A stretch of 64,000 nucleotides of DNA from a bacterium (GTDB taxonomy: Bacteria; Fidelibacterota; UBA2242), in the NCBI GenBank assembly GCA_018824205.1, contig JAHJGX010000058.1, positions 54,366 through 118,365 of the forward strand. Reading direction: 5' to 3'. The notes below the pieces were generated by a model, which worked only from the letters and a program-made list of their open reading frames with translations, had not been told where the DNA came from and did no database searches. The stretch's first letter is position 1, and every line of letters begins with the position of its first letter. A program made the translations under genes and the position numbers. Shown piece after piece: positions 1-64,000 of the stretch.

Positions 1-230
1 CCCGCCCCGTTTGGTTGCCAATGCGTTGCAGATTCTCGCCCCGTGTATCGATGCAGTAAATGGCATTATTCCAGTTGACCGGTGTATTGGAAAAGGCGAT
101 CACACTACTTGTGTCGGTAGCAGTATAGGCATGAGCCAGACCGGCGAAGCCCAATAAGAACCCAATCAAAACTGTGGAGAACATGAGAAGAAAACGGTTT
201 ATCCTGTGAAGAAAAATTGTCATAGGAATT
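1..230 (-). CDS. partial CDS (N-terminal ~76 aa; 3' end lies beyond window start): secreted/membrane hypothetical protein. Translation starts MTIFLHRINRFLLMFSTVLIGFLLGFAGLAHAYTA (signal-peptide-like).
   Basis: Minus-strand ATG at 230-228 with an open frame to the window edge and a hydrophobic N-terminus. Absent from the ORF track because it is truncated. Confidence 0.35.
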
Positions 231-363
231 CCAATCTGTTTTCAATAAGTCTAGTGAAAACCGAATTAGATGACAACACCGCTTATCGAATTATCTGGCC
301 GGTCGACGGAAAAAGCCCTTTCCCGGAGAAGAAGGCTTCAGTATCCTGCCAAGTGAGTATGTT

Positions 364-1046
364 TTAATTGGTAATGCGAATGTTTCCGAAAACGGCATCG
401 CCGCTAATGGTGATCGCGGGTCCGCTGCCGCTGACTGTGGCCATGTTATCGACCCGGCCGAGAAATTGGGACCCCTTGAAATTGACCGATGTGCCGGGTG
501 ATATATAAATTTCAATGGAACCGAAAATAGCGTCGGTATGTAAATGACAACCTTCGGGGACCACTTTGGCACTACGGAGATCGAGTTTGATGTTGCCGAA
601 AATTGCATTAATCTCACCGCCTTTGAATTGCTGGGAACTGATCTGTCGTTCGGTACTGCTGAAAATGCTGTTAATTTCCAAGCGGTCATCAGAACTCGTC
701 GTAAAGTCTGTAGTATCGCCGGCACTATTTGAGGATCGTTTCAACAGCATACCGATCCCGATAATAATAAGGATTACCGGCCAGAGCCGCCAGATTTGGT
801 GCCAGTGGATAATATGAAGTGCGGAGAGTTGAAACAGGACACCCAGGAGGATCAGAAAAATTCCGCCGTTGCGGTCATGGCCACTTAGTTTGGATATACC
901 AACAGCAATTAGAATCAGGGGCCACCAGCGGGTGAGCAGATGACCGATACGAATAATATGAAAAGAATCAGTGAGAAAAATGACACCGAGGACGATCAGG
1001 ATCAGTCCGACCCAGATTGGATTTGATTTGGATTCATTGCTCATGG
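364..1046 (-). CDS. LiaF-like / DUF4097 ('toastrack') cell-envelope stress membrane protein. The N-terminal TM helices are followed by a beta-rich repeat C-terminal domain.
   Basis: Translation has TM segments (WVGLILIVLGVIFL, WWPLILIAVGI, IFLILLGVLF, LWPVILIIIGIGML). The C-terminal region has repeated GxI/AIFG motifs typical of the LiaF C-terminal domain. The start was moved to the internal ATG (MSNESK), which has better context than the ORF-track 1131 start. Confidence 0.55.
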
Positions 1047-1168
1047 TTGACCCTTTCCCTTTGTGCTGACAATATACAGGTTCTGTGAAAAATATAAAAC
1101 CCATATTTATTATACTCTTTTTGCAATCCATGGTTTAAATTAGGGCTGTATTAAGAACAGGACCGGTC

Positions 1169-1852
1169 ATGAAAAAAATTCTTTTACCACTTTTAATTCT
1201 CCTCAGTCTTGGCCTTTTCGGTCAGAACCTCCAACTGCATTATGATTTTGGCGAAAATCGGCAGCATTATACCAGTACTCTGGAAATGTTTAAACCCGAT
1301 GATTTCGGGGCAACATTCTGGTTTGTGGATATTGATTATTGCGATGGTGTCAGCGCCAACAGCGCCTCTATGGCCTACTGGGAAATTGCCCGGTACATTG
1401 CATTGCCTTTTTTGAAAAACAGCGGACCATTGAGCAAACTGACTGCAACCGTCCAGTACAATGACGGACTGAACACATTCGGCAGTTTCGGCAATGTCTG
1501 GCTGGGTGGTATTTCCTATCCCATTGACCTGAAAATTGTCACAGTCAGCACCGATGTTCTGTTTCGCAGGGCCGAAAACCAGGCGGCCAGTTACCAGTTG
1601 ACTCTGGTCTGGTTTAAACCTTTTTTCGATGGCAAATTGATCTTCAGCGGTTTCTGCGATCTCTGGGGTCAGACGAATGCCGATGATGCCACGGACCGGC
1701 AGATGGTGCTGCTGACGGAGCCCCAGCTCTGGTTTAATGTCAGTAAAAATCTGGCTGTCGGCAGCGAAATTGAAATCAGCAAGAATTTTGTGTACGGGGC
1801 CGGAGATGAGCTGAAAATCAACGCCACTCTGGGTTTGAAATGGGAATTTTAG
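1169..1852 (+). CDS. secreted outer-membrane beta-barrel-like protein (DUF5020/Tsx-like family resemblance)
   Basis: Signal peptide MKKILLPLLILLSLGLFGQ followed by NLQLHYDFG. Alternating beta-strand-like sequence and a C-terminal aromatic residue (..KWEF). Confidence 0.5.
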   Translation: MKKILLPLLILLSLGLFGQNLQLHYDFGENRQHYTSTLEMFKPDDFGATFWFVDIDYCDGVSANSASMAYWEIARYIALPFLKNSGPLSKLTATVQYNDGLNTFGSFGNVWLGGISYPIDLKIVTVSTDVLFRRAENQAASYQLTLVWFKPFFDGKLIFSGFCDLWGQTNADDATDRQMVLLTEPQLWFNVSKNLAVGSEIEISKNFVYGAGDELKINATLGLKWEF

Positions 1853-1933
1853 AAAGGGTGTTTTTAGCCTGATTTCTGTAATGGGAATAAATTAATCCGC
1901 TTTTTTATACTTTAGTTTGAAGGGATAAATTCA

Positions 1934-3090
1934 ATGAAACGTCAAAAAATAGTCTTGATCCCGTTTCTCTGTCTGGTTCTTTTCAGTCAGCCGGGATTCG
2001 GTCGTACCGCGAATCAAGCTCGTCGCGAGATTCAGATTCCGGATATCCTTGGCTATCACACTCTGAAGTGTGATCTTCATATGCACAGTGTCTTTTCTGA
2101 TGGCTACGTCTGGCCAACCGTGCGAGTGAAGGAAGCCTGGATTGAAGGACTAGATGCTATCTCAATTACGGATCACCTGGAATGGCTGCCTCATAAGGAC
2201 TTAGTTTCCACCGATTTTAATCAGCCCTTCCTGCTTGCCAAAAAGATGGCGGATGACGCCGGTTTGATATTGATTCAGGGCGCCGAAATCACCCGCGGAA
2301 TGCCGCCCGGCCATTTGAATGCGATCTTTTTGGAGGATGTTAATGCTTTACAGCAGGATGACTGGCGGGAGTCGATTAAGGTTGCGATTGACCAAAAAGC
2401 GTTCCTGTTCTGGAATCATCCCGGTTGGAAGGGTCAGCAAAAAGATGGCGTATCCCATTGGTATGACGAGCATACGGAGTTGCTTGAGAAGGATTGGTTA
2501 AAAGGTATCGAGGTCGTGAATTATAACGAATATTATCCCGAGTACAGCAATGGTGTTTGGATAAAGACCTTACGATGCTGGGGAACTCTGATGTACACGA
2601 TCCGACCAACCTGGTCTGGAATTTTTGCGATGGAGAACATCGGCCAATGACCCTGGTGTTTGCCAGTGAACAAACCGCGGAAGGCATCCTTAAAGCACTC
2701 TTGCATCAACGGACGGTTGTCTATTATCAGGATACATTGATTGGGAAGGCAAAATACCTTGATGCGATTTTTGCAGAATCTATCGAAATTATCACGCCGG
2801 AATTGATCCTTCAGGGAAATAAACCCGCTTTTCTTCAGATCCATAATCATTCCGATATCAGTTACTCACTTGTTCGTGATGGCAAATTAGATGATATATC
2901 CTTCCCGGAAAAAGTTACCCTTCAGCCGCATAAAACAGTTCGGCTGCCCTTGAGGGGGGAATCGGATCAAACCAGAGGAAAGTATTTAATTCACTTACCC
3001 TATCGGGTAAGCAATCTCTGGGTTGCTCCGCGGGAAGGACTCAAGATCGACCTATCGCTTATCGTGGAATACCAGGTACCGGAAGAATAA
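1934..3090 (+). pseudogene. PHP-domain (polymerase/histidinol-phosphatase-like) secreted phosphoesterase split into two overlapping ORFs (1934-2650 in frame 2, 2557-3090 in frame 1) by a frameshift near 2550-2560
   Basis: N-terminal part has a signal peptide and the PHP metal motif CDLHMHSVFSDG...ITDHLEW. The C-terminal ORF continues the same family (GNSDVHDP...MTLVFA). The two frames overlap between 2557 and 2650. This may be a true pseudogene or an assembly indel. Confidence 0.55.
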
Positions 3091-3108
3091 AGAACTACCC
3101 GATTCTTT

Positions 3109-3765
3109 TCAGGACTGATTATTCAGAATCAGGCAACTTTCCAGGACTCCGCCACAAAATTCAATAAGACGGTCAGAATAAAGTTCGCACTGCTCGCGGA
3201 GACGTTTGGGATCGTAATCCTCCGGTGCGTAAATAATTGCGATGATTTCTCTTGTATCTACGTCAACACAAGTTCTCCGGGAGTCGGTCTTCGGCGAACC
3301 GAAGGGTCCCTGCTCATCAGCGAGAGCATAGCGTTCTTTCAGGTGAACATCCAGATTATTCAGACCTATGTAGGACTCGCCGATCCTGCCCTTGCGGAGC
3401 TCAATATTGCCGAAAATATTTGAGCGATCATAAACGCCGTTAGGCAACAGGAAATCCAGGGCGCACCAGTTGCTGACGTCGACCAGGGAATTAACCGAAT
3501 AGGCTTCCTTACCTTTCAGAAAACGGCGTAACATGGCTTCCGAAGACGGCCGGTGCTTGGTGGGCTCGATGCCCAGGGCCCGAAACAGTTTGCAGGCATT
3601 CTGAACACCCGGGATTTCACTGACGGGATTGCCGGAATATTTGTCATGATAGGCGCGGCCGAACTTGCTAAGTTTTTGATAAACCCTTTTATCTTCAGAA
3701 ACGGTGATTTCCTTTACTTCGATCACACCGGCCCGGATGGGCAGATGCAGCTTGAAATTTGTCAT
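3109..3765 (-). CDS. B3/4 domain-containing protein (tRNA-binding-like domain of PheT B3/B4 type)
   Basis: About 218 aa with the characteristic LPIRAGVIEV...LFRALGIEPTKHRPSSEAMLRR pattern of standalone B3/4 proteins. Confidence 0.55.
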   Translation of the reverse strand: MTNFKLHLPIRAGVIEVKEITVSEDKRVYQKLSKFGRAYHDKYSGNPVSEIPGVQNACKLFRALGIEPTKHRPSSEAMLRRFLKGKEAYSVNSLVDVSNWCALDFLLPNGVYDRSNIFGNIELRKGRIGESYIGLNNLDVHLKERYALADEQGPFGSPKTDSRRTCVDVDTREIIAIIYAPEDYDPKRLREQCELYSDRLIEFCGGVLESCLILNNQS

Positions 3766-3771
3766 AAAGTA

Positions 3772-4053
3772 TTATCCAAAATTGTAATGCTTTTTGACCG
3801 CTTTGATGATTTTCCAGTGGCAGATAAGACCGGCCGGGAAAACGACCAGATCGCCTTCCCTGAAATACACAGCGTCACCATTATCGGGGGTAACGATGAC
3901 ATCGCCTTCCAGCAGGTAGCAGGTTTCTTGCTCACTGTAGTGCCAGGGAAATTCCGATATCTCCTTGGTCCAGATTGGCCAGTTGAAGACCCCCCTGGAT
4001 TTCAAGATTTGGGGGTCGGGATTATGGGTCACATGGATACTTGCCATCGTCAT
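3772..4053 (-). CDS. cupin domain protein (DUF861/cupin_3-like), 93 aa
   Basis: Small beta-barrel cupin signature (WHYSEQETCYLLEGDVIVTPDNGDAVYFREGDLVVFPAGL). Confidence 0.55.
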   Translation of the reverse strand: MTMASIHVTHNPDPQILKSRGVFNWPIWTKEISEFPWHYSEQETCYLLEGDVIVTPDNGDAVYFREGDLVVFPAGLICHWKIIKAVKKHYNFG

Positions 4054-4064
4054 TCTCCTTTTGC

Positions 4065-5585
4065 TTAATCCAGATAGAGTTCCTGGGAGGGATATTTAGG
4101 ATCGCTGGTATAATGGATCCCCAGCTTGCGCAAGCCGGCGGCGTCACCGGGGCTGGGGATATGACTGGTATGCACCTCGCAGCCGGCCAGTTCCCGGAGC
4201 ATTTCCATGGCCGTTTGAGCTGCCGGATTACTGGCGGCGGAAAGCCCCAGGACAATCAGGATCTCGTCCAGATCCAGACTGAGTTTGCGGCCTTTGAGAA
4301 TATCTTTTTTCAGAAATTTCAGAGACTTGATAATACTGGGTGGCAGGAGATGAATGGTATCGGGTATCCTGGCCAGGTGTTTGATGGCGTTCAGGGTCAT
4401 GCTGGCGGTGGAGTGCATCAGGGCCGAATTTTTGCCGGTGATGATGCTGCCGTCGGGCAGTTCAATGGCCGCGCCGCAGAAGATATAATCCGTATCGGTA
4501 TGCTGCTCCCGGGCCTCCCGGACAGCCTCACGGGCGGCGCTGACCACCTTCCGGTCCTCGGGCGTCAGATTCAATTCCTTCATAATGAGTTCTGCCCGGT
4601 CGACGGTTCCCCGGTCAGTCTGACCCAGGGCGTATTCCACGGCATACTGAAAGTAGCGGCGGATAATCTCCTGATTGGCGGCCTGACGCACAATGGCATC
4701 GTCGATAATCCCGAATCCCGCCCGGTTGACCCCCATATCCGTGGGGGACTGATAAATAGATGACCGGCCGGTGATTCGTTCAAGGATCCGCCTCAGCAGG
4801 GGAAAGGCCTCAATATCACGGTTGTAATTAATGACGGCTTGCCCGTAGGCTTCCAGGTGAAAATGATCCACCATATTGACATCCCGCAGATCGGAGGTGG
4901 CCGCTTCATAGGCCACATTGACGGGATGTTTCAGCGGCAGGTTCCAAATCGGAAAGGTCTCAAATTTGGCGTAGCCCGCGTTGACACCCTGCCGGTACTC
5001 GTGATAGAGTTGGGAGAGACAGGTGGCCAGTTTGCCGCTGTTGGGACCGGGTCCCGAGACCACGACAATCGGTTTTGCGGTGGCGATATAGGAGTTGACC
5101 CCATAGCCATCTTCGCTGACAATCAGATCTACATCCGTGGGATAGCCCCGGGTGAAACCATGGGTGAATACCCGGATTCCCCGACGCTCCAGCCTGTTTT
5201 TAAACGTCGTGGCAGCCGTCTGGAACTCGTAGCGGGTGATAACCACGGCACAGACTGAAATTCCGTGATTCTTGAGATCGTCAAAGGTTTTCAGAGTGGC
5301 GTCGTCGTAGCTGATGCCGAAATCTGCCCGGATTTTATTGCGTTCAATATCACCGGCATAGATACAAAGAATTACATCCACTTTGTCCTTGAGCTGCTGT
5401 AGCAGGCGGATTTTTACATTAGGGTCAAAGCCCGGCAGCACCCGGGCGGCGTGATAGTCATAAATCAATTTACCGCCGAATTCCAGATAGAGTTTGTCGA
5501 ATTGTCCATCTATCCGTTCCAGAATCGCCCGGCTCTGCTCCGCCAGATATGTTTCAGTGTCAAATCCCTTTGGAATTTCTGCCAT
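4065..5585 (-). CDS. DUF1846 (UPF0371) family protein
   Basis: About 500 aa and the correct length for DUF1846. The start was moved to MAEIPKGF (ATG at 5585), which is preceded by AAAGGA. The ORF-track 5621 start has no RBS. Confidence 0.6.
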   Translation of the reverse strand: MAEIPKGFDTETYLAEQSRAILERIDGQFDKLYLEFGGKLIYDYHAARVLPGFDPNVKIRLLQQLKDKVDVILCIYAGDIERNKIRADFGISYDDATLKTFDDLKNHGISVCAVVITRYEFQTAATTFKNRLERRGIRVFTHGFTRGYPTDVDLIVSEDGYGVNSYIATAKPIVVVSGPGPNSGKLATCLSQLYHEYRQGVNAGYAKFETFPIWNLPLKHPVNVAYEAATSDLRDVNMVDHFHLEAYGQAVINYNRDIEAFPLLRRILERITGRSSIYQSPTDMGVNRAGFGIIDDAIVRQAANQEIIRRYFQYAVEYALGQTDRGTVDRAELIMKELNLTPEDRKVVSAAREAVREAREQHTDTDYIFCGAAIELPDGSIITGKNSALMHSTASMTLNAIKHLARIPDTIHLLPPSIIKSLKFLKKDILKGRKLSLDLDEILIVLGLSAASNPAAQTAMEMLRELAGCEVHTSHIPSPGDAAGLRKLGIHYTSDPKYPSQELYLD

Positions 5586-5817
5586 GTTGGTCCTTTCTGA
5601 AGTGTCCGAGAAACCCTCCAAGTTTAGGACAATTTCCGCTAATATTCAATCGGGATAAGGGCTGAAACCGGGAAAGTAAAAAATAGTTTAAAAATATAAA
5701 AACGGGGATTAATTATTATATCTAAGTATTTAAAAATTAAGGAGAAAAACATTGTTTTTAGCTTTGACAGTTTGCATTAGCAGCAGTAATTTACGGGGCA
5801 ATTTTGAAGGAGTATGA
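5586..5817. promoter_or_regulatory. AT-rich divergent intergenic region between the DUF1846 gene (-) and yicC (+). It likely holds both promoters.
   Basis: 232 bp with a GC drop, flanked by divergently oriented genes. Confidence 0.3.
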
Positions 5818-6696
5818 ATGATACGAAGCATGACCGGATTTGGCAAGGTGGAACGGAACCTGGAGCAGGGGACCCTCTCCGTGGAGGTCCGATCGGTAAA
5901 CAGCCGGTATTTTGATTTTTCGGCTCGTTTCCCCGAAATCTTTGAAAACCTGGAAGAGGAGATTAAGCGCCGTTTCAGCAGCCGTCTGACCCGGGGTAGG
6001 GTCAAGGTGTTTATTACCCTGAACGGAGCTCCCGATGAGAAAAAGCACATTCAGCTGAACCGGGAGCTGGTGGAGCGCTACCGGACCCTGCTGCAGGAGG
6101 CCAGTGAATCCCTGGGCAGTCCCGAAGTGGTGACCTTGAATCACCTGCTGAATTTTCCCGATATTTTCGAGGTGAAAGCCCCGGAGAATGAGACCAAGGC
6201 GCTGCAGACGGAACTCTTTCAGGCCATTGAGGAGGTGCTCGGCGAAGTTCTGAAAATGCAGGACGCCGAGGGGGCTCACCTGGCGGCTGAGATCAAGTCT
6301 CACCTGGATCTGGTCCATGACGTTGCGGTCCAAGTCCAGCAGATTTCCATGGAAAACAAACAGGCCTATTTTGAGAAAGTGAAGGAAAAACTGCTGCTTC
6401 TGACCGGCGATTTAAATATTGACGAAAGCCGGGTCATTCAGGAGGCAGCCATTTTCTCAAAAAAAATTGATATTACCGAGGAGTGTGAGCGTCTCGACAG
6501 CCATATCAAACAATTCCGGACTTATTACGATTCACCGGAACCGGTGGGCAAGCGCATGACCTTCCTGATTCAGGAGATGAACCGGGAGATCAGTACCATA
6601 GGCGCCAAATCGGAAAACGCCACGGTATCCCACCATGTGGTGGAGGTTAAAAATGAACTGGAAAAAATCAGGGAGCAGGCCCAGAATATTTTATGA
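5818..6696 (+). CDS. yicC: YicC/YloC family stress-induced protein
   Basis: N-terminal MIRSMTGFG and conserved YicC_N / DUF1732 C-terminal features. Stop overlaps the gmk start (ATGA). Confidence 0.85.
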   Translation: MIRSMTGFGKVERNLEQGTLSVEVRSVNSRYFDFSARFPEIFENLEEEIKRRFSSRLTRGRVKVFITLNGAPDEKKHIQLNRELVERYRTLLQEASESLGSPEVVTLNHLLNFPDIFEVKAPENETKALQTELFQAIEEVLGEVLKMQDAEGAHLAAEIKSHLDLVHDVAVQVQQISMENKQAYFEKVKEKLLLLTGDLNIDESRVIQEAAIFSKKIDITEECERLDSHIKQFRTYYDSPEPVGKRMTFLIQEMNREISTIGAKSENATVSHHVVEVKNELEKIREQAQNIL

Positions 6697-7274
6697 TAAC
6701 TAAGGGCTTATTACTACCAATTGCGGCCCCGTCAGGAACAGGGAAAACCACGGTGTGCCGTCAGCTGCTTGAGCAGGATGAACGCTTTGTGTTTTCTATA
6801 TCTGCAACCACCCGTGAACCACGGAAAATGGAGCGGGATGGAGTGGATTACTACTTCCTGTCCCGGGAGCAATTTAAGGCCCATATCCGTCAGCACAAGC
6901 TGGCGGAATACGAGCAGGTGTTTGAAAACTATTACGGCACCCTGCGGAGCACCCTGGATGAGACCCTGGCGGCGGGTAAGATCCTGCTGCTGGATATCGA
7001 TGTCAAAGGCGCTTTGGCCATTAAAAATCTCTATCCTGAGCAGACGATATCTGTGTTTCTGCTGCCGCCGAGTCAGGCTGAACTTCTGCGGCGCCTGAAA
7101 GGACGCGATACCGAAGACGAACAGTCCATCGCTATCCGCAACGCCCGGATTCCCGCTGAAATAAAATTAGCTGAACAATTTGATCGACAGATCGTTAATG
7201 ACAAATTAGATCACACCGTCGATGCAATTATGACAATAATAAAGGAGTATACAAAAAATGACACGAACTCTTGA
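6693..7274 (+). CDS. gmk: guanylate kinase
   Basis: P-loop APSGTGKTT and guanylate kinase motifs (SATTREPR, YYF). Lies in the conserved yicC-gmk-rpoZ arrangement. Confidence 0.9.
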   Translation: MITKGLLLPIAAPSGTGKTTVCRQLLEQDERFVFSISATTREPRKMERDGVDYYFLSREQFKAHIRQHKLAEYEQVFENYYGTLRSTLDETLAAGKILLLDIDVKGALAIKNLYPEQTISVFLLPPSQAELLRRLKGRDTEDEQSIAIRNARIPAEIKLAEQFDRQIVNDKLDHTVDAIMTIIKEYTKNDTNS

Positions 7275-7581
7275 TTTTTCAAAACTAACCGAAAAAACAG
7301 ACGATCTTTATGAGCTGATCGTAGCGGCCTCCAAAAGAGCCCGTCAGATTGCGGCCATACGAATTGCCCGGGATCCCCTGCCCACCCTTGGTGAAGGAGA
7401 TGAGGAGACTTTCGATGAGACTCCCGATGAGGAGGAGATGAGAGATTGGGACCGGGTTGAAAAGCCGGTTACCACCGCTCTGGACGAAATGCTTGATGAC
7501 AACCTGGAATATCGATATACCTCGGTCGTCGTTGAAGAGCACGATCACCTGGAAGATATCGAAGGCGATATTGAAGACTAA
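7258..7581 (+). CDS. rpoZ: DNA-directed RNA polymerase subunit omega, with a long acidic C-terminal extension
   Basis: Omega-like core (LYELIVAASKRARQI) located after gmk. The C-terminal about 50 aa are rich in D/E. Confidence 0.65.
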   Translation: MTRTLDFSKLTEKTDDLYELIVAASKRARQIAAIRIARDPLPTLGEGDEETFDETPDEEEMRDWDRVEKPVTTALDEMLDDNLEYRYTSVVVEEHDHLEDIEGDIED

Positions 7582-8767
7582 ACGGATCACACTCGGTTTA
7601 ACGGGGGGGATTGCGATCTATAAATCCGCCGCCCTGCTGCGGCGTTTGGTCAGTGATGACGGGGCCGATGTCACGGTCATTATGACCGCTGCAGCCCAGA
7701 AATTCATGTCTCCACTGATCTTTGAAACCTTCAGCGGTAAGCCGGTAGTGACGGAGATGTTTTCCCGGGAAAAAGTCTACACCCGGCACATTGATCTGGG
7801 GCAGGATGTAGATATGGTGCTGGTCTGTCCGGCCACTGCCAATATTCTGGCCAAAGCGGCCAATGGGCTTGCCGACGATATGCTCAGTACGGTGATTCTG
7901 ACCGCCGGAGCCAAGACCGTGTTTGCCCTGGCCATGAACAGTAACATGTACGCCAATCCCATCACCCAGGCAAACATCCGCACACTGCGGGAGTTGGGCT
8001 ACGGCATCATTGAACCAGAAAGCGGCGAACTGGCCTGCAAGGATCCGGGTAAGGGGCGCCTAGCCGAGGAATCGGTGATTCTTGATTATGTCCGGCAACG
8101 GCTCAGTGGTGCAAAGCAGTTGAGTGGGAAAAGGGTCGTGGTAACCGCCGGTCCCACGCGGGAGTACCTGGATCCGGTACGGTTTATCAGCAACCGTTCC
8201 TCGGGAAAGATGGGCTATGCCCTGGCGGCAGAAGCGCGGCAACAGGGCGCCGATGTTGTGTTGATCAGCGGCCCCGGATACGGGGAGATTCCGCCTGGTG
8301 TCCGGCTCATTCGGGTGGAAACCGCCCGGCAGATGCAGCAGGCTTTGCGGGAGCACGGAAAGGACGCGGATTACCTGTTTATGGCCGCGGCGGTGGAGGA
8401 CATTAGCCCGGTCAGTCAGGCCGGGACAAAAATTAAGAAAAGCGAACTGCCCGAGGCCATTATGGTTACCCGTTCACCGGATCTACTGTTGGATTTTCGG
8501 GAAGCGAATCAAGCCACCTGCGTGGTAGCGTTCAGTGTGGAGATGGAAGACGGACACCAACGCTCCATCGCTAAGATGCAGGCCAAGGGCGCCGATTATA
8601 TTGTCTGGAACGATCCTTCCGTTGCGGGGGCGGCCTTTGCGGGGGATACTAATGAAGTGATCCTGCTTGCGGCGGAGGGTCAGGAGTGGCAGCTGCCACT
8701 GGCATCCAAACGGGCGATTGCCCGGCAGATTATTGACCATGTTGTGACCCACCGGAAGGGGGACTGA
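7571..8767 (+). CDS. coaBC: bifunctional phosphopantothenoylcysteine decarboxylase / phosphopantothenate-cysteine ligase
   Basis: Flavoprotein domain (ITLGLTGGIAIYK) plus DFP ligase domain. A probable TTG start at 7571 with GAAGG upstream overlaps the rpoZ stop. The ORF-track start at 7457 lies inside rpoZ. Confidence 0.85.
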   Translation: MKTKRITLGLTGGIAIYKSAALLRRLVSDDGADVTVIMTAAAQKFMSPLIFETFSGKPVVTEMFSREKVYTRHIDLGQDVDMVLVCPATANILAKAANGLADDMLSTVILTAGAKTVFALAMNSNMYANPITQANIRTLRELGYGIIEPESGELACKDPGKGRLAEESVILDYVRQRLSGAKQLSGKRVVVTAGPTREYLDPVRFISNRSSGKMGYALAAEARQQGADVVLISGPGYGEIPPGVRLIRVETARQMQQALREHGKDADYLFMAAAVEDISPVSQAGTKIKKSELPEAIMVTRSPDLLLDFREANQATCVVAFSVEMEDGHQRSIAKMQAKGADYIVWNDPSVAGAAFAGDTNEVILLAAEGQEWQLPLASKRAIARQIIDHVVTHRKGD

Positions 8768-9462
8768 TGCAGCCATCCGACGATCTGATCAAAGATTTTT
8801 TTCTGCAGCAGGCCGAACTGTATACCGATGAATTTTATTTTGAAGGTCGGCCAAAATTGGTCGTAAGCGAGTCGCAAACGCCGGAACAAAACCAGGAGGA
8901 AATTACCAGATGGACGGAACTGGAGCCGAGGGTTTTAGCATGTCAGAAATGCGTGTTGGCCGAGGGTCGCACAAAAGTGGTTTTCGGGACGGGCAACCGG
9001 AACGCCGACCTGCTGTTTGTGGGTGAAGCTCCGGGTGAGCAGGAGGACCTGCAGGGGATTCCCTTTGTGGGTCGGGCAGGACAGCTGCTGGATAAGATAC
9101 TGGCGGCCATCCAGCTGGAGCGCAAAGCGGTTTATATTGCCAATATTCTGAAATGTCGGCCACCCCAGAACCGGACGCCCAACAGCGTGGAAATCGAGAA
9201 CTGCGAACCTTACCTGCTGAATCAGATTAATCTGATTAAACCGGCAGTCATTGTCTGCCTGGGACTGACGGCCGCCCGAACCCTGCTGCGGGTGGATTCG
9301 AATTTACGGGATATGCGGGGCCAGGTGTACAACTATCACGGCGTGGATCTGGTGGTGACCTATCACCCGGCCGCGCTACTGCGTAATTCCAATCTCAAGA
9401 AATTTGCCTGGGAAGATTTTCAGAAAATTCAAAAAATGTATATGCAAAAAACAGGGGGTTAA
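8767..9462 (+). CDS. uracil-DNA glycosylase, family 4 (UdgA-type, 4Fe-4S)
   Basis: Motifs CxxC...GEAPGxxED...FVGRAGQLL...HPAALLRN. Translationally coupled to coaBC (TGATG). Confidence 0.8.
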   Translation: MQPSDDLIKDFFLQQAELYTDEFYFEGRPKLVVSESQTPEQNQEEITRWTELEPRVLACQKCVLAEGRTKVVFGTGNRNADLLFVGEAPGEQEDLQGIPFVGRAGQLLDKILAAIQLERKAVYIANILKCRPPQNRTPNSVEIENCEPYLLNQINLIKPAVIVCLGLTAARTLLRVDSNLRDMRGQVYNYHGVDLVVTYHPAALLRNSNLKKFAWEDFQKIQKMYMQKTGG

Positions 9463-9464
9463 CC

Positions 9465-10847
9465 ATGCCGGACCAAGAGCCTTCCTACTTACGCGTACCA
9501 CCCCATGCCGATGAGGCCGAAGTATCGGTTCTGGGGGCCATGATGCTGGACAAAGAGGCTGTGAGCAAAGCCCTTCAACATCTCGATCACACCGCCTTTT
9601 ACAAGGATGGCCATCAGCTGATTTTCCGGTCCATGATGGATCTCTTCAACGATGGCCAGCCCATCGATCAGATCAGTGTCATTGACCGCCTGAAACGGAT
9701 GAAACAGATCGATAAGGCCGGCGGCGTTTACTATATCACCGGACTGGCGGAATCCACACCCTCATCGGCCAATGTGGAATACTACGCCAAAATCGTGCTG
9801 GAAAAATCCATCCTGCGGAAACTGATTCTTTCGGCCACGGATATCCAGGGGGAGGCCTATGAGGCCAAGGAGCCGGCCTTTGATATTCTGGATGCCGCGG
9901 AACAGCGGATTTTTGCCCTCTCCGACAGCCGCCTGAAAGCGGGTTTTAAAAATTTCAGCGACGTGCTGACCCATACCTTTGAACATATTGACAGCATTCA
10001 TCAGAAAAAATTTCACACCACCGGTGTACCTACCGGGATTATCGATCTCGATGACCTGACCTCGGGATTTCAGAACGGGGACCTGGTCATTCTGGCCGGG
10101 CGCCCCAGTATGGGTAAAACCGCCCTGGCCCTGTCCATTGCCAGAAATACTGCTGTGGAATATGGGATCCCCGTGGGAATATTTAGCCTGGAAATGGCGG
10201 ACTACCAGCTGGCCATGCGCCTACTGTGTGCAGAAGCTAAGGTGGACAGTCATCTGGTTCGGACGGGAAAACTGCCCCAGGACCAGTGGCGTCGTCTGAG
10301 TGAACAGACTGGGCGTTTGGCCAAGGCACCTATTTATATTGACGATTCCCCGTCTCTATCCATGATGGAGATTCGTGCGAAAGCCCGCCGTCTGAAGGCG
10401 GAACACGATGTGCAGATGATCGTGGTGGATTACCTGCAGCTGGTCAAGGGCCACCGGGCCGAAAGTCGGCAGCAGGAGATTACGGAAATCTCCCGGAACC
10501 TCAAGGCTCTGGCCAAGGAACTGAGAGTGCCGGTTCTGGCGCTCTCCCAGCTCTCCCGGGCGGTGGAGAACCGGACCGGAGACCATCGGCCGCAGCTTTC
10601 GGATCTGCGGGAATCCGGGGCCATTGAACAGGACGCCGATGTGGTGATGTTTATCTACCGGCCGATTGTCTATAAGCGCCGGATGAATGAAGAGGTGACC
10701 CTGGAGGATGAGCGCAAGGCCGAAATTATCGTTGCCAAGCAGCGCAACGGCCCGACCGATACGGTGAGTATTGTTTTTATCGATAAATATGCCCGGTTTG
10801 AAAACCTGGCCCCCAAACGGGAAGATATGGCGGGGGCACCCTTTTAA
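9465..10847 (+). CDS. dnaB: replicative DNA helicase DnaB
   Basis: DnaB N-terminal domain plus RecA-like domain (GRPSMGKTALAL, Walker B IVVDYLQL). No intein. Confidence 0.95.
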   Translation: MPDQEPSYLRVPPHADEAEVSVLGAMMLDKEAVSKALQHLDHTAFYKDGHQLIFRSMMDLFNDGQPIDQISVIDRLKRMKQIDKAGGVYYITGLAESTPSSANVEYYAKIVLEKSILRKLILSATDIQGEAYEAKEPAFDILDAAEQRIFALSDSRLKAGFKNFSDVLTHTFEHIDSIHQKKFHTTGVPTGIIDLDDLTSGFQNGDLVILAGRPSMGKTALALSIARNTAVEYGIPVGIFSLEMADYQLAMRLLCAEAKVDSHLVRTGKLPQDQWRRLSEQTGRLAKAPIYIDDSPSLSMMEIRAKARRLKAEHDVQMIVVDYLQLVKGHRAESRQQEITEISRNLKALAKELRVPVLALSQLSRAVENRTGDHRPQLSDLRESGAIEQDADVVMFIYRPIVYKRRMNEEVTLEDERKAEIIVAKQRNGPTDTVSIVFIDKYARFENLAPKREDMAGAPF

Positions 10848-13030
10848 TGACCAGACCCCTGATCGACAAAGTGCTGTCCCGGAAGAGCCGGCGTCCCCAG
10901 AAATTCTACGCCCTGGTACGGTCATCAGAGGAGGGAATCTCCTTCAATAAAGCCGATGAAGATTTTCTCTGGGAGGTCTATAGCTTTGCCCGAGAAGCCC
11001 ACCGCGGTCAGCTGCGCAAATCCGGTGAGCCCTATTTTGAACACCCCTATCAGACGGCCCTGATCCTGGCGGAAATGAACATGGACCCCGTGACTATTGC
11101 CTGCGGTCTGATGCATGACGTTATCGAGGATACCAATGTCCGTTACGAGGACCTGGATGTCCGTTTCGGGCCGGAAGTGGCGAAACTGGTGGAGGGAGTC
11201 ACCAAGATCAGCGGAATCAGTTTTCGCAACCGGCAGGAGGAACAGGCTGATAATTTCCGCAAGATGCTGCTCAGTGTGGCCGAGGATATCCGGGTCCTGA
11301 TTATCAAACTGGCCGATCGGTTCCATAATATGCAGACCCTGGATTCCTTACCCCCGGTGAAGCGCCGGCGGATTGCCATCGAGACCCGGGACGTCTATGC
11401 ACCCCTGGCCCATCGTCTGGGAATGTTCAAGATGAAGTCTGCCCTGGAGGACTTGGTCCTGAAAGCACTGGATCCCGAAGCCTACAAATTCCTGATGAAA
11501 AAGGTCCGGGACAAGCGCGGCGAGCGGGAAAAATACATTGCCAGCTTTGTAGAACCCCTGAATAATGCCCTGAAGGAGCAGGGGCTGAAGGCCGCCATCT
11601 TTGGCCGGCCCAAGCATTTTTACTCAATTTATAAAAAAATGAAATCCCGGAACAAGCCCTTTGAGGAAATCTATGACCTGCTGGCTATCCGGGTAATCGT
11701 GCCTCATAAAGAGGACTGCTATACCGTGCTGGGGGTGGCTCACGATCTCTTTACACCGGTGATGGACCGTTTCAAGGACTATGTGGCCAACCACAAGGCC
11801 AATTACTATCAATCAATCCATACCACGGTTTACGGCGAGGGTGGCCGCGTGGTGGAAATTCAGATCCGGACCCAGGAGATGGACCAGATTGCCGAAGAGG
11901 GTATCGCGGCCCACTGGCGCTATAAAGAGGGACGAACCCGCGCCGACGAAGTGGACAAGTATGTGGGCTGGCTACGGGACCTCATTGATGTCCTGAAAAC
12001 CGAATCCGGAGATCCCAAGGATTTCATGGATACCCTGAAGATCGATCTCTTCAAGGACGAGATATTTGTCTTTACCCCTATGGGGGACCTGATTCGACTG
12101 CCCAAAGGGGCCACCTCGGTGGATTTTGCCTTTGAAGTGCATACGGCCGTGGGTTACCGCTGTATCGGTTCGAAAGTGGACGGTAAAATGGTGCCTCTGA
12201 ACGGGGAGCTTAAGAGCGGCGAAACCGTGGAGATCATTACCTCGGAAAACCAGCGGCCCAGCTACGCCTGGCTGAAATTTGTCAAGACCTCCAAGGCCGT
12301 GGGGGCCATCAAGCGCTATATCCGCAAGACCCAGTTTGATGAGAGTGTCCAGCTGGGGAAGGAGATTATTGACAAGGAAAACCAGAAAAATAAACGCTTG
12401 CCCTTTTCAAAAACCGTCCAGAAACGCTTCAAGGAGTTGGGCTACGACGATCTGGAGCGCTTTTACGCAGCCGTTGGCAGTGGTTTAGTCACCACTCCGG
12501 CGATCTATTCCAAACTGTTTCCCCAGGATAGTACGGAGCCGGAGGTACAGAAGGACCTGGACTCCCTGTTTATTGAGAAGGCCCGCCAGAATATCAAGGG
12601 CATCAAGGTTCAGGGCATCGTGAACATGATGGTCAATTTCGCTAAATGCTGTAATCCCATCCCCGGGGATGCGATCATCGGGTTTGTCAGCCGGGGGCGG
12701 GGGATCATTATTCATAAGAGTGACTGCAGCAACATTCCGGCCCTGCTCAAGGAAAACGAACGGTTGCTGGATGTCGACTGGGATGTGGACCGGAACCAGC
12801 AGTTTCTGGCCCAGATTAAAATCATGGGACAGGAACGTAAGAATTTTTTAAAGGATGTCGTTGAGCTTATCTCATCGACCAATACCAATATTGTCAGTAT
12901 TGACGGTAACGTGGACGATACAATCATACACGTATCGCTGGTGCTGCAGGTGGGCAACCTGAAACACCTGTCCCGAATTATCAGCAAGATACAAGGTGTC
13001 CAAGGAATTATATCAATTGAACGCAAATAA
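10847..13030 (+). CDS. relA: bifunctional (p)ppGpp synthetase/hydrolase RelA/SpoT family
   Basis: HD domain (HDVIED), synthetase domain, TGS and ACT C-terminal domains, 727 aa. The start overlaps the dnaB stop. Confidence 0.95.
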   Translation: MTRPLIDKVLSRKSRRPQKFYALVRSSEEGISFNKADEDFLWEVYSFAREAHRGQLRKSGEPYFEHPYQTALILAEMNMDPVTIACGLMHDVIEDTNVRYEDLDVRFGPEVAKLVEGVTKISGISFRNRQEEQADNFRKMLLSVAEDIRVLIIKLADRFHNMQTLDSLPPVKRRRIAIETRDVYAPLAHRLGMFKMKSALEDLVLKALDPEAYKFLMKKVRDKRGEREKYIASFVEPLNNALKEQGLKAAIFGRPKHFYSIYKKMKSRNKPFEEIYDLLAIRVIVPHKEDCYTVLGVAHDLFTPVMDRFKDYVANHKANYYQSIHTTVYGEGGRVVEIQIRTQEMDQIAEEGIAAHWRYKEGRTRADEVDKYVGWLRDLIDVLKTESGDPKDFMDTLKIDLFKDEIFVFTPMGDLIRLPKGATSVDFAFEVHTAVGYRCIGSKVDGKMVPLNGELKSGETVEIITSENQRPSYAWLKFVKTSKAVGAIKRYIRKTQFDESVQLGKEIIDKENQKNKRLPFSKTVQKRFKELGYDDLERFYAAVGSGLVTTPAIYSKLFPQDSTEPEVQKDLDSLFIEKARQNIKGIKVQGIVNMMVNFAKCCNPIPGDAIIGFVSRGRGIIIHKSDCSNIPALLKENERLLDVDWDVDRNQQFLAQIKIMGQERKNFLKDVVELISSTNTNIVSIDGNVDDTIIHVSLVLQVGNLKHLSRIISKIQGVQGIISIERK

Positions 13031-13042
13031 AGGAGGAAGTTC

Positions 13043-13345
13043 ATGCGTACCCGAACCTATACGAAAAAAGAGATTGTCAAGAAAACGGCCGAGCGCCTGG
13101 ATCTGAAAGTGACCGACACCGAAGCGATTGTCGATGGTGTTTTTGTTACCCTGAGGGAAATGCTCAGCGAAGAGGTTCAGAGCCTGCGGATTGAGATCCG
13201 GGGTTTTGGGGTCTTTGAGGTCAAACAAACCAAAGCCAAACCGAAAGCCCGTAATCCGCGCACCAACGAAGTGGTTTACGTACCACCCCGTAAAAAGACC
13301 CATTTTAAGCCGGGAAAACTGATTAAGTCTGCCCTGAAAAAGTAG
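13043..13345 (+). CDS. HU/IHF family DNA-binding protein
   Basis: 100 aa with the HU-fold signature (RGFGVFEVKQTKAKPKARNPRTNEVVYVPPRKKTHFKPG). Confidence 0.8.
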   Translation: MRTRTYTKKEIVKKTAERLDLKVTDTEAIVDGVFVTLREMLSEEVQSLRIEIRGFGVFEVKQTKAKPKARNPRTNEVVYVPPRKKTHFKPGKLIKSALKK

Positions 13346-13389
13346 TCCGATTCGTTCAGTTTCCGTGGAATAATACAGAACGGAGTTGT

Positions 13390-14964
13390 GTGAATTATTC
13401 ACAAACCGATCGCCTTCAGTCAGTTCCCAACTGGCTGCTGATCCTTAGTTCAGGGTTGCTGACAGTGGCCTCATTTCCGCCCCTGCCCCTGGGATTTCTG
13501 GCCTATATCAGCCTGATTCCCCTGATGCTTCTCTTTCTTAAGGAGGACTATCACCTGGGTTTTGAAAAGGGCTACCTGTTCGGACTGCTGCTGAACCTGG
13601 GGATCATGTATTGGCTGGCCTTCAATCAGGGCACGGATTGGTACTGGGCGACCCTATCCATGCTGGCGGGGGTTCTGTTCCTGGCCCTGAATTACGGATT
13701 GATCGGTTTTCTGGTGGGATTTATCGGTCGCCGCTGGGGCCCCCTGGCAGGCCTCTGGTCCTGGCCAGTGGTTTGGGTTGCCGTGGAATATTTACGCTCT
13801 TTCGGGAAAATGGGCTTTACCTGGAACAACCTCTGTTATTCCCAGAGTCAGGCTACCCAATTGATTCAGTTTGTCTCCATTACTGGGGCTAACGGAGTTA
13901 GTTTTCTAGTGGTTCTGATCAATGTTCTGTTGATTACTATCTGGTTGCAATCGGGAAAAAACCGGCGCCGAATCCCGCGTCCGGTTGTAGCGATTGTGGG
14001 TCTGTTTCTGTTGCTGGAGATATTCGGTATCTGGCAACTGCGGGGTGTGTCGAACAGGGAACCGCGGCGAAAAGTCCATGTCTCTCTGATTCAACCCAAT
14101 GTGGACCCCAATGAGAAGTGGGACCGGGATTCCTTTTATACTGTCATGCAGCTACTGCATGACCTGAGCGATTCCTCAGCCATTGAACCCCGGGACCTGA
14201 TTGTCTGGCCGGAAACCGCGACACCTACCTATCTGCGGAAAAACCGGGGGCGTTCCCTGGACCGCATCTACCGGCACCTGGAGCAGCTGGACAGCCATCT
14301 GCTCACCGGGGTACCGGATTTTGAGTTTGAGGACGATGAGACCTACAAGGTCTATAACGCCACCTTTCTGTTGCGACCCCATGATCAACGGATCGAATCC
14401 TACCGCAAAATGAAACTGGTGCCCTTCGGAGAATATATTCCCCTGGCAGAGCTCTTTCCCAATCTCAACAATCTGAACCTGGGTCAGGGACTCTTTCAGC
14501 CCGGCACCGAAGCCACGGTATTTCACATTCCTCTGAAGGTGGACAGCTTGGCCAATCAGGATACTACCCTTGATTTCAGTTCGGTAATCTGTTTTGAGTC
14601 TACTTTTCCCTATATCGTCAGGCAGGGTATCCGCAATGGTGCTGAACTGCTGGCTATTGTCACAAACGACGCCTGGTACGGGAACAATTCGGCCCCCTAT
14701 CTGCACATGCAGATTGCCCGTTTCCGGGCCATTGAAAACCGGGTTTCCGTGGTGCGCTCGGCCAATACCGGCATCTCCTGTATCTGCGATGGCCAGGGTC
14801 GTGTCCTGACGCAACTGGGATTTGGTGAAACAGGCTGGCTGTCAGCGGAACTGGAGCAGGGGGGTCCGCAAACTTTTTATACCCGTTTCGGAAACTGGTT
14901 TGGGGTCTTGAACGTTATAGCACTGTGTGTGCTGCTTGGATTTAGTCTTATGAGGAGAAAATAA
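13390..14964 (+). CDS. lnt: apolipoprotein N-acyltransferase
   Basis: N-terminal polytopic TM region plus a C-terminal CN-hydrolase domain (E...K...C triad context), 524 aa. Confidence 0.85.
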   Translation: MNYSQTDRLQSVPNWLLILSSGLLTVASFPPLPLGFLAYISLIPLMLLFLKEDYHLGFEKGYLFGLLLNLGIMYWLAFNQGTDWYWATLSMLAGVLFLALNYGLIGFLVGFIGRRWGPLAGLWSWPVVWVAVEYLRSFGKMGFTWNNLCYSQSQATQLIQFVSITGANGVSFLVVLINVLLITIWLQSGKNRRRIPRPVVAIVGLFLLLEIFGIWQLRGVSNREPRRKVHVSLIQPNVDPNEKWDRDSFYTVMQLLHDLSDSSAIEPRDLIVWPETATPTYLRKNRGRSLDRIYRHLEQLDSHLLTGVPDFEFEDDETYKVYNATFLLRPHDQRIESYRKMKLVPFGEYIPLAELFPNLNNLNLGQGLFQPGTEATVFHIPLKVDSLANQDTTLDFSSVICFESTFPYIVRQGIRNGAELLAIVTNDAWYGNNSAPYLHMQIARFRAIENRVSVVRSANTGISCICDGQGRVLTQLGFGETGWLSAELEQGGPQTFYTRFGNWFGVLNVIALCVLLGFSLMRRK

Positions 14965-15632
14965 TGCCGAAGAGAATCGTGCCCCTTGTTCTGATACCGC
15001 TGCTGCTTTTAGTAATGGTTTCCGCAAATGCCCAGGAATCTGAACCAACGGATTCCCTGCTGTCCGTGCAGACTGCCCGGGGACTGCTGCTGAAAAGTAT
15101 GCTATTGCCGGGCTGGGGTGAACATAGCCTGAATTATCACAAACGGGGCTTTGCCCTGAACAGCAGCGAGCTCCTTTTCTGGGTGGGCTACGCTGCCCTG
15201 CTCTATTTTGGCGATTCCGCCGAACAGGATATGCAGGCCTACGCCGCCACCCATGCGGGCATTGAACCCAGAGGCAAGGATATCTATTACTTTACCGATA
15301 TCGGCAATTATAACAATCTTTATGAATACAACGATCAGAAGTTGCGTTACCGTCAGTATACCAGTCTCTATCCCGATACCGATGAGTATTTCTGGGCCTG
15401 GGACAGTGACGCGTCACGGAAGAAGTTTGACGGACTGCGTTACGACAGCCAGCAGCTCCTGCATTTGGCCAGTTTCGCCCTGGGCGGTTTGATCGTGAAC
15501 CGGATTGTCAGTATGATTGACGTGATTGCATTGACCAAGGATCGCCTGGAAACCCCGATCAGTGAGGTTCAGGCTCTGGTATTACCCCAACGGAACGCGC
15601 TGACCCTGTCCCTGAGTATTGGATTCAAATGA
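14964..15632 (+). CDS. secreted hypothetical protein (DUF5683-like LPGWG motif)
   Basis: Signal peptide and LLPGWGEHSL motif. Start overlaps the lnt stop. Confidence 0.4.
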   Translation: MPKRIVPLVLIPLLLLVMVSANAQESEPTDSLLSVQTARGLLLKSMLLPGWGEHSLNYHKRGFALNSSELLFWVGYAALLYFGDSAEQDMQAYAATHAGIEPRGKDIYYFTDIGNYNNLYEYNDQKLRYRQYTSLYPDTDEYFWAWDSDASRKKFDGLRYDSQQLLHLASFALGGLIVNRIVSMIDVIALTKDRLETPISEVQALVLPQRNALTLSLSIGFK

Positions 15633-16369
15633 AGCAATTAGATCCCCGGGCTAAACTATTCTGGTCTTTTGCCTGGATGATCAGCCTGTTTCTGATTTAC
15701 AGCAGCCAGGGACAGATGCTCTGCCTGGTCCTGACTCTGCTGCTGATTCGGATCAACGGGATGCGCCTGAACCGGGTACTCCACTCGGTGCGCTACCTGT
15801 TGGTGTTTTTACCGCTTACTTTCCTGGTCCACCTGCTGCTCACCAGCCGGGGCTGGCGGCTGTTTACCGGGGAATTGCAGTTTAGTCTGACCCTTTTGGA
15901 ACAGCCGGTACTGTTCACTATCCGGGTGACCAATCTGATCCTGTTGATGGCCTTTGTGCTGCAATGGATCCGGGACATTGAATTTCTGGATGCGGTCTAT
16001 CAACTCTTGCGACCTCTGCAACGCCTGGGCTGGCGAATTGATGATTTTTTTCAGATTATTTTTATCGCCGTGAAATTTTTCCCCATCCTCCGGGAGGAGT
16101 ACCGGCGGCTGGATGAGGGTTGGAAGCTCTTAAGCGATAGTCCGGATGGGCGTCTGACGGAGCGTGTTCGGCGGGTCCGGAAATCTCTGGTCCCCTTGAT
16201 GATTTTCAGTTTTCAGCGGGCCGAGACCCTGGCCGATGCGATCAGTGTGCGGGGCTATGACGCCGGTGTTCGGCGCAGCGCCTATCAGCCCCTGAATTTT
16301 CGCCTGGGGGACTGGCTCAGCTGCGGCCTGGCCCTGAGTCTGTTAGTTTCAATTATTATATGGGTATAA
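15629..16369 (+). CDS. ecfT: energy-coupling factor transporter transmembrane component EcfT (CbiQ family)
   Basis: Polytopic membrane protein of about 246 aa with a CbiQ-like topology and a conserved Arg-rich cytoplasmic loop. Confidence 0.7.
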   Translation: MKQLDPRAKLFWSFAWMISLFLIYSSQGQMLCLVLTLLLIRINGMRLNRVLHSVRYLLVFLPLTFLVHLLLTSRGWRLFTGELQFSLTLLEQPVLFTIRVTNLILLMAFVLQWIRDIEFLDAVYQLLRPLQRLGWRIDDFFQIIFIAVKFFPILREEYRRLDEGWKLLSDSPDGRLTERVRRVRKSLVPLMIFSFQRAETLADAISVRGYDAGVRRSAYQPLNFRLGDWLSCGLALSLLVSIIIWV

Positions 16370-16372
16370 AGG

Positions 16373-17107
16373 GTGCTGCAACGCTTTAGACTGAACCTGG
16401 AATACGACGGAACGGACTTCCGCGGCTGGCAGCGCCAGCGGCGGGAACGGACGGTCCAGCAGGAGATGGAGGAGGCCCTGGCGGAGCTGAATCACGGGCA
16501 GCCGGTGACGCTGATCGGTTCCGGGCGCACCGATGCCGGAGTGCATGCTCTGGGGCAGGTGGCTCATTTCGATCTGGATACAAACCTGGATGCTGCGACC
16601 TTGCGGAAAGCCCTGAATGCCAAAACCGGTGTCGATATTTATATTCGGGATTGCTGCCCGGTTGAGGCGGATTTTCATGCCCGCTTCGGGGCCCGGCGGC
16701 GGACCTATGTGTATCGAATCTGCCTGAACCGGGTGGTCCTGGAGCGCCGAACCAGCTGGCAGACCGATGACCGCTTTGATGAAAACACCCTGCACGAGTG
16801 TGCGGCCTGTCTGCCTGGGGAGCACGATTTTACCCGGCTAAGCCGGGCCGCGGCGGAACCGGAATCAAAAATTTGCATTATCTACGATTCCAAATGGATT
16901 AAAGGCGATAATTTCTTAAATTACACAATTATTGGTAACCGCTTTTTACATAGTATGGTACGAATGCTGGTTGGCACCATGGCTACAGTAGCCCGGGGTA
17001 AAGGACAGGTGGCGGACTTTCAAGCCCTGGTGGAAAACCGGGCAAGTGGAATGACTGCTGTTACCGCACCGCCTCAGGGTTTGTTTTTGCAAAAAGTGGA
17101 TTATTAA
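16373..17107 (+). CDS. truA: tRNA pseudouridine(38-40) synthase
   Basis: N-terminal RFRLNLEYDGTDFRGWQRQ and the catalytic Asp motif GSGRTDAGVHA. GTG start. Confidence 0.9.
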   Translation: MLQRFRLNLEYDGTDFRGWQRQRRERTVQQEMEEALAELNHGQPVTLIGSGRTDAGVHALGQVAHFDLDTNLDAATLRKALNAKTGVDIYIRDCCPVEADFHARFGARRRTYVYRICLNRVVLERRTSWQTDDRFDENTLHECAACLPGEHDFTRLSRAAAEPESKICIIYDSKWIKGDNFLNYTIIGNRFLHSMVRMLVGTMATVARGKGQVADFQALVENRASGMTAVTAPPQGLFLQKVDY

Positions 17108-17119
17108 AGAGGATGACAA

Positions 17120-18232
17120 GTGAGATCAATTTTCCGTAATAGTAAATTCTTTCTGTTTTTCCTGATGAGCTCGATAGGGCTGTTTGCGCAATTCAGTAAA
17201 TTTCAAGACGAGATTATGGCTTCCCGGGAAACCGCCATCACCCGGGCAGTGGAAGCAGTCAGTCCGGCCGTGGCCGGGATCAATGTTACGGCGATACAGG
17301 AATATGCGACATCGGCTTTTTTCAACGATCCCCTTTGGAATATGCTGTTTCCCGACCAGATTCACCGCCGCCGAGTCAAGAGTCTGGGCTCCGGTGTGGT
17401 CATCAGTGAGGACGGGTACGTGATTACCAATGCCCATGTGGTGGAGGGTGCCGAGGAGATTGTAGTGACCCTGATTGGCGGTCAGGAACACAAGGCCCAC
17501 ATGATCGGGATGGACAACGTTTCCGATATCGCGCTGCTCAAGATCAAGGGCAAGGATTTTCCCTCAGCCCGTTTTGGTGACTCTAACGATGTGATTATCG
17601 GCGAGTGGGTCATCGCCCTGGGCAATCCCTTTGGCCTTTTCAATGTCAATTTCAAACCCACGGCCACGATTGGTATTGTATCGGCGAAAAATCTGAATTT
17701 CGGGCGCCAGCAGAGCGGCCGGATTTTCCAGGATATGATCCAGACTGACGCCTCGATTAACACGGGCAACAGCGGCGGGCCGCTGGTCAACGCCCATGGT
17801 GAGGTCATCGGGATCAACACCTTTATTTTTACCGGCAACGCTTACAGTGAAGGTTCCGTGGGAGTGGGATTTGCAGTGCCCGTTAACCGGGTCACCACTA
17901 TCGTCGAGGAACTCAAGCGCTATGGCAAAATTGACCGCACCTTCCGGACCGGCCTCTCGGTGCAGAACATTGACCGGTTCCTGGCCCGCTACCTGAACCT
18001 CAGTTCTACCAGCGGTGTGATCGTGACCGAGGTGGAATCCGGCAGTTCAGCTGCTAATGCCGGAATCAAGGTGGGGGATGTGATTACCGAGGTCAACGGT
18101 AAAGAGATCAAGACCGACAGCGATATTATTCAGGAGATTCAGGAAAAATTTCTGAAGGCCGGGGATGTGATTGAACTGAAAGTGCTCCAGGGAGACAAGG
18201 ATATGAATATTCGCATGGAGCTGGGAAAATAA
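17120..18232 (+). CDS. S1C (HtrA/DegP/DegQ-family) periplasmic serine protease with one PDZ domain
   Basis: Trypsin-like catalytic triad context (TNAHVV, D, GNSGGPL) plus a C-terminal PDZ domain. Signal/TM N-terminus and GTG start. Confidence 0.85.
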   Translation: MRSIFRNSKFFLFFLMSSIGLFAQFSKFQDEIMASRETAITRAVEAVSPAVAGINVTAIQEYATSAFFNDPLWNMLFPDQIHRRRVKSLGSGVVISEDGYVITNAHVVEGAEEIVVTLIGGQEHKAHMIGMDNVSDIALLKIKGKDFPSARFGDSNDVIIGEWVIALGNPFGLFNVNFKPTATIGIVSAKNLNFGRQQSGRIFQDMIQTDASINTGNSGGPLVNAHGEVIGINTFIFTGNAYSEGSVGVGFAVPVNRVTTIVEELKRYGKIDRTFRTGLSVQNIDRFLARYLNLSSTSGVIVTEVESGSSAANAGIKVGDVITEVNGKEIKTDSDIIQEIQEKFLKAGDVIELKVLQGDKDMNIRMELGK

Positions 18233-19524
18233 TGATTGAACGCTATACGCGCCCGGAGATGGGGCAGATCTGGTCCGATGAAAATAAGTACCGCTGCTGG
18301 TGGCAGGTGGAACGGGAGGTTTGCCGGGTCCAGCACGAGCGGGGACTGATCCCCGACGCCGACTGGCAGGCGATTAATCAGAAGGCCGATTTCTCCGTGG
18401 CTCGGATTCTGGAAATTGAAGTGGAGGTCAAACACGATGTAATCGCCTTTTTGAGCGATGTGGCGGAGCACGTGGGACCGGCCTCCCGGTTTATTCATAA
18501 GGGCATGACCTCTTCGGACCTCCTGGATACGGCCCTGGCCCTGCAGCTGCGTGAAGCCGGGGAACTGATCCTGAAACAGATCATAGCGTTGATTGAGCTT
18601 CTGAGTGCCAAAGCCCGGCAGTATAAAGAGCAGCTGATGATTGGGCGGACCCACGGCATTCACGCTGAACCGATCAGTTTTGGCCTGAAATTTCTGATCT
18701 GGCGGGAAGAACTGAAACGGCAGCTGAGACGCTTTCAACTGGCCCTGGAAGATGTGAAAGTGGGCAAGATTTCCGGGGCCGTGGGCACCTATCAGCACAT
18801 TGATCCCGAGGTGGAAATCCGGGTTTGTGAGAATCTTGGCCTGAGTGCCGCACCGGTGAGTAACCAGATCGTCCAGCGCGACCGGCACGCCTTTTTTGTG
18901 GCCACTCTGGCGGTCATCGGGGCGAGCCTGGAAAAAATTGCCACGGAAATCCGGCACCTGCAGCGCACCGAAGTACTGGAGGCCGAAGAATTTTTCAGCA
19001 TGGGGCAGAAAGGCTCCTCCGCCATGCCCCACAAGCGCAATCCGATCCTGACGGAACGGATTTGCGGGATGGCCCGGCTCTTACGGGGCTATGCAATGTC
19101 GGCCATGGAAAATGTGGCCCTCTGGCACGAGCGGGATATTTCCCACTCCTCCGCCGAACGGGTTCTGCTGCCGGACAGCTGTATTACCATCGATTTTATC
19201 CTGGCCGAAACCATCCGGGTCCTGCAAAACCTGCTGGTCTATCCGGAAAATATGCGGAAAAATCTGGAACGCACCGGCGGCCTGATCTTTTCACAGGAAT
19301 TGCTGCTGGCCCTGGTGGCCAAGGGTCTAACCCGGGAGGCGGCTTACGCTTTGGTACAGAAAAGCGCGATGGAGGCCTGGAATGAAGGTGCGGATTTCAA
19401 GGGGCTGATCCTGGCGGATCCGGCGATTGGGGAATACCTGGATTACGGAGAGATCAAAAATCTTTTTAATTATGCAAAAGTGCTGCGCTGTATCGACGTA
19501 ATCTATCAAAAACTGGGAGATTAA
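18232..19524 (+). CDS. purB: adenylosuccinate lyase
   Basis: MIERYTRPEM N-terminus and the fumarate-lyase signature GSSAMPHKRNP. Confidence 0.95.
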   Translation: MIERYTRPEMGQIWSDENKYRCWWQVEREVCRVQHERGLIPDADWQAINQKADFSVARILEIEVEVKHDVIAFLSDVAEHVGPASRFIHKGMTSSDLLDTALALQLREAGELILKQIIALIELLSAKARQYKEQLMIGRTHGIHAEPISFGLKFLIWREELKRQLRRFQLALEDVKVGKISGAVGTYQHIDPEVEIRVCENLGLSAAPVSNQIVQRDRHAFFVATLAVIGASLEKIATEIRHLQRTEVLEAEEFFSMGQKGSSAMPHKRNPILTERICGMARLLRGYAMSAMENVALWHERDISHSSAERVLLPDSCITIDFILAETIRVLQNLLVYPENMRKNLERTGGLIFSQELLLALVAKGLTREAAYALVQKSAMEAWNEGADFKGLILADPAIGEYLDYGEIKNLFNYAKVLRCIDVIYQKLGD

Positions 19525-19530
19525 TATTTG

Positions 19531-20244
19531 ATGAATACCAAACAAAAACTTTATGAAGGCAAAGCTAAAATACTCTACAAAACCGCTGATCCCGAGGTCC
19601 TGCTGCAATATTTCAAGGACGACGCCACCGCCTTTGATGGTGTTAAAAAAGGCACGATTATCGGTAAAGGGGTGGCCAATAATACAATCAGTTCCAATCT
19701 GTTTCGCCTGCTCAGGGAGCAGGGCATCGACTCCCATTTTGTGGACAAGATTTCCGACAACGAGATGCTGGTGAAAAATGTGGACATTGTGCCCGTTGAG
19801 CTAGTGGTTCGCAATATTTCCACTGGCAGTCTTTGCCGACGCTATGGGATCAACGAGGGGATCGTTTTCGGGGAGCCCATTGTGGAACTCTACTACAAAG
19901 ACGATGAACTCCACGATCCGTTGATGAATGACGACCATGTGCTGGCTATGGAGCTGGCCAGTCGGGAGGAACTGGCGGTGATGAAGGACCAGGCCTTGCG
20001 GGTCAATGCTATTCTCAGGGAGTTTTTTGATTCCATCGGCATCAATCTGGTAGATTTTAAACTGGAATTCGGGCGCTTTCACGGACAGATTCTGCTGGCC
20101 GATGAAATTTCACCCGATACCTGCCGCTTCTGGGAAAAAGGCAGTATGCGCAAGTTGGACAAGGACCGCTTCCGCCAGGACCTGGGGGATGTGGAAAAAA
20201 CCTACACGGAGATGATGCAACGGATCGCAGAGAAAATATCATGA
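19531..20244 (+). CDS. purC: phosphoribosylaminoimidazole-succinocarboxamide synthase (SAICAR synthetase)
   Basis: Conserved YEGKAK start and SAICAR synthetase motifs. ATG at 19531 is preferred over the TTG at 19528. Confidence 0.95.
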   Translation: MNTKQKLYEGKAKILYKTADPEVLLQYFKDDATAFDGVKKGTIIGKGVANNTISSNLFRLLREQGIDSHFVDKISDNEMLVKNVDIVPVELVVRNISTGSLCRRYGINEGIVFGEPIVELYYKDDELHDPLMNDDHVLAMELASREELAVMKDQALRVNAILREFFDSIGINLVDFKLEFGRFHGQILLADEISPDTCRFWEKGSMRKLDKDRFRQDLGDVEKTYTEMMQRIAEKIS

Positions 20245-20885
20245 TTGCCCGGGATGGTCTTCGAATCGTGTTGCCGGCCTTCATTCTGGCCTTTGTCTTT
20301 CTCATGGGCGGCTTCTATTTTGAGCAGAACATGCTGACAGCGCTCTTCTGGGTGGTTTTCGTCTTTTTTCTCTTTTCCCTCTGGTTTTTCCGGGATCCTG
20401 AGCGGGAGACCCCGACGGGAGAAAAACTGATTATCTGTCCCGCCGACGGTCAGGTCGTGGAGATTGCGGAGCTGGACGATGATTTCGTGGGTAACGCCCG
20501 ACGGGTTTCCATCTTTATGTCCGTCTTCAGTGTGCACGTCAACCGGATCCCCTTTTCCGGGACCATCGGGACGATAGAACACCGGGACGGCCGCTTTCTT
20601 TCGGCCATGAAACCCGAAGCTTCTTTTGATAATGAACACAATATAATTACATTGGCTAACGGCAACTTTCGGATCAAATTTTCCCAGATCGCGGGTCTGA
20701 TTGCCCGACGTATTATTTGCCGCTTGCAACCCAGTCAGGTGGTGACTGCGGGGGAACGGTTCGGACTGATCATGTTCGGTTCCCGGGTGGATCTGATCCT
20801 GCCGGCCGTGGTGGTCTTGCGGGTCAGCATCGGGGACAAGGTCCGGGCGGCCCAAACTATAATAGGAGAGATCGTATGCGACTGA
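20241..20885 (+). CDS. psd: phosphatidylserine decarboxylase family proenzyme (short archaeal/bacteroidetes type)
   Basis: N-terminal membrane anchor plus the G-S self-cleavage region (FGSRVDL) near the C-terminus. Confidence 0.8.
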   Translation: MIARDGLRIVLPAFILAFVFLMGGFYFEQNMLTALFWVVFVFFLFSLWFFRDPERETPTGEKLIICPADGQVVEIAELDDDFVGNARRVSIFMSVFSVHVNRIPFSGTIGTIEHRDGRFLSAMKPEASFDNEHNIITLANGNFRIKFSQIAGLIARRIICRLQPSQVVTAGERFGLIMFGSRVDLILPAVVVLRVSIGDKVRAAQTIIGEIVCD

Positions 20886-21607
20886 AACGCTCGTTTATTC
20901 CCAGTATATTTACCATATTCAATATGTTTGCCGGTTTTTTAGCCATTTTGCAGATCGTTCAGGGGCACTACATCACCGCCGTGGTCCTGATCCTGGCGGC
21001 CATGGTATTTGATTCCCTGGATGGCAAGGTTGCCCGCTGGCTGCAACAGCAGTCGGATTTCGGTGTGGAATTTGACTCCCTGGCCGATATTATCTCTTTC
21101 TGTTTGGTTCCGTCCCTGATGGTCTATACCCTTTATGTGTCGGATATGGGCATTATGGGGGCGATGATTGGTTTTTTCCCCCTGCTCTTCGGGGGTGTCC
21201 GGCTGGCCCGCTTTAATCTCTCCGCCACCCCTCAAAAAAAGGACTACTTTACCGGACTGCCGGTGCCGGCCATGGCGGCCACCATCGGCTCTTTCGTCTG
21301 GTTTAGTAAAACCGTATTCGGCCACTACGGCGATCCCAAACTGGCCCTTTCCCTGGTCCTGGTGCTCTCCTTTATGATGGTCAGCAATATCCGCTTCAGT
21401 TCAACCTTTCACATTACTTTCCGCAACGGTCCCTTCGGCACCTTTCGGAGCATTTATATCCTTCTATCCTGCATCATTGTGATCATTTTCAGGGGTTATG
21501 CCATTTTTCCGGTTATGAGTATTTTTATCATCACCCACGTTCTAGCCTGGATCGTGGGTTATGAGGAACCCAGGGCCCATTTTTCCATGCGTAGAAAGGA
21601 TAAATAG
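20876..21607 (+). CDS. pssA: CDP-diacylglycerol--serine O-phosphatidyltransferase (CDP-alcohol phosphatidyltransferase family)
   Basis: CDP-OH transferase motif DxxDGxxAR...G...D...D (DSLDGKVARW...FDSLAD). The start was reset to ATG 20876 with AGGAGAG upstream, overlapping psd by 10 nt. The ORF-track start at 20717 is an upstream extension. Confidence 0.85.
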   Translation: MRLKRSFIPSIFTIFNMFAGFLAILQIVQGHYITAVVLILAAMVFDSLDGKVARWLQQQSDFGVEFDSLADIISFCLVPSLMVYTLYVSDMGIMGAMIGFFPLLFGGVRLARFNLSATPQKKDYFTGLPVPAMAATIGSFVWFSKTVFGHYGDPKLALSLVLVLSFMMVSNIRFSSTFHITFRNGPFGTFRSIYILLSCIIVIIFRGYAIFPVMSIFIITHVLAWIVGYEEPRAHFSMRRKDK

Positions 21608-21609
21608 TC

Positions 21610-21867
21610 ATGTGGAAAGCCAAGATTATTGTGACCTATAAACCGGGTATTCTGGATCCTGAAGCCAAAACCATTCAGCATGCCCTGGGCAGCCTGGGTT
21701 ACGGCAATATCCAGGACATCACGGCCGGCCGGTTCTTCGAGCTAAGCCTGGATGCCGGCCTGAGCCAGGCCGCGGCCGAGGCCCAGACCCGGGAGATTTG
21801 TGAAAAGATCCTTTCCAACCCGGTGATCCAGAAATACAGTTATGAACTCAGCGAGACAGTCTTATGA
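21610..21867 (+). CDS. purS: phosphoribosylformylglycinamidine synthase subunit PurS
   Basis: 85 aa PurS fold sequence directly upstream of purQ. Confidence 0.9.
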
Positions 21868-22550
21868 AATTTGGGATTGTGGTTTTTCCGGGATCCAATT
21901 GCGATCACGATACCTATCATGTGATCCGAAAAGTGTTGGGTGCCGACGTGTTCTATATCTGGCACAAAGAGACCTCCCTGCGCCTCTTCGATGCCATTAT
22001 CCTGCCCGGCGGTTTCAGCTACGGTGATTACCTGCGGGTCGGAGCCGTGGCCCGGTTTTCTCCGGTCATGAAAGAGATTGTACAGTATGCTAAAGAGGGC
22101 GGACCGGTGCTGGGTATCTGCAACGGTTTTCAGATTTTGTTGGAAAGCGGACTCCTGCCAGGGGCCCTGATTCCCAATGAGAAGATGCGCTTTCTCTGCC
22201 AGGATGTGCACCTGAAAGTAACCAATCATGCAACCCGGTACAGCAAGCAGTATACCGAGGGACAGATACTGCGCATGCCGATTGCCCATTACAGCGGCAA
22301 CTATTTTGCCGATGATGATACCCTGAAACGCTTGCAGGACCAGGAGCGGATTGCCCTGCAGTACTGTGATGCCGAGGGGAATGTCACGGCGGCGGCCAAC
22401 CCCAATGGGTCCAAACTCAATATTGCGGGAATTTACAACGAATATAAAAATGTTCTGGGAATGATGCCCCATCCGGAACGGGCCGCAGAAGCAGTTCTGG
22501 GTTCCGAAGACGGGCTGGGAATGTTTAAATCCTTACTGGAGAGAAATTGA
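21864..22550 (+). CDS. purQ: phosphoribosylformylglycinamidine synthase glutaminase subunit PurQ
   Basis: Class I glutamine amidotransferase with catalytic Cys (GICNGFQ) and His near the C-terminus. Confidence 0.9.
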
Positions 22551-22551
22551 G

Positions 22552-22827
22552 ATGGAGAAGAATCCCAAGAATCGTTCATTAATCATGGTAATTGGCGTCC
22601 TGATTCTGGGTGCCATGCTGGGCTCCCTGATGGGTGAGGTGCTGAAGATGGCCATGCCCGACGGGGTGGTCAAAGAGGTTTTTCTGCGCTCGGTCAACCT
22701 GATGATCGGTCCCGGTGTCGTGGATATGCTCATGTTTTCCGTGACCATCGGCTTTTCCCTGAGTTTAAACCTGGTCGGTATCCTGGGGATGGTGGGCGCG
22801 TATTACGTGTTGCGGTTTTGGAGATAA
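22552..22827 (+). CDS. DUF4321-like small membrane protein
   Basis: 91 aa with two TM segments and a glycine-rich hydrophobic core. Confidence 0.45.
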   Translation: MEKNPKNRSLIMVIGVLILGAMLGSLMGEVLKMAMPDGVVKEVFLRSVNLMIGPGVVDMLMFSVTIGFSLSLNLVGILGMVGAYYVLRFWR

Positions 22828-22854
22828 TACAAGTAAAATAGTGAAGGAGTTTGT

Positions 22855-23079
22855 ATGGGTAGCCTTGGTGCTGGCGAAATTATTTTAATCCTGGTGGTAT
22901 TCCTGTTGCTCTTCGGAGCCAAGCGGCTTCCGGATTTTGCCAAGAGTCTGGGTAAGAGTCTGCGGGAGTTTAAAAAAGCGACTAAAGAGATCTCCGATGA
23001 GATCGAAGATGCGGCCGGTCCGACAGATATTGGATCGCAAACAGCCCCGAAAAAAACCAGTAAAAAACCGAAGGCCTAG
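22855..23079 (+). CDS. tatA: twin-arginine translocase TatA/E family protein
   Basis: N-terminal TM helix followed by the conserved FG hinge and an amphipathic helix (LLLFGAKRLPDFAKSLGKSLREFKKA). Confidence 0.8.
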   Translation: MGSLGAGEIILILVVFLLLFGAKRLPDFAKSLGKSLREFKKATKEISDEIEDAAGPTDIGSQTAPKKTSKKPKA

Positions 23080-23311
23080 AGTTCAGGTCCCGAATACCGG
23101 CGCGGTCAAGAGCTTGTGGAAACGGGTACCCTGTATCAGCGTTTGGAGGAAGATCAGGATTCCCTCCATACCGGTTGAATTGCACAAGATCTATTCAGCC
23201 GCTGTCTATAGGAAGACGAGCGCTGGGCGGCGACGATGGAGCGGAAACAATTTCAGGCCTTGGGCATTAGATAGAACGACATTTTTTTAAGATTGAGATC
23301 GTAGGTTTATA

Positions 23312-24304
23312 ATGTGGTATTTTGCCGACTGGGGATATATGCTACTGCTGCTCCTGATACCGGGACTCTGGTTCTGGTACCGACGCCGTGGTCAAAGGCG
23401 GGAAGCGACCATCCGCTACTCCTCCATTCGGGGGATCAAAGCGTTGGCGGGTCAGCGGCAGGGCTGGAAGGCGGAGCTGCTTTTTGCTCTGAAACTGGCG
23501 GCCCTGGCACTGCTGTTTCTGGCCCTGGCCCGGCCACAGAAGGGGGACACGGTCCGGGAATTCAGCACCGAGGGTATTGATATCATGATGGTCCTGGACA
23601 TCTCCAGCTCCATGCGGGCCGTGGATTTCCAACCCAACCGCCTGGAAGCCGCCAAAACCGTGGCCCGGGAGTTCATTGAAGGCCGACAGGCCGACCGAAT
23701 CGGACTGGTGGTGTTTGCCGCCGAAAGTTTTTTGCAGTGCCCTCTGACGATTGATTACGATGTGTTGAAACAGTTGCTGGATCAGGTGGATATCATCGAA
23801 GAAAAATATGACGGCACAGCCATCGGCATGGCGATTGCCAACGGGGTCAACCGGCTCCGGGAGAGCCAAGCCAGGAGCAAAATTATAATTCTCTTGTCCG
23901 ACGGCCGTAACAATGCCGGTGAACTGGACCCCGAGACCGCGGCCGGAATGGCCCAGTCCTTTGGAATTAAGATTTACACTATCGGGGCCGGCAAACTGGG
24001 GCAGGCCCCCTACCCGGTGCAAGTCCCCAGCGGCCGGATCCAGTATCGCCTGATTGACGTGGAGATCGATGAGCCCGTGCTCCAGGGTATTGCCAGGAGC
24101 ACGGGCGGCCGCTACTTCCGGGCCACCGATGAGGCCCACCTCTCCTCGATCTATGAGGAGATCAGCAAAATGGAAAAAACCGAAGTTCGGGTGAAAGAGT
24201 ACGTCAACTATCACGATCTCTATCCCGTATTTCTCCTGCCTGGTTTTCTGCTGATCGTGTTGACGATCCTGCTGGAGCTGGCCGTCTGGAGGCGCTTTCC
24301 CTGA
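23312..24304 (+). CDS. batA: BatA-like aerotolerance protein (N-terminal TM + vWA domain)
   Basis: vWA MIDAS motif (DISSSM) and TM anchors. First gene of a five-gene bat-like operon. Confidence 0.8.
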   Translation: MWYFADWGYMLLLLLIPGLWFWYRRRGQRREATIRYSSIRGIKALAGQRQGWKAELLFALKLAALALLFLALARPQKGDTVREFSTEGIDIMMVLDISSSMRAVDFQPNRLEAAKTVAREFIEGRQADRIGLVVFAAESFLQCPLTIDYDVLKQLLDQVDIIEEKYDGTAIGMAIANGVNRLRESQARSKIIILLSDGRNNAGELDPETAAGMAQSFGIKIYTIGAGKLGQAPYPVQVPSGRIQYRLIDVEIDEPVLQGIARSTGGRYFRATDEAHLSSIYEEISKMEKTEVRVKEYVNYHDLYPVFLLPGFLLIVLTILLELAVWRRFP

Positions 24305-25326
24305 TGGTTAAATTTTCCTATCTCGGGCTGATCTGGTTTCTGCTCTTAATCCCCCTGGTCTGGGGCATCCATTGGCGTTTCCGCCACGCCCAGAAACAGG
24401 CACTGAGGGAATTCGGGGGGGCCGAGCTCTACCCCAAACTGCTGGAAAATACGCAACTTCAGCGGGTGCGCCGCAAACAGCAATTGCGGCTGTTGGCCCT
24501 CGCCCTGATCGGTCTGGCCCTGATCGGGCCGAAAATGGGCCGTAAACTAATGGAGGTCAAGCGCAAGGGCATCGATATTATCATCGCCTTCGATACATCC
24601 GTCAGCATGAATGCCGAGGATGTGAAACCCAACCGCCTTATGCGGGCCAAGTACGAAACCGGTAAGTTTATCAACCTCCTGCGGGGCGACCGGGTGGGGC
24701 TGGTGGCCTTTGCGGGGATCAGCTACCTGCAATGCCCCCTGACCCTGGATTACAGTGCTGCGAAACTCTTTCTCGATGTCATCGATACCGGTGTCATCGG
24801 CACCCAGGGAACGGCCATTGCCGATGCTCTGGAAACCAGCCTGAACGCTTTTAAATCCAAGGAGAAGAAACATAAGGTTATCATCGTTATTTCCGACGGG
24901 GAAGACCATGAGGGGGATTTGGAATCCGTGATGGAACGGGTGAAGGACGAAGGGACCATTATCTACTCCGTTGGGGTGGGCAGCCTGACCGGTTCAACGA
25001 TTCCCATGGTGAATGCCAAGAGCGGCGAATTTGAATACAAACGGGACCGGGCCAACCGGGTGGTGACCACTGCCCTGAAAGAGGCGACGCTGCGGGAAAT
25101 TGCGTCCCTTTCCGGGGGTAAATATTATAATCTCGGCGCCGATGCCGATGTGTTTAGCAAGATTTACACTGAAATTCTACAGATGGAGCAGAAGGATATC
25201 CGCTCCCATGAATATAGCGACTACCAGGAGCGCTACCAGCTGATCCTGGCTCTGGGCATCGGGCTCTTTCTGATCAGCTTACTCCTGTCAGAAAAGGGCC
25301 GGCCTGCGACCGAAACGGATGATTAA
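24304..25326 (+). CDS. batB: BatB-like aerotolerance protein (vWA domain)
   Basis: Second vWA protein (DTSVSM MIDAS) with TM anchors. Translationally coupled to batA. Confidence 0.8.
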   Translation: MVKFSYLGLIWFLLLIPLVWGIHWRFRHAQKQALREFGGAELYPKLLENTQLQRVRRKQQLRLLALALIGLALIGPKMGRKLMEVKRKGIDIIIAFDTSVSMNAEDVKPNRLMRAKYETGKFINLLRGDRVGLVAFAGISYLQCPLTLDYSAAKLFLDVIDTGVIGTQGTAIADALETSLNAFKSKEKKHKVIIVISDGEDHEGDLESVMERVKDEGTIIYSVGVGSLTGSTIPMVNAKSGEFEYKRDRANRVVTTALKEATLREIASLSGGKYYNLGADADVFSKIYTEILQMEQKDIRSHEYSDYQERYQLILALGIGLFLISLLLSEKGRPATETDD

Positions 25327-26031
25327 ATGAAGCATTTATTTGGATATACCCTGCTGATCATGCTGCTGGGACTGCCGGCCCTGGCCGGGGATGAGGCCCA
25401 GCGGCTCTATGACAGCGCACAGTATGAAAACGCGATCCGCAAGTACGACCGTATTCTCAGTGAACATCCCGACTGGGAAGAAGCCCATTTCGGGCGGGGC
25501 GCCGCACTCTATAAAGCGGAACAGATCAACGAGGCCATGCGGGAATTTGAACTGGCGATTCCCAGCAAGAATCCCCGGCAGAAATCCGCCGCCTTTTACA
25601 ACCTGGGCAACGCCTTACTGAAATCCCAGCGCCTGGAGGAGAGCCTGCGCTTCTACAAACGGGCCCTGGAACTGAACTCCCGGGATTACGATGCCAAACA
25701 CAATTTTGAGCTGGCCCGCCAGATGCTGCAACAGGAGCAAGAGCAACAGCAGCAGAATCAGGATCAGCAGAACCAGGAACAACAGGAACAGCAACAGCAA
25801 CAGCAACAGAATCAGCCTGGTCAGCAGAATCAGCAACCCGAACAGAAACAAGAGCAGCAGAAGCAGGAATCCCAGCCTCAGCAGCAGCCCCAGCAACAGA
25901 AACGGGAACAGGAGAAGAGCCAGAAGGAGGCGGCCCAGGTGCTGGATGCGCTGAAGGACACCGAGAAGAAAATGATGCAGGAACGCATGAAAACCAAATA
26001 TTCCGGCATGAAAAAAGAAAAAGATTGGTAA
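25327..26031 (+). CDS. batC: BatC-like TPR-repeat protein with a Q/E-rich low-complexity C-terminal segment
   Basis: Signal peptide and TPR repeats, followed by about 60 aa of poly-Q/E (QQEQEQQQQNQDQQNQEQQEQQQQQQQNQ...). Confidence 0.7.
   Translation: MKHLFGYTLLIMLLGLPALAGDEAQRLYDSAQYENAIRKYDRILSEHPDWEEAHFGRGAALYKAEQINEAMREFELAIPSKNPRQKSAAFYNLGNALLKSQRLEESLRFYKRALELNSRDYDAKHNFELARQMLQQEQEQQQQNQDQQNQEQQEQQQQQQQNQPGQQNQQPEQKQEQQKQESQPQQQPQQQKREQEKSQKEAAQVLDALKDTEKKMMQERMKTKYSGMKKEKDW
25727..25905 (+). repeat. imperfect CAG/CAA/GAA-rich coding repeat encoding the poly-Q/E tract of BatC
   Basis: cagcagcagaatcaggatcagcagaaccaggaacaacaggaacagcaacagcaacagcaacag... Confidence 0.7.
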
Positions 26032-27887
26032 ATTATCGGCTTATGAGACCAATGCTCACCAGGATTATCCTCTTCCTGTTCATACTCAGCGCCGGGCTGA
26101 GAGCCAAAGATATAACGGTCTCGGCGTCGGTGGACCGCCAGCGGATCGATCTGGATGAGGTGATCAGCTTTATGGTAAGCATCGAGGGCACCAGCGACTT
26201 TCCCGATGTCGCCCCGCCCCGGAGCGACGGATTCGTGATTATTTCAGGGCCTTCCCAGTCCAGCAGTATTCAGATCGTGAACGGGGCCATGTCGGCTTCG
26301 AAAACCATTCAGTGGCGCTTGGCGCCTACCCGGACCGGCGCACAGACGATTCAGGCGATTGACATTAAGTTCGGCCGGAAAACCTATAGTACCCAAGCCA
26401 TTACCGTGACCGTGAACGTAGCGCAGTCTCCGGCGGTAGCAACTACCCGCCCGCCAACCCCGGGTCCGGTACCGGGATCCCCGCCCGCCCGCTCTGTCAG
26501 CAGCCTTTCGGATGGACTCTTTCTGAAAGCCGAGGTGCCCAAGACCACGGTGTACAAGGGCGAGGAACTGCCGGTCTCCTTTACCCTCTATTTTCAAAAC
26601 GTGCGCAATTACGCGCCCCAGAAACTGCCCGACGCCAAGGGCTTCTGGACCGAACTCTTTCCCGAAAAGCGCAATCCCAGCGTCAGCACCGAGACGATCA
26701 ACGGTGTCGCCTATAAAAAGGCGACCCTGCGCCGCCTGGCTCTCTTTCCCACCACCACCGGCGACCTGACGATTGATCCCATGCAGATCAGCTGCGAGGT
26801 ACCGGCACCCAGTCAGCGCCGCCGTTCGGTCTTTGATGATTTTTTCGACGACTCCTTTTTTAGCGATCCCTTTTCCGGCACTAAAACGGTCCAGATTCAG
26901 TCTGAACCCCTGAAAATCCGGGTCCGGGAACTCCCCGGCACCGGTCAGCCCGCCGGCTTCAGCGGCGCCGTGGGCAACTACGTGATCGAGAGCAGTATCG
27001 ATACCCTGCAGACCCGCCAGAACCAGGCCCTGACCCTGCGTTACAGCATTTCCGGCAGCGGTAACATCAACTCCGTCAAACTGCCACCCCTGGAACTGCC
27101 ATCGAACGTGGAAATATTTGAGCCGAAAGTCGAACGGCGGGTTAATAACCAGGGCAAATCCATCCGGGGCAGTGTCACGTATGAGTACGTACTGATCCCC
27201 CGGACCAGCGGCCGTCTGCGCATTCCGGCGCTGAATTTTGTTTTTTTCGATCCCGCCGGTGGCCGCTATCAGACCAGCACGGCCCAGGGCTACGCGGTCA
27301 ATGTCAATGCGGTGGATCAGGCGGACTTCGCTTCCAGTGCGGGCTTTCGCAAAGAGGAGATTTCCCTCCTGGGCAGCGATATCCGCTTTATCAACCGGGA
27401 CGATCCCCATTGGCGCCCCATCGGTTCCTCGGTGTTTAAACGCGTCTGGTTCTGGTTATTCAATCTGATTGCCCTCGGTTTGGTGGCCGGCAGCAGCGGT
27501 TTTCGCTGGTGGCTGGAAAAGATGGCCGGCAACAGCCTGTTCAGCCGTCGTCGCCGGGCCCTGTCCCGGGCCCAGCAGCTGCTGAAAGAAATCCAGACTG
27601 AACTCGGTCAGGAGCAAACCGATGCTGTTTGTGGAAAACTAGACCGCAGTCTCAGGGGCTTCATTTCCGACCGATTGGGCTTGGCCCCATCGGGCCTGGG
27701 CCCCCGGGAGATTCAGGCAGCCTTAGAAAAGCACCGGGTGGATCCCGATCTCAGGGAAATAGTCATAGCCATTCTGAGCGAACTGGAGCAGCTGCGTTTC
27801 CTGCCGGGCAGTCTGGGTCTTGAGGATTTTGAACGTCTGTATGAACGGGTGAATGAACTATTAATGAAACTGATTAAAGTATTATAA
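26025..27887 (+). CDS. batD: BatD-like oxygen-tolerance protein
   Basis: 620 aa with a signal peptide, a large extracytoplasmic region and a TM near residue 470. Sits at the BatD position. Confidence 0.7.
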   Translation: MVNYRLMRPMLTRIILFLFILSAGLRAKDITVSASVDRQRIDLDEVISFMVSIEGTSDFPDVAPPRSDGFVIISGPSQSSSIQIVNGAMSASKTIQWRLAPTRTGAQTIQAIDIKFGRKTYSTQAITVTVNVAQSPAVATTRPPTPGPVPGSPPARSVSSLSDGLFLKAEVPKTTVYKGEELPVSFTLYFQNVRNYAPQKLPDAKGFWTELFPEKRNPSVSTETINGVAYKKATLRRLALFPTTTGDLTIDPMQISCEVPAPSQRRRSVFDDFFDDSFFSDPFSGTKTVQIQSEPLKIRVRELPGTGQPAGFSGAVGNYVIESSIDTLQTRQNQALTLRYSISGSGNINSVKLPPLELPSNVEIFEPKVERRVNNQGKSIRGSVTYEYVLIPRTSGRLRIPALNFVFFDPAGGRYQTSTAQGYAVNVNAVDQADFASSAGFRKEEISLLGSDIRFINRDDPHWRPIGSSVFKRVWFWLFNLIALGLVAGSSGFRWWLEKMAGNSLFSRRRRALSRAQQLLKEIQTELGQEQTDAVCGKLDRSLRGFISDRLGLAPSGLGPREIQAALEKHRVDPDLREIVIAILSELEQLRFLPGSLGLEDFERLYERVNELLMKLIKVL

Positions 27888-27890
27888 ACA

Positions 27891-28655
27891 ATGCAACGAT
27901 TCGAACTTTTTTATATCCTGTTGCTGGCCTTGATACCAGTCCTGCTGCCGGCGCAGGGGGCTGTGGATTTTCATTTTCAGAAGGGCAATGCACTCTACCT
28001 GGAAGAGCAGTATCCCGAGGCGATCCAGGAGTATGAAGCAGTGCTGCACAACGGTCTGGAAAGCGCTGAACTCTACTACAATCTGGGGAACAGCTATTAC
28101 AAAGCCGGCCGTCTGGGCAAGGCTATTCTCAATTATGAACGGGCCTTGAAGCTGCGGCCCAAGGATGACAATATCCGCTTTAACCTGCAGCTGAGCAATT
28201 TGCGGGTCAAGGACCGCATCGATGTGCCCCCGGATTTTTTTCTCTTGCGCTGGAACCGGAATATGGTCCAGGCTCTGACGGTGCGGGGCTGGGCACGGCT
28301 GTTTACCCTGCTCTTGCTGATGACCAGCGGCGTGTTTGCGATCCGCCAGATGCTGAATCTGAACCGATTCCGGAGACTCTGCCGGAGCGGCCTGCTGGCG
28401 CTGGCCATCGCCACGTTCCTGACCCTGTTGCCCCTGCTGCAGCGCTACGGAGTGGAGCACAGCCGGGCCTACGGGATCATTCTGCAGAGCAGCACGAAAA
28501 GTTTGGCCGCCCCTCAGGAGGGCAGTACCGAACTCTTTATTGTACATGAGGGTACCCGGGTCCAGGTTCTGGACTATGACGGGGACTGGAGCAAGATCAA
28601 ACTCATTGACGGCAAACAGGCTTGGGTTCGGAGTAGGGATCTGGAAATAATATAA
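27891..28655 (+). CDS. batE: BatE-like protein (TPR repeats + C-terminal SH3-like domain)
   Basis: TPR repeats (AELYYNLGNSYYKAGRLGKAILNYERALKL), a TM segment, and a C-terminal SH3b-like segment (GTRVQVLDYDGDWSKIKLIDGKQAWV). Confidence 0.7.
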   Translation: MQRFELFYILLLALIPVLLPAQGAVDFHFQKGNALYLEEQYPEAIQEYEAVLHNGLESAELYYNLGNSYYKAGRLGKAILNYERALKLRPKDDNIRFNLQLSNLRVKDRIDVPPDFFLLRWNRNMVQALTVRGWARLFTLLLLMTSGVFAIRQMLNLNRFRRLCRSGLLALAIATFLTLLPLLQRYGVEHSRAYGIILQSSTKSLAAPQEGSTELFIVHEGTRVQVLDYDGDWSKIKLIDGKQAWVRSRDLEII

Positions 28656-28727
28656 GGCAGAAATCCCGGACATATTTTTTAATAATGAAGATAATTTTGT
28701 ATATTTCAGGCAGCTGATAATAGGATT

Positions 28728-29219
28728 ATGAAAAAGCGATTATTCGGAATACTTTGGCTGGCGCTCTGGGCGCCCCTGTGGGCCCAGGAACCGGCGGCGG
28801 TCGTGGAACAGGATGAAAGTTTCGATCCCCTGGACCTCTACGATCCCTCTCTGCCGATCCTGGACGGTTCCATGATTTATGAAATCATCACTGATATCAA
28901 GGAGCCTTCGGTAGCGGACCGGCTGGACCGGGATAGCGCCCGGGTAGTGGAAAAAATGGGCTGGAAGGTGCAGATCTATTCCACCACGGATTTTTATCAG
29001 GCCGACACCCTGTTTCTCAAGGCGGTAGAGGATTTTATCGACCAGGAGCTGGTCAAAGAGTTCAATTCCCCTTACTATAAGATCCGGGTTGGAAACTGCA
29101 GCACCCGGGAACAGGCCGAGGAGTTGCTGGACCGGGCAATTGAATTGAAGTACCGGGAGGCCTGGATTATCCGCACCCCGGTGAAAACGGAAGAGAAGTT
29201 GTTTCTGTATATTTATTAA
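28728..29219 (+). CDS. SPOR domain-containing protein
   Basis: Signal peptide plus a C-terminal SPOR-like segment (WKVQIYSTTDFYQAD...YYKIRVGNCSTREQAEEL). Confidence 0.6.
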   Translation: MKKRLFGILWLALWAPLWAQEPAAVVEQDESFDPLDLYDPSLPILDGSMIYEIITDIKEPSVADRLDRDSARVVEKMGWKVQIYSTTDFYQADTLFLKAVEDFIDQELVKEFNSPYYKIRVGNCSTREQAEELLDRAIELKYREAWIIRTPVKTEEKLFLYIY

Positions 29220-29244
29220 ATCTCAATGAGTTTATGAGGTCACT

Positions 29245-30000
29245 ATGTCAGGTCACTCAAAATGGAGTACCATAAAGCGTAAAAAGGGCGCCGCCGATGC
29301 CAAACGGGGCAAGATATTTACCAAACTGATCCGTGAAATTCAGGTGGCGGCCAAAACCGGCGGCGGCGATGAAAACGCCAATCCCCGGCTGCGGTCTGCC
29401 ATTCAGGCGGCGAAGATTGCCAATATGCCCCTGGTCAACGTGGAAAAAGCGGTGAAAAAAGGGACCGGCGAGCTGGAAGGGGTCGTCTATGATGAGGTCA
29501 TTTATGAGGCCTACGGACCGGGCGGGGTGGCCATATTCATCGAGGCCATGACGGACAATAAAAACCGCACAGTCTCGGAAATCCGGCACATTCTGAGCAA
29601 GGCCGGCGGGAATCTGGCCACCAGCGGCAGCGTGGCCTGGATGTTTGAGAAAAAGGGCATTATCACCGTGGACAAAGGCAGCACCAGCGAGGACGATCTG
29701 CTGCTGATTGCCACCGATGCCGGGGCCAACGATCTGGCGGAAGAAGGCGATATCTACGAGGTGGATATGGACCCCGGGTTTTTTGAGAATGTCAAAGCCG
29801 CTCTGGAAAAGGCCGGGATTGAGCCTCTGGAAGCTTCCATCCAGGCAATTCCTAAAAATGTGGTGAAGGTGGAGGAGGATCTAGCCGCCAAAGTCCTGAA
29901 CCTTATGGATACCCTGGAGGACCACGATGACGTTCAGAATGTCTATGCCAATTTTGACATTGATGATGAGATTATTACTAAACTGCAGGAAGCTGCCTGA
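29245..30000 (+). CDS. yebC: YebC/PmpR family DNA-binding transcriptional regulator
   Basis: N-terminal MSGHSKWSTIKRKKGAADAKRGKIFTKL, highly conserved in YebC. Confidence 0.9.
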   Translation: MSGHSKWSTIKRKKGAADAKRGKIFTKLIREIQVAAKTGGGDENANPRLRSAIQAAKIANMPLVNVEKAVKKGTGELEGVVYDEVIYEAYGPGGVAIFIEAMTDNKNRTVSEIRHILSKAGGNLATSGSVAWMFEKKGIITVDKGSTSEDDLLLIATDAGANDLAEEGDIYEVDMDPGFFENVKAALEKAGIEPLEASIQAIPKNVVKVEEDLAAKVLNLMDTLEDHDDVQNVYANFDIDDEIITKLQEAA

Positions 30001-30488
30001 TGCTCTCTCCGATCAGGGTAATTGGTGTGGATCATGGTCTGCATCACACCGGCTATGGACTCCTGGTTAAAATGAATAAGCAGATCAGCTGTTTGGCCTG
30101 GGGCACGATTGACACATCCCCCAGGATCCCCTTTGCCCAGCGCCTAAAACAGATTTATCACGAGCTGATTGAGGTCATCGGACGCTGGACCCCCGATGTC
30201 ATGGCCGTTGAATCCGCCATCTACGCCCAGAATGTCCGGACCGCCCTGCTCATGGGCCATGCCCGGGGTGCGGCCCTGCTGGCGGCGGCCAATTCGGACC
30301 TGGAAATTTTTGAATATTCCCCGAAAAAGATCAAATCCGCAGTGGTGGGCAACGGGGCCGCCACCAAGGAGCAGGTGCGCTTCATGATCACCCGGATACT
30401 GAATCTGCGGGAAACGGATATCCCCTTTGACGCGTCCGATGCCCTGGCCGTGGGCATCTGCCACCTGAACCAATTGCAACTGAGGTAG
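30000..30488 (+). CDS. ruvC: crossover junction endodeoxyribonuclease RuvC
   Basis: RNase H-like fold with catalytic D (IGVDHG), E and D residues. Located in yebC-ruvC-ruvA synteny. Confidence 0.85.
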   Translation: MLSPIRVIGVDHGLHHTGYGLLVKMNKQISCLAWGTIDTSPRIPFAQRLKQIYHELIEVIGRWTPDVMAVESAIYAQNVRTALLMGHARGAALLAAANSDLEIFEYSPKKIKSAVVGNGAATKEQVRFMITRILNLRETDIPFDASDALAVGICHLNQLQLR

Positions 30489-30491
30489 ACC

Positions 30492-31094
30492 GTGATTACT
30501 TATCTCGATGGTATCGTCACCCATAAAGAGCCCACCCGGGTCTGGCTGGACCTGAACGGTGTGGGCTATGAACTCTTGATTCCCCTGTCCACCTATGAAC
30601 GCCTGCCCCGGCTGAAGGAACGGGTCAAACTGCTGACCCATTTTCACGTCCGGGAGGATGCCCAAACCCTCTACGGATTTTATAGTTCCGACGAGAAGGA
30701 ACTGTTCCTGAAACTGATTGCCATCTCCGGGATTGGTCCCAAAATGGCCATCACCATTCTCAGCGGCGCCAGCCCGGCCCAGTTTAAGAGCCGGATCGTG
30801 GCCGGGGACGTCAAGGCCCTGACCCTGATTCCCGGCATCGGTCAGAAAACCGCCCAGCGGATTATCGTGGAATTGCGGGAGAAATTCAGCGGGGCTGATG
30901 AGCCGCTTCCCGATGGATTTGACGCCCTGTTCAGCGGCAGTATCAGTGATGAGGCCCTGAAGGCCCTGAAGGCCCTGTTGTCCCTGGGCTACCGGCGGGC
31001 TGAGGCCTTGAATGCACTCAAGAAAGCCTCTCAGGAACTGGGTACTGACACCTCGGTGGAAGCGATCCTGAAGAGCGCCCTGAATAATATGTAA
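30492..31094 (+). CDS. ruvA: Holliday junction branch migration protein RuvA
   Basis: Domain I OB fold, HhH motifs (GIGPKMA / GIGQKTAQRI) and a C-terminal domain III. GTG start. Confidence 0.9.
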   Translation: MITYLDGIVTHKEPTRVWLDLNGVGYELLIPLSTYERLPRLKERVKLLTHFHVREDAQTLYGFYSSDEKELFLKLIAISGIGPKMAITILSGASPAQFKSRIVAGDVKALTLIPGIGQKTAQRIIVELREKFSGADEPLPDGFDALFSGSISDEALKALKALLSLGYRRAEALNALKKASQELGTDTSVEAILKSALNNM

Positions 31095-31107
31095 GCGAGG
31101 ATATTTG

Positions 31108-32202
31108 ATGGAAACTGACAAGCAAACGCCTTTTTATCAGCAGCATCTGGCCCTGGGGGCCAGGATCCTGCCCTTCGCGGGCTATCTCATGCCGATCCAA
31201 TACAGCGGCATCATGGATGAACACCGGGCCGTGCGGAATACCGTGGGGGTTTTCGATGTGACCCACATGGGTGAATTCGTGGTCAAAGGCCCCGACGCCG
31301 AGGCCTTTTTAAACCGGCTGACTGTGAACGATGTGACGGCTCTGGACATTGGCCAGGTACAGTATTCGGCCATGTGCTATCCCGACGGCGGGATTGTGGA
31401 CGACCTGCTGGTTTACCGCTTTAAGGATCACTATATGATGGTGGTCAACGCCTCCAACATTGATAAAGATTATGCCTGGGCGAAGGAAAACCTTCTAAAA
31501 GGTGTGGAACTGCGCAATATTTCCGAAAAGACGGCGCTTCTGGCCATCCAGGGGCCCGATAGTTTTGCCGTGCTCCAGAAACTGACCGAGCTGGCCCTGC
31601 ACAATATCCCCTTTTATCATTTTGTTGAAGGGGAACTGGCGGGTTTTCCGATGCTGATTTCCCGCACCGGCTATACCGGTGAACGGGGCTTTGAACTTTA
31701 TCACGATCCGGCCCACAGTGTCCGGCTCTGGGACGCCCTGTTTACGGCGGGTCGGGATTACGATATTCAGGCCGTGGGCCTGGGGGCCCGGGACACTCTG
31801 CGACTGGAGATGAAATACTGCCTTTACGGCAACGATATCGACCAGACCACCAATCCCCTGGAAGCGGGACTGAGCTGGATCACCAAACTGAACAGTGGCG
31901 ATTTTATCGGCCGGGATGTGCTCCTGAAGATCAAGGAAAACGGACCGGAGCGCCGGCTCATCGCCTTTGAGATGAAGGATAAAGGCATTCCCCGTCATGG
32001 CTATCGGATTTTCGCCGGTGACAGCGAGGTCGGCGTCGTGACCAGCGGGACCCAGTCACCCAGCCTGAACATCGGGATCGGTTTGGGCTATGTCCGGAGT
32101 GAATTCAGCCGCCTCGGTGCGGAACTGCTGATCGACGTCCGGAGTAAAAAACTGAAAGCAGAACTGGTCAAACCACCCTTTGTTGAGGCACGAACGGTAT
32201 GA
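31108..32202 (+). CDS. gcvT: glycine cleavage system aminomethyltransferase GcvT
   Basis: Conserved T-protein motifs (TPLYQQHLALGARI, VGVFDVSHMG-like). Confidence 0.9.
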   Translation: METDKQTPFYQQHLALGARILPFAGYLMPIQYSGIMDEHRAVRNTVGVFDVTHMGEFVVKGPDAEAFLNRLTVNDVTALDIGQVQYSAMCYPDGGIVDDLLVYRFKDHYMMVVNASNIDKDYAWAKENLLKGVELRNISEKTALLAIQGPDSFAVLQKLTELALHNIPFYHFVEGELAGFPMLISRTGYTGERGFELYHDPAHSVRLWDALFTAGRDYDIQAVGLGARDTLRLEMKYCLYGNDIDQTTNPLEAGLSWITKLNSGDFIGRDVLLKIKENGPERRLIAFEMKDKGIPRHGYRIFAGDSEVGVVTSGTQSPSLNIGIGLGYVRSEFSRLGAELLIDVRSKKLKAELVKPPFVEARTV

Positions 32203-34502
32203 GTATGAAACGGCAGGAAATCACCGGTCTCTTATTGATCGGCCTGGGAATTTTGGTATTCCTGAGCCTGATCTCCTACAACTCCCTGGAAGAACCGACA
32301 ATCTCAAAGAATGTGGTCATCGGCAACTGGATGGGCATTCTGGGGGTGTTTATTGCCCATTACCTGATCAAGTATACCATCGGTGCGGCGGCTTTTGTGC
32401 TGCCCGTGCTGCTGGTCCTCTGGGGTTGGTGGATGTTTGCCCGGCGAAATTTTAAAGTCCTGATCCGGTTTACAATTTATGTCCTTCTGCTGGCCCTGCT
32501 GGCCGCCGTAGCCCTGGCCCTGCCGGCGGTAAAAGCGCGGATTGTCGGCGCCATGGGCTTTCGCTACAGCGGGCTGATCGGCGGCATGATCGCCAAAACC
32601 ACTGTGGATTTTATGGGTCTGTACGGGGCCATTGTCTTTCTGAGCGTCCTGGCCCTGGTGACGATCCGGGCCTATTTTTCCTGGAGTTTTTACGGACCCT
32701 TTGATTACCTGCTAAATCTTCGCAAAGGGCGCAACGCGAAGCGACCGGCCGAAAAAGCCGCCGCAAAGGCTGCCAAAAAGGCCCTGAAGGAAAAAAGAAA
32801 AAAAATAACCTTGCCCAAAGTGCCGGAAAAACCGCTGCAGAGCGGCGAACCCAAACGGGAAATTACGATTGCACAGGAGGATCTGGACCGGCCTATAGAA
32901 CCCCCCAAACCAAAACCCGCCCCCGGGAAGGCTCTGCTGGATACCGAAGAGGCGCCGGTTTTTACGGTGGCTAAAGCGGTGGGTGACAAAGACATTGAAC
33001 ATGTGGACAGCCTGCAGGAAAAAGCCGCCCGCCGGGATTATATCCTGCCCTCCCTGGATTTTCTGGATTTTCCGGAAGAGACCGACCACGAGGTCAGTAA
33101 AGAGGAGATGATCAGCAACGCCAAACTTCTGGAGGAATCCCTGGAGACCTTTGGCGTCAAGGGGCATGTGGTGCATGTTTCACCGGGTCCGGTGATTACC
33201 CGCTATGAAATTGAACCGGCCTCGGGCGTGCGGGTCAGCCGCATCGCCGGCTTGGCCGACGACCTGGCCCGGGTGCTGAAAGCCAAACGCATCCGCATCG
33301 TGGCGCCGATTCCCGGAAAATCCGTGGTGGGGGTGGAGATTCCCAACCGGCATCCCGCTATCGTTTACCTGCGCAGCATCGTGGGCTCCCGGCTCTTTGC
33401 CGAGTCCGAGTCCATCCTGACCATTGCCCTGGGCAAGACCACCTCCGGTGACGTCAGTGTCCTGGACCTGGCCAAAATGCCCCACCTGCTGATTGCTGGC
33501 GCGACGGGTTCCGGCAAGAGTGTCTGCATCAATACCATTATTACTTCGATACTCTACCGGGCCAAGCCTCATGAGGTCAAATTTGTCCTGATCGATCCCA
33601 AGAAACTGGAACTCTCGGCCTACCGGGCCCTGGAAAAATATCACCTGATTACCTCTGAAGATCTGGACGAGTACGTGATTACCCGGCCCGACAACGCCAT
33701 CGTGGCCCTGCGGTCCGTGGAAGCCGAGATGGAACGCCGCTACGATATTCTGGCCGGGGCCACGGTTCGCAACATTGCGGAATACAATCTAAAAGTGGAA
33801 AAGGGCCAGCTGGATCAGGAACACCTGCCCTATATTGTCGTTATTATCGACGAATTGGCCGACCTGATGATGACCTCCGCCAAAGAGGTGGAAGAGCCGA
33901 TTACCCGTTTGGCGCAGATGTCCCGGGCAGTGGGCATTCACCTGATCATTGCCACTCAGCGTCCCTCGGTGGATGTGATTACCGGGGTGATCAAGGCCAA
34001 TTTCCCGGCCCGGATCGCCTTTCAGGTGGCCTCTAAGGTGGATTCCCGTACTATCCTGGACCTCAACGGTGCGGAAAAACTGCTGGGGCGAGGTGATATG
34101 CTGATTACCACACCCCAGACACCCGAAACCACCCGTCTGCACAGCGCCTACATTTCCCTGGAGGAGCTGGAGAAGATTCTGGGCCATATCCAGAAACAGC
34201 CCAAATCCGGGGAGCTGGAACTGCCCTCGGTCCAGGAGCAGAACAGCGAGGATTTTGGCGCTGCCAGCAACGGTGAACGGGATGCCCTGTTCTATGAGGC
34301 GCTACGCCTCGTTGTGACCCATCAGCAGGGCTCCATTTCCCTGCTGCAGCGGCGCCTGCGGATCGGTTATTCCCGGGCGGCCCGGCTGATCGATGAACTG
34401 GAAGCTGCGGGCATTGTGGGGTCCTTTACCGGCAGCAAGGCCCGGGATGTGTTGGTTGACGAGACCTATCTTGAGGATATCGACACCAGTCAGTTTGATT
34501 GA
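32199..34502 (+). CDS. ftsK: DNA translocase FtsK
   Basis: N-terminal 4-TM domain, basic/proline linker, FtsK alpha/beta motor (GATGSGKSV Walker A) and a C-terminal gamma (winged-helix) domain. Confidence 0.9.
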   Translation: MSMKRQEITGLLLIGLGILVFLSLISYNSLEEPTISKNVVIGNWMGILGVFIAHYLIKYTIGAAAFVLPVLLVLWGWWMFARRNFKVLIRFTIYVLLLALLAAVALALPAVKARIVGAMGFRYSGLIGGMIAKTTVDFMGLYGAIVFLSVLALVTIRAYFSWSFYGPFDYLLNLRKGRNAKRPAEKAAAKAAKKALKEKRKKITLPKVPEKPLQSGEPKREITIAQEDLDRPIEPPKPKPAPGKALLDTEEAPVFTVAKAVGDKDIEHVDSLQEKAARRDYILPSLDFLDFPEETDHEVSKEEMISNAKLLEESLETFGVKGHVVHVSPGPVITRYEIEPASGVRVSRIAGLADDLARVLKAKRIRIVAPIPGKSVVGVEIPNRHPAIVYLRSIVGSRLFAESESILTIALGKTTSGDVSVLDLAKMPHLLIAGATGSGKSVCINTIITSILYRAKPHEVKFVLIDPKKLELSAYRALEKYHLITSEDLDEYVITRPDNAIVALRSVEAEMERRYDILAGATVRNIAEYNLKVEKGQLDQEHLPYIVVIIDELADLMMTSAKEVEEPITRLAQMSRAVGIHLIIATQRPSVDVITGVIKANFPARIAFQVASKVDSRTILDLNGAEKLLGRGDMLITTPQTPETTRLHSAYISLEELEKILGHIQKQPKSGELELPSVQEQNSEDFGAASNGERDALFYEALRLVVTHQQGSISLLQRRLRIGYSRAARLIDELEAAGIVGSFTGSKARDVLVDETYLEDIDTSQFD

Positions 34503-34575
34503 AGTATCCGCCCACGAATCGTGAGCAAGATCACAAGGATAGACAGACAGAGAACGTAATTTAATCGACTAATTT

Positions 34576-35232
34576 ATGATGATGAAAAATCGCAGCCTTA
34601 CACTTGTCCTGACCCTGTTCCTGGGTATGTTATTACCGCCCCGTCAGCTGCCCTCCCAGGAGGGGCAGCCGCTGCTGGACCGGATGTCGGCCCGTTATCG
34701 GGCCCAGACCCCCTGTGTCCTGAGTTTTGAAATTGTCCAGTATTACGACCGCAATGCCGAGGACTATCAGTCGTCGGTGGGGAGTTTTTACATCGCCGGC
34801 GCTGAGCAATTCCGGGTTGATTTCATCGGTCAGGAGATCATTTATGACGGCCAGTGGCTCTGGAGTTACGACAAACAGAACCACCAGGTCATTATCGAAG
34901 TCCTGGATCCCCAGTCCAGCCTGAAGTTTATTTTTGACATGCTCTTTGGCAACTGGGCCAATTTCCGGGTGGTCTCCGTGGAGGCCCCCAAGCGGGGTGA
35001 AACCAGATCCCTGGGCTTGAAGACCCGGGACGACAACGACTATTTTAATGCGATATTTTTAAAGATCGGCCGGGAGTCCGGACTGCTGCAATCGGCCACC
35101 TATCTGGATTTTAACAACCTGAAAACCGTGATCCAGTTCAGTACTCCCAAAGGAATCCAGGCAGCAGTAGCGGAGATTCTTTTTGATACTAAACGGCTGG
35201 AAGCCAAAGAACTGATTGATTTACGCCCATGA
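34576..35232 (+). CDS. LolA-like outer-membrane lipoprotein carrier family protein
   Basis: Signal peptide plus LolA-like features (..RYRAQ...FEIVQY...). Confidence 0.55.
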   Translation: MMMKNRSLTLVLTLFLGMLLPPRQLPSQEGQPLLDRMSARYRAQTPCVLSFEIVQYYDRNAEDYQSSVGSFYIAGAEQFRVDFIGQEIIYDGQWLWSYDKQNHQVIIEVLDPQSSLKFIFDMLFGNWANFRVVSVEAPKRGETRSLGLKTRDDNDYFNAIFLKIGRESGLLQSATYLDFNNLKTVIQFSTPKGIQAAVAEILFDTKRLEAKELIDLRP

Positions 35233-36254
35233 CCGCGACAGCCACCCCAAAACGCCGCTTTCTGAATATAAAAACCCTCCTGGGAATTGCCGTCAGTCTG
35301 CTGGGGCTCTGGCTGGGCTTCCGCAAATTTGACGCAGTAGAGTTCATGTTATCACTGAAAGAAACCAATGTGACGCTATTTCTGCTGGCCATGCTGGTCA
35401 TGGTCTTTCAGATATTTCTGCGGGCCATTCGCTGGCGCTACCTGATTTTGCCCCTGAAACCGGCTCCCCTGAGCGCTGTCTTCGGGGCCCAGATGGTCTG
35501 CTATTTCGGCAACCATGTGTTCCCCCTGCGCTTTGGCGAGATCCTGCGCTCCTATGCCCTGAATAAAACCACCGGGATTTCCACGGTTTCCATCTTCGGT
35601 ACCGTGGTGATCGAGCGCCTGCTGGATGTGCTCTTTTTTATGGTCCTCCTGCCTATCACGATTCTGGCGTTTTTTCCCGTATGGCCGGAGTGGATGCGCT
35701 GGAGCGGGGCCGGGGCGGCGGGAGCGCTTTGTCTTTTCCTGCTGTTGCTGCTCCTGTTGCGCCACAAAGAGGCCGCCCTGAGCGGCTATTTCAGCGGCAA
35801 ACTGGCGAATAGCAACCGCTATCGGAAACTGATTCAACCGATCCGGAATTTTATAAAGGGCTTGCGCACCCTGCGCCAGACGCCCCATCTGGGCATGATC
35901 TCCCTGATGACCATGATTGTCTGGGTGATGAGCATCTTTAATGTCTGGGTGACCGGAACGGCGCTGAATGTTTTTTTCAGTTTTCAGAACCTTTTATTGC
36001 TTTTTTTCGTAACTTCTGCTATTATAGCAGTGCCTTCTGCGCCGGGATACGTGGGAACCTATCACGCCGGAGCCATCGGAATTTTGCTTTACATGGGATA
36101 TGAACTGAGTCAGGCACAGGCGATTGCGGTTATTTTACACGCCGTGGGATTTATCTCACTGACCAGCATTGGATTCGCCTATTTTATCAAATACCACATT
36201 CATGTGAAGGATACAGAAACCAAGAACGATATAAACCAAGAGTTAGGTGCATAG
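35229..36254 (+). CDS. flippase-like (UPF0104 / LPG_synthase_TM family) integral membrane protein
   Basis: 341 aa polytopic membrane protein with an LPG_synthase_TM-like organization. Overlaps the upstream stop and is translationally coupled to the downstream Wzc gene (ATGAATGG). Confidence 0.6.
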   Translation: MTATATPKRRFLNIKTLLGIAVSLLGLWLGFRKFDAVEFMLSLKETNVTLFLLAMLVMVFQIFLRAIRWRYLILPLKPAPLSAVFGAQMVCYFGNHVFPLRFGEILRSYALNKTTGISTVSIFGTVVIERLLDVLFFMVLLPITILAFFPVWPEWMRWSGAGAAGALCLFLLLLLLLRHKEAALSGYFSGKLANSNRYRKLIQPIRNFIKGLRTLRQTPHLGMISLMTMIVWVMSIFNVWVTGTALNVFFSFQNLLLLFFVTSAIIAVPSAPGYVGTYHAGAIGILLYMGYELSQAQAIAVILHAVGFISLTSIGFAYFIKYHIHVKDTETKNDINQELGA

Positions 36255-38654
36255 ATGGAAGGAATGAACGGACAGGGTCAGAGGCCGGTGGATTTTCAGG
36301 AAAACGAAGTATCCCTGCAGGACTATTTACGAATCATTTTCCGGGGCCGCTGGATCATTGGTATCTCCTTTATCCTGATTATGACGGCCACGGTCTACTA
36401 TACTTTTACGGCCGCGCCGGAGTATGAATCCTCAACTTTGCTGATGCTGGCCGGGCGTCAGGGACAGACCTCGACGCTGTTCCAGAATCCCTTCATGATG
36501 GGCAATTACATGAAGGTCAACAACGAGATCGAAGTGCTCAAGAGCGACTACCTCAGCCGCCGGGTGGTTCAGCGCATGAAACAGTCCGCCTTTGCCGACA
36601 GCCTCTATATCCTGGGTACCCGGAAGTACCAGCAGAAAGGGGTCAGTCTCACCGATGTGATGGGCGCCGCCAAGTCCGGAATCAAGCGCCTGCTCCTGGG
36701 AGCTCCGGAGGAGGAACTGGCCGTAGTTGACAGTCTGGATCGGGCGATCGTCCGGGCCATCAAGGCTTCCATGACCGTGGAACCGATCCGGGATACCGAG
36801 GCCATTCGTCTGAAAATCAGTTCCATCGATCCCTATGAAGCCGCCTTCCTGGCCAACCTGATTGCCGATGAATACCTGCGTCTCGATGAGGAGTTTAACC
36901 TGGGTGAAGTAGTGGAGATGAAGGACTTTCTGGAGGAGCAGCTGGAGGACATTGAAAAAGATTTGACCGAATCCGAGGAGGCCCTGACGGAATTTCAAAA
37001 ACGGACCGGGGTCTATGTGCTGGATGAAACGGCCCAGACCCTGATCGATCAGCTCTCCACCTTTGAAGCCATCTATTACACCTCCCTGGCGGAATTGCAG
37101 GTCTCCCGGCAGAAACTGAAAAACCAGCAGGAGATGCTCAACGAACGGGAGAAGTGGATCGTCGATGAGGCGATTAATACCACCAATCCCCTGATTACCC
37201 AGCTGCGCAATGCCATTGCTGAAATCGAAGGGGAAAAAATAACCGTCATGATCGTCCAGGGCCTGGATCCCAAACACGAAGCCATCCGGGAGATGGACAA
37301 ACGTGGTGTAGAATTGAAAGCCAGGCTTTTCAAAGAGGCCCAGAATCTGACCAATTTAGGTCTGTCGCCCCAGGAACAGTCCCAGATTTCCCTGGAGCTG
37401 CTGCGCAATGTCCTGTTCAGCACCGTTGATATTATTGCTTTAGAGAGCAAGGGCAACGAATACAAGAAGCTGGTGGACCAATACAATAGCCGCTTGAACG
37501 AGCTGCCCGAACGCAGTCTGGAATTTGCCCGGCTGGACCGGGAGCGCCAGGTCAATGAAAAGTACTACATCCTGATGAAGACTAAATACCAGGAATCCCG
37601 CATCACCGAAGCCAGCAAGATCAGCAATATCCGCATTGTAGACCCGGCGACCCCTCCGGAAAAACCGATCAAGCCCAAAAAGAAAATGAACCTGCTGCTG
37701 GGGATGTTCATGGGTATTGGTCTGGGCGTGGGAATTGCCTTTGTGAAAGAGTATATGGACCACTCGGTACGCAGCAGCGAAGATCTGGACAAGCTGGGTT
37801 TGACGACGATATCCATTGTGCCGAAGATCGATATTAAGAGTTCCATGGAAAAGACGCGACAGGCCGCCGGTAAGATGGATGAAGAGGAGTATACCCTGAA
37901 ATCCAGGATGATCTCCCACTACGATCCCAAGTCCACAGTGGCCGAGGCCTACCGGACCCTGCGCACCAATATCCAGTTTATGAACCCTGATAAACCCTTC
38001 AGCAGCCTGGTGGTCTCCAGCGCCGGTCCCGGCGACGGCAAATCCACCACCGTGGTGAACATGGCCATCACCTTTGCCAACCTGGAGAAAAAAGTGCTGC
38101 TGATCGACGCGGATTTGCGGAAACCCGTGCTGCACAAGGTCTTTGAGCTGCCCCGGGCTCCGGGCTTGACCCAGCGTCTGGTCCAGGATTTGAATGACCA
38201 GGATGTGATCCGGGAAACCGAGGTGCCAAACCTCTACCTGGTAACCTGCGGGGATCTCCCGCCGAATCCCTCAGAACTACTAGCCAGCCAAAAACTCAAG
38301 GATTTTATAGTCCGGATGAAGGAAAAGTTTGATATCGTACTGATTGACTCACCGCCGATTATCGCGGTCACCGACGCCAGTATTCTGTCCAAGATGACCG
38401 ACGCCATTCTGCTGGTGGTCAAGGCCGGTAGTACGGATCTCCGGGTGCTGCGGCGCTCCATCGATCTGCTGAAACAGGTCAATACCAACCTAATCGGCGC
38501 GGTGCTCAACGGCGTCAATATCTCCAGTGGTTACGATTCCTATTACTACTACTATCACTACTATTACTATTATGCCGATACCGGCGAGAAGAAAAAGAGC
38601 GATAAAAAAGCCCGCCGGAAAAAACCCCGGCTGATTGATAAACTGCGCGGTTAA
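36255..38654 (+). CDS. polysaccharide biosynthesis tyrosine autokinase (Wzc/BY-kinase: Wzz chain-length domain + P-loop kinase + C-terminal Tyr cluster)
   Basis: N-terminal Wzz-like periplasmic domain flanked by 2 TM helices. Cytoplasmic Walker A (SAGPGDGKST), Walker A' and B, and a C-terminal Tyr-rich tail (YDSYYYYYHYYYYY). Confidence 0.8.
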   Translation: MEGMNGQGQRPVDFQENEVSLQDYLRIIFRGRWIIGISFILIMTATVYYTFTAAPEYESSTLLMLAGRQGQTSTLFQNPFMMGNYMKVNNEIEVLKSDYLSRRVVQRMKQSAFADSLYILGTRKYQQKGVSLTDVMGAAKSGIKRLLLGAPEEELAVVDSLDRAIVRAIKASMTVEPIRDTEAIRLKISSIDPYEAAFLANLIADEYLRLDEEFNLGEVVEMKDFLEEQLEDIEKDLTESEEALTEFQKRTGVYVLDETAQTLIDQLSTFEAIYYTSLAELQVSRQKLKNQQEMLNEREKWIVDEAINTTNPLITQLRNAIAEIEGEKITVMIVQGLDPKHEAIREMDKRGVELKARLFKEAQNLTNLGLSPQEQSQISLELLRNVLFSTVDIIALESKGNEYKKLVDQYNSRLNELPERSLEFARLDRERQVNEKYYILMKTKYQESRITEASKISNIRIVDPATPPEKPIKPKKKMNLLLGMFMGIGLGVGIAFVKEYMDHSVRSSEDLDKLGLTTISIVPKIDIKSSMEKTRQAAGKMDEEEYTLKSRMISHYDPKSTVAEAYRTLRTNIQFMNPDKPFSSLVVSSAGPGDGKSTTVVNMAITFANLEKKVLLIDADLRKPVLHKVFELPRAPGLTQRLVQDLNDQDVIRETEVPNLYLVTCGDLPPNPSELLASQKLKDFIVRMKEKFDIVLIDSPPIIAVTDASILSKMTDAILLVVKAGSTDLRVLRRSIDLLKQVNTNLIGAVLNGVNISSGYDSYYYYYHYYYYYADTGEKKKSDKKARRKKPRLIDKLRG
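38532..38573 (+). repeat. poly-tyrosine coding tract (13 Tyr among 14 codons, TAY repeats) at the Wzc C-terminus
   Basis: tat/tac codon run tactactactatcactactattactattat. Confidence 0.8.
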
Positions 38655-38742
38655 TTGCCCTTGACCTGCCTGTATCCGGCGGCTGCCGGACAGACAGGGC
38701 GGGACCGCCGCAGGAACAGGTAAAACTATTAATTCCGAGACT

Positions 38743-39528
38743 ATGCTGGAATTCGATCAGATATATCACCAGGATTGCATTGCCGGGATGCCGCAGATGC
38801 TGGATAATTGCATTGACCTGATTGTCACCGATCCCCCCTTTGCCATCGATTTCAAAGCAGTGCGGGGAAACTATAATCGAAAGGCTTCCCGGGTGTTGGA
38901 GGGATACAATGAAATCACAAAAGCGGATTATTCCGGGTTTACGGTCAGTTGGCTGGAGCAGGCCTGGCGCATTCTGAAACCTACGGGCAGTATGTACGTA
39001 TTTTCCGGCTGGAACAACCTCAAGGATATTCTGGTGGCCCTGGATGAGATCGGTTTTATCACCATCAATCACATTATCTGGAAATATCAGTTCGGAGTGG
39101 TGACCCGGCGAAAATATGTCAGTTCCCACTACCATTGTCTTTACGTCTGTAAGGACGATAAACTGCGCCCCTTTTACCCCTTTTCCCGCTATCAGAAGGA
39201 TGACCGGGACAGCGCCGGCCGCAGTCAGCATTACCGTGACAAAGAGGACGTCTGGACGATCAAGCGGGAGTACTGGGCCGGTGATCAAAAAACCCCCACC
39301 AAACTGCCCCGGGAACTGATTGAGAAAATTTTGAACTATTCCAGCATCCCGGGGGATCTGGTTTGTGACCCCTTTCTCGGCTCGGGCCAGGTGGCCTTTA
39401 TCAGCCGCCTGATGCAGCGCCGCTATATCGGTTTTGAGATTAATAAAGAATACTACGATTTTGCTAAAGCCCGCCTGGACAGCGGCCAGTATCGTCTTAA
39501 AACGACCGATCAGGGAAATCCATTTTAG
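38743..39528 (+). CDS. site-specific DNA methyltransferase, beta-class N6A/N4C type (N6_N4_Mtase family)
   Basis: Catalytic motif IV DPPF near the N-terminus, and SAM-binding motif I (FLGSGQ) near the C-terminus. This is the beta-class order. 261 aa. Confidence 0.8.
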   Translation: MLEFDQIYHQDCIAGMPQMLDNCIDLIVTDPPFAIDFKAVRGNYNRKASRVLEGYNEITKADYSGFTVSWLEQAWRILKPTGSMYVFSGWNNLKDILVALDEIGFITINHIIWKYQFGVVTRRKYVSSHYHCLYVCKDDKLRPFYPFSRYQKDDRDSAGRSQHYRDKEDVWTIKREYWAGDQKTPTKLPRELIEKILNYSSIPGDLVCDPFLGSGQVAFISRLMQRRYIGFEINKEYYDFAKARLDSGQYRLKTTDQGNPF

Positions 39529-39536
39529 TTTTAACA

Positions 39537-40520
39537 ATGGCAATACTATACAGTAGCAAGTGCCGGGACCGGCGACAGATTCTGGAATCCTTTTATCCTT
39601 TCACGAAACCCGCTGTGATTGAAGGGCTGATTATCGGCAATGATCTCGACGCTCTGCTGTCGGCGGCCCTGCTGAAGCAGCGCTACGGCTGGGATGTGGT
39701 GGCGGTTTACGACTATCGGAAACTCTGGGTGGACCAAAGGATTGCTGACAATGTGATTCAAAAACTGAAAAGCGGCGTCTATCTGGCTGTGGACCTGGAT
39801 ATCTACCGCAACGCTGTCCCCAGTATCGGTCATCATATTCTGCAACTCACTGAAAAAGACCGTCTGGAACAGCACGAGCAGACCCTGAATCCCAATCTCA
39901 TTTTCGGCGTGGACTGCCGGAATTTCCGGGCCAAGTATCCCCTGGGAACCATCCATTTTCTGCGCTGGCTCTTTGAAATGGAACTGGATCGCCGGGGCGA
40001 GCTGCTCTGCTGGCTGGCGGATTCCGCCTATATCAATGCCCAGAGCCATCGCTTTCGGGAAAATGTGTCCCATTGGCTCTACGAGTTCTTTGACTGGCCC
40101 CCTTTCTGGGAAATTTTCATCCTGCTGGATTCTGCGGATTATGAGGAACTGTTGGTCCGGGAGATTGGCCGGACTCTGGACAAGATCCTGATCACACCCC
40201 GGCCGGGACAGGTCAAATCCCGGCATAAATCCCTGAACGGCTGGCAGTGCCAGTGGTCGGATCCGGGAACCCAGGGGGAACAAATCCGGCAAATATTTGC
40301 CTTTATTCACGAACTCAGCGGCTGGCGGATTCCGGAATTGCCCAAGTTCTACAGCTGTATTACAGGCCAGCGGAAACGGATTAGCGTGGCGGAACTCCTG
40401 AAAGACTACGGAAGCCTGGATGAATTCCTAAATCGCGAGCATGTTTTTTCATATGCCTTTACCCATGCGCAGCTGCTGAATTATACTCAGTTTTCATCGT
40501 CTCCGGCCGGTAAAACCTAA
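39537..40520 (+). CDS. hypothetical protein (327 aa) immediately downstream of the DNA methyltransferase. Candidate cognate restriction endonuclease or specificity partner (no recognizable motif).
   Basis: Long ORF with coding-like composition. 8 nt downstream of the MTase stop on the same strand. Confidence 0.3.
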   Translation: MAILYSSKCRDRRQILESFYPFTKPAVIEGLIIGNDLDALLSAALLKQRYGWDVVAVYDYRKLWVDQRIADNVIQKLKSGVYLAVDLDIYRNAVPSIGHHILQLTEKDRLEQHEQTLNPNLIFGVDCRNFRAKYPLGTIHFLRWLFEMELDRRGELLCWLADSAYINAQSHRFRENVSHWLYEFFDWPPFWEIFILLDSADYEELLVREIGRTLDKILITPRPGQVKSRHKSLNGWQCQWSDPGTQGEQIRQIFAFIHELSGWRIPELPKFYSCITGQRKRISVAELLKDYGSLDEFLNREHVFSYAFTHAQLLNYTQFSSSPAGKT

Positions 40521-40674
40521 AAACGTGCACTTTTTGGGGATTTCCAGTGACAATTATCACCGTGAATGATGGATTTTCGTTTATATTTAACAATGTATGA
40601 ATGGGTCTATAATCAATCGCAAGAAGAACCAAGAAAACAGACGTATATATTTAATTCCCTTGAAAGGGGGTACT

Positions 40675-42807
40675 ATGAACAATTTTAAAGTGTCGATTTT
40701 AGTCGTTTTGTGTGTCGGATTGCTCGGTTCGCTGGCCCTGGCCGGACAGCACGACTATCCCAACTTCCCGCTGCACAACTGGGTCATGGTTGGTTTTCCG
40801 GTCACACCCACGGAGCAGAATCCCGATGCGGTCTGGGGGCCTTTTTTCGGCGGCAACCAGGGCAATGACAACGATGCTGATAATACGCTCTGGCGTTTTT
40901 CCCGTTGGCTGGCCCAGTACGACACCTATATCCGCTGGGGTGAATTAGACCGTGACACAGTCGGTGTTTTGACCGATTTTGGTGAACCCACCGCCATCAT
41001 CCCCGGCTGGGGTTACTGGTTCTATCAGAATCAGTTCAGTGATGTGACGTTTAATGTCAATGGGACCGAAGCCGACGACAGTGGTCCTTATTATATTCCC
41101 ATTGATCCGCCCCAGAACGGGCATCGCGGCCGTACCATGGTGGGCAACCCGTTTACCTTTCCCATTGACTGGAAAAATACCGAAGTGGTCATCGAGTCCG
41201 AAGAGATTGACACAGTGGTTTCTTTGATTGCGGCCAACGAGATGGGCCTGATCGATCAACATGCCTATCCCTGGAATGCGGGTCTGATGAACGGCGACAT
41301 CAACACCTATATCCCTCTGAATGCAACTGATGGTGGCGCGGTTCCGAAATGGCAGGGATTTTGGGTCGAACAACTCAATGAAAATGTAAATTATTACATC
41401 AAGTATAAGGTTGAACACACTCAGGGCGATGACAACTGCAAGTATCATGATGCCCATTCCGGTCATGTCAGTGAGAAAGATTATCTCGGTCAGGATGGCA
41501 TCCGTGAAACTGATCTCTTTACCATGGTGGTTGAAGATCCCAATGAGATCATTATAGTATCAACCCAGGCTCAGGGTTTTTCCAATGACGGCAGTTTCCA
41601 TTGGCCGGATCAGACCTATTTTCTGAACAATCAGGGCTTTGGCATTGAATTCATCAGCATGACTGTCGGGGCCGAGTATACTACCTATGAATTTACCGTA
41701 ACCGCGGAAGTTGACGACCCCAATTTTAAACAACGCATGATGCACGTCCACTTCTTCTTTGGGGATAACTCCAACGTGGTTTATCCGGCCACACCCAACC
41801 ATGGCAATGATGAACCCGGCAATGATGACAATCGCGGGAAGAACGATAATGGTAATGCCGCTGAGATTACGATCCTGCGGTCCACTGAAACAGTGGTCGG
41901 CCAGTCAACGAATGTTACGCTGCAACTCAAAGTACCACCCACGACTGTGGGCCTGGCCAAAGCGGCCGCTAAAGTAAGTCCGCGAGATGTGGTGGAAACC
42001 GTCAGCGACCGGGATTGGGTTATTCCGATGAGCATTGCCACAAGCGACGGCACCGTGAAGGACAACTTTAATGCGATTGGTGTTCTACAGGCTGCCTCCG
42101 ACGGTTACGATACTCATGATATTGCCCAGTGGACCCCCCAGGGAACATTCCTGGAAATCTATTTTCCTCACGATGACGTCAGCAAACCGCTGCATTACTG
42201 GTATGAAAAACCCAGCAGTGTCTGTTATGACATGCGGGCCGATTCGACCCACAAAGACTGGATTATGCGGGTTGCGGCCTATACCGATGTTGTAAGTCCT
42301 TTGTCAGTCCGTAATAAAACGGTGACCATCCGCTGGGATGCTTCCGAAGTCAATGCTGACTGGGAACTGCAGCTCCAGGCGGCCGATTATACCGTTCTGG
42401 TTGAGGATATGAAAACCGTCAGCGAATATACCTTTACCACGGCAGATAATAACTACAGCGTTCAGGATTTTGTTATTATGACGACATTTACACCGAACCT
42501 GAACAGTATTGAAGCACCACCGGTGGCGGAGACCTATGCTTTGCTGCAGAACTATCCCAACCCCTTTAACCCGACCACGACCATTCAGTATCGGATAACT
42601 CGGAACGAATGGGTACAACTGGCGATCTATAACCTGCAGGGTGAACTGGTAAAAACCCTCTGGTCCGGCGATAAATCAACCGGCGATTATCAGGTCCAAT
42701 GGAATGGGACCGATAATCAGGGACGGCCAGTGGCCAGCGGGGTCTATCTGACAAAACTGCTGACGCCGACAATGGCCCGTTCGAATAAAATGTTGTTACT
42801 TAAATAA
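40675..42807 (+). CDS. large secreted protein with a T9SS (Por) C-terminal sorting domain. Paralog 1, function unknown.
   Basis: Signal peptide (MNNFKVSILVVLCVGLLGSLALAG). C-terminal ~80 aa match the T9SS CTD pattern (NYPNPFNPTTTIQY...VYLTKL...). The start was reset to ATG 40675 with AAAGGGGG upstream. Confidence 0.7.
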   Translation: MNNFKVSILVVLCVGLLGSLALAGQHDYPNFPLHNWVMVGFPVTPTEQNPDAVWGPFFGGNQGNDNDADNTLWRFSRWLAQYDTYIRWGELDRDTVGVLTDFGEPTAIIPGWGYWFYQNQFSDVTFNVNGTEADDSGPYYIPIDPPQNGHRGRTMVGNPFTFPIDWKNTEVVIESEEIDTVVSLIAANEMGLIDQHAYPWNAGLMNGDINTYIPLNATDGGAVPKWQGFWVEQLNENVNYYIKYKVEHTQGDDNCKYHDAHSGHVSEKDYLGQDGIRETDLFTMVVEDPNEIIIVSTQAQGFSNDGSFHWPDQTYFLNNQGFGIEFISMTVGAEYTTYEFTVTAEVDDPNFKQRMMHVHFFFGDNSNVVYPATPNHGNDEPGNDDNRGKNDNGNAAEITILRSTETVVGQSTNVTLQLKVPPTTVGLAKAAAKVSPRDVVETVSDRDWVIPMSIATSDGTVKDNFNAIGVLQAASDGYDTHDIAQWTPQGTFLEIYFPHDDVSKPLHYWYEKPSSVCYDMRADSTHKDWIMRVAAYTDVVSPLSVRNKTVTIRWDASEVNADWELQLQAADYTVLVEDMKTVSEYTFTTADNNYSVQDFVIMTTFTPNLNSIEAPPVAETYALLQNYPNPFNPTTTIQYRITRNEWVQLAIYNLQGELVKTLWSGDKSTGDYQVQWNGTDNQGRPVASGVYLTKLLTPTMARSNKMLLLK

Positions 42808-42841
42808 TTAATTGAAATCTAATAACATAAAGGAATTTGTT

Positions 42842-42979
42842 ATGAAAGAGAAAATCTTAGAAAACGAAAAAGTCGATGTGAAAATTGAGTATGATGCGCC
42901 GCGTATTATTCAGAAGAGAGAAATCGTGATTGAATTGCAGACCAATTATATTCCCGATGAACCGCCGCCTCCTATGTGA
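42842..42979 (+). CDS. small ORF (45 aa) encoding a candidate RiPP precursor peptide with a lasso-type leader motif (YxxPRI...LQTN) and a variable C-terminal core (YIPDEPPPPM)
   Basis: Not in the ORF track (under 60 aa). ATG preceded by AAGGA and a 7-nt spacer. Shares motif Y-x2-P-R-I-x2-K-x4-I-[DE]-[LI]-Q-T-N at identical spacing with the second small ORF at 45460. Confidence 0.45.
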   Translation: MKEKILENEKVDVKIEYDAPRIIQKREIVIELQTNYIPDEPPPPM

Positions 42980-43038
42980 GAATAGTTGGGATTAATGAGA
43001 CATATTCAAATCATGAAACCTATGAAAGTGAGAATAAT

Positions 43039-45441
43039 ATGAAAACGAGAACATTTTTAACAATGACAGCAATCGGCGTGATGCTTCTGTCCGGTCTGGC
43101 ATTATCCCAGCAGACCATCACTTATGAGAATTTTCCGAAAGCCAAGATGATGCTGATCGGAATTCCGCTGAATTTTACGGACAGTGATCCGGGCGCAGTA
43201 CTGGAACCAGAGTTTGGCGAGCAAATCAGAGATGGTAGTATCTATCCCTACTGGCGCTTTTCCCGCTGGGATATTGGCGACCACACTTATTACCGCTATG
43301 GCGAAATGGAATTTACCTGGGATCACGATGCACAGAATTATAAGCCTGCAACAGAAAAGACCGAGCAGGGCAGTCCCCATGCCATTGAACCGGGCTATGG
43401 CTACTGGCTGGCCCAGAGTTCGGGCAATACTGTGGACACTTTATCGCTTACCGGTATACCCGCTGATCAAGATGCGCCGGTTTATGTGCCCGTTGATCCG
43501 CCGGAAACAGTTCAGGGACATGCCTATCCCGGAATCACCATGGTGTCGAATCCATTTCTGTATACCATTGACTGGGTAAATGCCTATTACCGGATAAATA
43601 GTGGCGATGAAGTCACGCTGGAGCAGGCCGTCAATATGGGATTGGTGTCCCAATATGCCTATCCCTGGGACGGCGCTCAGTACACTCCTTTTAATATGAC
43701 CGATGGAGGAAATCTGAAGATCTGGGACGGTTACTGGGTGGAACAGCTGAATCCCGAACCGACCGAATATGTGGTCTATGATGTGGCCTGTGACATTGAA
43801 AGCAGCGAAGGCGGCGGCGGGGAGTGCGGCGAATGTGACGGACAGGTTTCCTATCTGAAACTGCTATACAACGGTATTTATGACAATGCCAAGATTAAGG
43901 TTTATGATAACAAAAGTAATAAACTGTACTATGGTACTGTCCAAAAGGGCGGTGAATTTGAGTTTAGCGGAAAGCAGGGCGGCGAGCGGATGGGCCCGAA
44001 AATTAAGATTTACATCAGTAATGCCGATAAATGCAGCGGCTGCGGCGAAAATTTTTGTGAAATCCATACCAGCTGTTCCGTACCCATTGGAATTGGTCAG
44101 GTATGGGGGCCGTTTACCATTACCGCAGGCGCAAGCCGCAACGGCGGGGCTTTATGCCCGATCGGTGAAACCAATAAACCGATTATCAAATTTTATGATG
44201 CCGAAGTCAATGGTTCGGACAGCGATCTGGGCGAAGGCGGCGTGATTGAAACCGACCGGTTCATTATTTCCCTTTACAATGATGATGACGGTGAACTGTC
44301 TTTTAAAACCTTTACCGTGAACGATGATTCCTCAGCCTGGATTGCGCTGACTCAGGAGGGCACGGCCGTGTCCGATGGCCAGGGATTTACTGTCACTTTG
44401 ATCAGTGAATCCGAAGGCACCTATACCATTGATGTAGCCAGTACTGGATCTGCGGTATTGGAGGCAGTCAAGTTCCGTTTTGGCGATGATCAGACTCTTG
44501 ATTCACCGGAATGCGGCGAAACCTTTACTTCGACCCGGCAACTACTGGGCGGTGTACAGGTTTCAACACTTGAATTGAAAACCCCACCCACCAATGTGGG
44601 CGGTGGAAAACTGGCAAAGTCATCAGAAAAAATTCCTCATCCTTTGAAATCCGAATCGGTTGCCGAATGGATAGTACCAATAAGCGTGAGTAGCAGCAGC
44701 GGTGAACTGATCGATAGTTACAACGGCTTTGGCGTCAAAGAGGGCGCTTCGGCCACATTTGACCTGCTAGATGCCCGTAACTTTACGCCCAATCTGGATG
44801 CCTGGGTAGATATCTACTTCCCCCATCACAAAGAAAATGATCCGCTGAATTACTGGCCGCAAAAACCGATGAAAGCCGCCTATGATGTACGTCCGGAAGC
44901 CGATGTTATCTCCTGGGATATGGAAATGTCTTATGTTAATGCCGGCAGCCAGAAGTTTACGATCAACTGGGATGCCAGTCAATTCCCGGCGGATCTGGAA
45001 CTGACGTTTGTTGATTTTAGCACCGATGAACGAATTGATATGCTGACAGTTTCGGAATATGCGGTGACCACGCCGGCGGATCCCTACGGTACGCTTTATT
45101 TTGCCGTAGTGGCCGCTCTGCCCGAAGAGGCCGTTGGAATTGATCGTGATATCACCAAACCGGCGGAATTCCGTCTGCTGGCGAATTACCCGAATCCGTT
45201 CAATGCGACGACGCGACTTCTGTACACATTGCCGGAAGCTGCACAGGTAAAACTGACAATCTATAACCTGAACGGAACTTTGGTGAATACTCTGGTGAAT
45301 GGAATACAGCCGGCCGGTTATTACGGAATGGATTGGGATGGCCACGATCAGAGCGGCGCAATGGTCAGCACCGGCGTCTATATCTACCGGCTCCAGGCCA
45401 ATGGCCAGGTATCAACCCGCAAAATGCTACTAATGAAGTAA
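43039..45441 (+). CDS. large secreted protein with a T9SS C-terminal sorting domain. Paralog 2, function unknown.
   Basis: Signal peptide (MKTRTFLTMTAIGVMLLSGLALSQQ) and C-terminal T9SS CTD (NYPNPFNATTRLLY...VYIYRL...). Shares several conserved blocks with paralog 1 (NPF.[FY][TP]IDW, AYPW, YW[VE]EQLN, YFPH..x.PL.YW.[EQ]KP). Confidence 0.7.
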   Translation: MKTRTFLTMTAIGVMLLSGLALSQQTITYENFPKAKMMLIGIPLNFTDSDPGAVLEPEFGEQIRDGSIYPYWRFSRWDIGDHTYYRYGEMEFTWDHDAQNYKPATEKTEQGSPHAIEPGYGYWLAQSSGNTVDTLSLTGIPADQDAPVYVPVDPPETVQGHAYPGITMVSNPFLYTIDWVNAYYRINSGDEVTLEQAVNMGLVSQYAYPWDGAQYTPFNMTDGGNLKIWDGYWVEQLNPEPTEYVVYDVACDIESSEGGGGECGECDGQVSYLKLLYNGIYDNAKIKVYDNKSNKLYYGTVQKGGEFEFSGKQGGERMGPKIKIYISNADKCSGCGENFCEIHTSCSVPIGIGQVWGPFTITAGASRNGGALCPIGETNKPIIKFYDAEVNGSDSDLGEGGVIETDRFIISLYNDDDGELSFKTFTVNDDSSAWIALTQEGTAVSDGQGFTVTLISESEGTYTIDVASTGSAVLEAVKFRFGDDQTLDSPECGETFTSTRQLLGGVQVSTLELKTPPTNVGGGKLAKSSEKIPHPLKSESVAEWIVPISVSSSSGELIDSYNGFGVKEGASATFDLLDARNFTPNLDAWVDIYFPHHKENDPLNYWPQKPMKAAYDVRPEADVISWDMEMSYVNAGSQKFTINWDASQFPADLELTFVDFSTDERIDMLTVSEYAVTTPADPYGTLYFAVVAALPEEAVGIDRDITKPAEFRLLANYPNPFNATTRLLYTLPEAAQVKLTIYNLNGTLVNTLVNGIQPAGYYGMDWDGHDQSGAMVSTGVYIYRLQANGQVSTRKMLLMK

Positions 45442-45459
45442 AGATTGGATCAGTATTTT

Positions 45460-45582
45460 ATGAATCGTGACCAGCATACACATTTGAAAATGCCCTATAT
45501 ACCGCCCCGAATTACGGAAAAAACGAAACTGAAGATTGACATCCAGACAAATTCAACCGCTGATGGCGGGTATCTTTCCTGA
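45460..45582 (+). CDS. small ORF (40 aa) encoding a second candidate precursor peptide with the same leader motif (YIPPRI...IQTN) and a different core (STADGGYLS)
   Basis: Not in the ORF track. Lies 18 nt downstream of T9SS paralog 2 and 20 nt upstream of the S24 peptidase gene. The leader is homologous to the 42842 peptide and the core is divergent. Confidence 0.45.
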   Translation: MNRDQHTHLKMPYIPPRITEKTKLKIDIQTNSTADGGYLS

Positions 45583-45602
45583 AAGGATGCACAGAATCTG
45601 AT

Positions 45603-45998
45603 TTGAAAGAAACCATCCAGATACAATCTCACGGAAATAGCATGCTCCCGGTGATTCAGCCGGGAGCAGCGCTGTCTATAGAGCCCGGAACTTATGGAGA
45701 GCAGAATCCCAAAGCCGGTGAGATTATTGCTTTTCGGAGAGGCGAGGGGCTGGTCTGTCACCGATTTTACGGGACCATCGGGATTAGCCGCCGACGCTAT
45801 GGGATTGAGAAAGGCGACCGCAACCGGATTGCCGGACTGTTTCGCCTGGAGGATTACATCGGGCGCCTGATAGCAGTGGATGCACGGGCTGCCGCCGAAC
45901 TGTTCCGAATTGTTAAAAAACCCTCTGTATTTGTACTATTTGGGGGCCTGATCCGGGAGCATCTGGACTGGATCTGCCGGAAATCGCCCACCAGCTAA
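45603..45998 (+). CDS. S24/S26-type (LexA/signal-peptidase-like) Ser-Lys peptidase, standalone
   Basis: GNSMLP motif (catalytic Ser context) near the N-terminus, 131 aa. TTG start. Confidence 0.55.
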   Translation: MKETIQIQSHGNSMLPVIQPGAALSIEPGTYGEQNPKAGEIIAFRRGEGLVCHRFYGTIGISRRRYGIEKGDRNRIAGLFRLEDYIGRLIAVDARAAAELFRIVKKPSVFVLFGGLIREHLDWICRKSPTS

Positions 45999-46059
45999 CT
46001 CAATTACATTTTTAAAAACTTTTCTTTTCCTCTTCAATTTTCCTGATTATATTAATTCA

Positions 46060-47232
46060 ATGACCGATTATAAAGTCAAATTATTGACACTGTGCCGAAT
46101 TATCAGCGGAATTCCTGTTTCTAAAGACAGTCTCTCAGGGAGTGTATCTGGAGATAATCGTCCACTGCTTGATCTGCTGCAGTATCACCAGGTTGCGGCC
46201 CTGGCCTATTATTACCGGAAGCCCCTGGCCGATACCGGAGTCCACTTTGATCCGGAGACACTGGCCAACTTAAAAAGCTATACCCTGTTGAACATCAGCC
46301 GGGTGATGGTCTATGAACATTATTTGAAGCATCTGGATGATCTGATGCAGTCCTATTCCGTTGATTATCGTCTGCTCAAGGGCATTGTAACAGCCAAATC
46401 CGTCTATCCCGAGGATTACCTGCGGGCCTTCGGGGACGCGGATATTTTAATCCGGCCGGAGAATCTGAAAACCGTTGAAGCCCTGCTGGAAAAGGACAGT
46501 TTCAAGCATGCCGACGATCTCTACCGGGTTTTTCCCGATGAGATTATTCAAAAATACTCCTTTGCCCAGCACTTTCTACGCAGTGAGCCGAACAATGTGG
46601 CCGTGGATTTGCACCTGAATATGAGTAGCCGCCTGCACCCCTTTCAGTTTGATTCCGATGATTTCTGGGACAGCAGCATCTCCTTTCAGCTGGATGGACA
46701 CGAACTGAAGACTTTTGATCCGGAACACCAGGGTGTGTATGCCATTTACCATGCCTTTAAGCATTATTTTTTCAAATTGATCTGGTTTATTGATGCCTTT
46801 CTGCTGCTGGACCGGGCCGACCTGGACCGGAGGAAATTTCAGGCCCTGATAAAAAAATACAAGCTATCAAAGTTGCTAAATTATTACGCATCCATCACTC
46901 TGGAACTGTTCGGGCGCCTGCCGGCTGTGATTGGGGACTATAGAATCGAAGACCGGGAAGCACACAGCCTGATCAACAGCCAGGCGATTCTGTCCGGGTT
47001 TTTACCCTATTCGCCTTCCCGGGCCCGCTTGCTGCTGCCCATGTATTATCTGAAAGGTCCATTCGTACGTTTTGGTTTTCTGTGGCGGCAACTCTTTCCG
47101 CCCATGGAGACCGTCAGGGATTTTTATGTGGGTAAAAATTCCGGGAAAGGTGTCTTCAGGTATGCTAAATTACGCTGCAAGGCCATTTCAGACCTCTGCT
47201 TAAATAAAACCAAAGAGGAGTACTCAAGTTGA
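46060..47232 (+). CDS. nucleotidyltransferase family protein (NTP_transf_5 / 'uncharacterized nucleotidyltransferase' type found in lasso-peptide-like clusters)
   Basis: 390 aa with a Pol-beta-like GD..D..I core (FGDADILI) and a family-typical C-terminal helical region. Confidence 0.6.
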   Translation: MTDYKVKLLTLCRIISGIPVSKDSLSGSVSGDNRPLLDLLQYHQVAALAYYYRKPLADTGVHFDPETLANLKSYTLLNISRVMVYEHYLKHLDDLMQSYSVDYRLLKGIVTAKSVYPEDYLRAFGDADILIRPENLKTVEALLEKDSFKHADDLYRVFPDEIIQKYSFAQHFLRSEPNNVAVDLHLNMSSRLHPFQFDSDDFWDSSISFQLDGHELKTFDPEHQGVYAIYHAFKHYFFKLIWFIDAFLLLDRADLDRRKFQALIKKYKLSKLLNYYASITLELFGRLPAVIGDYRIEDREAHSLINSQAILSGFLPYSPSRARLLLPMYYLKGPFVRFGFLWRQLFPPMETVRDFYVGKNSGKGVFRYAKLRCKAISDLCLNKTKEEYSS

Positions 47233-47489
47233 AGTACGTACATTGCAACAATATCGATTGGAAAGAATTTGATGACGAGAGTGTGCTCCTCAATCTCTCC
47301 ACAGGCTACTATTTTCGCCTGAACCCGGTGGGCACTTTTATCTGGCCGCTGATCAGCCGGGAGCATACTATTAGCGGCATTGCCGATCGCGTGGTGGAAA
47401 AATTTGACGTGTCCCAACACCAGGCTAAAACCGATATGCACGATTTTATCGAACAGTTGCTGGCAGAACAGCTCATCCAAAAAGCCTGA
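47229..47489 (+). CDS. PqqD family protein (RiPP recognition element, peptide chaperone)
   Basis: 86 aa with the typical PqqD/RRE signature (ESVLLNLSTGYYFRLNPVGTFIW). Overlaps neighbours at both ends. Confidence 0.75.
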   Translation: MKYVHCNNIDWKEFDDESVLLNLSTGYYFRLNPVGTFIWPLISREHTISGIADRVVEKFDVSQHQAKTDMHDFIEQLLAEQLIQKA

Positions 47490-48445
47490 TGCAGATGCCA
47501 GATGATTATCGCTTTACTGAAGAACTACCCTTTTTAGATTTCCAGATTCGCTGGCATTCCAATCAGCAGCTGCCCATCGATATCCTGGGGGAACAGTTTC
47601 TCTACAGCAGCCTGTCAGCCGGCGCCGATGTCCGGGACAGTTTTGATTTTTACATCGATATAATCGAGGATTCCGACAGCGATGCCTCATGGAATACGGC
47701 GCTCCAGCACCGTTACGATGCTAATGAAAAATTGCTGTATTTAAGCTATCTCGACGGGGCCATCCAGGTTACCGTGGATTATGGGCAGAAGCGGGTCACG
47801 GCCAAAATCATGGAGCGGGCCCTGGTTTACCGGGCGGCGCTGGGCAACTGGGTGCTCACGATCCCCCTGAGTGAACTGCTGAAACTGCACGGCATCTACC
47901 TGATGCATGCGGCCTGCCTGGTGAAGGATGGCAAGGGGATTCTGTTCGCCGGCCGCTCGGGCGTCGGTAAAACCACCCTGGCCATCGGTCTTCTGACCAT
48001 GGGCTGGCAGCTGGTCTCCGACGATGAAATCTTCCTGCAGTCCAACCCGGAACTGCTGGCACACGGAGGCCCCGAACGGGCCAAAGTCAGCTGGCCTACC
48101 TGGCGGCGCTTCAGTTATTACCTGGGGGAGCAGGACCGTTATAACGGCAAGCAAATTATCCATCTGGGCGATCATTTTCCGGGACAGGTGACTAATCGTC
48201 ACGCCATTACGGCGGTCTGCTTTGTGGGGCAGTCTGACCGCGTAACGATCTGTCCCCTGGATCCCATGGATGCCTACCGGCGGCTCCTGTCGGTGGCCTT
48301 TCTGACGTCGGAGCCGTCCCTGACCCGGCAGAACAATGATTTTCTCTATCGCTTCAGCCGGGAAATTCCGGCCTATGGACTGCAGACCGGCCTGGATTTC
48401 AAGGCCCTGGATGCCCACCTGGCCCAATCTATCCTGCATCAATAA
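47489..48445 (+). CDS. HprK-related kinase (HPr kinase C-terminal-domain-like P-loop protein)
   Basis: Walker A GRSGVGKTTLA embedded in an HprK_C-like fold (ILFAGRSGVGKTTLAIGL..VSDD), 318 aa. Confidence 0.7.
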   Translation: MQMPDDYRFTEELPFLDFQIRWHSNQQLPIDILGEQFLYSSLSAGADVRDSFDFYIDIIEDSDSDASWNTALQHRYDANEKLLYLSYLDGAIQVTVDYGQKRVTAKIMERALVYRAALGNWVLTIPLSELLKLHGIYLMHAACLVKDGKGILFAGRSGVGKTTLAIGLLTMGWQLVSDDEIFLQSNPELLAHGGPERAKVSWPTWRRFSYYLGEQDRYNGKQIIHLGDHFPGQVTNRHAITAVCFVGQSDRVTICPLDPMDAYRRLLSVAFLTSEPSLTRQNNDFLYRFSREIPAYGLQTGLDFKALDAHLAQSILHQ

Positions 48446-48598
48446 ATTTTCTTTGCATTTCTAAAAAAATCAATTTAAATCAAATAACTAACGGGCAAGT
48501 TCTATAAAGAGGTTTCGAGGTGCTTAAACAGTGAGTTTGAGCAGTTCCTTGAAACCTTAGATTATAGCCCCTATGCAAATAGGAGTATGGAGGGGATT

Positions 48599-48757
48599 AT
48601 GGTTCATCGTAAATGCCCCCGTTGCGGGGCGCAGCAGTTTCGCAAAGTGCGCCGCAAACGCTGGATGTGTTATCTGCCCTTTTCAAGCTGCTGGGAATGT
48701 TACTGTAAATTTCTGCTGGTGTTTGGGATTATTGTCTGGCGGCACAATTATACCTGA
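48599..48757 (+). CDS. possible small Cys-rich zinc-ribbon/TM protein (52 aa: MVHRKCPRCGAQQFRKVRRKRWMCYLPFSSCWECYCKFLLVFGIIVWRHNYT)
   Basis: Alternative frame to the ORF-track 48573-48782 ORF. CPRCG...C..C.C arrangement plus a hydrophobic tail. GGAGGGG lies 5 nt upstream. Confidence 0.2.
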   Translation: MVHRKCPRCGAQQFRKVRRKRWMCYLPFSSCWECYCKFLLVFGIIVWRHNYT

Positions 48758-49300
48758 TGCCGGGATTTTGGAAACACCGTAATGTGACGGAAATTACAGA
48801 TATTGGTACTGAACATTTGGAAAGAATCTAACTATGCGCGGGGAGACTGTTTAATTAATATGAAGAAGATATTGGAATTGTTTATTTTACTTAGCAATGC
48901 CGGCGATTTATTGCCGCTACTATAGTCTTCGTAAATAGTGCAAATATTATTGCGAAAACCGCATATTATTAGTAACATAAGCACAGATTGTAGAGACTTG
49001 AAACGGGATTCATTTATTGATATTTTTTTTACTCCGATCTAATATAAATTATTGAAGATTCCCTTTGGGATATGACGAAAAAGATTTGGACATTCGGTAA
49101 AATCGCGGCATTGAATAACGCCTTTAACGGAGATGTATTATCAGGTGATTTTTATCACTGGATTTAAATAAAAATAAGTAGAAATTATAGGTTCTACAAT
49201 TTGCCCGCTCAGCCCATGTAGCTGAGGGGGCGAAGCCCTGCCCCGGCGGATGCAATTCCCCGGCCGGAAAAATGCGTAAGTAATTAATAATAGGAAAGAT

Positions 49301-50437
49301 ATGAAAGTACCCCTGCTGGATCTGAAAGCGCAACTGGACACAATCCGCGAAGACGTGAAAGAAGTTGTCAACGAGGTTCTGGAGTCCACCCGCTATATCA
49401 TGGGGTCCAAGGTTACGGAGCTGGAAGAACAGATTGCGGCCTATTGCGGCGCCCGCTACGGGATCGGCGTATCTTCAGGGACCGATGCGCTGCTGATCGC
49501 CCTGATGGCCCTGGATCTGCAACCCGGTGACCTGGTTCTCACCACACCCTACTCTTTTTTCGCCACCGCCGGCGTCGTCTCCCGGCTGAATGCCATTCCC
49601 GTCTTTGTGGATATTGATCCCGGAACCTATAATATCGATCCCGGGCAGATAGCCCAATGGTTTGCCGACAATCCGGATAAAATTGAGCGGGTCAAGGCCA
49701 TTATTCCCGTGCATCTCTACGGCCAGTGCGCCGATATGGACCCGATTCTGGAACTGGCCGAAACATATAATATTCCCGTCATTGAAGACGCGGCCCAGGC
49801 CATCGGCGCCGGATATCCTTCTAAGAATGGATTGAAACGGGCCGGATCCATGGGTAGCATGGGCTGTTTTTCCTTTTTCCCCAGTAAGAACCTGGGGGGG
49901 ATCGGTGACGGCGGCATGGTGACCACCAACGATGCGGCCCTGGCGGAAAAACTGGTCAAACTCCGCAACCACGGTTCCCATCCCAAGTATTACCACGCTC
50001 TAATCGGCGGCAATTTCCGCCTGGACCCGATTCAGGCGGCGGTCCTGTCGGTAAAATTAAAACACCTGGATGCCTGGCATGCCGGGCGGCAGGCCAATGC
50101 GGCCTATTACGATGCGCATCTGAATGTCCCGGGACTGACAAAACCGATGGTTGCCTATCAGCGGGACTACCATATTTACAACCAGTATATTCTGTCAGTG
50201 CCGGAACGCCGGGACGCCCTGGTGGAATACCTGCATGCCCGGGACATTGGGTGTGAAGTCTACTACCCGGTGCCCTTTCATCAGCAGGAATGTTTTCAGT
50301 ACCTGGGCTATAAAACCGGGGATTTCCCCCATAGTGAATTCGCCGCTGAGCATACCATCGCCCTGCCTATCTATCCGGAACTGACCGATATGATGCAGCA
50401 GTATGTGATTGAAAAGATTCAAGAATTTTATCAATAG
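49301..50437 (+). CDS. DegT/DnrJ/EryC1/StrS family PLP-dependent sugar aminotransferase (WbpE-like)
   Basis: N-terminal IPFLDLKAQ-like start, conserved Lys region and sugar aminotransferase fold. 378 aa. Confidence 0.9.
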   Translation: MKVPLLDLKAQLDTIREDVKEVVNEVLESTRYIMGSKVTELEEQIAAYCGARYGIGVSSGTDALLIALMALDLQPGDLVLTTPYSFFATAGVVSRLNAIPVFVDIDPGTYNIDPGQIAQWFADNPDKIERVKAIIPVHLYGQCADMDPILELAETYNIPVIEDAAQAIGAGYPSKNGLKRAGSMGSMGCFSFFPSKNLGGIGDGGMVTTNDAALAEKLVKLRNHGSHPKYYHALIGGNFRLDPIQAAVLSVKLKHLDAWHAGRQANAAYYDAHLNVPGLTKPMVAYQRDYHIYNQYILSVPERRDALVEYLHARDIGCEVYYPVPFHQQECFQYLGYKTGDFPHSEFAAEHTIALPIYPELTDMMQQYVIEKIQEFYQ

Positions 50438-50518
50438 AGGGCTGATATTTTTGCATCAACATCAGCCATGTCTGGGGCAACAAAAAATTAGCTCAAAAAA
50501 ATAAAATAGAAGGCGCGC

Positions 50519-50743
50519 ATGGAAAAAATCATCAAAATCCATATTGAGCAATTACCGGAAGGCCTGTTTCTCGCAACGTCTGATGAGATTCAGGGCCTGG
50601 TGGCACAGGGTCGTACAATTAATGAAACTCTGGAAATTGCTCGGGATGTGGCCAAAAAATTATTGGAAGCTCAATCAGATTTATCGGAAACATTAACGAT
50701 TTTGAAAAAACCGATCGATATGTCAATCGTATTGGGCATCTGA
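50519..50743 (+). CDS. hicB: HicB family antitoxin (type II TA)
   Basis: 74 aa UPF0150/HicB-like N-terminal domain (IKIHIEQLPEGLFLATSDEIQGLVAQGRTINETLEIA). Confidence 0.6.
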   Translation: MEKIIKIHIEQLPEGLFLATSDEIQGLVAQGRTINETLEIARDVAKKLLEAQSDLSETLTILKKPIDMSIVLGI

Positions 50744-50968
50744 ATGGGAAGACTGGCAAATCACTCTTACCGGAAAGTCGTCGAGAAATTAAAGAAATTA
50801 GGATTTCAATTCTATCGCCAGGCTGCCGGCAGCCACGAAATCTGATTTAATCCCAATAGCAATCGATACACTACGATCCCAAATCACCCTGGCGATATAC
50901 CCGAAGGAACAATTAGGGCTATCTTAAAACAAGCACAAATATCTATCGAGAAATTCCTTAAAACCTGA
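50744..50968 (+). pseudogene. hicA: HicA family mRNA-interferase toxin gene interrupted by an in-frame TGA at 50843-50845. N-terminal 33 aa, then 40 more codons in the same frame.
   Basis: MGRLANHSYRKVVEKLKKLGFQFYRQAAGSHEI-TGA-FNPNSNRYTTIPNHPGDIPEGTIRAILKQAQI... matches HicA on both sides of the stop. Starts 1 nt after the hicB stop. Confidence 0.55.
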
Positions 50969-51053
50969 ATAGTATAAACAGTATTATCCAAATCCGAACA
51001 GACAAGCATCACTTAGATTTAATAGCATTTAAGCAATAAAAATCTGGTTTATT

Positions 51054-51647
51054 ATGAGTATAAAAAAAGATTTCTTTGTTCACGAATCTGCCTATGTGGA
51101 TGATAATGTGACGATCGGCGCGGGGACCAAAATCTGGCACTTTTCCCACATTCAGTCAGGTTCGAAAATCGGCCGGAAGGTCTCCATTGGCCAGAATGTC
51201 AATGTGGGCAATAATGTGAGAATTGGTAATTTTGTGAAGATTCAGAACAATGTCTCGGTCTACGAAGGGGTGACCCTGGAGGATTATGTCTTCTGCGGCC
51301 CCTCCATGGTATTTACCAACGTGATCGATCCCCGCTGCAAATATCCCCAGCGGGGGGCGGAATTTTACCACAAGACCCTGGTGAAAACCGGGGCCTCCAT
51401 CGGTGCCAATGCCACGATCGTTTGCGGCAATATCGTTGGACGGCATGCCTTTATCGGCGCCGGGGCGGTGGTAACCAAAGATGTACCCGATTACGCCCTG
51501 ATGCTGGGAGTGCCAGCGAAACGGGTCGGCTGGGCCTGCGAGTGCGGTGAAATTTTACCGAAGTTTGACCAGCACGTGAACTGTCCACGCTGCGGGATAA
51601 CGTATAAGTTACAGGGAGAAATTCTTATCGCAAAGAGCGCAGAGTAG
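51054..51647 (+). CDS. hexapeptide-repeat sugar N-acetyltransferase (WbpD-like UDP-2-acetamido-3-amino-2,3-dideoxy-uronate N-acetyltransferase family)
   Basis: Left-handed beta-helix hexapeptide repeats (IGxxxxI) throughout, 197 aa. Confidence 0.85.
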   Translation: MSIKKDFFVHESAYVDDNVTIGAGTKIWHFSHIQSGSKIGRKVSIGQNVNVGNNVRIGNFVKIQNNVSVYEGVTLEDYVFCGPSMVFTNVIDPRCKYPQRGAEFYHKTLVKTGASIGANATIVCGNIVGRHAFIGAGAVVTKDVPDYALMLGVPAKRVGWACECGEILPKFDQHVNCPRCGITYKLQGEILIAKSAE

Positions 51648-51670
51648 GCAAAAAACGCAAATCACGATGA

Positions 51671-51726
51671 GATTATTAAATAACTTCGCGGATATTGGAA
51701 CCTTAGCGACCTCTGAGAGGTAAAAA
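51671..51726 (+). repeat. repeat family A, copy 1. Upstream leader element containing the palindromic core ACCTCTGAGAGGT.
   Basis: 19/21 identity with 54396-54416 (aaccttagcgacctctgagag vs aaccttggcgacctctgcgag) plus flanking similarity. Immediately precedes a start codon. Confidence 0.5.
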
Positions 51727-52107
51727 ATGCATGAAAATGAGATATCTAAAATCATTCTCGATTGTGCATTTAAAATCCATACAGACCTTGGTCTTGGATT
51801 ATTTGAATCAGGATATGAGGAAATTTTATATAACGAGCTTGCTAACAAGCAGCTTATCATTGAACGTAAGAAGGTGCTTGCCATTCAATATGGTGGAATT
51901 TAAGTCGAAAATGCGTTTCGGATTGATTTAGTTGTAAATAATAAAGTGATTGTTGAAAAAAAATCAATAGAATCCATTTTACCAGTGCCTAAAAAGCAGT
52001 TATTGACGTATCTTAAATTGTCGGACTTGAAGCTGGGCCTATTAATTAATTTTAATGAAGCCTTCCTGAAAAACGGTATTACAATAATAGTCAATAATCT
52101 GACGTAG
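51727..52107 (+). pseudogene. GxxExxY family protein gene with an in-frame TAA at 51901-51903
   Basis: MHENEISKIILDCAFKIHTDLGLGLFESGYEE...AIQYGGI-TAA-VENAFRIDLVVNNKVIVEKKSIESILPVPKKQLLTYLKLSDLKLGLLINFN. Full-length GxxExxY homology across the stop. Confidence 0.6.
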
Positions 52108-52144
52108 CGAACTTTGTTAACATTGCGTACTTTGCGAAAGATAT

Positions 52145-52237
52145 TATGAAAAACATAGCCCTTATCGGCTGCGGGTGGATTGCCGGGAAACACCTGGAAT
52201 CCATTGCCCCGTTACAGCCTGAAGAGCGCGGACTTTA
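52145..52237 (+). pseudogene. 5' fragment (30 codons) of a Gfo/Idh/MocA oxidoreductase gene paralogous to the 53121 gene
   Basis: MKNIALIGCGWIAGKHLESIAPLQPEERGL* versus MKTIALLGCGRISGKHLESIAQL at 53121. A 27-nt identical stretch (ccgggaaacacctggaatccattgccc) is present. Confidence 0.5.
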
Positions 52238-52290
52238 GCTCGCTCCGGCGGGAAGAAGCCAAAACAGTGCTTTTTGAAACGAACAAAAAG

Positions 52291-52584
52291 ATGATCAACC
52301 GTTATCTCAACGAAATCCGAAAAATAATCGAGAAAGAAATGCAGGATGAAAATGTTGCCATAGCACTTTTTGGCTCTTTTGCCATGGGCACTCAGCAGCT
52401 TGCATCGGATATTGATATTGCACTGATTCCCAAAGGGAAATTGAATAAATCCAAAGTTGCCGATTTACGGGAAAAACTGACCGAACTCACGGTTCCTTAT
52501 TCCGTCGACCTGGTTGATTTTGACCGGGTCTCAGAACAATTCAAGAAAATAGCGTTAAGAGACGCCCAATGGTGGAGGAAGTAG
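52291..52584 (+). CDS. nucleotidyltransferase (MNT-type antitoxin, Pol-beta superfamily)
   Basis: GSxxxG...DxD motif (FGSFAMGTQQLASDIDIAL). The start was reset to MINRY (ATG 52291). Overlaps the downstream HEPN gene. Confidence 0.7.
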   Translation: MINRYLNEIRKIIEKEMQDENVAIALFGSFAMGTQQLASDIDIALIPKGKLNKSKVADLREKLTELTVPYSVDLVDFDRVSEQFKKIALRDAQWWRK

Positions 52585-52973
52585 CCGTGCAGATTATTGT
52601 TGAAAAATTGAAGCAGGCCAAAAATGCGCTGATCACTCTTGAAGAAGCATTGAATGCGGATTTCTCTCGGTTTGTTCAGGATGCTGCCATCCGGCGGTTT
52701 GAATATACCGTGGAAGCGGTCTGGAAGCTGTTGCAGGTCTATCTGAAAGAATCGGAAGGGTTAATCTGTGCTTCGCCTAAATCTGCTCTACGGGACGCCA
52801 AAAAAGTCGGTTTGTTAAATGATTCCGAGACCGAGCGGGCATTAGAAATGATCGATGACCGCAATTTAACATCCCATACGTATCACGCGGAAATTGCGCA
52901 GGCTCTGTTTAAACGCTTAGCTTCCTACTCAGAACTGATGAAACATGTTCTAGAAAGAATTGAGAAAAGCTAA
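52569..52973 (+). CDS. HI0074-family nucleotidyltransferase substrate-binding protein (HEPN/HepT-like toxin component)
   Basis: 134 aa all-alpha protein of the HI0074 type. 16-nt overlap with the MNT gene. Confidence 0.65.
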   Translation: MVEEVAVQIIVEKLKQAKNALITLEEALNADFSRFVQDAAIRRFEYTVEAVWKLLQVYLKESEGLICASPKSALRDAKKVGLLNDSETERALEMIDDRNLTSHTYHAEIAQALFKRLASYSELMKHVLERIEKS

Positions 52974-53120
52974 AACCGCTGGAACTGAGCGGAGCCTGTT
53001 TTCTCAATTGAAACCATTTATATGATTATGTAACTGTCAATGCGACATCGTATAATCGGGTCCAATCCAGTCAGAAATTACCAAGCAAGCATCATCCAAC
53101 TTTATAGACGAGATTAATTC

Positions 53121-54149
53121 ATGAAAACCATTGCCCTACTCGGTTGCGGGCGGATATCCGGGAAACACCTGGAATCCATTGCCCAACTGAAAGACGATTT
53201 GAAACTGGTGGCCGTCTGTGATATTCTCGCAGACCGGGCCCAAGCCGCCGGTGAGAAATACGGGGTCAACTGGTACACCGATTACGATCAGATGCTGGAA
53301 CGGGAGGATCTGGACATCCTGTCCATTTGCACCCCCAGCGGCGTGCATCACCGGCACGGGGTTGCGGCGGCCAAACGGGGTCTGCATGTGATCGTGGAAA
53401 AGCCCATGGCGATTACCCTGGAAGCCGCGGACCAACTGATCCAGGCCTGTGACAAGGCCAAAGTGGAACTGTTCGTGGTGAAACAGAACCGCCTGAACAC
53501 CACCCTGCAGATGCTGAAGCGGGCCGTGGACAAGGGGCGTTTCGGCAAGATCTATATCGCCCAGTCCAACGTCTTCTGGCAACGGCCGCAGAGCTATTAC
53601 GATCTGGCCAAATGGCGGGGGACCTGGGAGTTTGACGGCGGTTCTTTTATGAATCAGGCCAGCCACTACGTGGATGCAATCCAGTGGCTGATCGGTCCTG
53701 TGGAGTATGTCATGGCGGAAACCGCCACCATGGCCCGGCAGATTGAGACCGAAGACACCGGCTCGGCGATCCTGAAATTCCGCAATGGGGTGATCGGGAC
53801 CATCAATGTGACCATGCTGACCTATCCCAAAAACTTCGAGGGTTCGATTACGATCCTCGGGGAGAAGGGCACCGCCAAGGTGGGGGGCGTTGCGGTCAAC
53901 CATATCGATAAATGGGAATTCGAGGATTACGACGACGATGACCGCCTGATCGAGGAATCCAACTACAATCCCCCCAATATTTACGGACTGGGGCACCTGC
54001 CCTATTATAAAAATGTGATCGCCACGCTGAAGGGTGATTCCGATGCCGATACCGACGGCCGCAGCGGGCGCAAGAGTCTGGAATTGATTATCGCGATTTA
54101 CAAATCCGCCCAGCTGGGCAAAAAGATTGCCCTGCCATTGAAGTTATAG
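53121..54149 (+). CDS. Gfo/Idh/MocA family NAD-dependent oxidoreductase (WbpB-like UDP-GlcNAcA 3-dehydrogenase candidate)
   Basis: Rossmann GxGxxG (LLGCGRISGKH) and a C-terminal Gfo/Idh/MocA domain, 342 aa. Confidence 0.85.
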   Translation: MKTIALLGCGRISGKHLESIAQLKDDLKLVAVCDILADRAQAAGEKYGVNWYTDYDQMLEREDLDILSICTPSGVHHRHGVAAAKRGLHVIVEKPMAITLEAADQLIQACDKAKVELFVVKQNRLNTTLQMLKRAVDKGRFGKIYIAQSNVFWQRPQSYYDLAKWRGTWEFDGGSFMNQASHYVDAIQWLIGPVEYVMAETATMARQIETEDTGSAILKFRNGVIGTINVTMLTYPKNFEGSITILGEKGTAKVGGVAVNHIDKWEFEDYDDDDRLIEESNYNPPNIYGLGHLPYYKNVIATLKGDSDADTDGRSGRKSLELIIAIYKSAQLGKKIALPLKL

Positions 54150-54192
54150 AAAATTCTCGCAAAGACGCGGAAGTGACGGAGGACGCAGATTA

Positions 54193-54312
54193 AATGAAAT
54201 TTCAAAGATTATCCTGGTTGCCGCGAAGAAAATTTCTATCGATTTGGGACCGGGATTATTTGAATCTGTTTACGAAGAATTACTAGAGTATCGATTAAGA
54301 CAAATAAATTGA
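54193..54312 (+). pseudogene. N-terminal fragment (39 codons, no start codon) of a GxxExxY family gene
   Basis: NEISKIILVAAKKISIDLGPGLFESVYEELLEYRLRQIN* matches the conserved GxxExxY N-terminus (GxxExxY = GLFESVY). Confidence 0.4.
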
Positions 54313-54364
54313 AAGAGATATTTCTCCAGAAGGACCCAGAAAAGTTAGAGAGTGCTAATAAAAT

Positions 54365-54432
54365 GATAATTTTAAATGACTTTGCGGACTTAAAAACCTT
54401 GGCGACCTCTGCGAGAAATCAAAAGGGAATTT
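54365..54432 (+). repeat. repeat family A, copy 2, immediately upstream of the nucleotide-sugar dehydrogenase start
   Basis: See copy 1. gataattttaaatgactttgcggacttaaaaaccttggcgacctctgcgag. Confidence 0.5.
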
Positions 54433-55731
54433 ATGAAGGATATTAAAATCTGTACTATTGGATTGGGTTATGTGGGTCTGCCCCTGGCGGTGGAATTTGC
54501 CAAGAAACTGCCGGTGATCGGTTTTGATATTAACCGGGGCCGGATCGATGACCTGAACGAAGGCCATGACGCCACCCTGGAAGTGGCCGATGACAACCTG
54601 AAGTCGGTGCTGGTGACGGAAATCGGGAACTGGAGCCGGGACAGAGGCCTGTATTTGACAGATCAGTTGGATGAAATTCGGGACTGTAACTATTATATTG
54701 TTACGGTACCGACCCCCATCGATAAGTACAAACGCCCGGACCTGAGCCCCCTGATTAAGGCCTCGGGCACCGTGGGCAAAGTCCTGAAACCCGGGGATAT
54801 CGTGATCTATGAATCTACGGTCTATCCCGGGGCGACGGAAGAGGACTGCGTACCGATCCTGGAAGAGGCCAGCGGATTGAAATTCAATGTGGATTTCTTC
54901 TGCGGGTTTTCCCCGGAGCGCATTAATCCCGGCGACAAAGAACATACCTTTCTCACAATCAAAAAAGTAACCTCGGGATCAACCCCGGAGGTGGCTAAAA
55001 AGGTCGATGACCTGTACAATTTGGTTGTCAAGAACGGCACCCATCGGGCGTCGTCCATTAAAGTGGCCGAAGCCGCCAAGGTGATCGAAAACTCCCAACG
55101 GGACCTGAATATCGCCTTTGTCAACGAACTGGCCAAAATCTTTAATATCATGGGCATCGATACTCTGGAAGTACTCGAGGCCGCCGGCAGTAAGTGGAAT
55201 TTTTTACCCTTTCGTCCGGGGCTGGTGGGGGGGCACTGCATCGGTGTGGACCCCTATTACCTGACCCACAAAGCCCAGGAGATCGGCTACCATCCCGAAG
55301 TGATCCTGGCGGGCCGCCGGATCAATGACTCCATGGGGAATTATGTGGCCGGGGAAGTGGTCAAACTGATGATCAAAAAAGGCCACACTATCGCGAAATC
55401 CAAAGTCCTGGTCCTGGGTATTACCTTTAAGGAAAACTGCCCCGATATCCGGAATTCCCGGGTGATTGATGTCATCCATGAACTGGAAGAGTTTGGCTGC
55501 GATGTGGATGTCTATGACCCCTGGGCCGGCCCCGCAGAGGTTCAGGCGGAATACGGGGTTGAACTCATTCGAAATGAAACATTTAACAGTAAAAAAACAA
55601 ATTATGACGCGGTTGTCCTGGCCGTGGCCCATCACCAGTTCCAGACCATGGACCTGCATCAGTTTGGCAACGGCAACTGTGTTCTCTATGATGTCAAGGG
55701 GATTGCCAAAGATGCGGATGGGCGCTTATAG
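54433..55731 (+). CDS. nucleotide-sugar dehydrogenase (UDP-glucose/GDP-mannose dehydrogenase family; WbpA/TviB-like UDP-GlcNAc 6-dehydrogenase candidate)
   Basis: N-terminal Rossmann fold IGLGYVGLPLA, a catalytic Cys region and a C-terminal UDPG_MGDP_dh domain. 432 aa. Confidence 0.9.
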   Translation: MKDIKICTIGLGYVGLPLAVEFAKKLPVIGFDINRGRIDDLNEGHDATLEVADDNLKSVLVTEIGNWSRDRGLYLTDQLDEIRDCNYYIVTVPTPIDKYKRPDLSPLIKASGTVGKVLKPGDIVIYESTVYPGATEEDCVPILEEASGLKFNVDFFCGFSPERINPGDKEHTFLTIKKVTSGSTPEVAKKVDDLYNLVVKNGTHRASSIKVAEAAKVIENSQRDLNIAFVNELAKIFNIMGIDTLEVLEAAGSKWNFLPFRPGLVGGHCIGVDPYYLTHKAQEIGYHPEVILAGRRINDSMGNYVAGEVVKLMIKKGHTIAKSKVLVLGITFKENCPDIRNSRVIDVIHELEEFGCDVDVYDPWAGPAEVQAEYGVELIRNETFNSKKTNYDAVVLAVAHHQFQTMDLHQFGNGNCVLYDVKGIAKDADGRL

Positions 55732-55785
55732 TGAGCCAATGAGCATGAGAATTAATAAACGGTCTTGTTGTTGGTCTAACATTCA

Positions 55786-56355
55786 ATGAACAGATCTGAA
55801 AATCCATTAGTCGCGGCGTTGCGGACCATTGTCCGCTGGCTGGATAATGAGAAGATTGATTATATGGTTTTTGGGGGGATTGCCAACAGTATATACGGAA
55901 ACCCGCGCCAGACATTTGATATTGATGTAAAAATTATTTTAGAACCGCAAACAGTGAGTACTCCTTTTATTAAAGCGATCCAAAGGATTGCGGAGATTCT
56001 GCCGGCCGATCCGGCAGCGTTTCTCGCTGAGACCCATGTCTTGCCGGTGCGGGTGGGGGGCGTCCCGGTGGATATTGTCCTGGCCGAGTTATCTTATGAA
56101 ACCGATGCGATTCGTCGGGCGCTAACGCTTGAGTATGCCGGGATCGCGTTCAGAGTGTGCACTCCTGAGGATTTGATCATTCAAAAAGCTGTTTCTGAAC
56201 GTCGTAAAGATTGGGATGATATTGAGATTATCATCCAGCGCCAGTCCGCCAATTTAGACCGGGACTATTTGCTGAAACATTGTCGGGACTTAAGCGATTT
56301 TTTGGAGCGCCCGGACATTTTCAATAGGGTGCAGAGTTTGCTCAATGAGGCCTGA
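55786..56355 (+). CDS. putative nucleotidyltransferase-fold protein (Pol-beta-like GG...DIDV motif)
   Basis: MVFGGIANSIYGNPRQTFDIDVKI resembles an NTase GS/GG-x9-13-DxD core. 189 aa. Confidence 0.4.
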   Translation: MNRSENPLVAALRTIVRWLDNEKIDYMVFGGIANSIYGNPRQTFDIDVKIILEPQTVSTPFIKAIQRIAEILPADPAAFLAETHVLPVRVGGVPVDIVLAELSYETDAIRRALTLEYAGIAFRVCTPEDLIIQKAVSERRKDWDDIEIIIQRQSANLDRDYLLKHCRDLSDFLERPDIFNRVQSLLNEA

Positions 56356-56620
56356 ATATCAGGAAAATTTGAAACGCATGACCCGCTTCAATGAATGGGA
56401 GGAGCGCTCGCGCAGTCAATTGACGGTGCAAGCCAAACTCGATCAGTTTCTGGTCCTCTATGGACTCTGGGATTTCGTTCCGGAAAATATCCGGGAAAAA
56501 GTCCACGCTGAACATGTGGCGGCCCTCTGCCGGGTCCAAAAACGTCTGAAGGAAGCCGGTGAATTGCGAAAATTCAATAAGCAATTAAATCAGGAAAACA
56601 AGCAAAGGGAAATGAAGTGA
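56345..56620 (+). CDS. hypothetical small protein (91 aa) overlapping the upstream NTase-like gene by 11 nt
   Basis: ORF with charged helical character, translationally coupled to 55786-56355 and to gmd. Confidence 0.3.
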
Positions 56621-57657
56621 AAAAAGCGCTTATTACCGGTATCACCGGTCAGGACGGCTCCTACCTTACCGAGTTATTGCTTGAAAAAGACTATGAAGTC
56701 CATGGCATTATCCGCCGCAGCAGTTCCTTTAATACCGGTCGAATCGACCACCTATTCAATAATCCGGAAATTTACGGTAAAAAACTGTTCCTGCATTATG
56801 GAGATCTGACAGATTCCAGTAATTTGAACCGTCTGCTGGATAAAACCGAACCCGACGAGATTTATAACCTCGGCGCCCAGAGCCATGTGTTGGTATCTTT
56901 TGAAGTCCCTGAATATACGGCCGAAGTTGACGGTGTCGGGGTTTTACGTTTTCTTGATGCCATTAAAGAAGGCGGACTCAGGACCAGATTCTATCAAGCC
57001 TCCACCAGTGAACAGTTCGGTAAGGTTCAGGAAATACCCCAGACCGAAACAACACCCTTTTATCCCCGATCGCCCTACGGGGTTGCCAAACTCTATGCCT
57101 ATTGGATTGTTAAAAACTATCGGGAAGCCTATAATTTATTTGCCTGTAACGGTATTTTATTTAACCACGAATCTCCCCGCCGGGGTGAGACATTTGTGAC
57201 CCGGAAAATAACCCGCGCAGCCGCTCGCATAAAAGCCGGATTACAGGATAAACTGTTACTGGGCAATCTGGATGCCAAACGGGATTGGGGCTATGCCCCT
57301 GAATATGTGGGAGCCATGTGGCGGATGCTCCAGCAGGATCAGCCGGAAGATTTTGTGATTGCCACCGGTGAAACGCATTCGGTCCGGGAATTTTGTCTGA
57401 ACGCCTTTGCCGAACTCGGGATGAACATTCATTGGCAGGGCCAGGGTGTCGCCGAAAAGGGGATTGACTCGAAAACCAGCAAGACACTGATCGAAATTAA
57501 TCCCCGCTACTTCAGACCCACAGAGGTGGATCTGTTGATTGGTGATTATAGCAAAGCCAAAGAAAAACTGGGCTGGCAGCCGACTATGAAATTCGAAGAG
57601 TTAGCCCGCATGATGGCTCGCAGCGACTACGAAAAAGTGTTGAAAAGAGGATTCTGA
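56617..57657 (+). CDS. gmd: GDP-mannose 4,6-dehydratase
   Basis: N-terminal [19 protein letters not shown] and SDR YxxxK catalytic motifs. GTG start overlaps the upstream stop. Confidence 0.95.
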
Positions 57658-57773
57658 ACTACTAATTACGCTAATTTCACTAAAAATATGTATAATAAAA
57701 ACAATTCGCGTAAATCCGTGTAATTCGTAGTTATAAAACTATTAAAGTAATCCGTGTAATTCGTAGTTTAAAA
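57656..57773 (+). repeat. repeat family B, copy 1 (includes an internal tandem duplication of the 3' core aatccgtgtaattcgtagtt)
   Basis: aactactaattacgctaatttcactaaaaa...aattcgcgtaaatccgtgtaattcgtagtt is shared with copy 2 almost base for base. Confidence 0.6.
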
Positions 57774-58154
57774 ATGGAAAATTTGGTATTCAAAGAAGAG
57801 AGTTTTAAAATAATCGGCGCCTGTATGGAAGTGCATAAAGTGCTCGGTCCCGGCTTTTTAGAATCCGTTTACCAGGAGGCATTAGCCATTGAATTCAGTC
57901 ATCAGGGAATTCCCTTCGAACAAGAAAAAGAATTAACAATTACTTTCAAAGGTATTGAACTTGAAAAAAAATATAATGCTGATTTTGTATGTTACGGAAA
58001 AATAATCCTCGAAACGAAGGCTGTAAAAGAACTATGCGATAATCACCGAGCGCAGATCATAAATTACCTCAAAGTCACAAAATTCAAACTCGGTTTACTC
58101 GTTAACTTTGGAGAACAATCCTTAAAATATGAACGCTTTATCAATGAAAAATAA
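57774..58154 (+). CDS. GxxExxY family protein (intact copy)
   Basis: 126 aa: ...KIIGACMEVHKVLGPGFLESVYQEAL...AQIINYLKVTKFKLGLLVNF. Confidence 0.7.
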   Translation: MENLVFKEESFKIIGACMEVHKVLGPGFLESVYQEALAIEFSHQGIPFEQEKELTITFKGIELEKKYNADFVCYGKIILETKAVKELCDNHRAQIINYLKVTKFKLGLLVNFGEQSLKYERFINEK

Positions 58155-58157
58155 TCA

Positions 58158-58245
58158 AACTACTAATTACGCTAATTTCACTAAAAAAAAGAATAATAAA
58201 GATAATTCGCGTAAATCCGTGTAATTCGTAGTTAAAAGGATTTAT
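58158..58245 (+). repeat. repeat family B, copy 2
   Basis: aaactactaattacgctaatttcactaaaaaaaagaataataaagataattcgcgtaaatccgtgtaattcgtagttaaaagg. Confidence 0.6.
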
Positions 58246-58435
58246 ATGAAGAAAGCACTCATCACCCCGATACGCTTCGTTACTGGGCAGGCGCTTCGCC
58301 TCCCCCTATCCCATTATGCTCATTCTTCGCTACGGGACAGGCAGGGCAAGACCGCATCATCTGCCGGACTAGTTCCTTTAACACTGGCAGAAGCGATTAT
58401 ATTTTCACAATCAATAATTATCAAGGATAACCAAC

Positions 58436-58729
58436 ATGAACAAGGATGAAATAATTCAGATTTTAAAAGAAAATAAAAAGGTCATGACTGATCAGTACGG
58501 TATAATCCAAATCGGTATTTTCGGCAGCTATGTACACAGCCTACAAAATGAGGGAAGCGATATCGATATCGCAATAGAAATGACCAAAGAAAAAAAGAAT
58601 CTCCACAATTTCCTGGCTCTAAAACGATTCCTGGAACAACAACTGGGGAGAAATGTTGACCTGGGTTTTAAGCACTCCCTAAAACCGACAGTTAGCAATT
58701 ATATTGAAGCAACCATAATATATGTCTGA
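58436..58729 (+). CDS. nucleotidyltransferase (MNT-type antitoxin)
   Basis: GS-x10-DID motif (FGSYVHSLQNEGSDIDIAI), 97 aa. Confidence 0.7.
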   Translation: MNKDEIIQILKENKKVMTDQYGIIQIGIFGSYVHSLQNEGSDIDIAIEMTKEKKNLHNFLALKRFLEQQLGRNVDLGFKHSLKPTVSNYIEATIIYV

Positions 58730-59069
58730 TATATCTAAGAAAGATCAATTATATCTGGATGATATTCTTGAATCGGCGCAAGCAATTCAAGGATATGTTG
58801 AAAACATTGATTTGCTAACTTTTATTAAAGACCGAAAAACATATTCTGCTACTATCCGTGAGTTTCAGATAATTGGCGAAGCTGTCAATAATCTTTCTGA
58901 CGATATTAAGAGCAACTACCCGAAAACAGCGTGGCAGGATATTAAAGATTTTCGGAATATTTTAATTCATGAATACTTTGGAATTGATCTGGAACTTGTC
59001 TGGAATGTTATTCAGGAAGATCTGCCTGAATTAATCAATATTGCTAAAGAGATAAAAAAGAGCCTTTGA
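58722..59069 (+). CDS. HepT-like HEPN toxin (DUF86 family)
   Basis: R-x4-6-H HEPN motif (RNILIHEY) near the C-terminus. 8-nt overlap with the MNT gene. Confidence 0.7.
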   Translation: MSDISKKDQLYLDDILESAQAIQGYVENIDLLTFIKDRKTYSATIREFQIIGEAVNNLSDDIKSNYPKTAWQDIKDFRNILIHEYFGIDLELVWNVIQEDLPELINIAKEIKKSL

Positions 59070-59179
59070 CAAAGATTTTTTCTTCCTCGCCACGCCCGCC
59101 CAGAATTATCTCTCGCCCGCCTGACTTCGTCTTTCGGGCAGGCAGAGTCCGCAAAGCAGAAAGTTAGTAAGTAGGATGG

Positions 59180-59293
59180 TTTAAACTACTAATTTCGCAG
59201 ATTAAGCGAATTAAGAAAAATAAAAATTAGTGTAATCCGTGTAATTCGTAGTTAAAAAATCTCTGTATAATTCGTAGTTAAAAGGTTCTTCTT
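59180..59293 (+). repeat. repeat family B, copy 3 (divergent 5' part, tandem core copy)
   Basis: tttaaactactaatttcgc...gtaatccgtgtaattcgtagttaaaaaatctctgtataattcgtagttaaaagg directly upstream of fcl. Confidence 0.55.
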
Positions 59294-60256
59294 ATGGAAA
59301 AGAATTCCAAGATTTACATCGCCGGTAATACCGGTCTGGTGGGATCCGCTTTAGTCCGTAAATTCACCTCCGAGGGCTACACCAACCTCGTTTTCACTCC
59401 CTATCCCGAATATGATCTCCGCAAGCAGCCACAGACGACTGATTTTTTCGAACGTGAAAAACCGGAATATGTCATCATTGCGGCTGGCAAGGTGGGTGGG
59501 ATTATCGCCAATAACAGCTATCGCGCCGAATTCATTTACGATAATATTATGATCGCATCCAATATCATTCATGCGGCCTATCTAAGCAAAGTAAAACAAT
59601 TAATTTTTCTGGGCAGTTCCTGTATCTATCCGAAAAATTGTCCGCAGCCGATGAAAGAAGAATATCTGCTGACGGGCCCCCTGGAACCGACCAATGAGCC
59701 CTATGGGATTGCGAAAATTGCCGGTATCAAGCTCTGTGAAAGTTATTACCGCCAGTACGGCTGCAATTTCTATTCAGTCATGCCCACGAATCTGTATGGC
59801 CCTAACGATAACTTCGATTTGGAAACGTCCCATGTTCTGCCGGCCTTAGTCAGGAAATTTCATGAAGCCAAAATAAAAAATAATAAGGAAGTTACTATCT
59901 GGGGGACCGGCCAGCCCCGGAGGGAATTTCTGCATGTTGATGATCTGGCTGATGCCATTCTATTTCTATGTTTAAACATCAATTCGGAAGAGATATTTAA
60001 ACAGGGCATTAGTCATCTGAATATTGGATCCGGCGAAGAAATATCCATATCTAAATTAGCAGAATTGATTAAAAAAACAGTGGGGTTTACTGGTCAAATC
60101 CAATTTGATGAATCAAAGCCCGATGGAATGCTCAGAAAATTGTTATCAAGCGCACGATTAAACGAACTTGGCTGGGAAAAAACGATTACAATGGAAGTCG
60201 GAATTTTAAAATTATATGAATGGTATTTAAAGAGTTCCCAGAACCGACATTCTTGA
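59294..60256 (+). CDS. fcl: GDP-L-fucose synthase (GDP-4-keto-6-deoxy-D-mannose 3,5-epimerase/4-reductase)
   Basis: N-terminal IYIAGNTGLVGSAL, SDR-fold catalytic Y...K, 320 aa. Paired with gmd. Confidence 0.9.
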   Translation: MEKNSKIYIAGNTGLVGSALVRKFTSEGYTNLVFTPYPEYDLRKQPQTTDFFEREKPEYVIIAAGKVGGIIANNSYRAEFIYDNIMIASNIIHAAYLSKVKQLIFLGSSCIYPKNCPQPMKEEYLLTGPLEPTNEPYGIAKIAGIKLCESYYRQYGCNFYSVMPTNLYGPNDNFDLETSHVLPALVRKFHEAKIKNNKEVTIWGTGQPRREFLHVDDLADAILFLCLNINSEEIFKQGISHLNIGSGEEISISKLAELIKKTVGFTGQIQFDESKPDGMLRKLLSSARLNELGWEKTITMEVGILKLYEWYLKSSQNRHS

Positions 60257-60418
60257 TCTGTGCCGGCAATGAACGGGAAAATGAACCCAAAGGTTTTCAA
60301 TGGCGCCTGTGAATTGCGAAAATTCAATCAATAAGTCATTCAATCGGGTAAACACCACAATGGCATTATCAAGGACAAGCCAGATGAACAAGAATGAAAT
60401 CATGGATGTGTTAATTTC

Positions 60419-61372
60419 ATGAAAGTCATCGAATTTTTAAATAAAGCCAAAGATCCGCTGATCAGCTTTGAGATCATTCCCCCGGACCGCGGCCGGAGTG
60501 CCGACGTGATCTATCGGATCGTGGAAGAGCTGATGGTTTTCAAGCCGCCCTTTATCGATGTGACCAGTCACGCTGCCGATGCGAAATACGTGGAGCAGGC
60601 GGACGGCAGTTTCAGCCGTAAAATTACCCGCAAGCGGCCGGGCACCATCGGGCTGTCGGCCGCCATTAAGTACCGCTACAAAGTGGAGACCGTGGTGCAC
60701 CTGCTCTGTACCGGCTTTACCCGGGAAGAGACCGAAGACGCCCTGGTGGAACTGAATTACCTGGGTATTGAAAATGTCATGGCCCTGCGCGGTGATATCA
60801 GCGATTACAAGAAATCCATCCAGCCGAACCGCACGGTAAACGCCTATGCCGTGGACCTGGTCAGCCAGATCAGCCATATGAATCAAGGGCTCTTTCTGGA
60901 TGACGAACTGGAGGCCGATCGGACGGATTTCTGCATTGGTGTGGCCGCGTACCCCGAAAAGCATGATGAAGCCCCCAGCCTGGACGCCGACATCCGCTAC
61001 CTGAAACAAAAAGTCGATACAGGCGCGGATTACATTGTGACCCAGATGATCTTTGATAACCGGAAATATTTTCACTTCGTGGAACTATGCCGGGCCGCCG
61101 GGATTCAGGTACCCATCATTCCGGGGATCAAACTGCTGACGAGCCGCAATCATTTGAGCTCCTTGCCGCGGCATTTCAATGTCAGTTTTCCCGATGATCT
61201 GGTCCGGAATGTACTGGATGCCAAAGACGATGCAGAGGTAAAAGAGATCGGCGGCGCCTTTGCCCGGAAGCAGGTGGAAGAGTTGCTGAACGCCAAAGTC
61301 CCCTGTATCCATTTTTACGTCATGCAGCAGGCCAAGACGGTCAAGAAACTGATTCAAGGGCTGGGGATTTAA
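60419..61372 (+). CDS. metF: methylenetetrahydrofolate reductase
   Basis: MetF fold features (SFEIIPP, FAD-binding region), 317 aa. Confidence 0.8.
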   Translation: MKVIEFLNKAKDPLISFEIIPPDRGRSADVIYRIVEELMVFKPPFIDVTSHAADAKYVEQADGSFSRKITRKRPGTIGLSAAIKYRYKVETVVHLLCTGFTREETEDALVELNYLGIENVMALRGDISDYKKSIQPNRTVNAYAVDLVSQISHMNQGLFLDDELEADRTDFCIGVAAYPEKHDEAPSLDADIRYLKQKVDTGADYIVTQMIFDNRKYFHFVELCRAAGIQVPIIPGIKLLTSRNHLSSLPRHFNVSFPDDLVRNVLDAKDDAEVKEIGGAFARKQVEELLNAKVPCIHFYVMQQAKTVKKLIQGLGI

Positions 61373-61424
61373 TAAAGACTAACTAAGTTCTAATTATCCA
61401 TTACCTTTTCATGAAAAATGAACA

Positions 61425-61796
61425 ATGCTTTTATTAATCGATAAAAAAATAGATACCATAACGATCCTGAAATTATGCCAGGCCCATTTTGGTAATTTCA
61501 TTAAGTTTGTGGCTGATATTGACCGGAAGGTAATCGCCGCTGGCGGTGAGATGCATGCCGATGCAGAAGTATTACTATTAAATAATGGGTCAAAACAGGT
61601 ATCCTTGTGGGGCGCCAACCTGTATCCTGAGAATGAACCGGAAAAACGGATTGAATTTGAATCCTTTATCAATATCCGTCCATTGGACGATAATATGGCG
61701 CTGACAGTTCAGAATGCGGAAATCCGGCATAAAATAAAAAACCTTGTCGAGGCTCTGTTATTATCTCCTGAAGAGCTTATTCAACTTGAGGATTAA
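61425..61796 (+). CDS. DUF5674-like protein
   Basis: 123 aa. The pattern ...HFGNFIKFVADIDRKVIAAGGEMHADAEVLLLNNGSKQVSLWGANLYPE resembles the DUF5674 family. Confidence 0.4.
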   Translation: MLLLIDKKIDTITILKLCQAHFGNFIKFVADIDRKVIAAGGEMHADAEVLLLNNGSKQVSLWGANLYPENEPEKRIEFESFINIRPLDDNMALTVQNAEIRHKIKNLVEALLLSPEELIQLED

Positions 61797-62164
61797 TGCC
61801 CATTTATCATAAAACATTGCAGGATCGATTTGGCACATTTCCCCAAGCGCAACAGATATTAATGATCTGCAATGAATTGAACCGGGCCGGGACCCAGGCA
61901 GAAAGATTTGACTATTACCAACATCATATAATCCTGGCTATGGAGCTGCTGGATTTTTTAATACGTGACCAAAAGTGGGCACCCAAATATAGAGAAATTT
62001 TGAGAGCCCGGGAAATGCTGGGGCAGTATTACTTGTCTTCGGATAAGGATCTGAAAAAATATACTGATAATCTTATTAAATTGTCTCCGGAAGCCTTCCG
62101 GATGCTGAAACCAAGCAAGCCAATAGAGATAATTTCAGGAGCAATTCAGGCAGACAAAACTTAG
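61796..62164 (+). CDS. hypothetical protein (122 aa)
   Basis: ORF translationally coupled to the upstream gene (ATGCCC overlap at 61796). No recognizable motif. Confidence 0.35.
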   Translation: MPIYHKTLQDRFGTFPQAQQILMICNELNRAGTQAERFDYYQHHIILAMELLDFLIRDQKWAPKYREILRAREMLGQYYLSSDKDLKKYTDNLIKLSPEAFRMLKPSKPIEIISGAIQADKT

Positions 62165-62174
62165 TGGAATCTTC

Positions 62175-63539
62175 ATGCAAAACCACATAACTGAAATTAT
62201 CAATAACGGGGAAGATCAACAGTCAGAGTTTAAGCCGAACTTCAGTAAGGAACTTATTGAAACTGTGGGTGCATTTTCTAATTCAAGGGGCGGGAAAATT
62301 CTCGTTGGTGTTAACGACTCCGGGCAAATAACGGGCGTCAACGCAAATGAAGAAATTATCAAAGACTGGATGAACAACATTAAGTTGGATACCCAACCCC
62401 AGTTGTTTCCCTCAATGAACCTCATTGACGTTGATAATAAGACGGTTGTTGAAATTTCGGTGCCGGAATATCCTCTCAAACCAGTATCATACAAGGGACG
62501 GTATTATAATAGAACGGGTGCGTCTAACCATCTGGTTCCATTGAATGAAATTGTGGAAATGCAATTGAATAGCCTCAACAGCTCTTTTGATTCCTTTCCG
62601 GTTTCTGAATCGATTGATGATCTTTTACCCGATGTTATCGTATCCTACTTTCGCGAGGTGAAAAACAGGGGACGTATTGAATTGTCCGATAACAATCGGT
62701 TAAATCTTGAAAAAACGGGATTTATTCGGAAGGGTAAAATATCATTTGCAGCTCTATTGATGTTTGGAGAACACCATATGGGGATTCATATTGGTCGCTT
62801 TAAAACTCCCGATGTGATCATTGATGATATTTTGATTAAATCACCGCTGGTGAATGCAATTAATGATGCAATGAGCTTTATTAAGAAAAACATTAGTGTC
62901 GCTTTTGAGTTTACAAACGATACCCGTAGAGTTGAAAAATGGCAATATCCGTTGCCGGTAATTAGAGAATTATTATTAAATGCCGTGATTCACAAAGATT
63001 ACCGTAATCCAACCGATATCATCATTAAAATTTATGATCACAAAATTGAGATTACGAATCCCGGTAGCCTGATGGGTGGGTTAACGCCTGAAGATTTACA
63101 GACCGATCATTATATTGCCGTTCATAGAAACAAACTTCTGGCTGAAGCTTTCTATCTGCGAGGTGATGTTGAGAAATATGGAACCGGGTTTATTCGAATC
63201 AGGGAGTTTCTGCGCGATTGTCCAGAAGTAACGCTAGACGTAAATCCGCAGGGGGATTTTATCCGGACAATATTAGCTGATAAAAAGCTTACCCCGCATG
63301 ATACCCCGCAAGTTGAAAAACTTATAGCGGTCATGCTTGGATCGATGAAACGGGATGAGTTGCAGAACAAATTAGAATTAGCAGATCGTGAATATTTTAG
63401 AAAATATTATTTGATACCTGCTCTGAATTCCGGGTTGATAGAGATGACAATTCCGGGCAAACCTAAGAGTAAAAACCAGAAATACAGACTGACGGATAGC
63501 GGTAAACTGATACTGGAAATGAACAGGAATAGTGGATAA
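62175..63539 (+). CDS. AlbA_2 (Schlafen-like divergent AAA) domain + HATPase_c_4 domain protein. Putative ATP-binding transcriptional regulator / RecG-C-terminal-like.
   Basis: N-terminal AlbA_2 signature (EDQQSEFKPNFS...ETVGAFSNSRGGKILVGVND) and a C-terminal HATPase-like region (LLLNAVIHKDY...GTGF). 454 aa. Confidence 0.6.
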   Translation: MQNHITEIINNGEDQQSEFKPNFSKELIETVGAFSNSRGGKILVGVNDSGQITGVNANEEIIKDWMNNIKLDTQPQLFPSMNLIDVDNKTVVEISVPEYPLKPVSYKGRYYNRTGASNHLVPLNEIVEMQLNSLNSSFDSFPVSESIDDLLPDVIVSYFREVKNRGRIELSDNNRLNLEKTGFIRKGKISFAALLMFGEHHMGIHIGRFKTPDVIIDDILIKSPLVNAINDAMSFIKKNISVAFEFTNDTRRVEKWQYPLPVIRELLLNAVIHKDYRNPTDIIIKIYDHKIEITNPGSLMGGLTPEDLQTDHYIAVHRNKLLAEAFYLRGDVEKYGTGFIRIREFLRDCPEVTLDVNPQGDFIRTILADKKLTPHDTPQVEKLIAVMLGSMKRDELQNKLELADREYFRKYYLIPALNSGLIEMTIPGKPKSKNQKYRLTDSGKLILEMNRNSG

Positions 63540-63543
63540 GCAG

Positions 63544-64000
63544 GTGCCCCAAAACTTTGACCTCCACACTCACAGCAATGCATCCGATGGATCCTATTCA
63601 CCGGGTGATCTGGTTAAACTGGCTGCCGAGAGTGGCGTCACTACTCTGGCCTTGACCGATCATGATACCGTCAGCGGTGTCGTTGAGGCGGTTGTTGCCG
63701 GAAAGAAGTTTGGCGTTACAGTTATCCCGGGGGTGGAGATCAGCATCGATTTTGCACCGGGGGCCATGCATATTTGCGGCTATTATCTGGATATTGACAA
63801 TCCCGAGCTGCAGGCGGGTTTGAATTTTGTCCAGGTCGCCCGCCGGAACCGCAACCCGCGGATTATCGAAAAACTGAAGGTGTTGGGATTGAATATCACC
63901 CTGGATGAGGTCAAGGCTGCGGCCGGTCCCGATCAGCTGGGCCGTCCCCATTTTGCCAAAGTGTTGGTTCAAAAAGGATATGCCAATGACACGCAGGAGG
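63544..64000 (+). CDS. partial CDS (5' part; continues beyond window): PHP-domain phosphoesterase (TrpH/YciV-like)
   Basis: GTG start. LHTHSNASDGSYSP...LALTDHDTV...GVEIS PHP metal-binding motifs. No stop before the window end. Antisense ORFs 63598-63972 (-) are rejected. Confidence 0.6.
   Translation, partial: MPQNFDLHTHSNASDGSYSPGDLVKLAAESGVTTLALTDHDTVSGVVEAVVAGKKFGVTVIPGVEISIDFAPGAMHICGYYLDIDNPELQAGLNFVQVARRNRNPRIIEKLKVLGLNITLDEVKAAAGPDQLGRPHFAKVLVQKGYANDTQE

Follow-up and report, generated by a model that had tools for sequence, protein, structure and literature searches.

Selfish gene cassettes and the probable scars of their recombination in a mosaic surface-polysaccharide operon

What process leaves the 5' fragment of a sugar gene immediately ahead of a toxin–antitoxin (TA) pair, twice in one operon? 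The window analysed here, a 64,000-nucleotide stretch to which all coordinates refer, comes from an uncultivated, Marinimicrobia-like bacterium and contains an operon of co-directional surface-polysaccharide genes in the order degT/wbpE, wbpD, wbpB, wbpA (leading to UDP-diacetamido-uronic acid), then gmd and fcl (leading to GDP-fucose). A small selfish gene cassette occupies nearly every intergenic gap, always on the operon strand (Table 1): an intact HicB beside a dead HicA, three genes for GxxExxY nucleases (one of them intact), a DUF2204 nucleotidyltransferase on its own and two intact MNT-HEPN pairs. Directly 5' of each of these pairs lies a gene remnant, wbpB' or gmd'. An earlier note on this DNA took the remnants to be duplicates of the resident genes, left by cassette insertion or recombination that resembles integron-like capture, with leaders and first codons as the apparent exchange points. 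We consider it probable instead that this is a mosaic polysaccharide operon which gained its cassettes by homologous recombination, that the remnants are non-functional scars, and that no dedicated integron-type machinery was involved.

Table 1. Features of the operon and its cassettes, in window coordinates.
Feature	Coordinates	Strand	Basis
HicB antitoxin (50519-50743, intact), then HicA toxin pseudogene with in-frame TGA (50843-50845)	50519..50968	+	Pfam DUF1902, HicA_toxin; sequence read
U, leader repeat 5' of GxxExxY-1	51667..51719	+	repeat search
GxxExxY-1 (Gxx1) pseudogene (PD-(D/E)XK_3), in-frame TAA (51901-51903)	51727..52107	+	Pfam on both halves; tblastn aligns it to Gxx2 in one frame across the stop
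wbpB' remnant, 5' fragment of a wbpB allele, pseudogene scar	52146..52230	+	repeat search, alignment, tblastn; colinear with Gxx-spacer-wbpB start of L130
TA cassette 1: MNT1 (52291-52584) and HI0074-family HEPN protein (52569-52973), 16-nt gene overlap	52271..52973	+	Pfam, NCBIfam; left boundary from L121 homology
Intact wbpB-like GFO/IDH/MocA oxidoreductase	53121..54149	+	Pfam
wbpB/wbpA insert with GxxExxY-3' 5' fragment (54193-54285) and U' (54363-54415)	54158..54439	+	absent from L114, L128
Solo DUF2204 nucleotidyltransferase gene (ORF 55786-56355)	55735..56341	+	Pfam; junction comparison
gmd (GDP-mannose 4,6-dehydratase); final ~40 nt (57618-57657) donor-type tract	56617..57657	+	Pfam; mismatch clustering vs L112, match to L092
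R1, palindromic hairpin repeat (AACTACTAATTACGC ... GTGTAATTCGTAGTT) and partial second copy	57657..57770	+	repeat search
Inserted block of 1,636 bp, gmd stop to fcl start	57658..59293	+	absent from L112, L113-L116
GxxExxY-2 (Gxx2), intact; putative nuclease, minimal Cas4/RecB-like PD-(D/E)XK fold	57774..58154	+	D70/E80/K82 conserved
R2, direct repeat of R1 (93% identical); gives gmd' its AAAAGG leader	58158..58237	+	repeat search
gmd' remnant, decayed, frame-shifted 5' fragment of a gmd once preceded by an R element	58246..58410	+	alignment; R and gmd start in L136 align to R2 and gmd'
TA cassette 2: MNT2 (58436-58729) and HepT2 (58722-59069), 8-nt gene overlap	58417..59069	+	Pfam, NCBIfam; PADLOC PDC-S09
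R3 and partial copy R3b; ends in AAAAGGTTCTTCTT directly before fcl ATG	59184..59293	+	repeat search
fcl (GDP-fucose synthase); initial ~114 nt donor-type tract	59294..60256	+	Pfam
Two scars between fcl and metF	60286..60414	+	repeat search; L114 match; spacer comparison

The closest relatives are a contig 96-97% identical to the window in nucleotide sequence (L112) and a clade 84-89% identical (L113-L116), and parsimony across MAG contigs gives the direction of each event, gain or loss. Judged by sequence comparison in this way, the TA and GxxExxY cassettes, which are missing from otherwise syntenic relatives, appear as gains relative to the clean operon of the close relatives. The decayed HicB/HicA cassette sits between degT/wbpE and wbpD, and in L112 and L128 hicB alone is called there; the DUF2204 insert, placed precisely between wbpA and orf91, is absent from L113-L116. 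The wbpB-wbpA gap is 18 nt in L114 and L128, and the insert found there in the window carries a 31-aa GxxExxY-3' fragment (74% identical to the GxxExxY-1 pseudogene) and U', a second copy of U (77% identical). U is part of a conserved 3'-flank/leader motif of GxxExxY-1-type genes (..TTTGCGTNCTTT..CCTTAGCGAGA..ATG), which follows GxxExxY genes in L092 and L130 too. The fcl-metF spacer measures 162 nt in the window against 53 nt in L113/L114; its first scar resembles the 3' end of orf91 (60286-60352, with a match of 86% to L114 over 60309-60352), and its second is the leader and first 10 codons of an MNT2-like cassette (60365-60414).

The wbpB' ORF occupies 52146-52238 and reads MKNIALIGCGWIAGKHLESIAPLQPEERGL. 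Its similarity to the intact gene begins exactly at the ATG, the leaders upstream being dissimilar, and is clear over 64 nt, of which 56 (88%) are identical in nucleotide alignment (52146-52209 against 53121-53184), with extension to ~85 nt possible if an indel is allowed; 26 aa of its translation align to wbpB (E 4e-6, tblastn within the window). The final 27 nt (TCCGGGAAACACCTGGAATCCAT...) are identical, but this stretch is kept in every close wbpB allele (L112, L121, L114 and L128), and it is thus a locally conserved segment and no special exchange point. Elsewhere, L130/L131 have the order wbpD-Gxx-wbpB, colinear with Gxx1-spacer-wbpB' and intact in a Marinimicrobia MAG; L121-L127 have MNT-HEPN-wbpB with no upstream remnant and a different left neighbour, homology between the window and L121 starting at 52271; and in L128 and L129 wbpD adjoins wbpB with no TA pair. 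Relatives therefore carry the TA cassette without the remnant (L121) or neither (L128, L129), the reverse of remnants standing without TA cassettes. Because wbpB' continues the wbpD-GxxExxY-wbpB order, and the TA-wbpB unit exists elsewhere without the fragment, we regard the remnants as recombination scars.

Alternatively, the MNT1-HEPN1 module might have landed within the first 64-85 nt of wbpB and made a second copy of them, the two copies diverging later by ~12%. A 64-nt direct repeat does flank TA cassette 1, which is accompanied by neither transposase nor integrase; the repeated sequence is single-copy at the matching site of the cassette-free relatives L128, L129 and L130, and cases of addiction modules inserting with repeats of >30 bp have been published (PMC2853133). 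With 12% divergence in the repeat and a similar 11% separating the TA-wbpB units of the window and of L121, an old duplication event is self-consistent. We nonetheless consider this explanation unlikely: the published repeats are near-identical (43-47 of 46-47 nt; PMC2853133), the L121-L127 units have no upstream repeat, and wbpB' retains outgroup states, its codon 3 being AAC as in L129 and L130. It also fits gmd' poorly, for there the gmd-fcl target is not duplicated and the fragment derives from the far end of gmd.

In gmd', the MKKALIT segment (58246-58266) is identical to the resident gmd at 16 of 21 nt and to the gmd start of L117 at 19 of 21. A second, frame-shifted piece (58356-58406, reading IICRTSSFNTGRSDYIF) also aligns to gmd, so gmd' is a decayed gmd 5' pseudogene of ~160 nt and not simply seven shared codons; in L136, R lies directly 5' of an intact gmd. 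Several observations of the earlier note thus hold good: both remnants are genuine gene fragments 5' of intact MNT/HEPN pairs (Pfam, NCBIfam), the 27-nt identity in wbpB' is real although its ORF coordinates were one base off, and the GxxExxY fragment at 54193 and the status of the cassettes as insertions are upheld. Its view of the remnants as duplicates made here from the resident genes is not, since at 12-28% divergence they look like pieces of other alleles or copies. As to leaders and first codons as exchange points, leader-like repeats (R and U) do bound GxxExxY cassettes, but the leader of wbpB' bears no relation to the one ahead of intact wbpB, and the gmd-fcl crossovers lie elsewhere.

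The 1.64 kb block between gmd and fcl, ordered R, GxxExxY, R, gmd', MNT2-HepT2, R, was acquired by homologous recombination, which also brought foreign sequence into ~40 nt at the 3' end of gmd and ~114 nt at the 5' end of fcl. In L112 and L113-L116 the gmd stop overlaps the fcl start, and nothing corresponds to 57658-59293. Aligned to L112, gmd is mismatch-free over nt 863-1001, and its last 40 nt hold 13 of the 47 mismatches in the gene (p 1.6e-8); the last 45 nt match L092 at 40 positions versus 32 for L112, and the C-terminus is RGF where the close clade has RGY. Of the 45 mismatches between fcl and its L112 counterpart, 30 lie in the first 114 nt (p 9e-18), a stretch 74% identical to L112 and to L113, with nt 115-940 98% identical to L112. 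These tracts sit in a background otherwise 97-98% identical between the window and L112, and the crossovers that delivered the block lie inside the gmd 3' end and 114-192 nt into fcl. The slot is filled differently elsewhere: in L092 gmd is followed by R, Gxx2 and HicBA, whereas L117 carries an IVP gene there and L136 a GxxExxY gene with defence-like genes. L128 is mosaic too: on the left it shares 97% identity with L112, on the right 97% with L114. The earlier proposal that the locus has recombined repeatedly is borne out. No donor genome with the exact block was found, and the block gave no plasmid or phage match.

Both MNT-HEPN pairs, in whose translations the GS..DxD and Rx4H motifs are present, are type VII TA-like and are candidate defence or addiction modules. 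MNT2 matches the PADLOC candidate PDC-S09 (E 1.9e-29), and the left edge of its cassette was set by likeness to the remnant at 60365 (repeat search).

R is an imperfect palindrome of 70-115 nt that bounds Gxx2, the gmd'-MNT2-HepT2 unit and, in L136, every gene of a 9-kb array; its outer stems covary between variants (AACTAC/GTAGTT, GTCCGC/GCGGAC, GTCCAC/GTGGAC). Repeat search did not find it at TA cassette 1, HicBA or DUF2204. The palindromic-repeat/GxxExxY cassette system forms a side lead of this work.

Could a GxxExxY nuclease drive the spread, in the manner of homing, by cutting empty sites (the R/U leader, or an R cruciform) so that repair on the filled allele transfers the cassette together with its neighbours and leaves short co-conversion tracts, the TA pairs hitch-hiking? 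The two remnants and the R and U leader repeats directly adjoin GxxExxY genes, Gxx2 has a confident fold match to Cas4/RecB-like nucleases with its D-E-K catalytic triad conserved, the flanking donor tracts (~40 and ~114 nt) are as short as in co-conversion, and the family is very large and patchy (18,570 representatives), with members co-oriented beside sugar genes in unrelated phyla. We find the idea decidedly improbable, as ordinary recombination also yields short tracts, two of the three copies at the locus are dead, the closest folds are exonuclease/processing nucleases and not known homing endonucleases, and the function of GxxExxY proteins is listed as unknown in the literature (PMC3424549).

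Integron-like site-specific capture, with the R hairpins or the leader and first codons as attC-like sites at which a dedicated recombinase inserts promoterless cassettes, is very improbable, and this part of the earlier note is not sustained. The cassettes are indeed small, co-oriented and often TA modules, and R palindromes with covarying stems bound several of them, leaving room for a site-directed process. However, neither the tested ORFs of 300-520 aa nor the annotated 43-64 kb include a tyrosine recombinase, and in R the AAC/GTT pairs form the outer end of an unbroken helix that has no 7-bp R''/R' box (RYYYAAC/GTTRRRY) and no central spacer. Three cassettes lack R, the cassettes are spread over different gaps of a housekeeping-type operon instead of forming a single array behind an attI site, and the block entered the lineage with flanking homologous tracts.

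It is scarcely credible that metagenome assembly across repeats produced a chimera here, or that the remnants function as upstream ORFs or leader peptides coupling translation into the TA genes. Other metagenome assemblies do end at R3 and R1, wbpB' has an open frame and a start codon of its own, and the gmd' ORF shares 14 nt with the start of MNT2. But the same architecture from gmd through HepT2 recurs in seven independent assemblies from other samples at >99.7% identity, the right-hand R3-fcl link is backed by two contigs of a single sample that overlap exactly over 127 nt, and the donor tract inside fcl binds that gene to the block. In L112, wbpB' has lost its stop codon and has one Cys codon altered, and gmd' shows a frame-shift against the parts of it that derive from gmd.

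If the operon is a mosaic assembled by homologous recombination, as we prefer, the cassettes would spread between lineages as passengers through ordinary exchange in the conserved flanking sugar genes. Each remnant would be the stump of another wbpB or gmd allele or copy, formerly 3' of a GxxExxY gene and joined to a TA-carrying segment that supplied its own complete gene; illegitimate end-joining, Campbell-type integration of a circle and unequal crossing-over between R copies are candidate mechanisms for the junction. Family knowledge suggests that addiction or defence probably maintains the TA pairs, which later decay, as has already happened to HicA and GxxExxY-1; signs of decay are the in-frame stops in hicA and Gxx1, the frame-shift of gmd' and the lost wbpB' stop in L112.

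Several known systems resemble parts of this locus. R shares with REP/BIME or MITE-like repeats its non-coding, multicopy, palindromic character and its location between co-directional genes and at recombination joints, and Gxx2 and the IVP genes of relatives lie between inverted-repeat arms, as in ORF elements of the 23S rRNA intervening-sequence type; unlike these elements, R has no RAYT or transposase nearby and no target-site duplication was seen, and it carries the ribosome-binding leader of the next gene. Chromosomal integron arrays (including CALINs) also consist of small co-oriented cassettes, many of them TA, separated by imperfect palindromes of 70-115 nt conserved within a lineage, but here IntI is absent among the ORFs tested, attC boxes are lacking, and the cassettes are dispersed in a biosynthetic operon and entered via flanking homology. 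The TA pairs agree with type VII MntA-HepT in their overlapping MNT and HEPN genes, their motifs, their Pfam matches above thresholds (NTP_transf_2/Polbeta, HepT-like/NTase_sub_bind) and the PDC-S09 match of MNT2, and differ in scoring under the NCBIfam MntA/HepT equivalog cut-offs, in the HI0074 type of pair 1 and in being known here from sequence. The long target duplications of restriction-modification systems (Nobusato/Furuta/Kobayashi; PMC2853133) are comparable to TA cassette 1 in its direct repeat of >30 bp, single-copy in insert-free genomes, and its freedom from transposase and integrase, but the repeat here is 88% identical, L121 has TA-wbpB without it, and gmd' involves no target duplication. 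Mosaic O-antigen/capsule clusters likewise use conserved sugar-nucleotide genes (gmd, fcl, wbpB) as homology arms, differ between close genomes by the presence or absence of blocks, and have joints marked by short foreign tracts and truncated gene remnants, although the cargo here consists of addiction/defence modules and small nuclease genes co-oriented with the operon and not of serotype-determining glycosyltransferases. In kind the locus is ordinary, a polysaccharide locus of mosaic make-up that addiction modules have colonised, but it is well documented.

The segment from 49 to 61.4 kb of the window is a single operon with all genes on the same strand, as annotated with Pfam and NCBIfam. 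Outside it the genes are of housekeeping type (for an HtrA-like protease, BatA/B, GcvT and Lnt), and no recombinase was recognised among the ORFs tested. Small genes lie between the sugar genes; such cassettes, which were inserted into an operon that had once been compact, are co-oriented with it in every case in the window and its relatives. Among them are toxin-antitoxin (TA) pairs and members of the GxxExxY family of small PD-(D/E)XK nucleases; remnants of the 5' ends of wbpB and gmd (wbpB' and gmd') lie beside them. In a genome-collection scan with wbpA, which is used for neighbour frequency only since the best matches are ~70% identical, span many phyla and include no close relatives, GxxExxY, 23S_rRNA_IVP (four-helix-bundle, bAvd-like) or HEPN genes adjoin wbpA in 11 of 80 unrelated loci, and 14 of the 15 matches to these families within the 80 loci are co-oriented. 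A promoter and terminator scan, uninformative for this phylum, revealed no enrichment of terminator-like sites and a single hairpin 3' of the first HEPN gene. Elsewhere in the window, an N6/N4 DNA methylase gene is followed by an unannotated 327-aa ORF (38743-40520), a possible restriction-modification pair, and 62175-63539 encodes a SLFN_AlbA_2/HATPase_c_4/Fic-like_C protein with weak PADLOC matches to pAgo-associated proteins; the latter gene varies among relatives, and L113 has a 462-aa ORF without a Pfam match at that position.

Genes, inserted genes and repeats of the polysaccharide operon (window coordinates)
Feature	Coordinates	Strand	Basis or remark
degT/wbpE aminotransferase	49301-50437	operon strand	Pfam/NCBIfam
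HicB + HicA with in-frame TGA	50519-50968	operon strand	
wbpD-like acetyltransferase	51054-51647	operon strand	Pfam/NCBIfam
Leader-type repeat U	51667-51719; 54363-54415		
GxxExxY-1, in-frame stop	51727-52107	operon strand	
MNT1 + HI0074-type HEPN protein (TA cassette 1)	52291-52973	operon strand	genes 52291-52584 and 52569-52973
wbpB-like oxidoreductase	53121-54149	operon strand	Pfam/NCBIfam
GxxExxY fragment, 31 codons	54193-54285	operon strand	
TviB/wbpA-like UDP-GlcNAc 6-dehydrogenase	54433-55731	operon strand	Pfam/NCBIfam
DUF2204 nucleotidyltransferase	55786-56355	operon strand	
gmd	56617-57657	operon strand	Pfam/NCBIfam
Palindrome R, copy R1 (+ partial copy)	57657-57736		repeat search
GxxExxY-2, intact	57774-58154	operon strand	
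Palindrome R, copy R2	58158-58237		repeat search
MNT2 + HepT2 (TA cassette 2)	58436-59069	operon strand	genes 58436-58729 and 58722-59069
Palindrome R, copy R3	59184-59286		repeat search
fcl	59294-60256	operon strand	Pfam/NCBIfam; metF next downstream

One insertion lies between gmd and fcl. L112, a contig of a relative 96-97% identical over 48604-64000, is colinear with the window but skips from 57645 to 59294, its gmd stop codon overlapping the fcl start (TAATG), and the same overlap (TGATG) is present in the L113-L116 clade (84-89% identical). The 1,636-bp block from the gmd stop to the fcl start (57658-59293) is therefore a gain, and the view that the TA cassettes are insertions, put forward in an earlier note made from the sequence alone, is borne out here. 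Foreign tracts abut the insert in both flanking genes against an otherwise near-identical background, as in allelic replacement by homologous recombination. Compared with L112, gmd has no mismatches in nt 863-1001 and 13 in its last 40 nt (binomial p = 1.6e-8); of its last 45 nt, 40 agree with L092 (a relative at 78% identity with the order gmd-R-GxxExxY-2) and 32 with L112, and the protein ends in RGF, the form of the ≤88% clade; the close clade has RGY. Similarly, 30 of the 45 mismatches between fcl and its L112 homologue fall in the first 114 nt (p = 9e-18). Identity over this stretch is 74% to L112 and to L113 alike; over nt 115-940 it is 98% to L112. Homologous recombination therefore brought the block in, the crossovers lying within gmd and fcl, and ordinary recombination of this kind in conserved flanking genes is the carrier between lineages, at least for this block. 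A second cluster of mismatches to L112 in the otherwise near-identical gmd (13 within 79 nt at 57186-57264, gmd nt 570-648) suggests another small recombination patch. Searches of plasmids and phages with the 1.6-kb block gave no match.

The same slot carries other cargo elsewhere. L092 has HicBA after GxxExxY-2 and then a tandemly repeated unit made up of a GxxExxY 3' stump and R; L117-L120 have an IVP four-helix-bundle gene; L136-L138 have GxxExxY and defence-like genes, with R bounding every gene, gmd included; and L110 has a string of RelE/ParE, AbiE and MazF cassettes plus ATPases among gmd/fcl fragments. The L110 array (Ga0210017_1005199, 300-5800), with AbiEi/AbiEii, MazF-type cassettes, AAA ATPases and a truncated GxxExxY, is a more extreme form of the scarring in the window, its fragments comprising gmd residues ~64-145, gmd residues ~27-83 fused to the fcl C-terminus, and a further fcl C-terminal piece. 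IVP genes fill similar gaps in relatives, at gmd|fcl, wbpB|wbpA and wbpA|metF (L117 3578-4080; L130 9100-9950 and 11200-11340; L129 10043-10536), flanked by inverted repeats or long GGAAACC/CAGGCAA-type simple-repeat runs; the L129 copy has an in-frame stop. The syntenic L129 (GCA_964605705.1, 8765-11490) lacks gmd and fcl, wbpA being followed by the IVP pseudogene and metF, and the orf91-gmd-fcl module may itself be an insertion.

At the wbpD|wbpB junction five states were found among the relatives and the window: wbpD overlapping wbpB (L128); wbpD, 123 nt and wbpB (L129, also without gmd-fcl); wbpD, GxxExxY and wbpB (L130/L131, a Marinimicrobia MAG that shares the upstream gene order); a CMD gene, MNT, HEPN and wbpB without a remnant (L121-L127); and wbpD, the GxxExxY-1 pseudogene, wbpB', MNT, HEPN and wbpB (the window and L112). 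The wbpB remnant reported in the earlier note is genuine, with 56 of 64 nt matching between 52146-52209 and 53121-53184, the final 27 nt identical, and 26 residues aligning at the protein level (E = 4e-6, search within the window). The similarity starts exactly at the ATG and the two upstream leaders are unrelated, and the suggestion that a conserved leader served as exchange point is not supported; a role of the 27-nt identity as a mark of gene conversion or exchange is rejected, since the same stretch is conserved in all close wbpB alleles. All of these alleles stand at much the same identity (83-89%) to the remnant, whose codon 3 is AAC, shared with the outgroups, and in L112 the remnant has lost its stop codon and has one Cys codon changed, as expected of a pseudogene. 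We note that the MNT1 frame (52180-52584) extends 5' without a stop as far as a TTG at 52180 and thereby overlaps wbpB', that its length differs by MAG annotation (81, 97 or 126 aa), and that in L112 (3588-3968) a mutation (ATACTC) has removed the ATG used in the window, with another ATG present upstream.

In the comparison with L121, homology begins at window position 52271, 20 nt 5' of MNT1. GxxExxY-1, spacer and wbpB' of the window line up in the same order with the GxxExxY gene, spacer and wbpB start of L130. L128 is a mosaic, its left part 97% identical to L112 and its right part 97.4% identical to L114 and only 85-90% to L112. The best explanation of the remnants is that they are stumps of further wbpB and gmd alleles or copies that once followed a GxxExxY gene, and these would have been joined to a TA-carrying segment that supplied the full gene. 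An old insertion with long target duplication might also have produced wbpB', given the 64-nt repeat at TA cassette 1 and the empty comparators L128, L129 and L130, but we consider this unlikely; the repeats are 88% identical, L121 holds the TA pair without a repeat, and the gmd|fcl block lacks a duplicated target.

The second stump, noted earlier as an ORF beginning MKKALIT upstream of MNT2, is likewise real and longer than that: it is a decayed ~160-nt gmd 5' pseudogene, in which a second, frame-shifted portion at 58356-58406 (IICRTSSFNTGRSDYIF) corresponds to gmd residues 31-47, and whose start is identical to that of L117 gmd at 19 of 21 nt versus 16 of 21 for the resident gmd. Judging by the array in L136, gmd' may plausibly have arisen from an R-gmd-R-Gxx-R array through unequal crossing-over of its R copies and subsequent decay. 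Further scars lie 3' of fcl, where 60286-60352 resembles the orf91 3' end and its spacer, and directly 5' of metF, where 60365-60414 resembles an MNT2-like gene leader and first 10 codons; the former would fit a flanking repeat of the orf91-gmd-fcl module. Sequence 3' of the wbpA stop (55732-55790; also 56335-56365), GCCAATGAGCATGAGAATTAAT, resembles the orf91 start region, TCAATGAGGCCTGAATATCAGG, which in relatives is directly 3' of wbpA; this may be a short duplicated start from the DUF2204 insertion at the wbpA 3' side, the match being too short for certainty.

Both TA pairs are intact, with an MNT gene followed by an overlapping same-strand HEPN gene, scores above the Pfam cut-offs (NTP_transf_2 45.7/21, Polbeta 53.9/26.9, HepT-like 101.5/23.5, NTase_sub_bind 94.2/31.8) and above that of TIGR01987 (75.6/55.8), and catalytic motifs in the translations (MNT GS..DxD as FGS..SDIDIA; HEPN Rx4H as RNLTSH or RNILIH). 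NCBIfam equivalog scores are below the cut-off of 60 (MntA 51.8 and 42.2 bits, HepT 45.6 and 28.3 bits), and by these sequence matches both pairs are assigned to the MNT-HEPN (type VII MntA/HepT-like) group at the family level, not at the equivalog level; MNT2 also matches the PADLOC candidate system PDC-S09. In characterised type VII systems HepT is an RNase restrained by MNT-catalysed nucleotidylylation, and by analogy HepT here would be an RNase held in check in the same way. The HicA pseudogene (50744-50968) has an in-frame TGA (GSHEI*) at 50843-50845 and lies downstream of an intact HicB; as gene calls in L112 and L128 likewise list hicB only, the toxin appears to have died first, before the window, L112 and L128 lineages split. 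The dead HicA beside a live HicB, the dead GxxExxY-1 and the gene stumps show that cargo decays after fixation.

The GxxExxY protein (TIGR04256/Pfam PDDEXK_3) exceeds the family cut-off and conserves the PD-(D/E)XK catalytic residues. A structure of GxxExxY-2 predicted with an alignment (pLDDT 95; a single-sequence prediction was unusable at pLDDT 48) is a minimal Cas4/RecB-like PD-(D/E)XK nuclease with a conserved D70/E80/K82 triad. Clustering at 50% identity leaves about 18,570 representatives of the family; no described function was found for it, a PDB sequence search with GxxExxY-2 gave no match, and no description of such an arrangement was found in literature on GxxExxY, PDDEXK_3 or TA cassettes in O-antigen operons. 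R is an ~80-nt palindrome with arms AACTACTAATTACGC and GTGTAATTCGTAGTT that folds as a 14-15-bp hairpin on either strand. R1 and R2 flank GxxExxY-2 as a direct repeat (93% identical), and at both gmd' and fcl, R is followed by AAAAGG and the start codon. The motif family is widespread, comprising 70-115-nt palindromes (window 57657-59286, L136 1-8967, L092, L110, L089-L111) with a conserved inner box NAATTNC...GNAATTN and outer 6-bp stems that covary between variants (AACTAC/GTAGTT, GTCCGC/GCGGAC, GTCCAC/GTGGAC). The R core 20-mer is present in 23 metagenome contigs, and tandem 9-mers of the GTAATYCGT type occur in many of them; most of the other contigs holding it have no recognisable cassette genes nearby. 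There is no Rfam match for R, and an Rfam scan of 49-62 kb gave only a chance snoRNA match (E = 0.9). The U motif follows GxxExxY-1-type genes in relatives.

The constant position of GxxExxY beside leader repeats and stumps would suit nuclease-initiated, homing-like spread, which we think improbable. We give similarly little credence to a broader idea, that R (and U) leaders and the GxxExxY nuclease form an undescribed integrase-free, integron-analogous cassette system of FCB-group bacteria, in which hairpin-delimited genes are inserted co-directionally by nuclease-initiated recombination. This is the only potentially new element here, and it is unproven. If true, the covarying hairpins would delimit small genes and carry the next gene's ribosome-binding leader, the cargo would include GxxExxY, IVP four-helix-bundle genes, TA pairs, defence ATPases and even gmd, and the MNT-HepT pairs and gene stumps would be its cargo and by-products.

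The layout recurs in other samples. Eight contigs whose encoded wbpB protein is identical (NCBI MAGs GCA_018822525.1, GCA_018817605.1 and others; ENA; Logan) share the layout at >99.7% identity, and most of them end within R3 or R1; contigs with an identical fcl begin at window position 59083. In sample ERZ928008 two contigs overlap by exactly 127 nt, the assembler k-mer length, and the linkage in the window is therefore confirmed. Branching of the assembly graph at R3 hints at variants in the population.

In kind this is known biology, a mosaic polysaccharide locus with addiction or defence modules and recombination scars, though the empty, filled and decayed states can be told apart with unusual clarity for an uncultivated lineage. 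The graded series among relatives (empty, filled, differently filled, decayed) makes the order of events readable, and the locus is a clean natural example of such modules entering and spreading through an essential-looking operon without mobile-element machinery, sitting exactly between genes with operon orientation kept and carried by homologous recombination in conserved neighbours. In practical terms, the scars yield spurious ORFs (two of 30 and 67 aa, and an MNT with an extended N-terminus) and the repeats break metagenome assemblies at the locus. A lead of possibly greater value is that the huge Cas4-like GxxExxY family and the IVP genes sit co-directionally beside sugar genes, with covarying palindromes on their flanks.

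The observation of the earlier note is confirmed and its interpretation is in part supported, but its suggestion of integron-like capture is rejected as the main explanation, as no IntI tyrosine recombinase with attI was found among ten window ORFs of 261-524 aa or the genes annotated over 43-64 kb, R does not accompany TA cassette 1, HicBA or DUF2204, and entry took place through homology. In attC sites R'' (RYYYAAC) and R' (GTTRRRY) form a 7-bp box with an unpaired spacer before the L''/L' box; as read from its sequence, the AAC...GTT of R are the outermost pairs of a continuous 15-bp stem with unpaired flanking bases, and R' would be GTTAAAA or GTTATAA. The locus thus differs from an integron cassette array in having no IntI found and no 7-bp box plus spacer in R, and resembles one in its small, co-oriented, mostly promoterless cassettes. 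R may be a REP/MITE-like repeat, a class marked by non-coding sequence, terminal inverted repeats, many copies per genome and target-site duplication: it has inverted arms, covarying stem variants and at least 12 copies within a 9-kb stretch of L136, its copies in the 64-kb window are confined to the block, and no target-site duplication was recognised. For restriction-modification units, insertion with long target duplication has been described (PMC2853133). Its marks are an insert that a related genome lacks, no mobility genes, and a flanking direct repeat of >30 bp present once at the empty target; the repeat at TA cassette 1 is 64 nt long.

Follow-up and report, generated by a model that had tools for sequence, protein, structure and literature searches.

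Foldback repeats between gmd and fcl suggest a previously undescribed type of small DNA element that moves or recombines

Introduction

REP sequences and REPIN-RAYT systems are present in tens to hundreds of dispersed copies per genome, carry a terminal GTAG or CGTC and have a cognate RAYT of the HUH/Y1 type (PMC3116915, PMC3337134, PMC3733652). MITEs and mobile insertion cassettes (MICs) are bounded by terminal inverted repeats, lack a transposase and occur with or without cargo (PMC10969869).

Here, we compare with these and other systems three AT-rich repeats, E1, E2 and E3, found in a 64,000-nucleotide stretch of bacterial DNA (the window). An earlier sequence-only reading had described them as a repeat family upstream of three consecutive start codons and had offered three roles for them: a shared promoter or 5' leader, a recombination site used by mobile cassettes, or an antitermination leader. 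Each of E1 to E3 is a foldback inverted repeat, a point which that reading overlooked and which changes which known systems serve for comparison. The repeats mark the joints of two foreign cassettes wedged between two sugar-biosynthesis genes, and our analysis suggests that they belong to a type of small DNA element, mobile or recombining, that has not been described before.

Structure of the repeats and their cassettes

E1 (57657-57773), E2 (58158-58245) and E3 (59180-59293) have a GC content of 25%, and all three are intergenic, on the sense strand of a co-directional string of genes. With up to three mismatches, the 26-nt core matches the plus strand of the window four times (57713, 57749, 58214 and 59234), compared to none expected from 100 shuffles, so the reported family upstream of three ATGs is real. 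The 13-mer GTAATTCGTAGTT matches the plus strand five times with up to two mismatches (57720, 57756, 58221, 59241 and 59267); the chance expectation is 0.83 for both strands combined. Given these counts, the tandem duplication of the 3' core that had been reported in the first and third copies is also real. GTAATTCGTAGTT also matches the minus strand, at 57657, 58158 and 59184, which shows that the 5' half (AACTACTAATTAC...) repeats the 3' core (...GTAATTCGTAGTT) in inverted, complementary form. Complementarity between the arms of E1 to E3 is approximately 80%. A gene-less, or solo, element consists of two arms of about 30 bp with three 9-10-bp sub-repeats each, a short A-rich loop and a 12-14-nt tail.

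Some details of the sequence-only reading can be made more precise. The copies had been placed 0-10 nt before the start codons; the measured distances from the final GTAGTT to the ATG are 5 nt (57774), 12 nt (58246) and 14 nt (59294). The 5' half had been called conserved, which holds for E1 and E2, whose 31-nt 5' halves are common with 0-1 mismatch; E3 has a diverged version. Since E1 and E2 are 93% identical over 80 nt, the GxxExxY gene is, as claimed, flanked by direct repeats.

The features of the locus and of a second GxxExxY site in the window are as follows.

51623-51652, plus strand: type-A left arm, upstream of the second GxxExxY (pseudo)gene
51739-52097, plus strand: second GxxExxY gene, sharing 38% identity with the first; a pseudogene interrupted by an in-frame stop
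52113-52141, plus strand: type-A right arm; 5 nt separate it from the start codon of a duplicated GFO/IDH/MocA 5' fragment
56617-57657, plus strand: gmd (GDP-mannose 4,6-dehydratase), the upstream host gene (Pfam GDP_Man_Dehyd, E=2e-155)
57657-57686, plus strand: E1 left arm AACTACTAATTACGCTAATTTCACTAAAAA, three sub-repeats of about 10 nt
57705-57732, plus strand: E1 right arm copy a TTCGCGTAAATCCGTGTAATTCGTAGTT, inverted partner of the E1 left arm
57741-57768, plus strand: E1 right arm copy b, in which the distal part of the arm is duplicated, ending 5 nt from the GxxExxY ATG
57774-58154, plus strand: cassette 1, intact GxxExxY / PDDEXK_3 gene (Pfam E=3.5e-42, TIGR04256 E=4.9e-46)
58158-58187, plus strand: E2 left arm, starting 3 nt past the GxxExxY stop
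58206-58233, plus strand: E2 right arm, identical to E1 right arm copy a
58234-58245, plus strand: E2 tail AAAAGGATTTAT, with SD-like AAGGA 5 nt before the ATG at 58246
58246-58449, plus strand: start of cassette 2, decayed gmd 5' fragment ("orf67", MKKALIT...), without a family match
58436-58729, plus strand: cassette 2, MntA-like nucleotidyltransferase antitoxin
58722-59069, plus strand: cassette 2, HepT-like RNase toxin
59142-59163, plus strand: relic left arm of the "type A" (GCAAAG) hairpin family, just before E3
59180-59212, plus strand: E3 left arm, diverged version TTTAAACTACTAATTTCGCAGATTAAGCGAATT
59225-59253, plus strand: E3 right arm copy a
59259-59279, plus strand: E3 right arm copy b ATCTCTGTATAATTCGTAGTT
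59280-59293, plus strand: E3 tail AAAAGGTTCTTCTT, abutting the fcl ATG
59294-60256, plus strand: fcl (GDP-fucose synthase-type epimerase/reductase), the downstream host gene

The gmd stop codon, TGA, overlaps the first base of E1. From there to fcl, E1 to E3 split the spacer into two low-GC cassettes, one with the GxxExxY gene and the other with the gmd relic, MntA and HepT; the GC content of this region is 0.34-0.40, compared to 0.5-0.59 in the host genes. The short open reading frame at 58246 noted in the sequence-only reading is no separate gene but the decayed 5' fragment of a gmd gene. In the lineage of the window, the GxxExxY gene lies between two complete solos, with a right arm upstream and a left arm downstream, rather than within one hairpin. 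The second GxxExxY gene of the window, bracketed by type-A arms, has the "gene inside hairpin" layout.

The family is absent from the rest of the window, with three copies within 1.7 kb and none in the remaining 62 kb. Within this 64-kb stretch, E is not a high-copy dispersed repeat.

The 126-aa GxxExxY protein is predicted to be a PD-(D/E)XK nuclease of minimal, Cas4/RecB-like form. Residues D70, E80, K82, Q94 and Y98 are invariant in the alignment, and the catalytic D-E-K and QxxxY motifs are intact. The AF2 model has a pLDDT of 93.3, and its best Foldseek matches in the PDB are Cas4 SSO0001, lambda exonuclease and RecE. We know of no strand-transfer activity for a PD-(D/E)XK protein of this size.

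Hairpin arms around GxxExxY genes in other genomes

Hairpin arms are associated with GxxExxY genes well beyond the window. We aligned the 120 nt upstream of GxxExxY genes to the reverse complement of the 120 nt downstream in 68 non-redundant metagenomic loci, with a score threshold of at least 14. This score was reached in 30 of 68 loci, compared to 4 of 68 when the flanks came from different loci and 0 of 68 when they were shuffled, and the result was confirmed on repeat. One arm upstream and the other downstream of the gene is the commonest layout; in a Paludibacter MAG (L001), the gene is flanked by AACTACGAATTAC.../...GTAATTCGTAGTT. Arm sequences differ between loci and match within a locus, where they are 87% complementary over 943 positions. 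Their identity to themselves rises to 0.54 at a lag of 9 and 0.39 at a lag of 10, whereas other lags give about 0.25. Solo hairpins, with arms but no gene, are found as well, and locus L057 contains a tandem array of solos of about 98 nt in which a GxxExxY gene replaces the loop of one unit. To judge from these sequence comparisons, E1 to E3 belong to a type of hairpin-forming inverted repeat that surrounds small GxxExxY nuclease genes in many bacteria, and are copies of it that lack the gene.

GxxExxY genes and their neighbors are largely co-directional: this holds for 60 of 65 upstream neighbors, at a median distance of 89 nt, and for 52 of 60 downstream neighbors, at a median distance of 63.5 nt. 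In the GTDB representative set, an exact 20-nt core was found in 13 other FCB-group genomes, against 1-3 matches or so expected by chance, and it is identical across several families in two phyla. In other genomes, this core is found 3' of genes, in the gap between convergent ones, or antisense to them.

Homology breakpoints and possible cassette exchange

Breakpoints of homology coincide with E. The blocks shared with loci L025-L031 and L045 end at E, and the right end of E with its tail is joined to truncated GxxExxY genes (two breakpoints), an internal gmd fragment or the fcl ATG. The E3 tail is joined to unrelated sequences in relatives, and the junction of E to the gmd fragment seen at 58246 recurs in L025, L026, L030 and L045/46. 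Short-read assemblies also break inside E elements: MAG, ENA and JGI contigs with these genes have an end or a start within E3, and Logan contigs and other short ones stop within E1 or E2. Every contig of the source species has either the same arrangement or a break at E. No pair with presence and absence at an orthologous site was recovered among the contigs compared; L109 resembles the product of a deletion between E1 and E2 but may be a k=31 assembly chimera.

Hairpin families are interchangeable around one cassette. The block at 58242-59099, containing the gmd fragment, MntA and HepT, is 98% identical in L106 and L108, where it lies between type-A hairpins; in both, a complete type-A hairpin follows the cassette at the point that corresponds to the relic arm at 59142-59163. 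One toxin-antitoxin block can therefore carry arms of type A or type B, and hairpin family and cargo are not strictly linked. Likewise, the GxxExxY gene of L025 is 88% identical to that of the window and has a different upstream arm. This loose linkage argues against a strictly cognate pair of nuclease and arm.

E1 is identical at 113 of 116 positions (97.4%), loop included, between the window and L028, at the junction of gmd and the GxxExxY gene, whereas the flanking coding sequence is 75-77% identical. On sequence grounds, E1 would seem to be under purifying selection for a role in regulation or binding, which a recombination substrate need not show. One interpretation is that E is a binding array for a nucleoid or regulatory protein of the host, with inverted sub-repeats as sites and without a role in mobility. 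A period of 9-10 bp, about one helical turn, three units per arm and a 20-nt core shared by two phyla are consistent with this. However, sub-repeat sequences differ within a single genome (type A, type B and others that flank IVP genes), so one host factor would not recognize all of them, and the elements sit where rearrangements have their breakpoints and where foreign low-GC DNA ends. We consider such an array very unlikely.

Expression and RNA-level alternatives

The main idea of the sequence-only reading was that E acts as a promoter, a 5' leader with a translation-initiation region, or both, travelling with cassettes and driving or restoring expression of the next gene. In the window, 0-14 nt separate the end of the right arm or tail from each of three ATGs, and in relatives there are 1-5 nt between the right arm and the ATG of gmd or of a GxxExxY gene. 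Tails carry AAGG or AAGGA 5-9 nt before two of the three ATGs, the A/T-rich loops contain TATAAT (E1) or GATAAT (E2; TTCACT-18-GATAAT), and the conservation of E1 above its coding flanks would fit as well. Nevertheless, sigma-70-like promoter matches are not enriched (13, compared to 9.7 +/- 3.3 expected), and only 15 of 40 genes have an SD-like motif in front of them, the background being 19%. The sequence TAATTCGT, loosely likened to a Bacteroidota-type -7 box in that reading, does not fit TAnnTTTG; it and TAATTTCA agree with TTTG at 1-2 of 4 positions, and no suitably spaced TTTG is present for the -33 box. A promoter would also be at odds with the placement of the core elsewhere, and leaves unexplained both the arms on the two sides of GxxExxY genes and the solo arrays of L057. 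This explanation appears unlikely.

The third proposal, an antitermination leader of the JUMPstart/UpxY type, found no support: GGCGGTAG occurs in the window only at 26432 and 29021, with no ops near E, E is internal to the locus, and no NusG/KOW match was found among the scanned window ORFs. No intrinsic terminator-like site was found within E1, E2 or E3, whose AT-rich stems are followed by an A-run.

Alternatively, E could punctuate operons at the RNA level, the hairpins serving in polycistronic mRNA as sites for RNase III or E, as barriers to 3'-5' exonucleases that set the stability of segments, or as a means of looping out an ORF, as in REP elements or rRNA intervening sequences. The sense-strand position of all three copies in co-directional genes is in keeping with this, as are compensatory changes in 5 of 10 consensus pairs and the layout of an ORF in the loop of a long inverted repeat, which is that of 23S rRNA intervening sequences (IVSs) and also of the IVP genes of the same genome. 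Compared to shuffled versions, E1 has the more stable fold (-22.9 kcal/mol, z = -3.2), but E2 and E3 do not (z = -1.5 and -1.2), and the RNAalifold consensus stem amounts to only -2.5 kcal/mol. Orientation relative to genes is mixed in other genomes, and the sub-repeats within an arm resemble one another, which base pairing does not require. Rfam 15 gave no window match at the gathering score and only chance matches (snoRNA, miRNA, mcrA) at E <= 10 in 57600-59350. Mismatches between arms follow random expectation, with 18 G:T, 21 A:C and 82 others in brackets and 20, 30 and 62 in solos. Thus, G:U is not in excess over A:C on the sense strand, and about two-thirds of bracket mismatches and more than half of solo mismatches are of types beyond wobble pairing. 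The lack of RNA-wobble bias suggests that E acts at the level of DNA rather than RNA, and we regard RNA punctuation as quite improbable.

Discussion

We favor, with about an even chance of being correct, the explanation that E is a DNA-level, REP/MITE-like portable junction at which low-GC selfish cassettes are inserted, deleted, duplicated and swapped inside co-directional operons. The breakpoints at E, the swap of hairpin families in L106 and L108 and the 30 of 68 bracketed loci support the earlier suggestion of a recombination site for the GxxExxY and toxin-antitoxin cassettes. Weighing against this explanation are the strong conservation of E1, the loose link between hairpin family and cargo, the place of the window GxxExxY gene between two complete solos and the low copy number in the 64 kb. 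Cassettes may be exchanged by recombination between near-identical copies of E, through breaks at the arms, or both. The GxxExxY nuclease could make these breaks in a homing-like manner, with solos as its targets or remnants, and a terminator-free hairpin with an A-rich/AAGG tail at the next ATG would keep the host operon expressed. A scan of 46 window ORFs revealed no integrase, transposase or other recombinase, and for the genes of the 3.7 kb that follow the window (L020), the precomputed Pfam annotation lists no recombinase either.

A bolder reading, which we put forward tentatively and hold to be possible rather than probable, is that GxxExxY proteins are the enzymes of an unrecognized class of foldback elements, a PD-(D/E)XK counterpart of RAYT-REPIN. 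The nuclease would recognize the sub-repeats or the extruded hairpin and cut solos, and its gene, or other cargo between matching arms, would be copied into the loop by recombinational repair ("hairpin homing"). If so, solos such as E1 to E3 would be non-autonomous partners and landing pads, and operon spacers, notably in polysaccharide loci, would become integrase-free cassette arrays.

Among known systems, integron cassettes, attC sites and CALINs also pair each ORF with an imperfect palindrome (60-140 bp) behind it, with the next start codon a few nt after the previous palindrome. In the window lineage, the unit is an ORF whose stop codon is followed, at a distance of 0-3 nt, by an imperfect palindrome of about 76-80 bp, and the next ATG lies 1-14 nt further on. 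The co-directional array and toxin-antitoxin pairs among the cargo are shared with integron cassettes, the palindrome varies in sequence between cassettes while its architecture is kept, and the termini are of the form ...AAC / GTT... (for example, TTTAAAC ... GTTAAAA in E3). E might accordingly be read as an integron-like attC, the 3' site of promoterless cassettes served by a tyrosine recombinase encoded elsewhere in the genome, in a CALIN-like array within a polysaccharide locus. However, housekeeping genes are interleaved with the cassettes here, and no intI (Phage_integrase) with attI and Pc was found among the 46 window ORFs or in the L020 downstream annotation. The termini have at least one mismatch to the consensus RYYYAAC / GTTRRRY and pair with one another at 4-6 of the 7 positions, and sub-repeats of 9-10 bp are foreign to attC. 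The dominant layout elsewhere places the gene inside the palindrome and tandem solo arrays exist, neither of which is known to us for attC. An attC identity is most improbable.

The IVSs of 23S rRNA, with an S23p / 23S_rRNA_IVP ORF, resemble E in having a small ORF in the loop of a long AT-rich inverted repeat. In the same genome (L020), two IVP genes lie between sulfate-assimilation genes and are bracketed by their own inverted sub-repeat arms. The IVS lies in helix 25/45 of the rRNA and is excised by RNase III, whereas E lies in spacers of mRNA operons between protein-coding genes, its arms bear no sign of selection for RNA pairing, and an Rfam scan found no rRNA in the 64-kb window.

Like E, MITEs and MICs have terminal inverted repeats with internal sub-repeats, occur in gene-less and cargo-bearing forms with the same ends, insert in intergenic spacers and cause assemblies to break at their copies. 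Unlike them, the window lineage has its cargo between two complete elements rather than inside one. As to a target-site duplication, the flanks carry no consistent direct repeat; the palindrome often continues outward (for example, TTAACC...GGTTAA), a pattern indistinguishable from a palindromic duplication of TA/TTAA. Neither the scanned window ORFs nor the frequent neighbor families include a transposase, and we know of no insertion sequence whose ends match E and of no cognate transposase.

Compared to REP sequences, which are dispersed in many copies and have a GC-rich stem of 20-40 bp, E is of low copy number and clustered in the window (three within 1.7 kb), with arms of about 30 bp, 25% GC and three sub-repeats of 9-10 bp. 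Of the sub-families, only that of the window has a terminal GTAG, within GTAGTT; related elements have GTGGTT, GTGGAC, GTGTTC or GTAC. RAYT is a single-copy HUH/Y1 enzyme, whereas the enclosed GxxExxY genes are of the PD-(D/E)XK type, multi-copy and patchy; Y1_Tnp was found neither in the 46 window ORFs nor in the top 25 families of each neighbor set (63 upstream, 58 downstream). E nevertheless shares with REP/BIME elements and the REPIN-RAYT systems ("REPtrons") of Proteobacteria the form of short, imperfect intergenic palindromes that occur singly or in tandem, and the array in L057 resembles a BIME. As with GxxExxY genes, the REPIN-RAYT arrangement consists of a gene for a nucleic-acid-cutting enzyme flanked by inverted repeat copies, with gene-less copies elsewhere.

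Results

Three foldback elements between gmd and fcl

The three repeats that lie between gmd and fcl, here called E1, E2 and E3, are each a foldback inverted repeat. The sequence-only reading had described near-identical copies immediately upstream of three ATG codons, with a tandem duplication of the 3' core in the first and third. This description is correct and far above chance, and the point that it missed is the foldback. The elements and the genes around them are as follows; the region read for element anatomy was 57400-59500.

51623-51652 and 52113-52141: arms of type A (GCAAAG/CTTTGC), another hairpin family, enclosing a GxxExxY pseudogene at 51739-52097
56617-57657: gmd
57657-57773: E1, AT-rich (25% GC)
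57774-58154: GxxExxY/PDDEXK_3 gene, between E1 and E2
58158-58245: E2, AT-rich (25% GC)
58246-58449: 'orf67', a 67-aa ORF between E2 and MntA
58436-58729: MntA
58722-59069: HepT, followed by E3
59180-59293: E3, AT-rich (25% GC)
59294-60256: fcl, after E3

The 26-nt core, the conserved 3' part of the element, occurs in four copies at three mismatches or fewer in the window, compared to none in shuffles. The final GTAGTT stops 5 nt short of the ATG at 57774, 12 nt short of that at 58246 and 14 nt short of that at 59294. The 13-mer GTAATTCGTAGTT has five plus-strand matches, including the duplicated pairs in E1 and E3. The conservation claimed for the 5' half holds for E1 and E2, which have 31 nt of it in common and are 93% identical across 80 nt. 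Searches with the core, the 13-mer and the 5' half found no further copies of this family in the 64-kb window. Minus-strand matches of the 13-mer at 57657, 58158 and 59184 show that the 3' core, GTAATT(C)GTAGTT, returns in inverted-complement form at the 5' end, as AACTAC(T)AATTAC. An element therefore comprises a left arm (approximately 30 nt), a loop rich in A (15-25 nt), a right arm (approximately 28 nt; partially duplicated in E1 and E3) and a tail (5-14 nt) reaching the next ATG.

Inverted repeats enclose GxxExxY genes

E1, E2 and E3 are solo (gene-less) members of a class of inverted repeats that encloses GxxExxY genes, because matched arms bracket these genes across loci and gene-less copies occur as well. 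We retrieved 80 metagenomic loci encoding relatives of the window's GxxExxY protein at 52-88% identity; as relatives of one query (at least 52% identity) they are phylogenetically non-independent, and many of these contigs are short. When their flanks were read, matched inverted arms were seen to enclose the gene in most loci, as in GTCCACGAATTACACTAATTTCACGGATTAT, gene, ATAATCAGCGAAATTAGTGTAATTAGTGGAC. For 68 non-redundant loci, the upstream 120 nt were aligned with the reverse complement of the downstream 120 nt, giving a mean score of 14.5 within the same locus compared to 8.7 for flanks of different loci and 7.6 for shuffles. A score of at least 14, an arbitrary threshold controlled by permutation and shuffling, was reached in 30/68 same-locus comparisons versus 4/68 between loci and 0/68 after shuffling, and a repeat run confirmed this result. 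The arm sequences vary among loci (CACGAAT, CACAGAT, CACGGAT, CACTAAT, CGCTAAAG, CGCGGAAT, ACGAAG and others), and the two arms of one locus are 87% complementary (943 positions). Within arms there are short sub-repeats, with a self-identity of 0.54 at lag 9 and 0.39 at lag 10 compared to approximately 0.25 at other lags.

A profile search for hairpins recovered many gene-less solos in GxxExxY loci. The clearest case is L057, a locus with a tandem array of approximately 98-nt solos, 4 before and 3.5 after the GxxExxY gene, which replaces the 30-nt loop of one unit. In the lineage of the window, two complete solos flank the gene, which is not inside either of them. The GxxExxY pseudogene at 51739-52097 is 38% identical to the intact gene and has an in-frame stop near 51901; its type-A arms overlap the end of a hexapeptide-transferase gene and finish 5 nt before the next ATG. 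Some assemblies annotate it as a 58-aa fragment. Bracketed GxxExxY genes are also carried by a Treponema replicon and a Prevotella replicon.

The neighbors of GxxExxY genes are mostly co-directional (60/65 upstream, at a median gap of 89 nt, and 52/60 downstream, at a median of 63.5 nt) and are rich in nucleotide-sugar and polysaccharide functions, namely GDP_Man_Dehyd (14/63 upstream), Epimerase (11/58 downstream), RmlD, Wzm/Wzt, RfbC and DegT. This bias toward polysaccharide operons may be a true site preference or may reflect shared descent among the sampled relatives. Strikingly many bracketed genes in L025-L104 are found within such operons: in the gmd-fcl and wzm-wzt intervals, ahead of rfbC, and beside DegT aminotransferases.

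A second small-gene family with a gene-in-hairpin architecture is represented by two 23S_rRNA_IVP (four-helix-bundle, Avd-like) genes, 2.7-4.2 kb past the right end of the window in L020 (6683-7048 and 7836-8195), a contig that extends the window. They are placed between ATP-sulfurylase, APS-kinase and CitMHS genes, each with its own inverted sub-repeat arms (cattgctgattgctg / cagcaatgaacaatg and aatgagtaatgagtaat / tcactcattactga).

The element core in other genomes

A search beyond the window found the exact 20-nt core in 13 genomes of the GTDB representative set, compared to approximately 1-3 expected by chance according to our own estimate. The carriers are Paludibacter, Prevotellaceae, Muribaculaceae, other Bacteroidales, Flavobacteriales and one Neomarinimicrobiota, and in each match ACGAATTAC / ATTCGTG units crowd the flanks of the core. 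It has no uniform placement with respect to genes: in four loci (L001, L004, L008 and L010) it precedes an ATG by 25-41 nt, in L012 it lies between convergent genes, and in L005, L009 and L011 it is downstream of genes or antisense. L001 encodes a GxxExxY protein with 56% identity to that of the window; AACTACGAATTAC, 24 nt and GTAATTCGTAGTT lie directly upstream of the gene and copies of the right arm downstream.

The GxxExxY protein carries a nuclease signature

The function of the GxxExxY/PDDEXK_3 family has been given as 'unknown' (PMC3424549), and we found no paper on its genomic setting. The family is very large, a single search having returned 4284 relatives at E <= 1e-5. The window's protein has no sequence relative in the PDB. 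Its AF2 model is confident (pLDDT 93.3), and among PDB structures it is most similar to Cas4 SSO0001, lambda exonuclease, RecE, MGME1 and the AdnAB nuclease domain. Residues D70, E80, K82, Q94 and Y98 are invariant among 40 relatives. These residues form the combination of D...ExK and QxxxY that is the signature of RecB/Cas4-type nucleases.

Membership in a defense system was considered, and PADLOC gave no match. A phage or plasmid vehicle was rejected as well: the core is absent from IMG/VR, and 50,697 phage records contained no GxxExxY match. PLSDB gave only 8 GxxExxY matches, most on very large replicons (seven records are not phage-sized, six of them 0.4-1.6 Mb).

The repeat is read as a DNA-level feature

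RNA folding was clearly better than in shuffles for E1 (z = -3.2) and not better for E2 (z = -1.5) and E3 (z = -1.2). Mismatches between the arms of brackets (G:T 18, A:C 21, other 82) fit a random 1:1:4 split, and in solos (G:T 20, A:C 30, other 62) wobble-type mismatches are somewhat commoner than random. There, however, A:C outnumbers G:T, so neither set displays tolerance for sense-strand G:U. For 18 solos, RNAalifold gives a consensus stem with 10 pairs and -2.5 kcal/mol, and the likeness of the three sub-repeats inside one arm is superfluous for pairing. Rfam gave nothing relevant at the gathering score or at E <= 10, and a terminator scan found no terminator-like site within the elements. 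Because sub-repeat periods of 9 versus 10 nt put the elements out of register, column-wise covariation over arms of all flavors was dropped in favor of the within- versus between-locus permutation. With the wobble test negative and the consensus weak, selection on RNA structure was rejected. In view of these results we regard the repeat as a feature of the DNA, one that either resembles a transposon end or forms an array for protein binding. A resemblance of the sub-repeats to DnaA boxes was rejected, since by eye at most 6/9 positions match.

Cassette boundaries coincide with E

Comparison of the window with its closest loci (L025-L031 and L045/46) reveals blocks of homology bounded by E. In that lineage, the left arm begins 0-3 nt past the GxxExxY stop codon or right at the gmd stop. 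The right arm with its tail, AAAAG[GA]TTCTTCT, adjoins sequences unrelated to one another: two different truncation points of GxxExxY genes (in L025, L027, L030 and, twice, L028), an internal gmd fragment (L026) and, in the window, the fcl ATG; in L045 a gmd fragment follows the arm directly, without this tail. After E, short 5' fragments of gmd are present in the window as well as in L025, L026, L030 and L045/46. Judging from its sequence, 'orf67' is such a decayed 5' piece of gmd, starting MKKALIT...: its segment 58354-58407 is approximately 77% identical to gmd 56705-56758 by hand count and 72% over 54 nt in a repeat search. Its middle carries an unrelated GC-rich insert. The whole inserted stretch between gmd and fcl has a GC content of 0.34-0.40, compared to 0.5-0.59 in the adjacent host genes.

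The hairpin family around one cassette has been exchanged. The block 58242-59099, which contains the gmd relic, MntA and HepT, recurs with 98% identity in L106 and L108, where it lies between type-A hairpins, and the window retains a relic of a type-A left arm at 59142-59163, directly before E3. Cargo and hairpin family are thus not strictly linked.

Assembly breakpoints fall at the same places. MAG, ENA and JGI contigs with these genes stop at 59209-59237 or begin at 59083-59102, and k141 (MEGAHIT-style) contigs from independent assemblies overlap by exactly 141 nt, 59083-59223, which comprises the HepT-distal spacer and the left arm of E3. This exact overlap indicates that 59083-59223 occurs in two or more contexts across the populations sampled; no other context was recovered among the contigs found. 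Logan and other short contigs break inside E1 and E2. Positions 1-70 of L109, a Logan contig (SRR26275510), join the E1 loop to the 3' flank of E2. This could be the product expected of recombination between E1 and E2 with deletion of the GxxExxY gene, or equally an assembly chimera. Logan contigs are assembled at k=31 and E1 and E2 have an exact 31-mer in common, so L109 was rejected as proof and is not relied on here. Exact-protein look-ups of GxxExxY, fcl, HepT and gmd returned the same arrangement or contigs broken at E, with no empty site among them, and no consistent pattern of target-site duplication was found.

E1 of the window is identical to that of L028 at 113/116 positions, at the same gmd/GxxExxY junction, and the flanking genes are only 76.9% (gmd) and 75.3% (GxxExxY) identical, with 51-55% identity at third codon positions. 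Such conservation might result from purifying selection on the whole element or from short-tract conversion from a shared pool; either would account for it. It also keeps alive the alternative that E is an expression module, a regulatory leader or promoter-type unit, as the sequence-only reading had suggested, against which a promoter scan found no enrichment of promoter-like sites. The proposal of a JUMPstart-type antitermination leader gained no support, as ops/JUMPstart is absent near the elements.

Other features of the window

Elsewhere the window is ordinary chromosome (DnaB, RelA/SpoT, Lnt, FtsK, BatA-D, GcvT, Wzz and others) and encodes T9SS sorting domains, by which the organism belongs to the FCB group. 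The first 64 nt of a GFO/IDH/MocA gene (53121) are duplicated at 52146-52209 with 88% identity; a second nucleotidyltransferase/HepT-like pair (52291-52973) and then the intact gene follow. The stretch 52146-53184 looks like a TA cassette insertion that duplicated the 5' end of its target gene, as is also the pattern of the gmd relic preceding MntA/HepT. The spacer from fcl to the MTHFR gene contains two relics: 60286-60342, with approximately 72% identity to the 3' end (56536-56592) of the 91-aa ORF that precedes gmd, and 60365-60414, which matches the start of MntA (58417-58466) with 78% identity. Both appear to be remains of earlier cassettes. Two further two-gene modules are wedged among biosynthesis genes: a DUF2204/DUF6036 nucleotidyltransferase with the 91-aa ORF, which overlaps the gmd start (55786-56620), and DUF5674 with a 122-aa ORF that has no family (61425-62164), the latter followed by a Schlafen/AlbA_2-HATPase_c_4-Fic-like_C protein (62175-63539).

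Small GC-rich palindromes (ctcgcccgcctga...tcgggcaggcagag; cctgccccgta...tac(c/t)ggggcg) lie inside or beside AT-rich hairpins at 59112-59147 and in the flanks of L025, L028, L035 and L036, forming a second mini-repeat family unrelated to the hairpins. A CAG/CAA-rich (glutamine-rich) coding repeat occupies 25717-25925 within an ORF (25327-26031) of the BatA-D-type cluster. The stretch 38743-40520 contains an N6_N4 DNA methylase gene and, after it, a 327-aa ORF without a Pfam family; the two may be a restriction-modification pair.

Discussion

The sequences compared here show the anatomy of E, the association of such arms with GxxExxY genes, breakpoints that coincide with E, and the exchange of hairpin families around a single cassette. 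They best support reading E as a foldback of the REP/MITE kind that would join small selfish cassettes. Cassettes would be exchanged by recombination between copies of E, by nuclease-made breaks, or by both, and the GxxExxY protein may be the nuclease making those breaks at E. A hairpin free of terminators, followed by an A-rich/AAGG tail, could sustain translation of the downstream gene. Some observations sit uneasily with this reading: the near-identity of E1 in the window and L028, the loose pairing of cargo and hairpin family, the position of the gene between two whole solos in the window lineage, and the failure to recover either an empty/occupied pair or a target-site duplication.

Enclosure by matched inverted repeats, together with the gene-less copies, allows the GxxExxY family to be put to the test as a selfish or mobile element, and biochemistry now has a concrete substrate and a concrete protein. 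Bracketing explains the small AT-rich genes and TA pairs wedged between co-transcribed biosynthesis genes, as well as the fragmentation of MAG assemblies at these loci. It also explains how small cassettes could enter, leave and be reordered within surface-polysaccharide loci with no integrase involved. If E is instead a regulatory leader, its 97% conservation where the flanks have diverged to saturation marks out a non-coding signal under strong constraint, in a phylum about which little is known.

We found no publication on these repeats or on their link to GxxExxY. The 46 window ORFs scanned, the L020 extension and the commonest GxxExxY-neighbor families contained no integrase, transposase or RAYT gene. 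Integron attC sites resemble the window-lineage layout of E, but no IntI is encoded among the window ORFs scanned and the core sites fit only in part. REP/BIME and REPIN-RAYT systems are nearest to E in logic; however, their defining RAYT gene is missing at E and the repeat anatomy is unlike. MITEs and mobile insertion cassettes are nearest in form, although no transposase or target-site duplication is known for E. The intervening sequences of 23S rRNA genes that carry an S23p ORF have in common with this class the layout of an ORF in a hairpin loop, and the source genome also has IVP genes with bracketing sub-repeat arms of their own.
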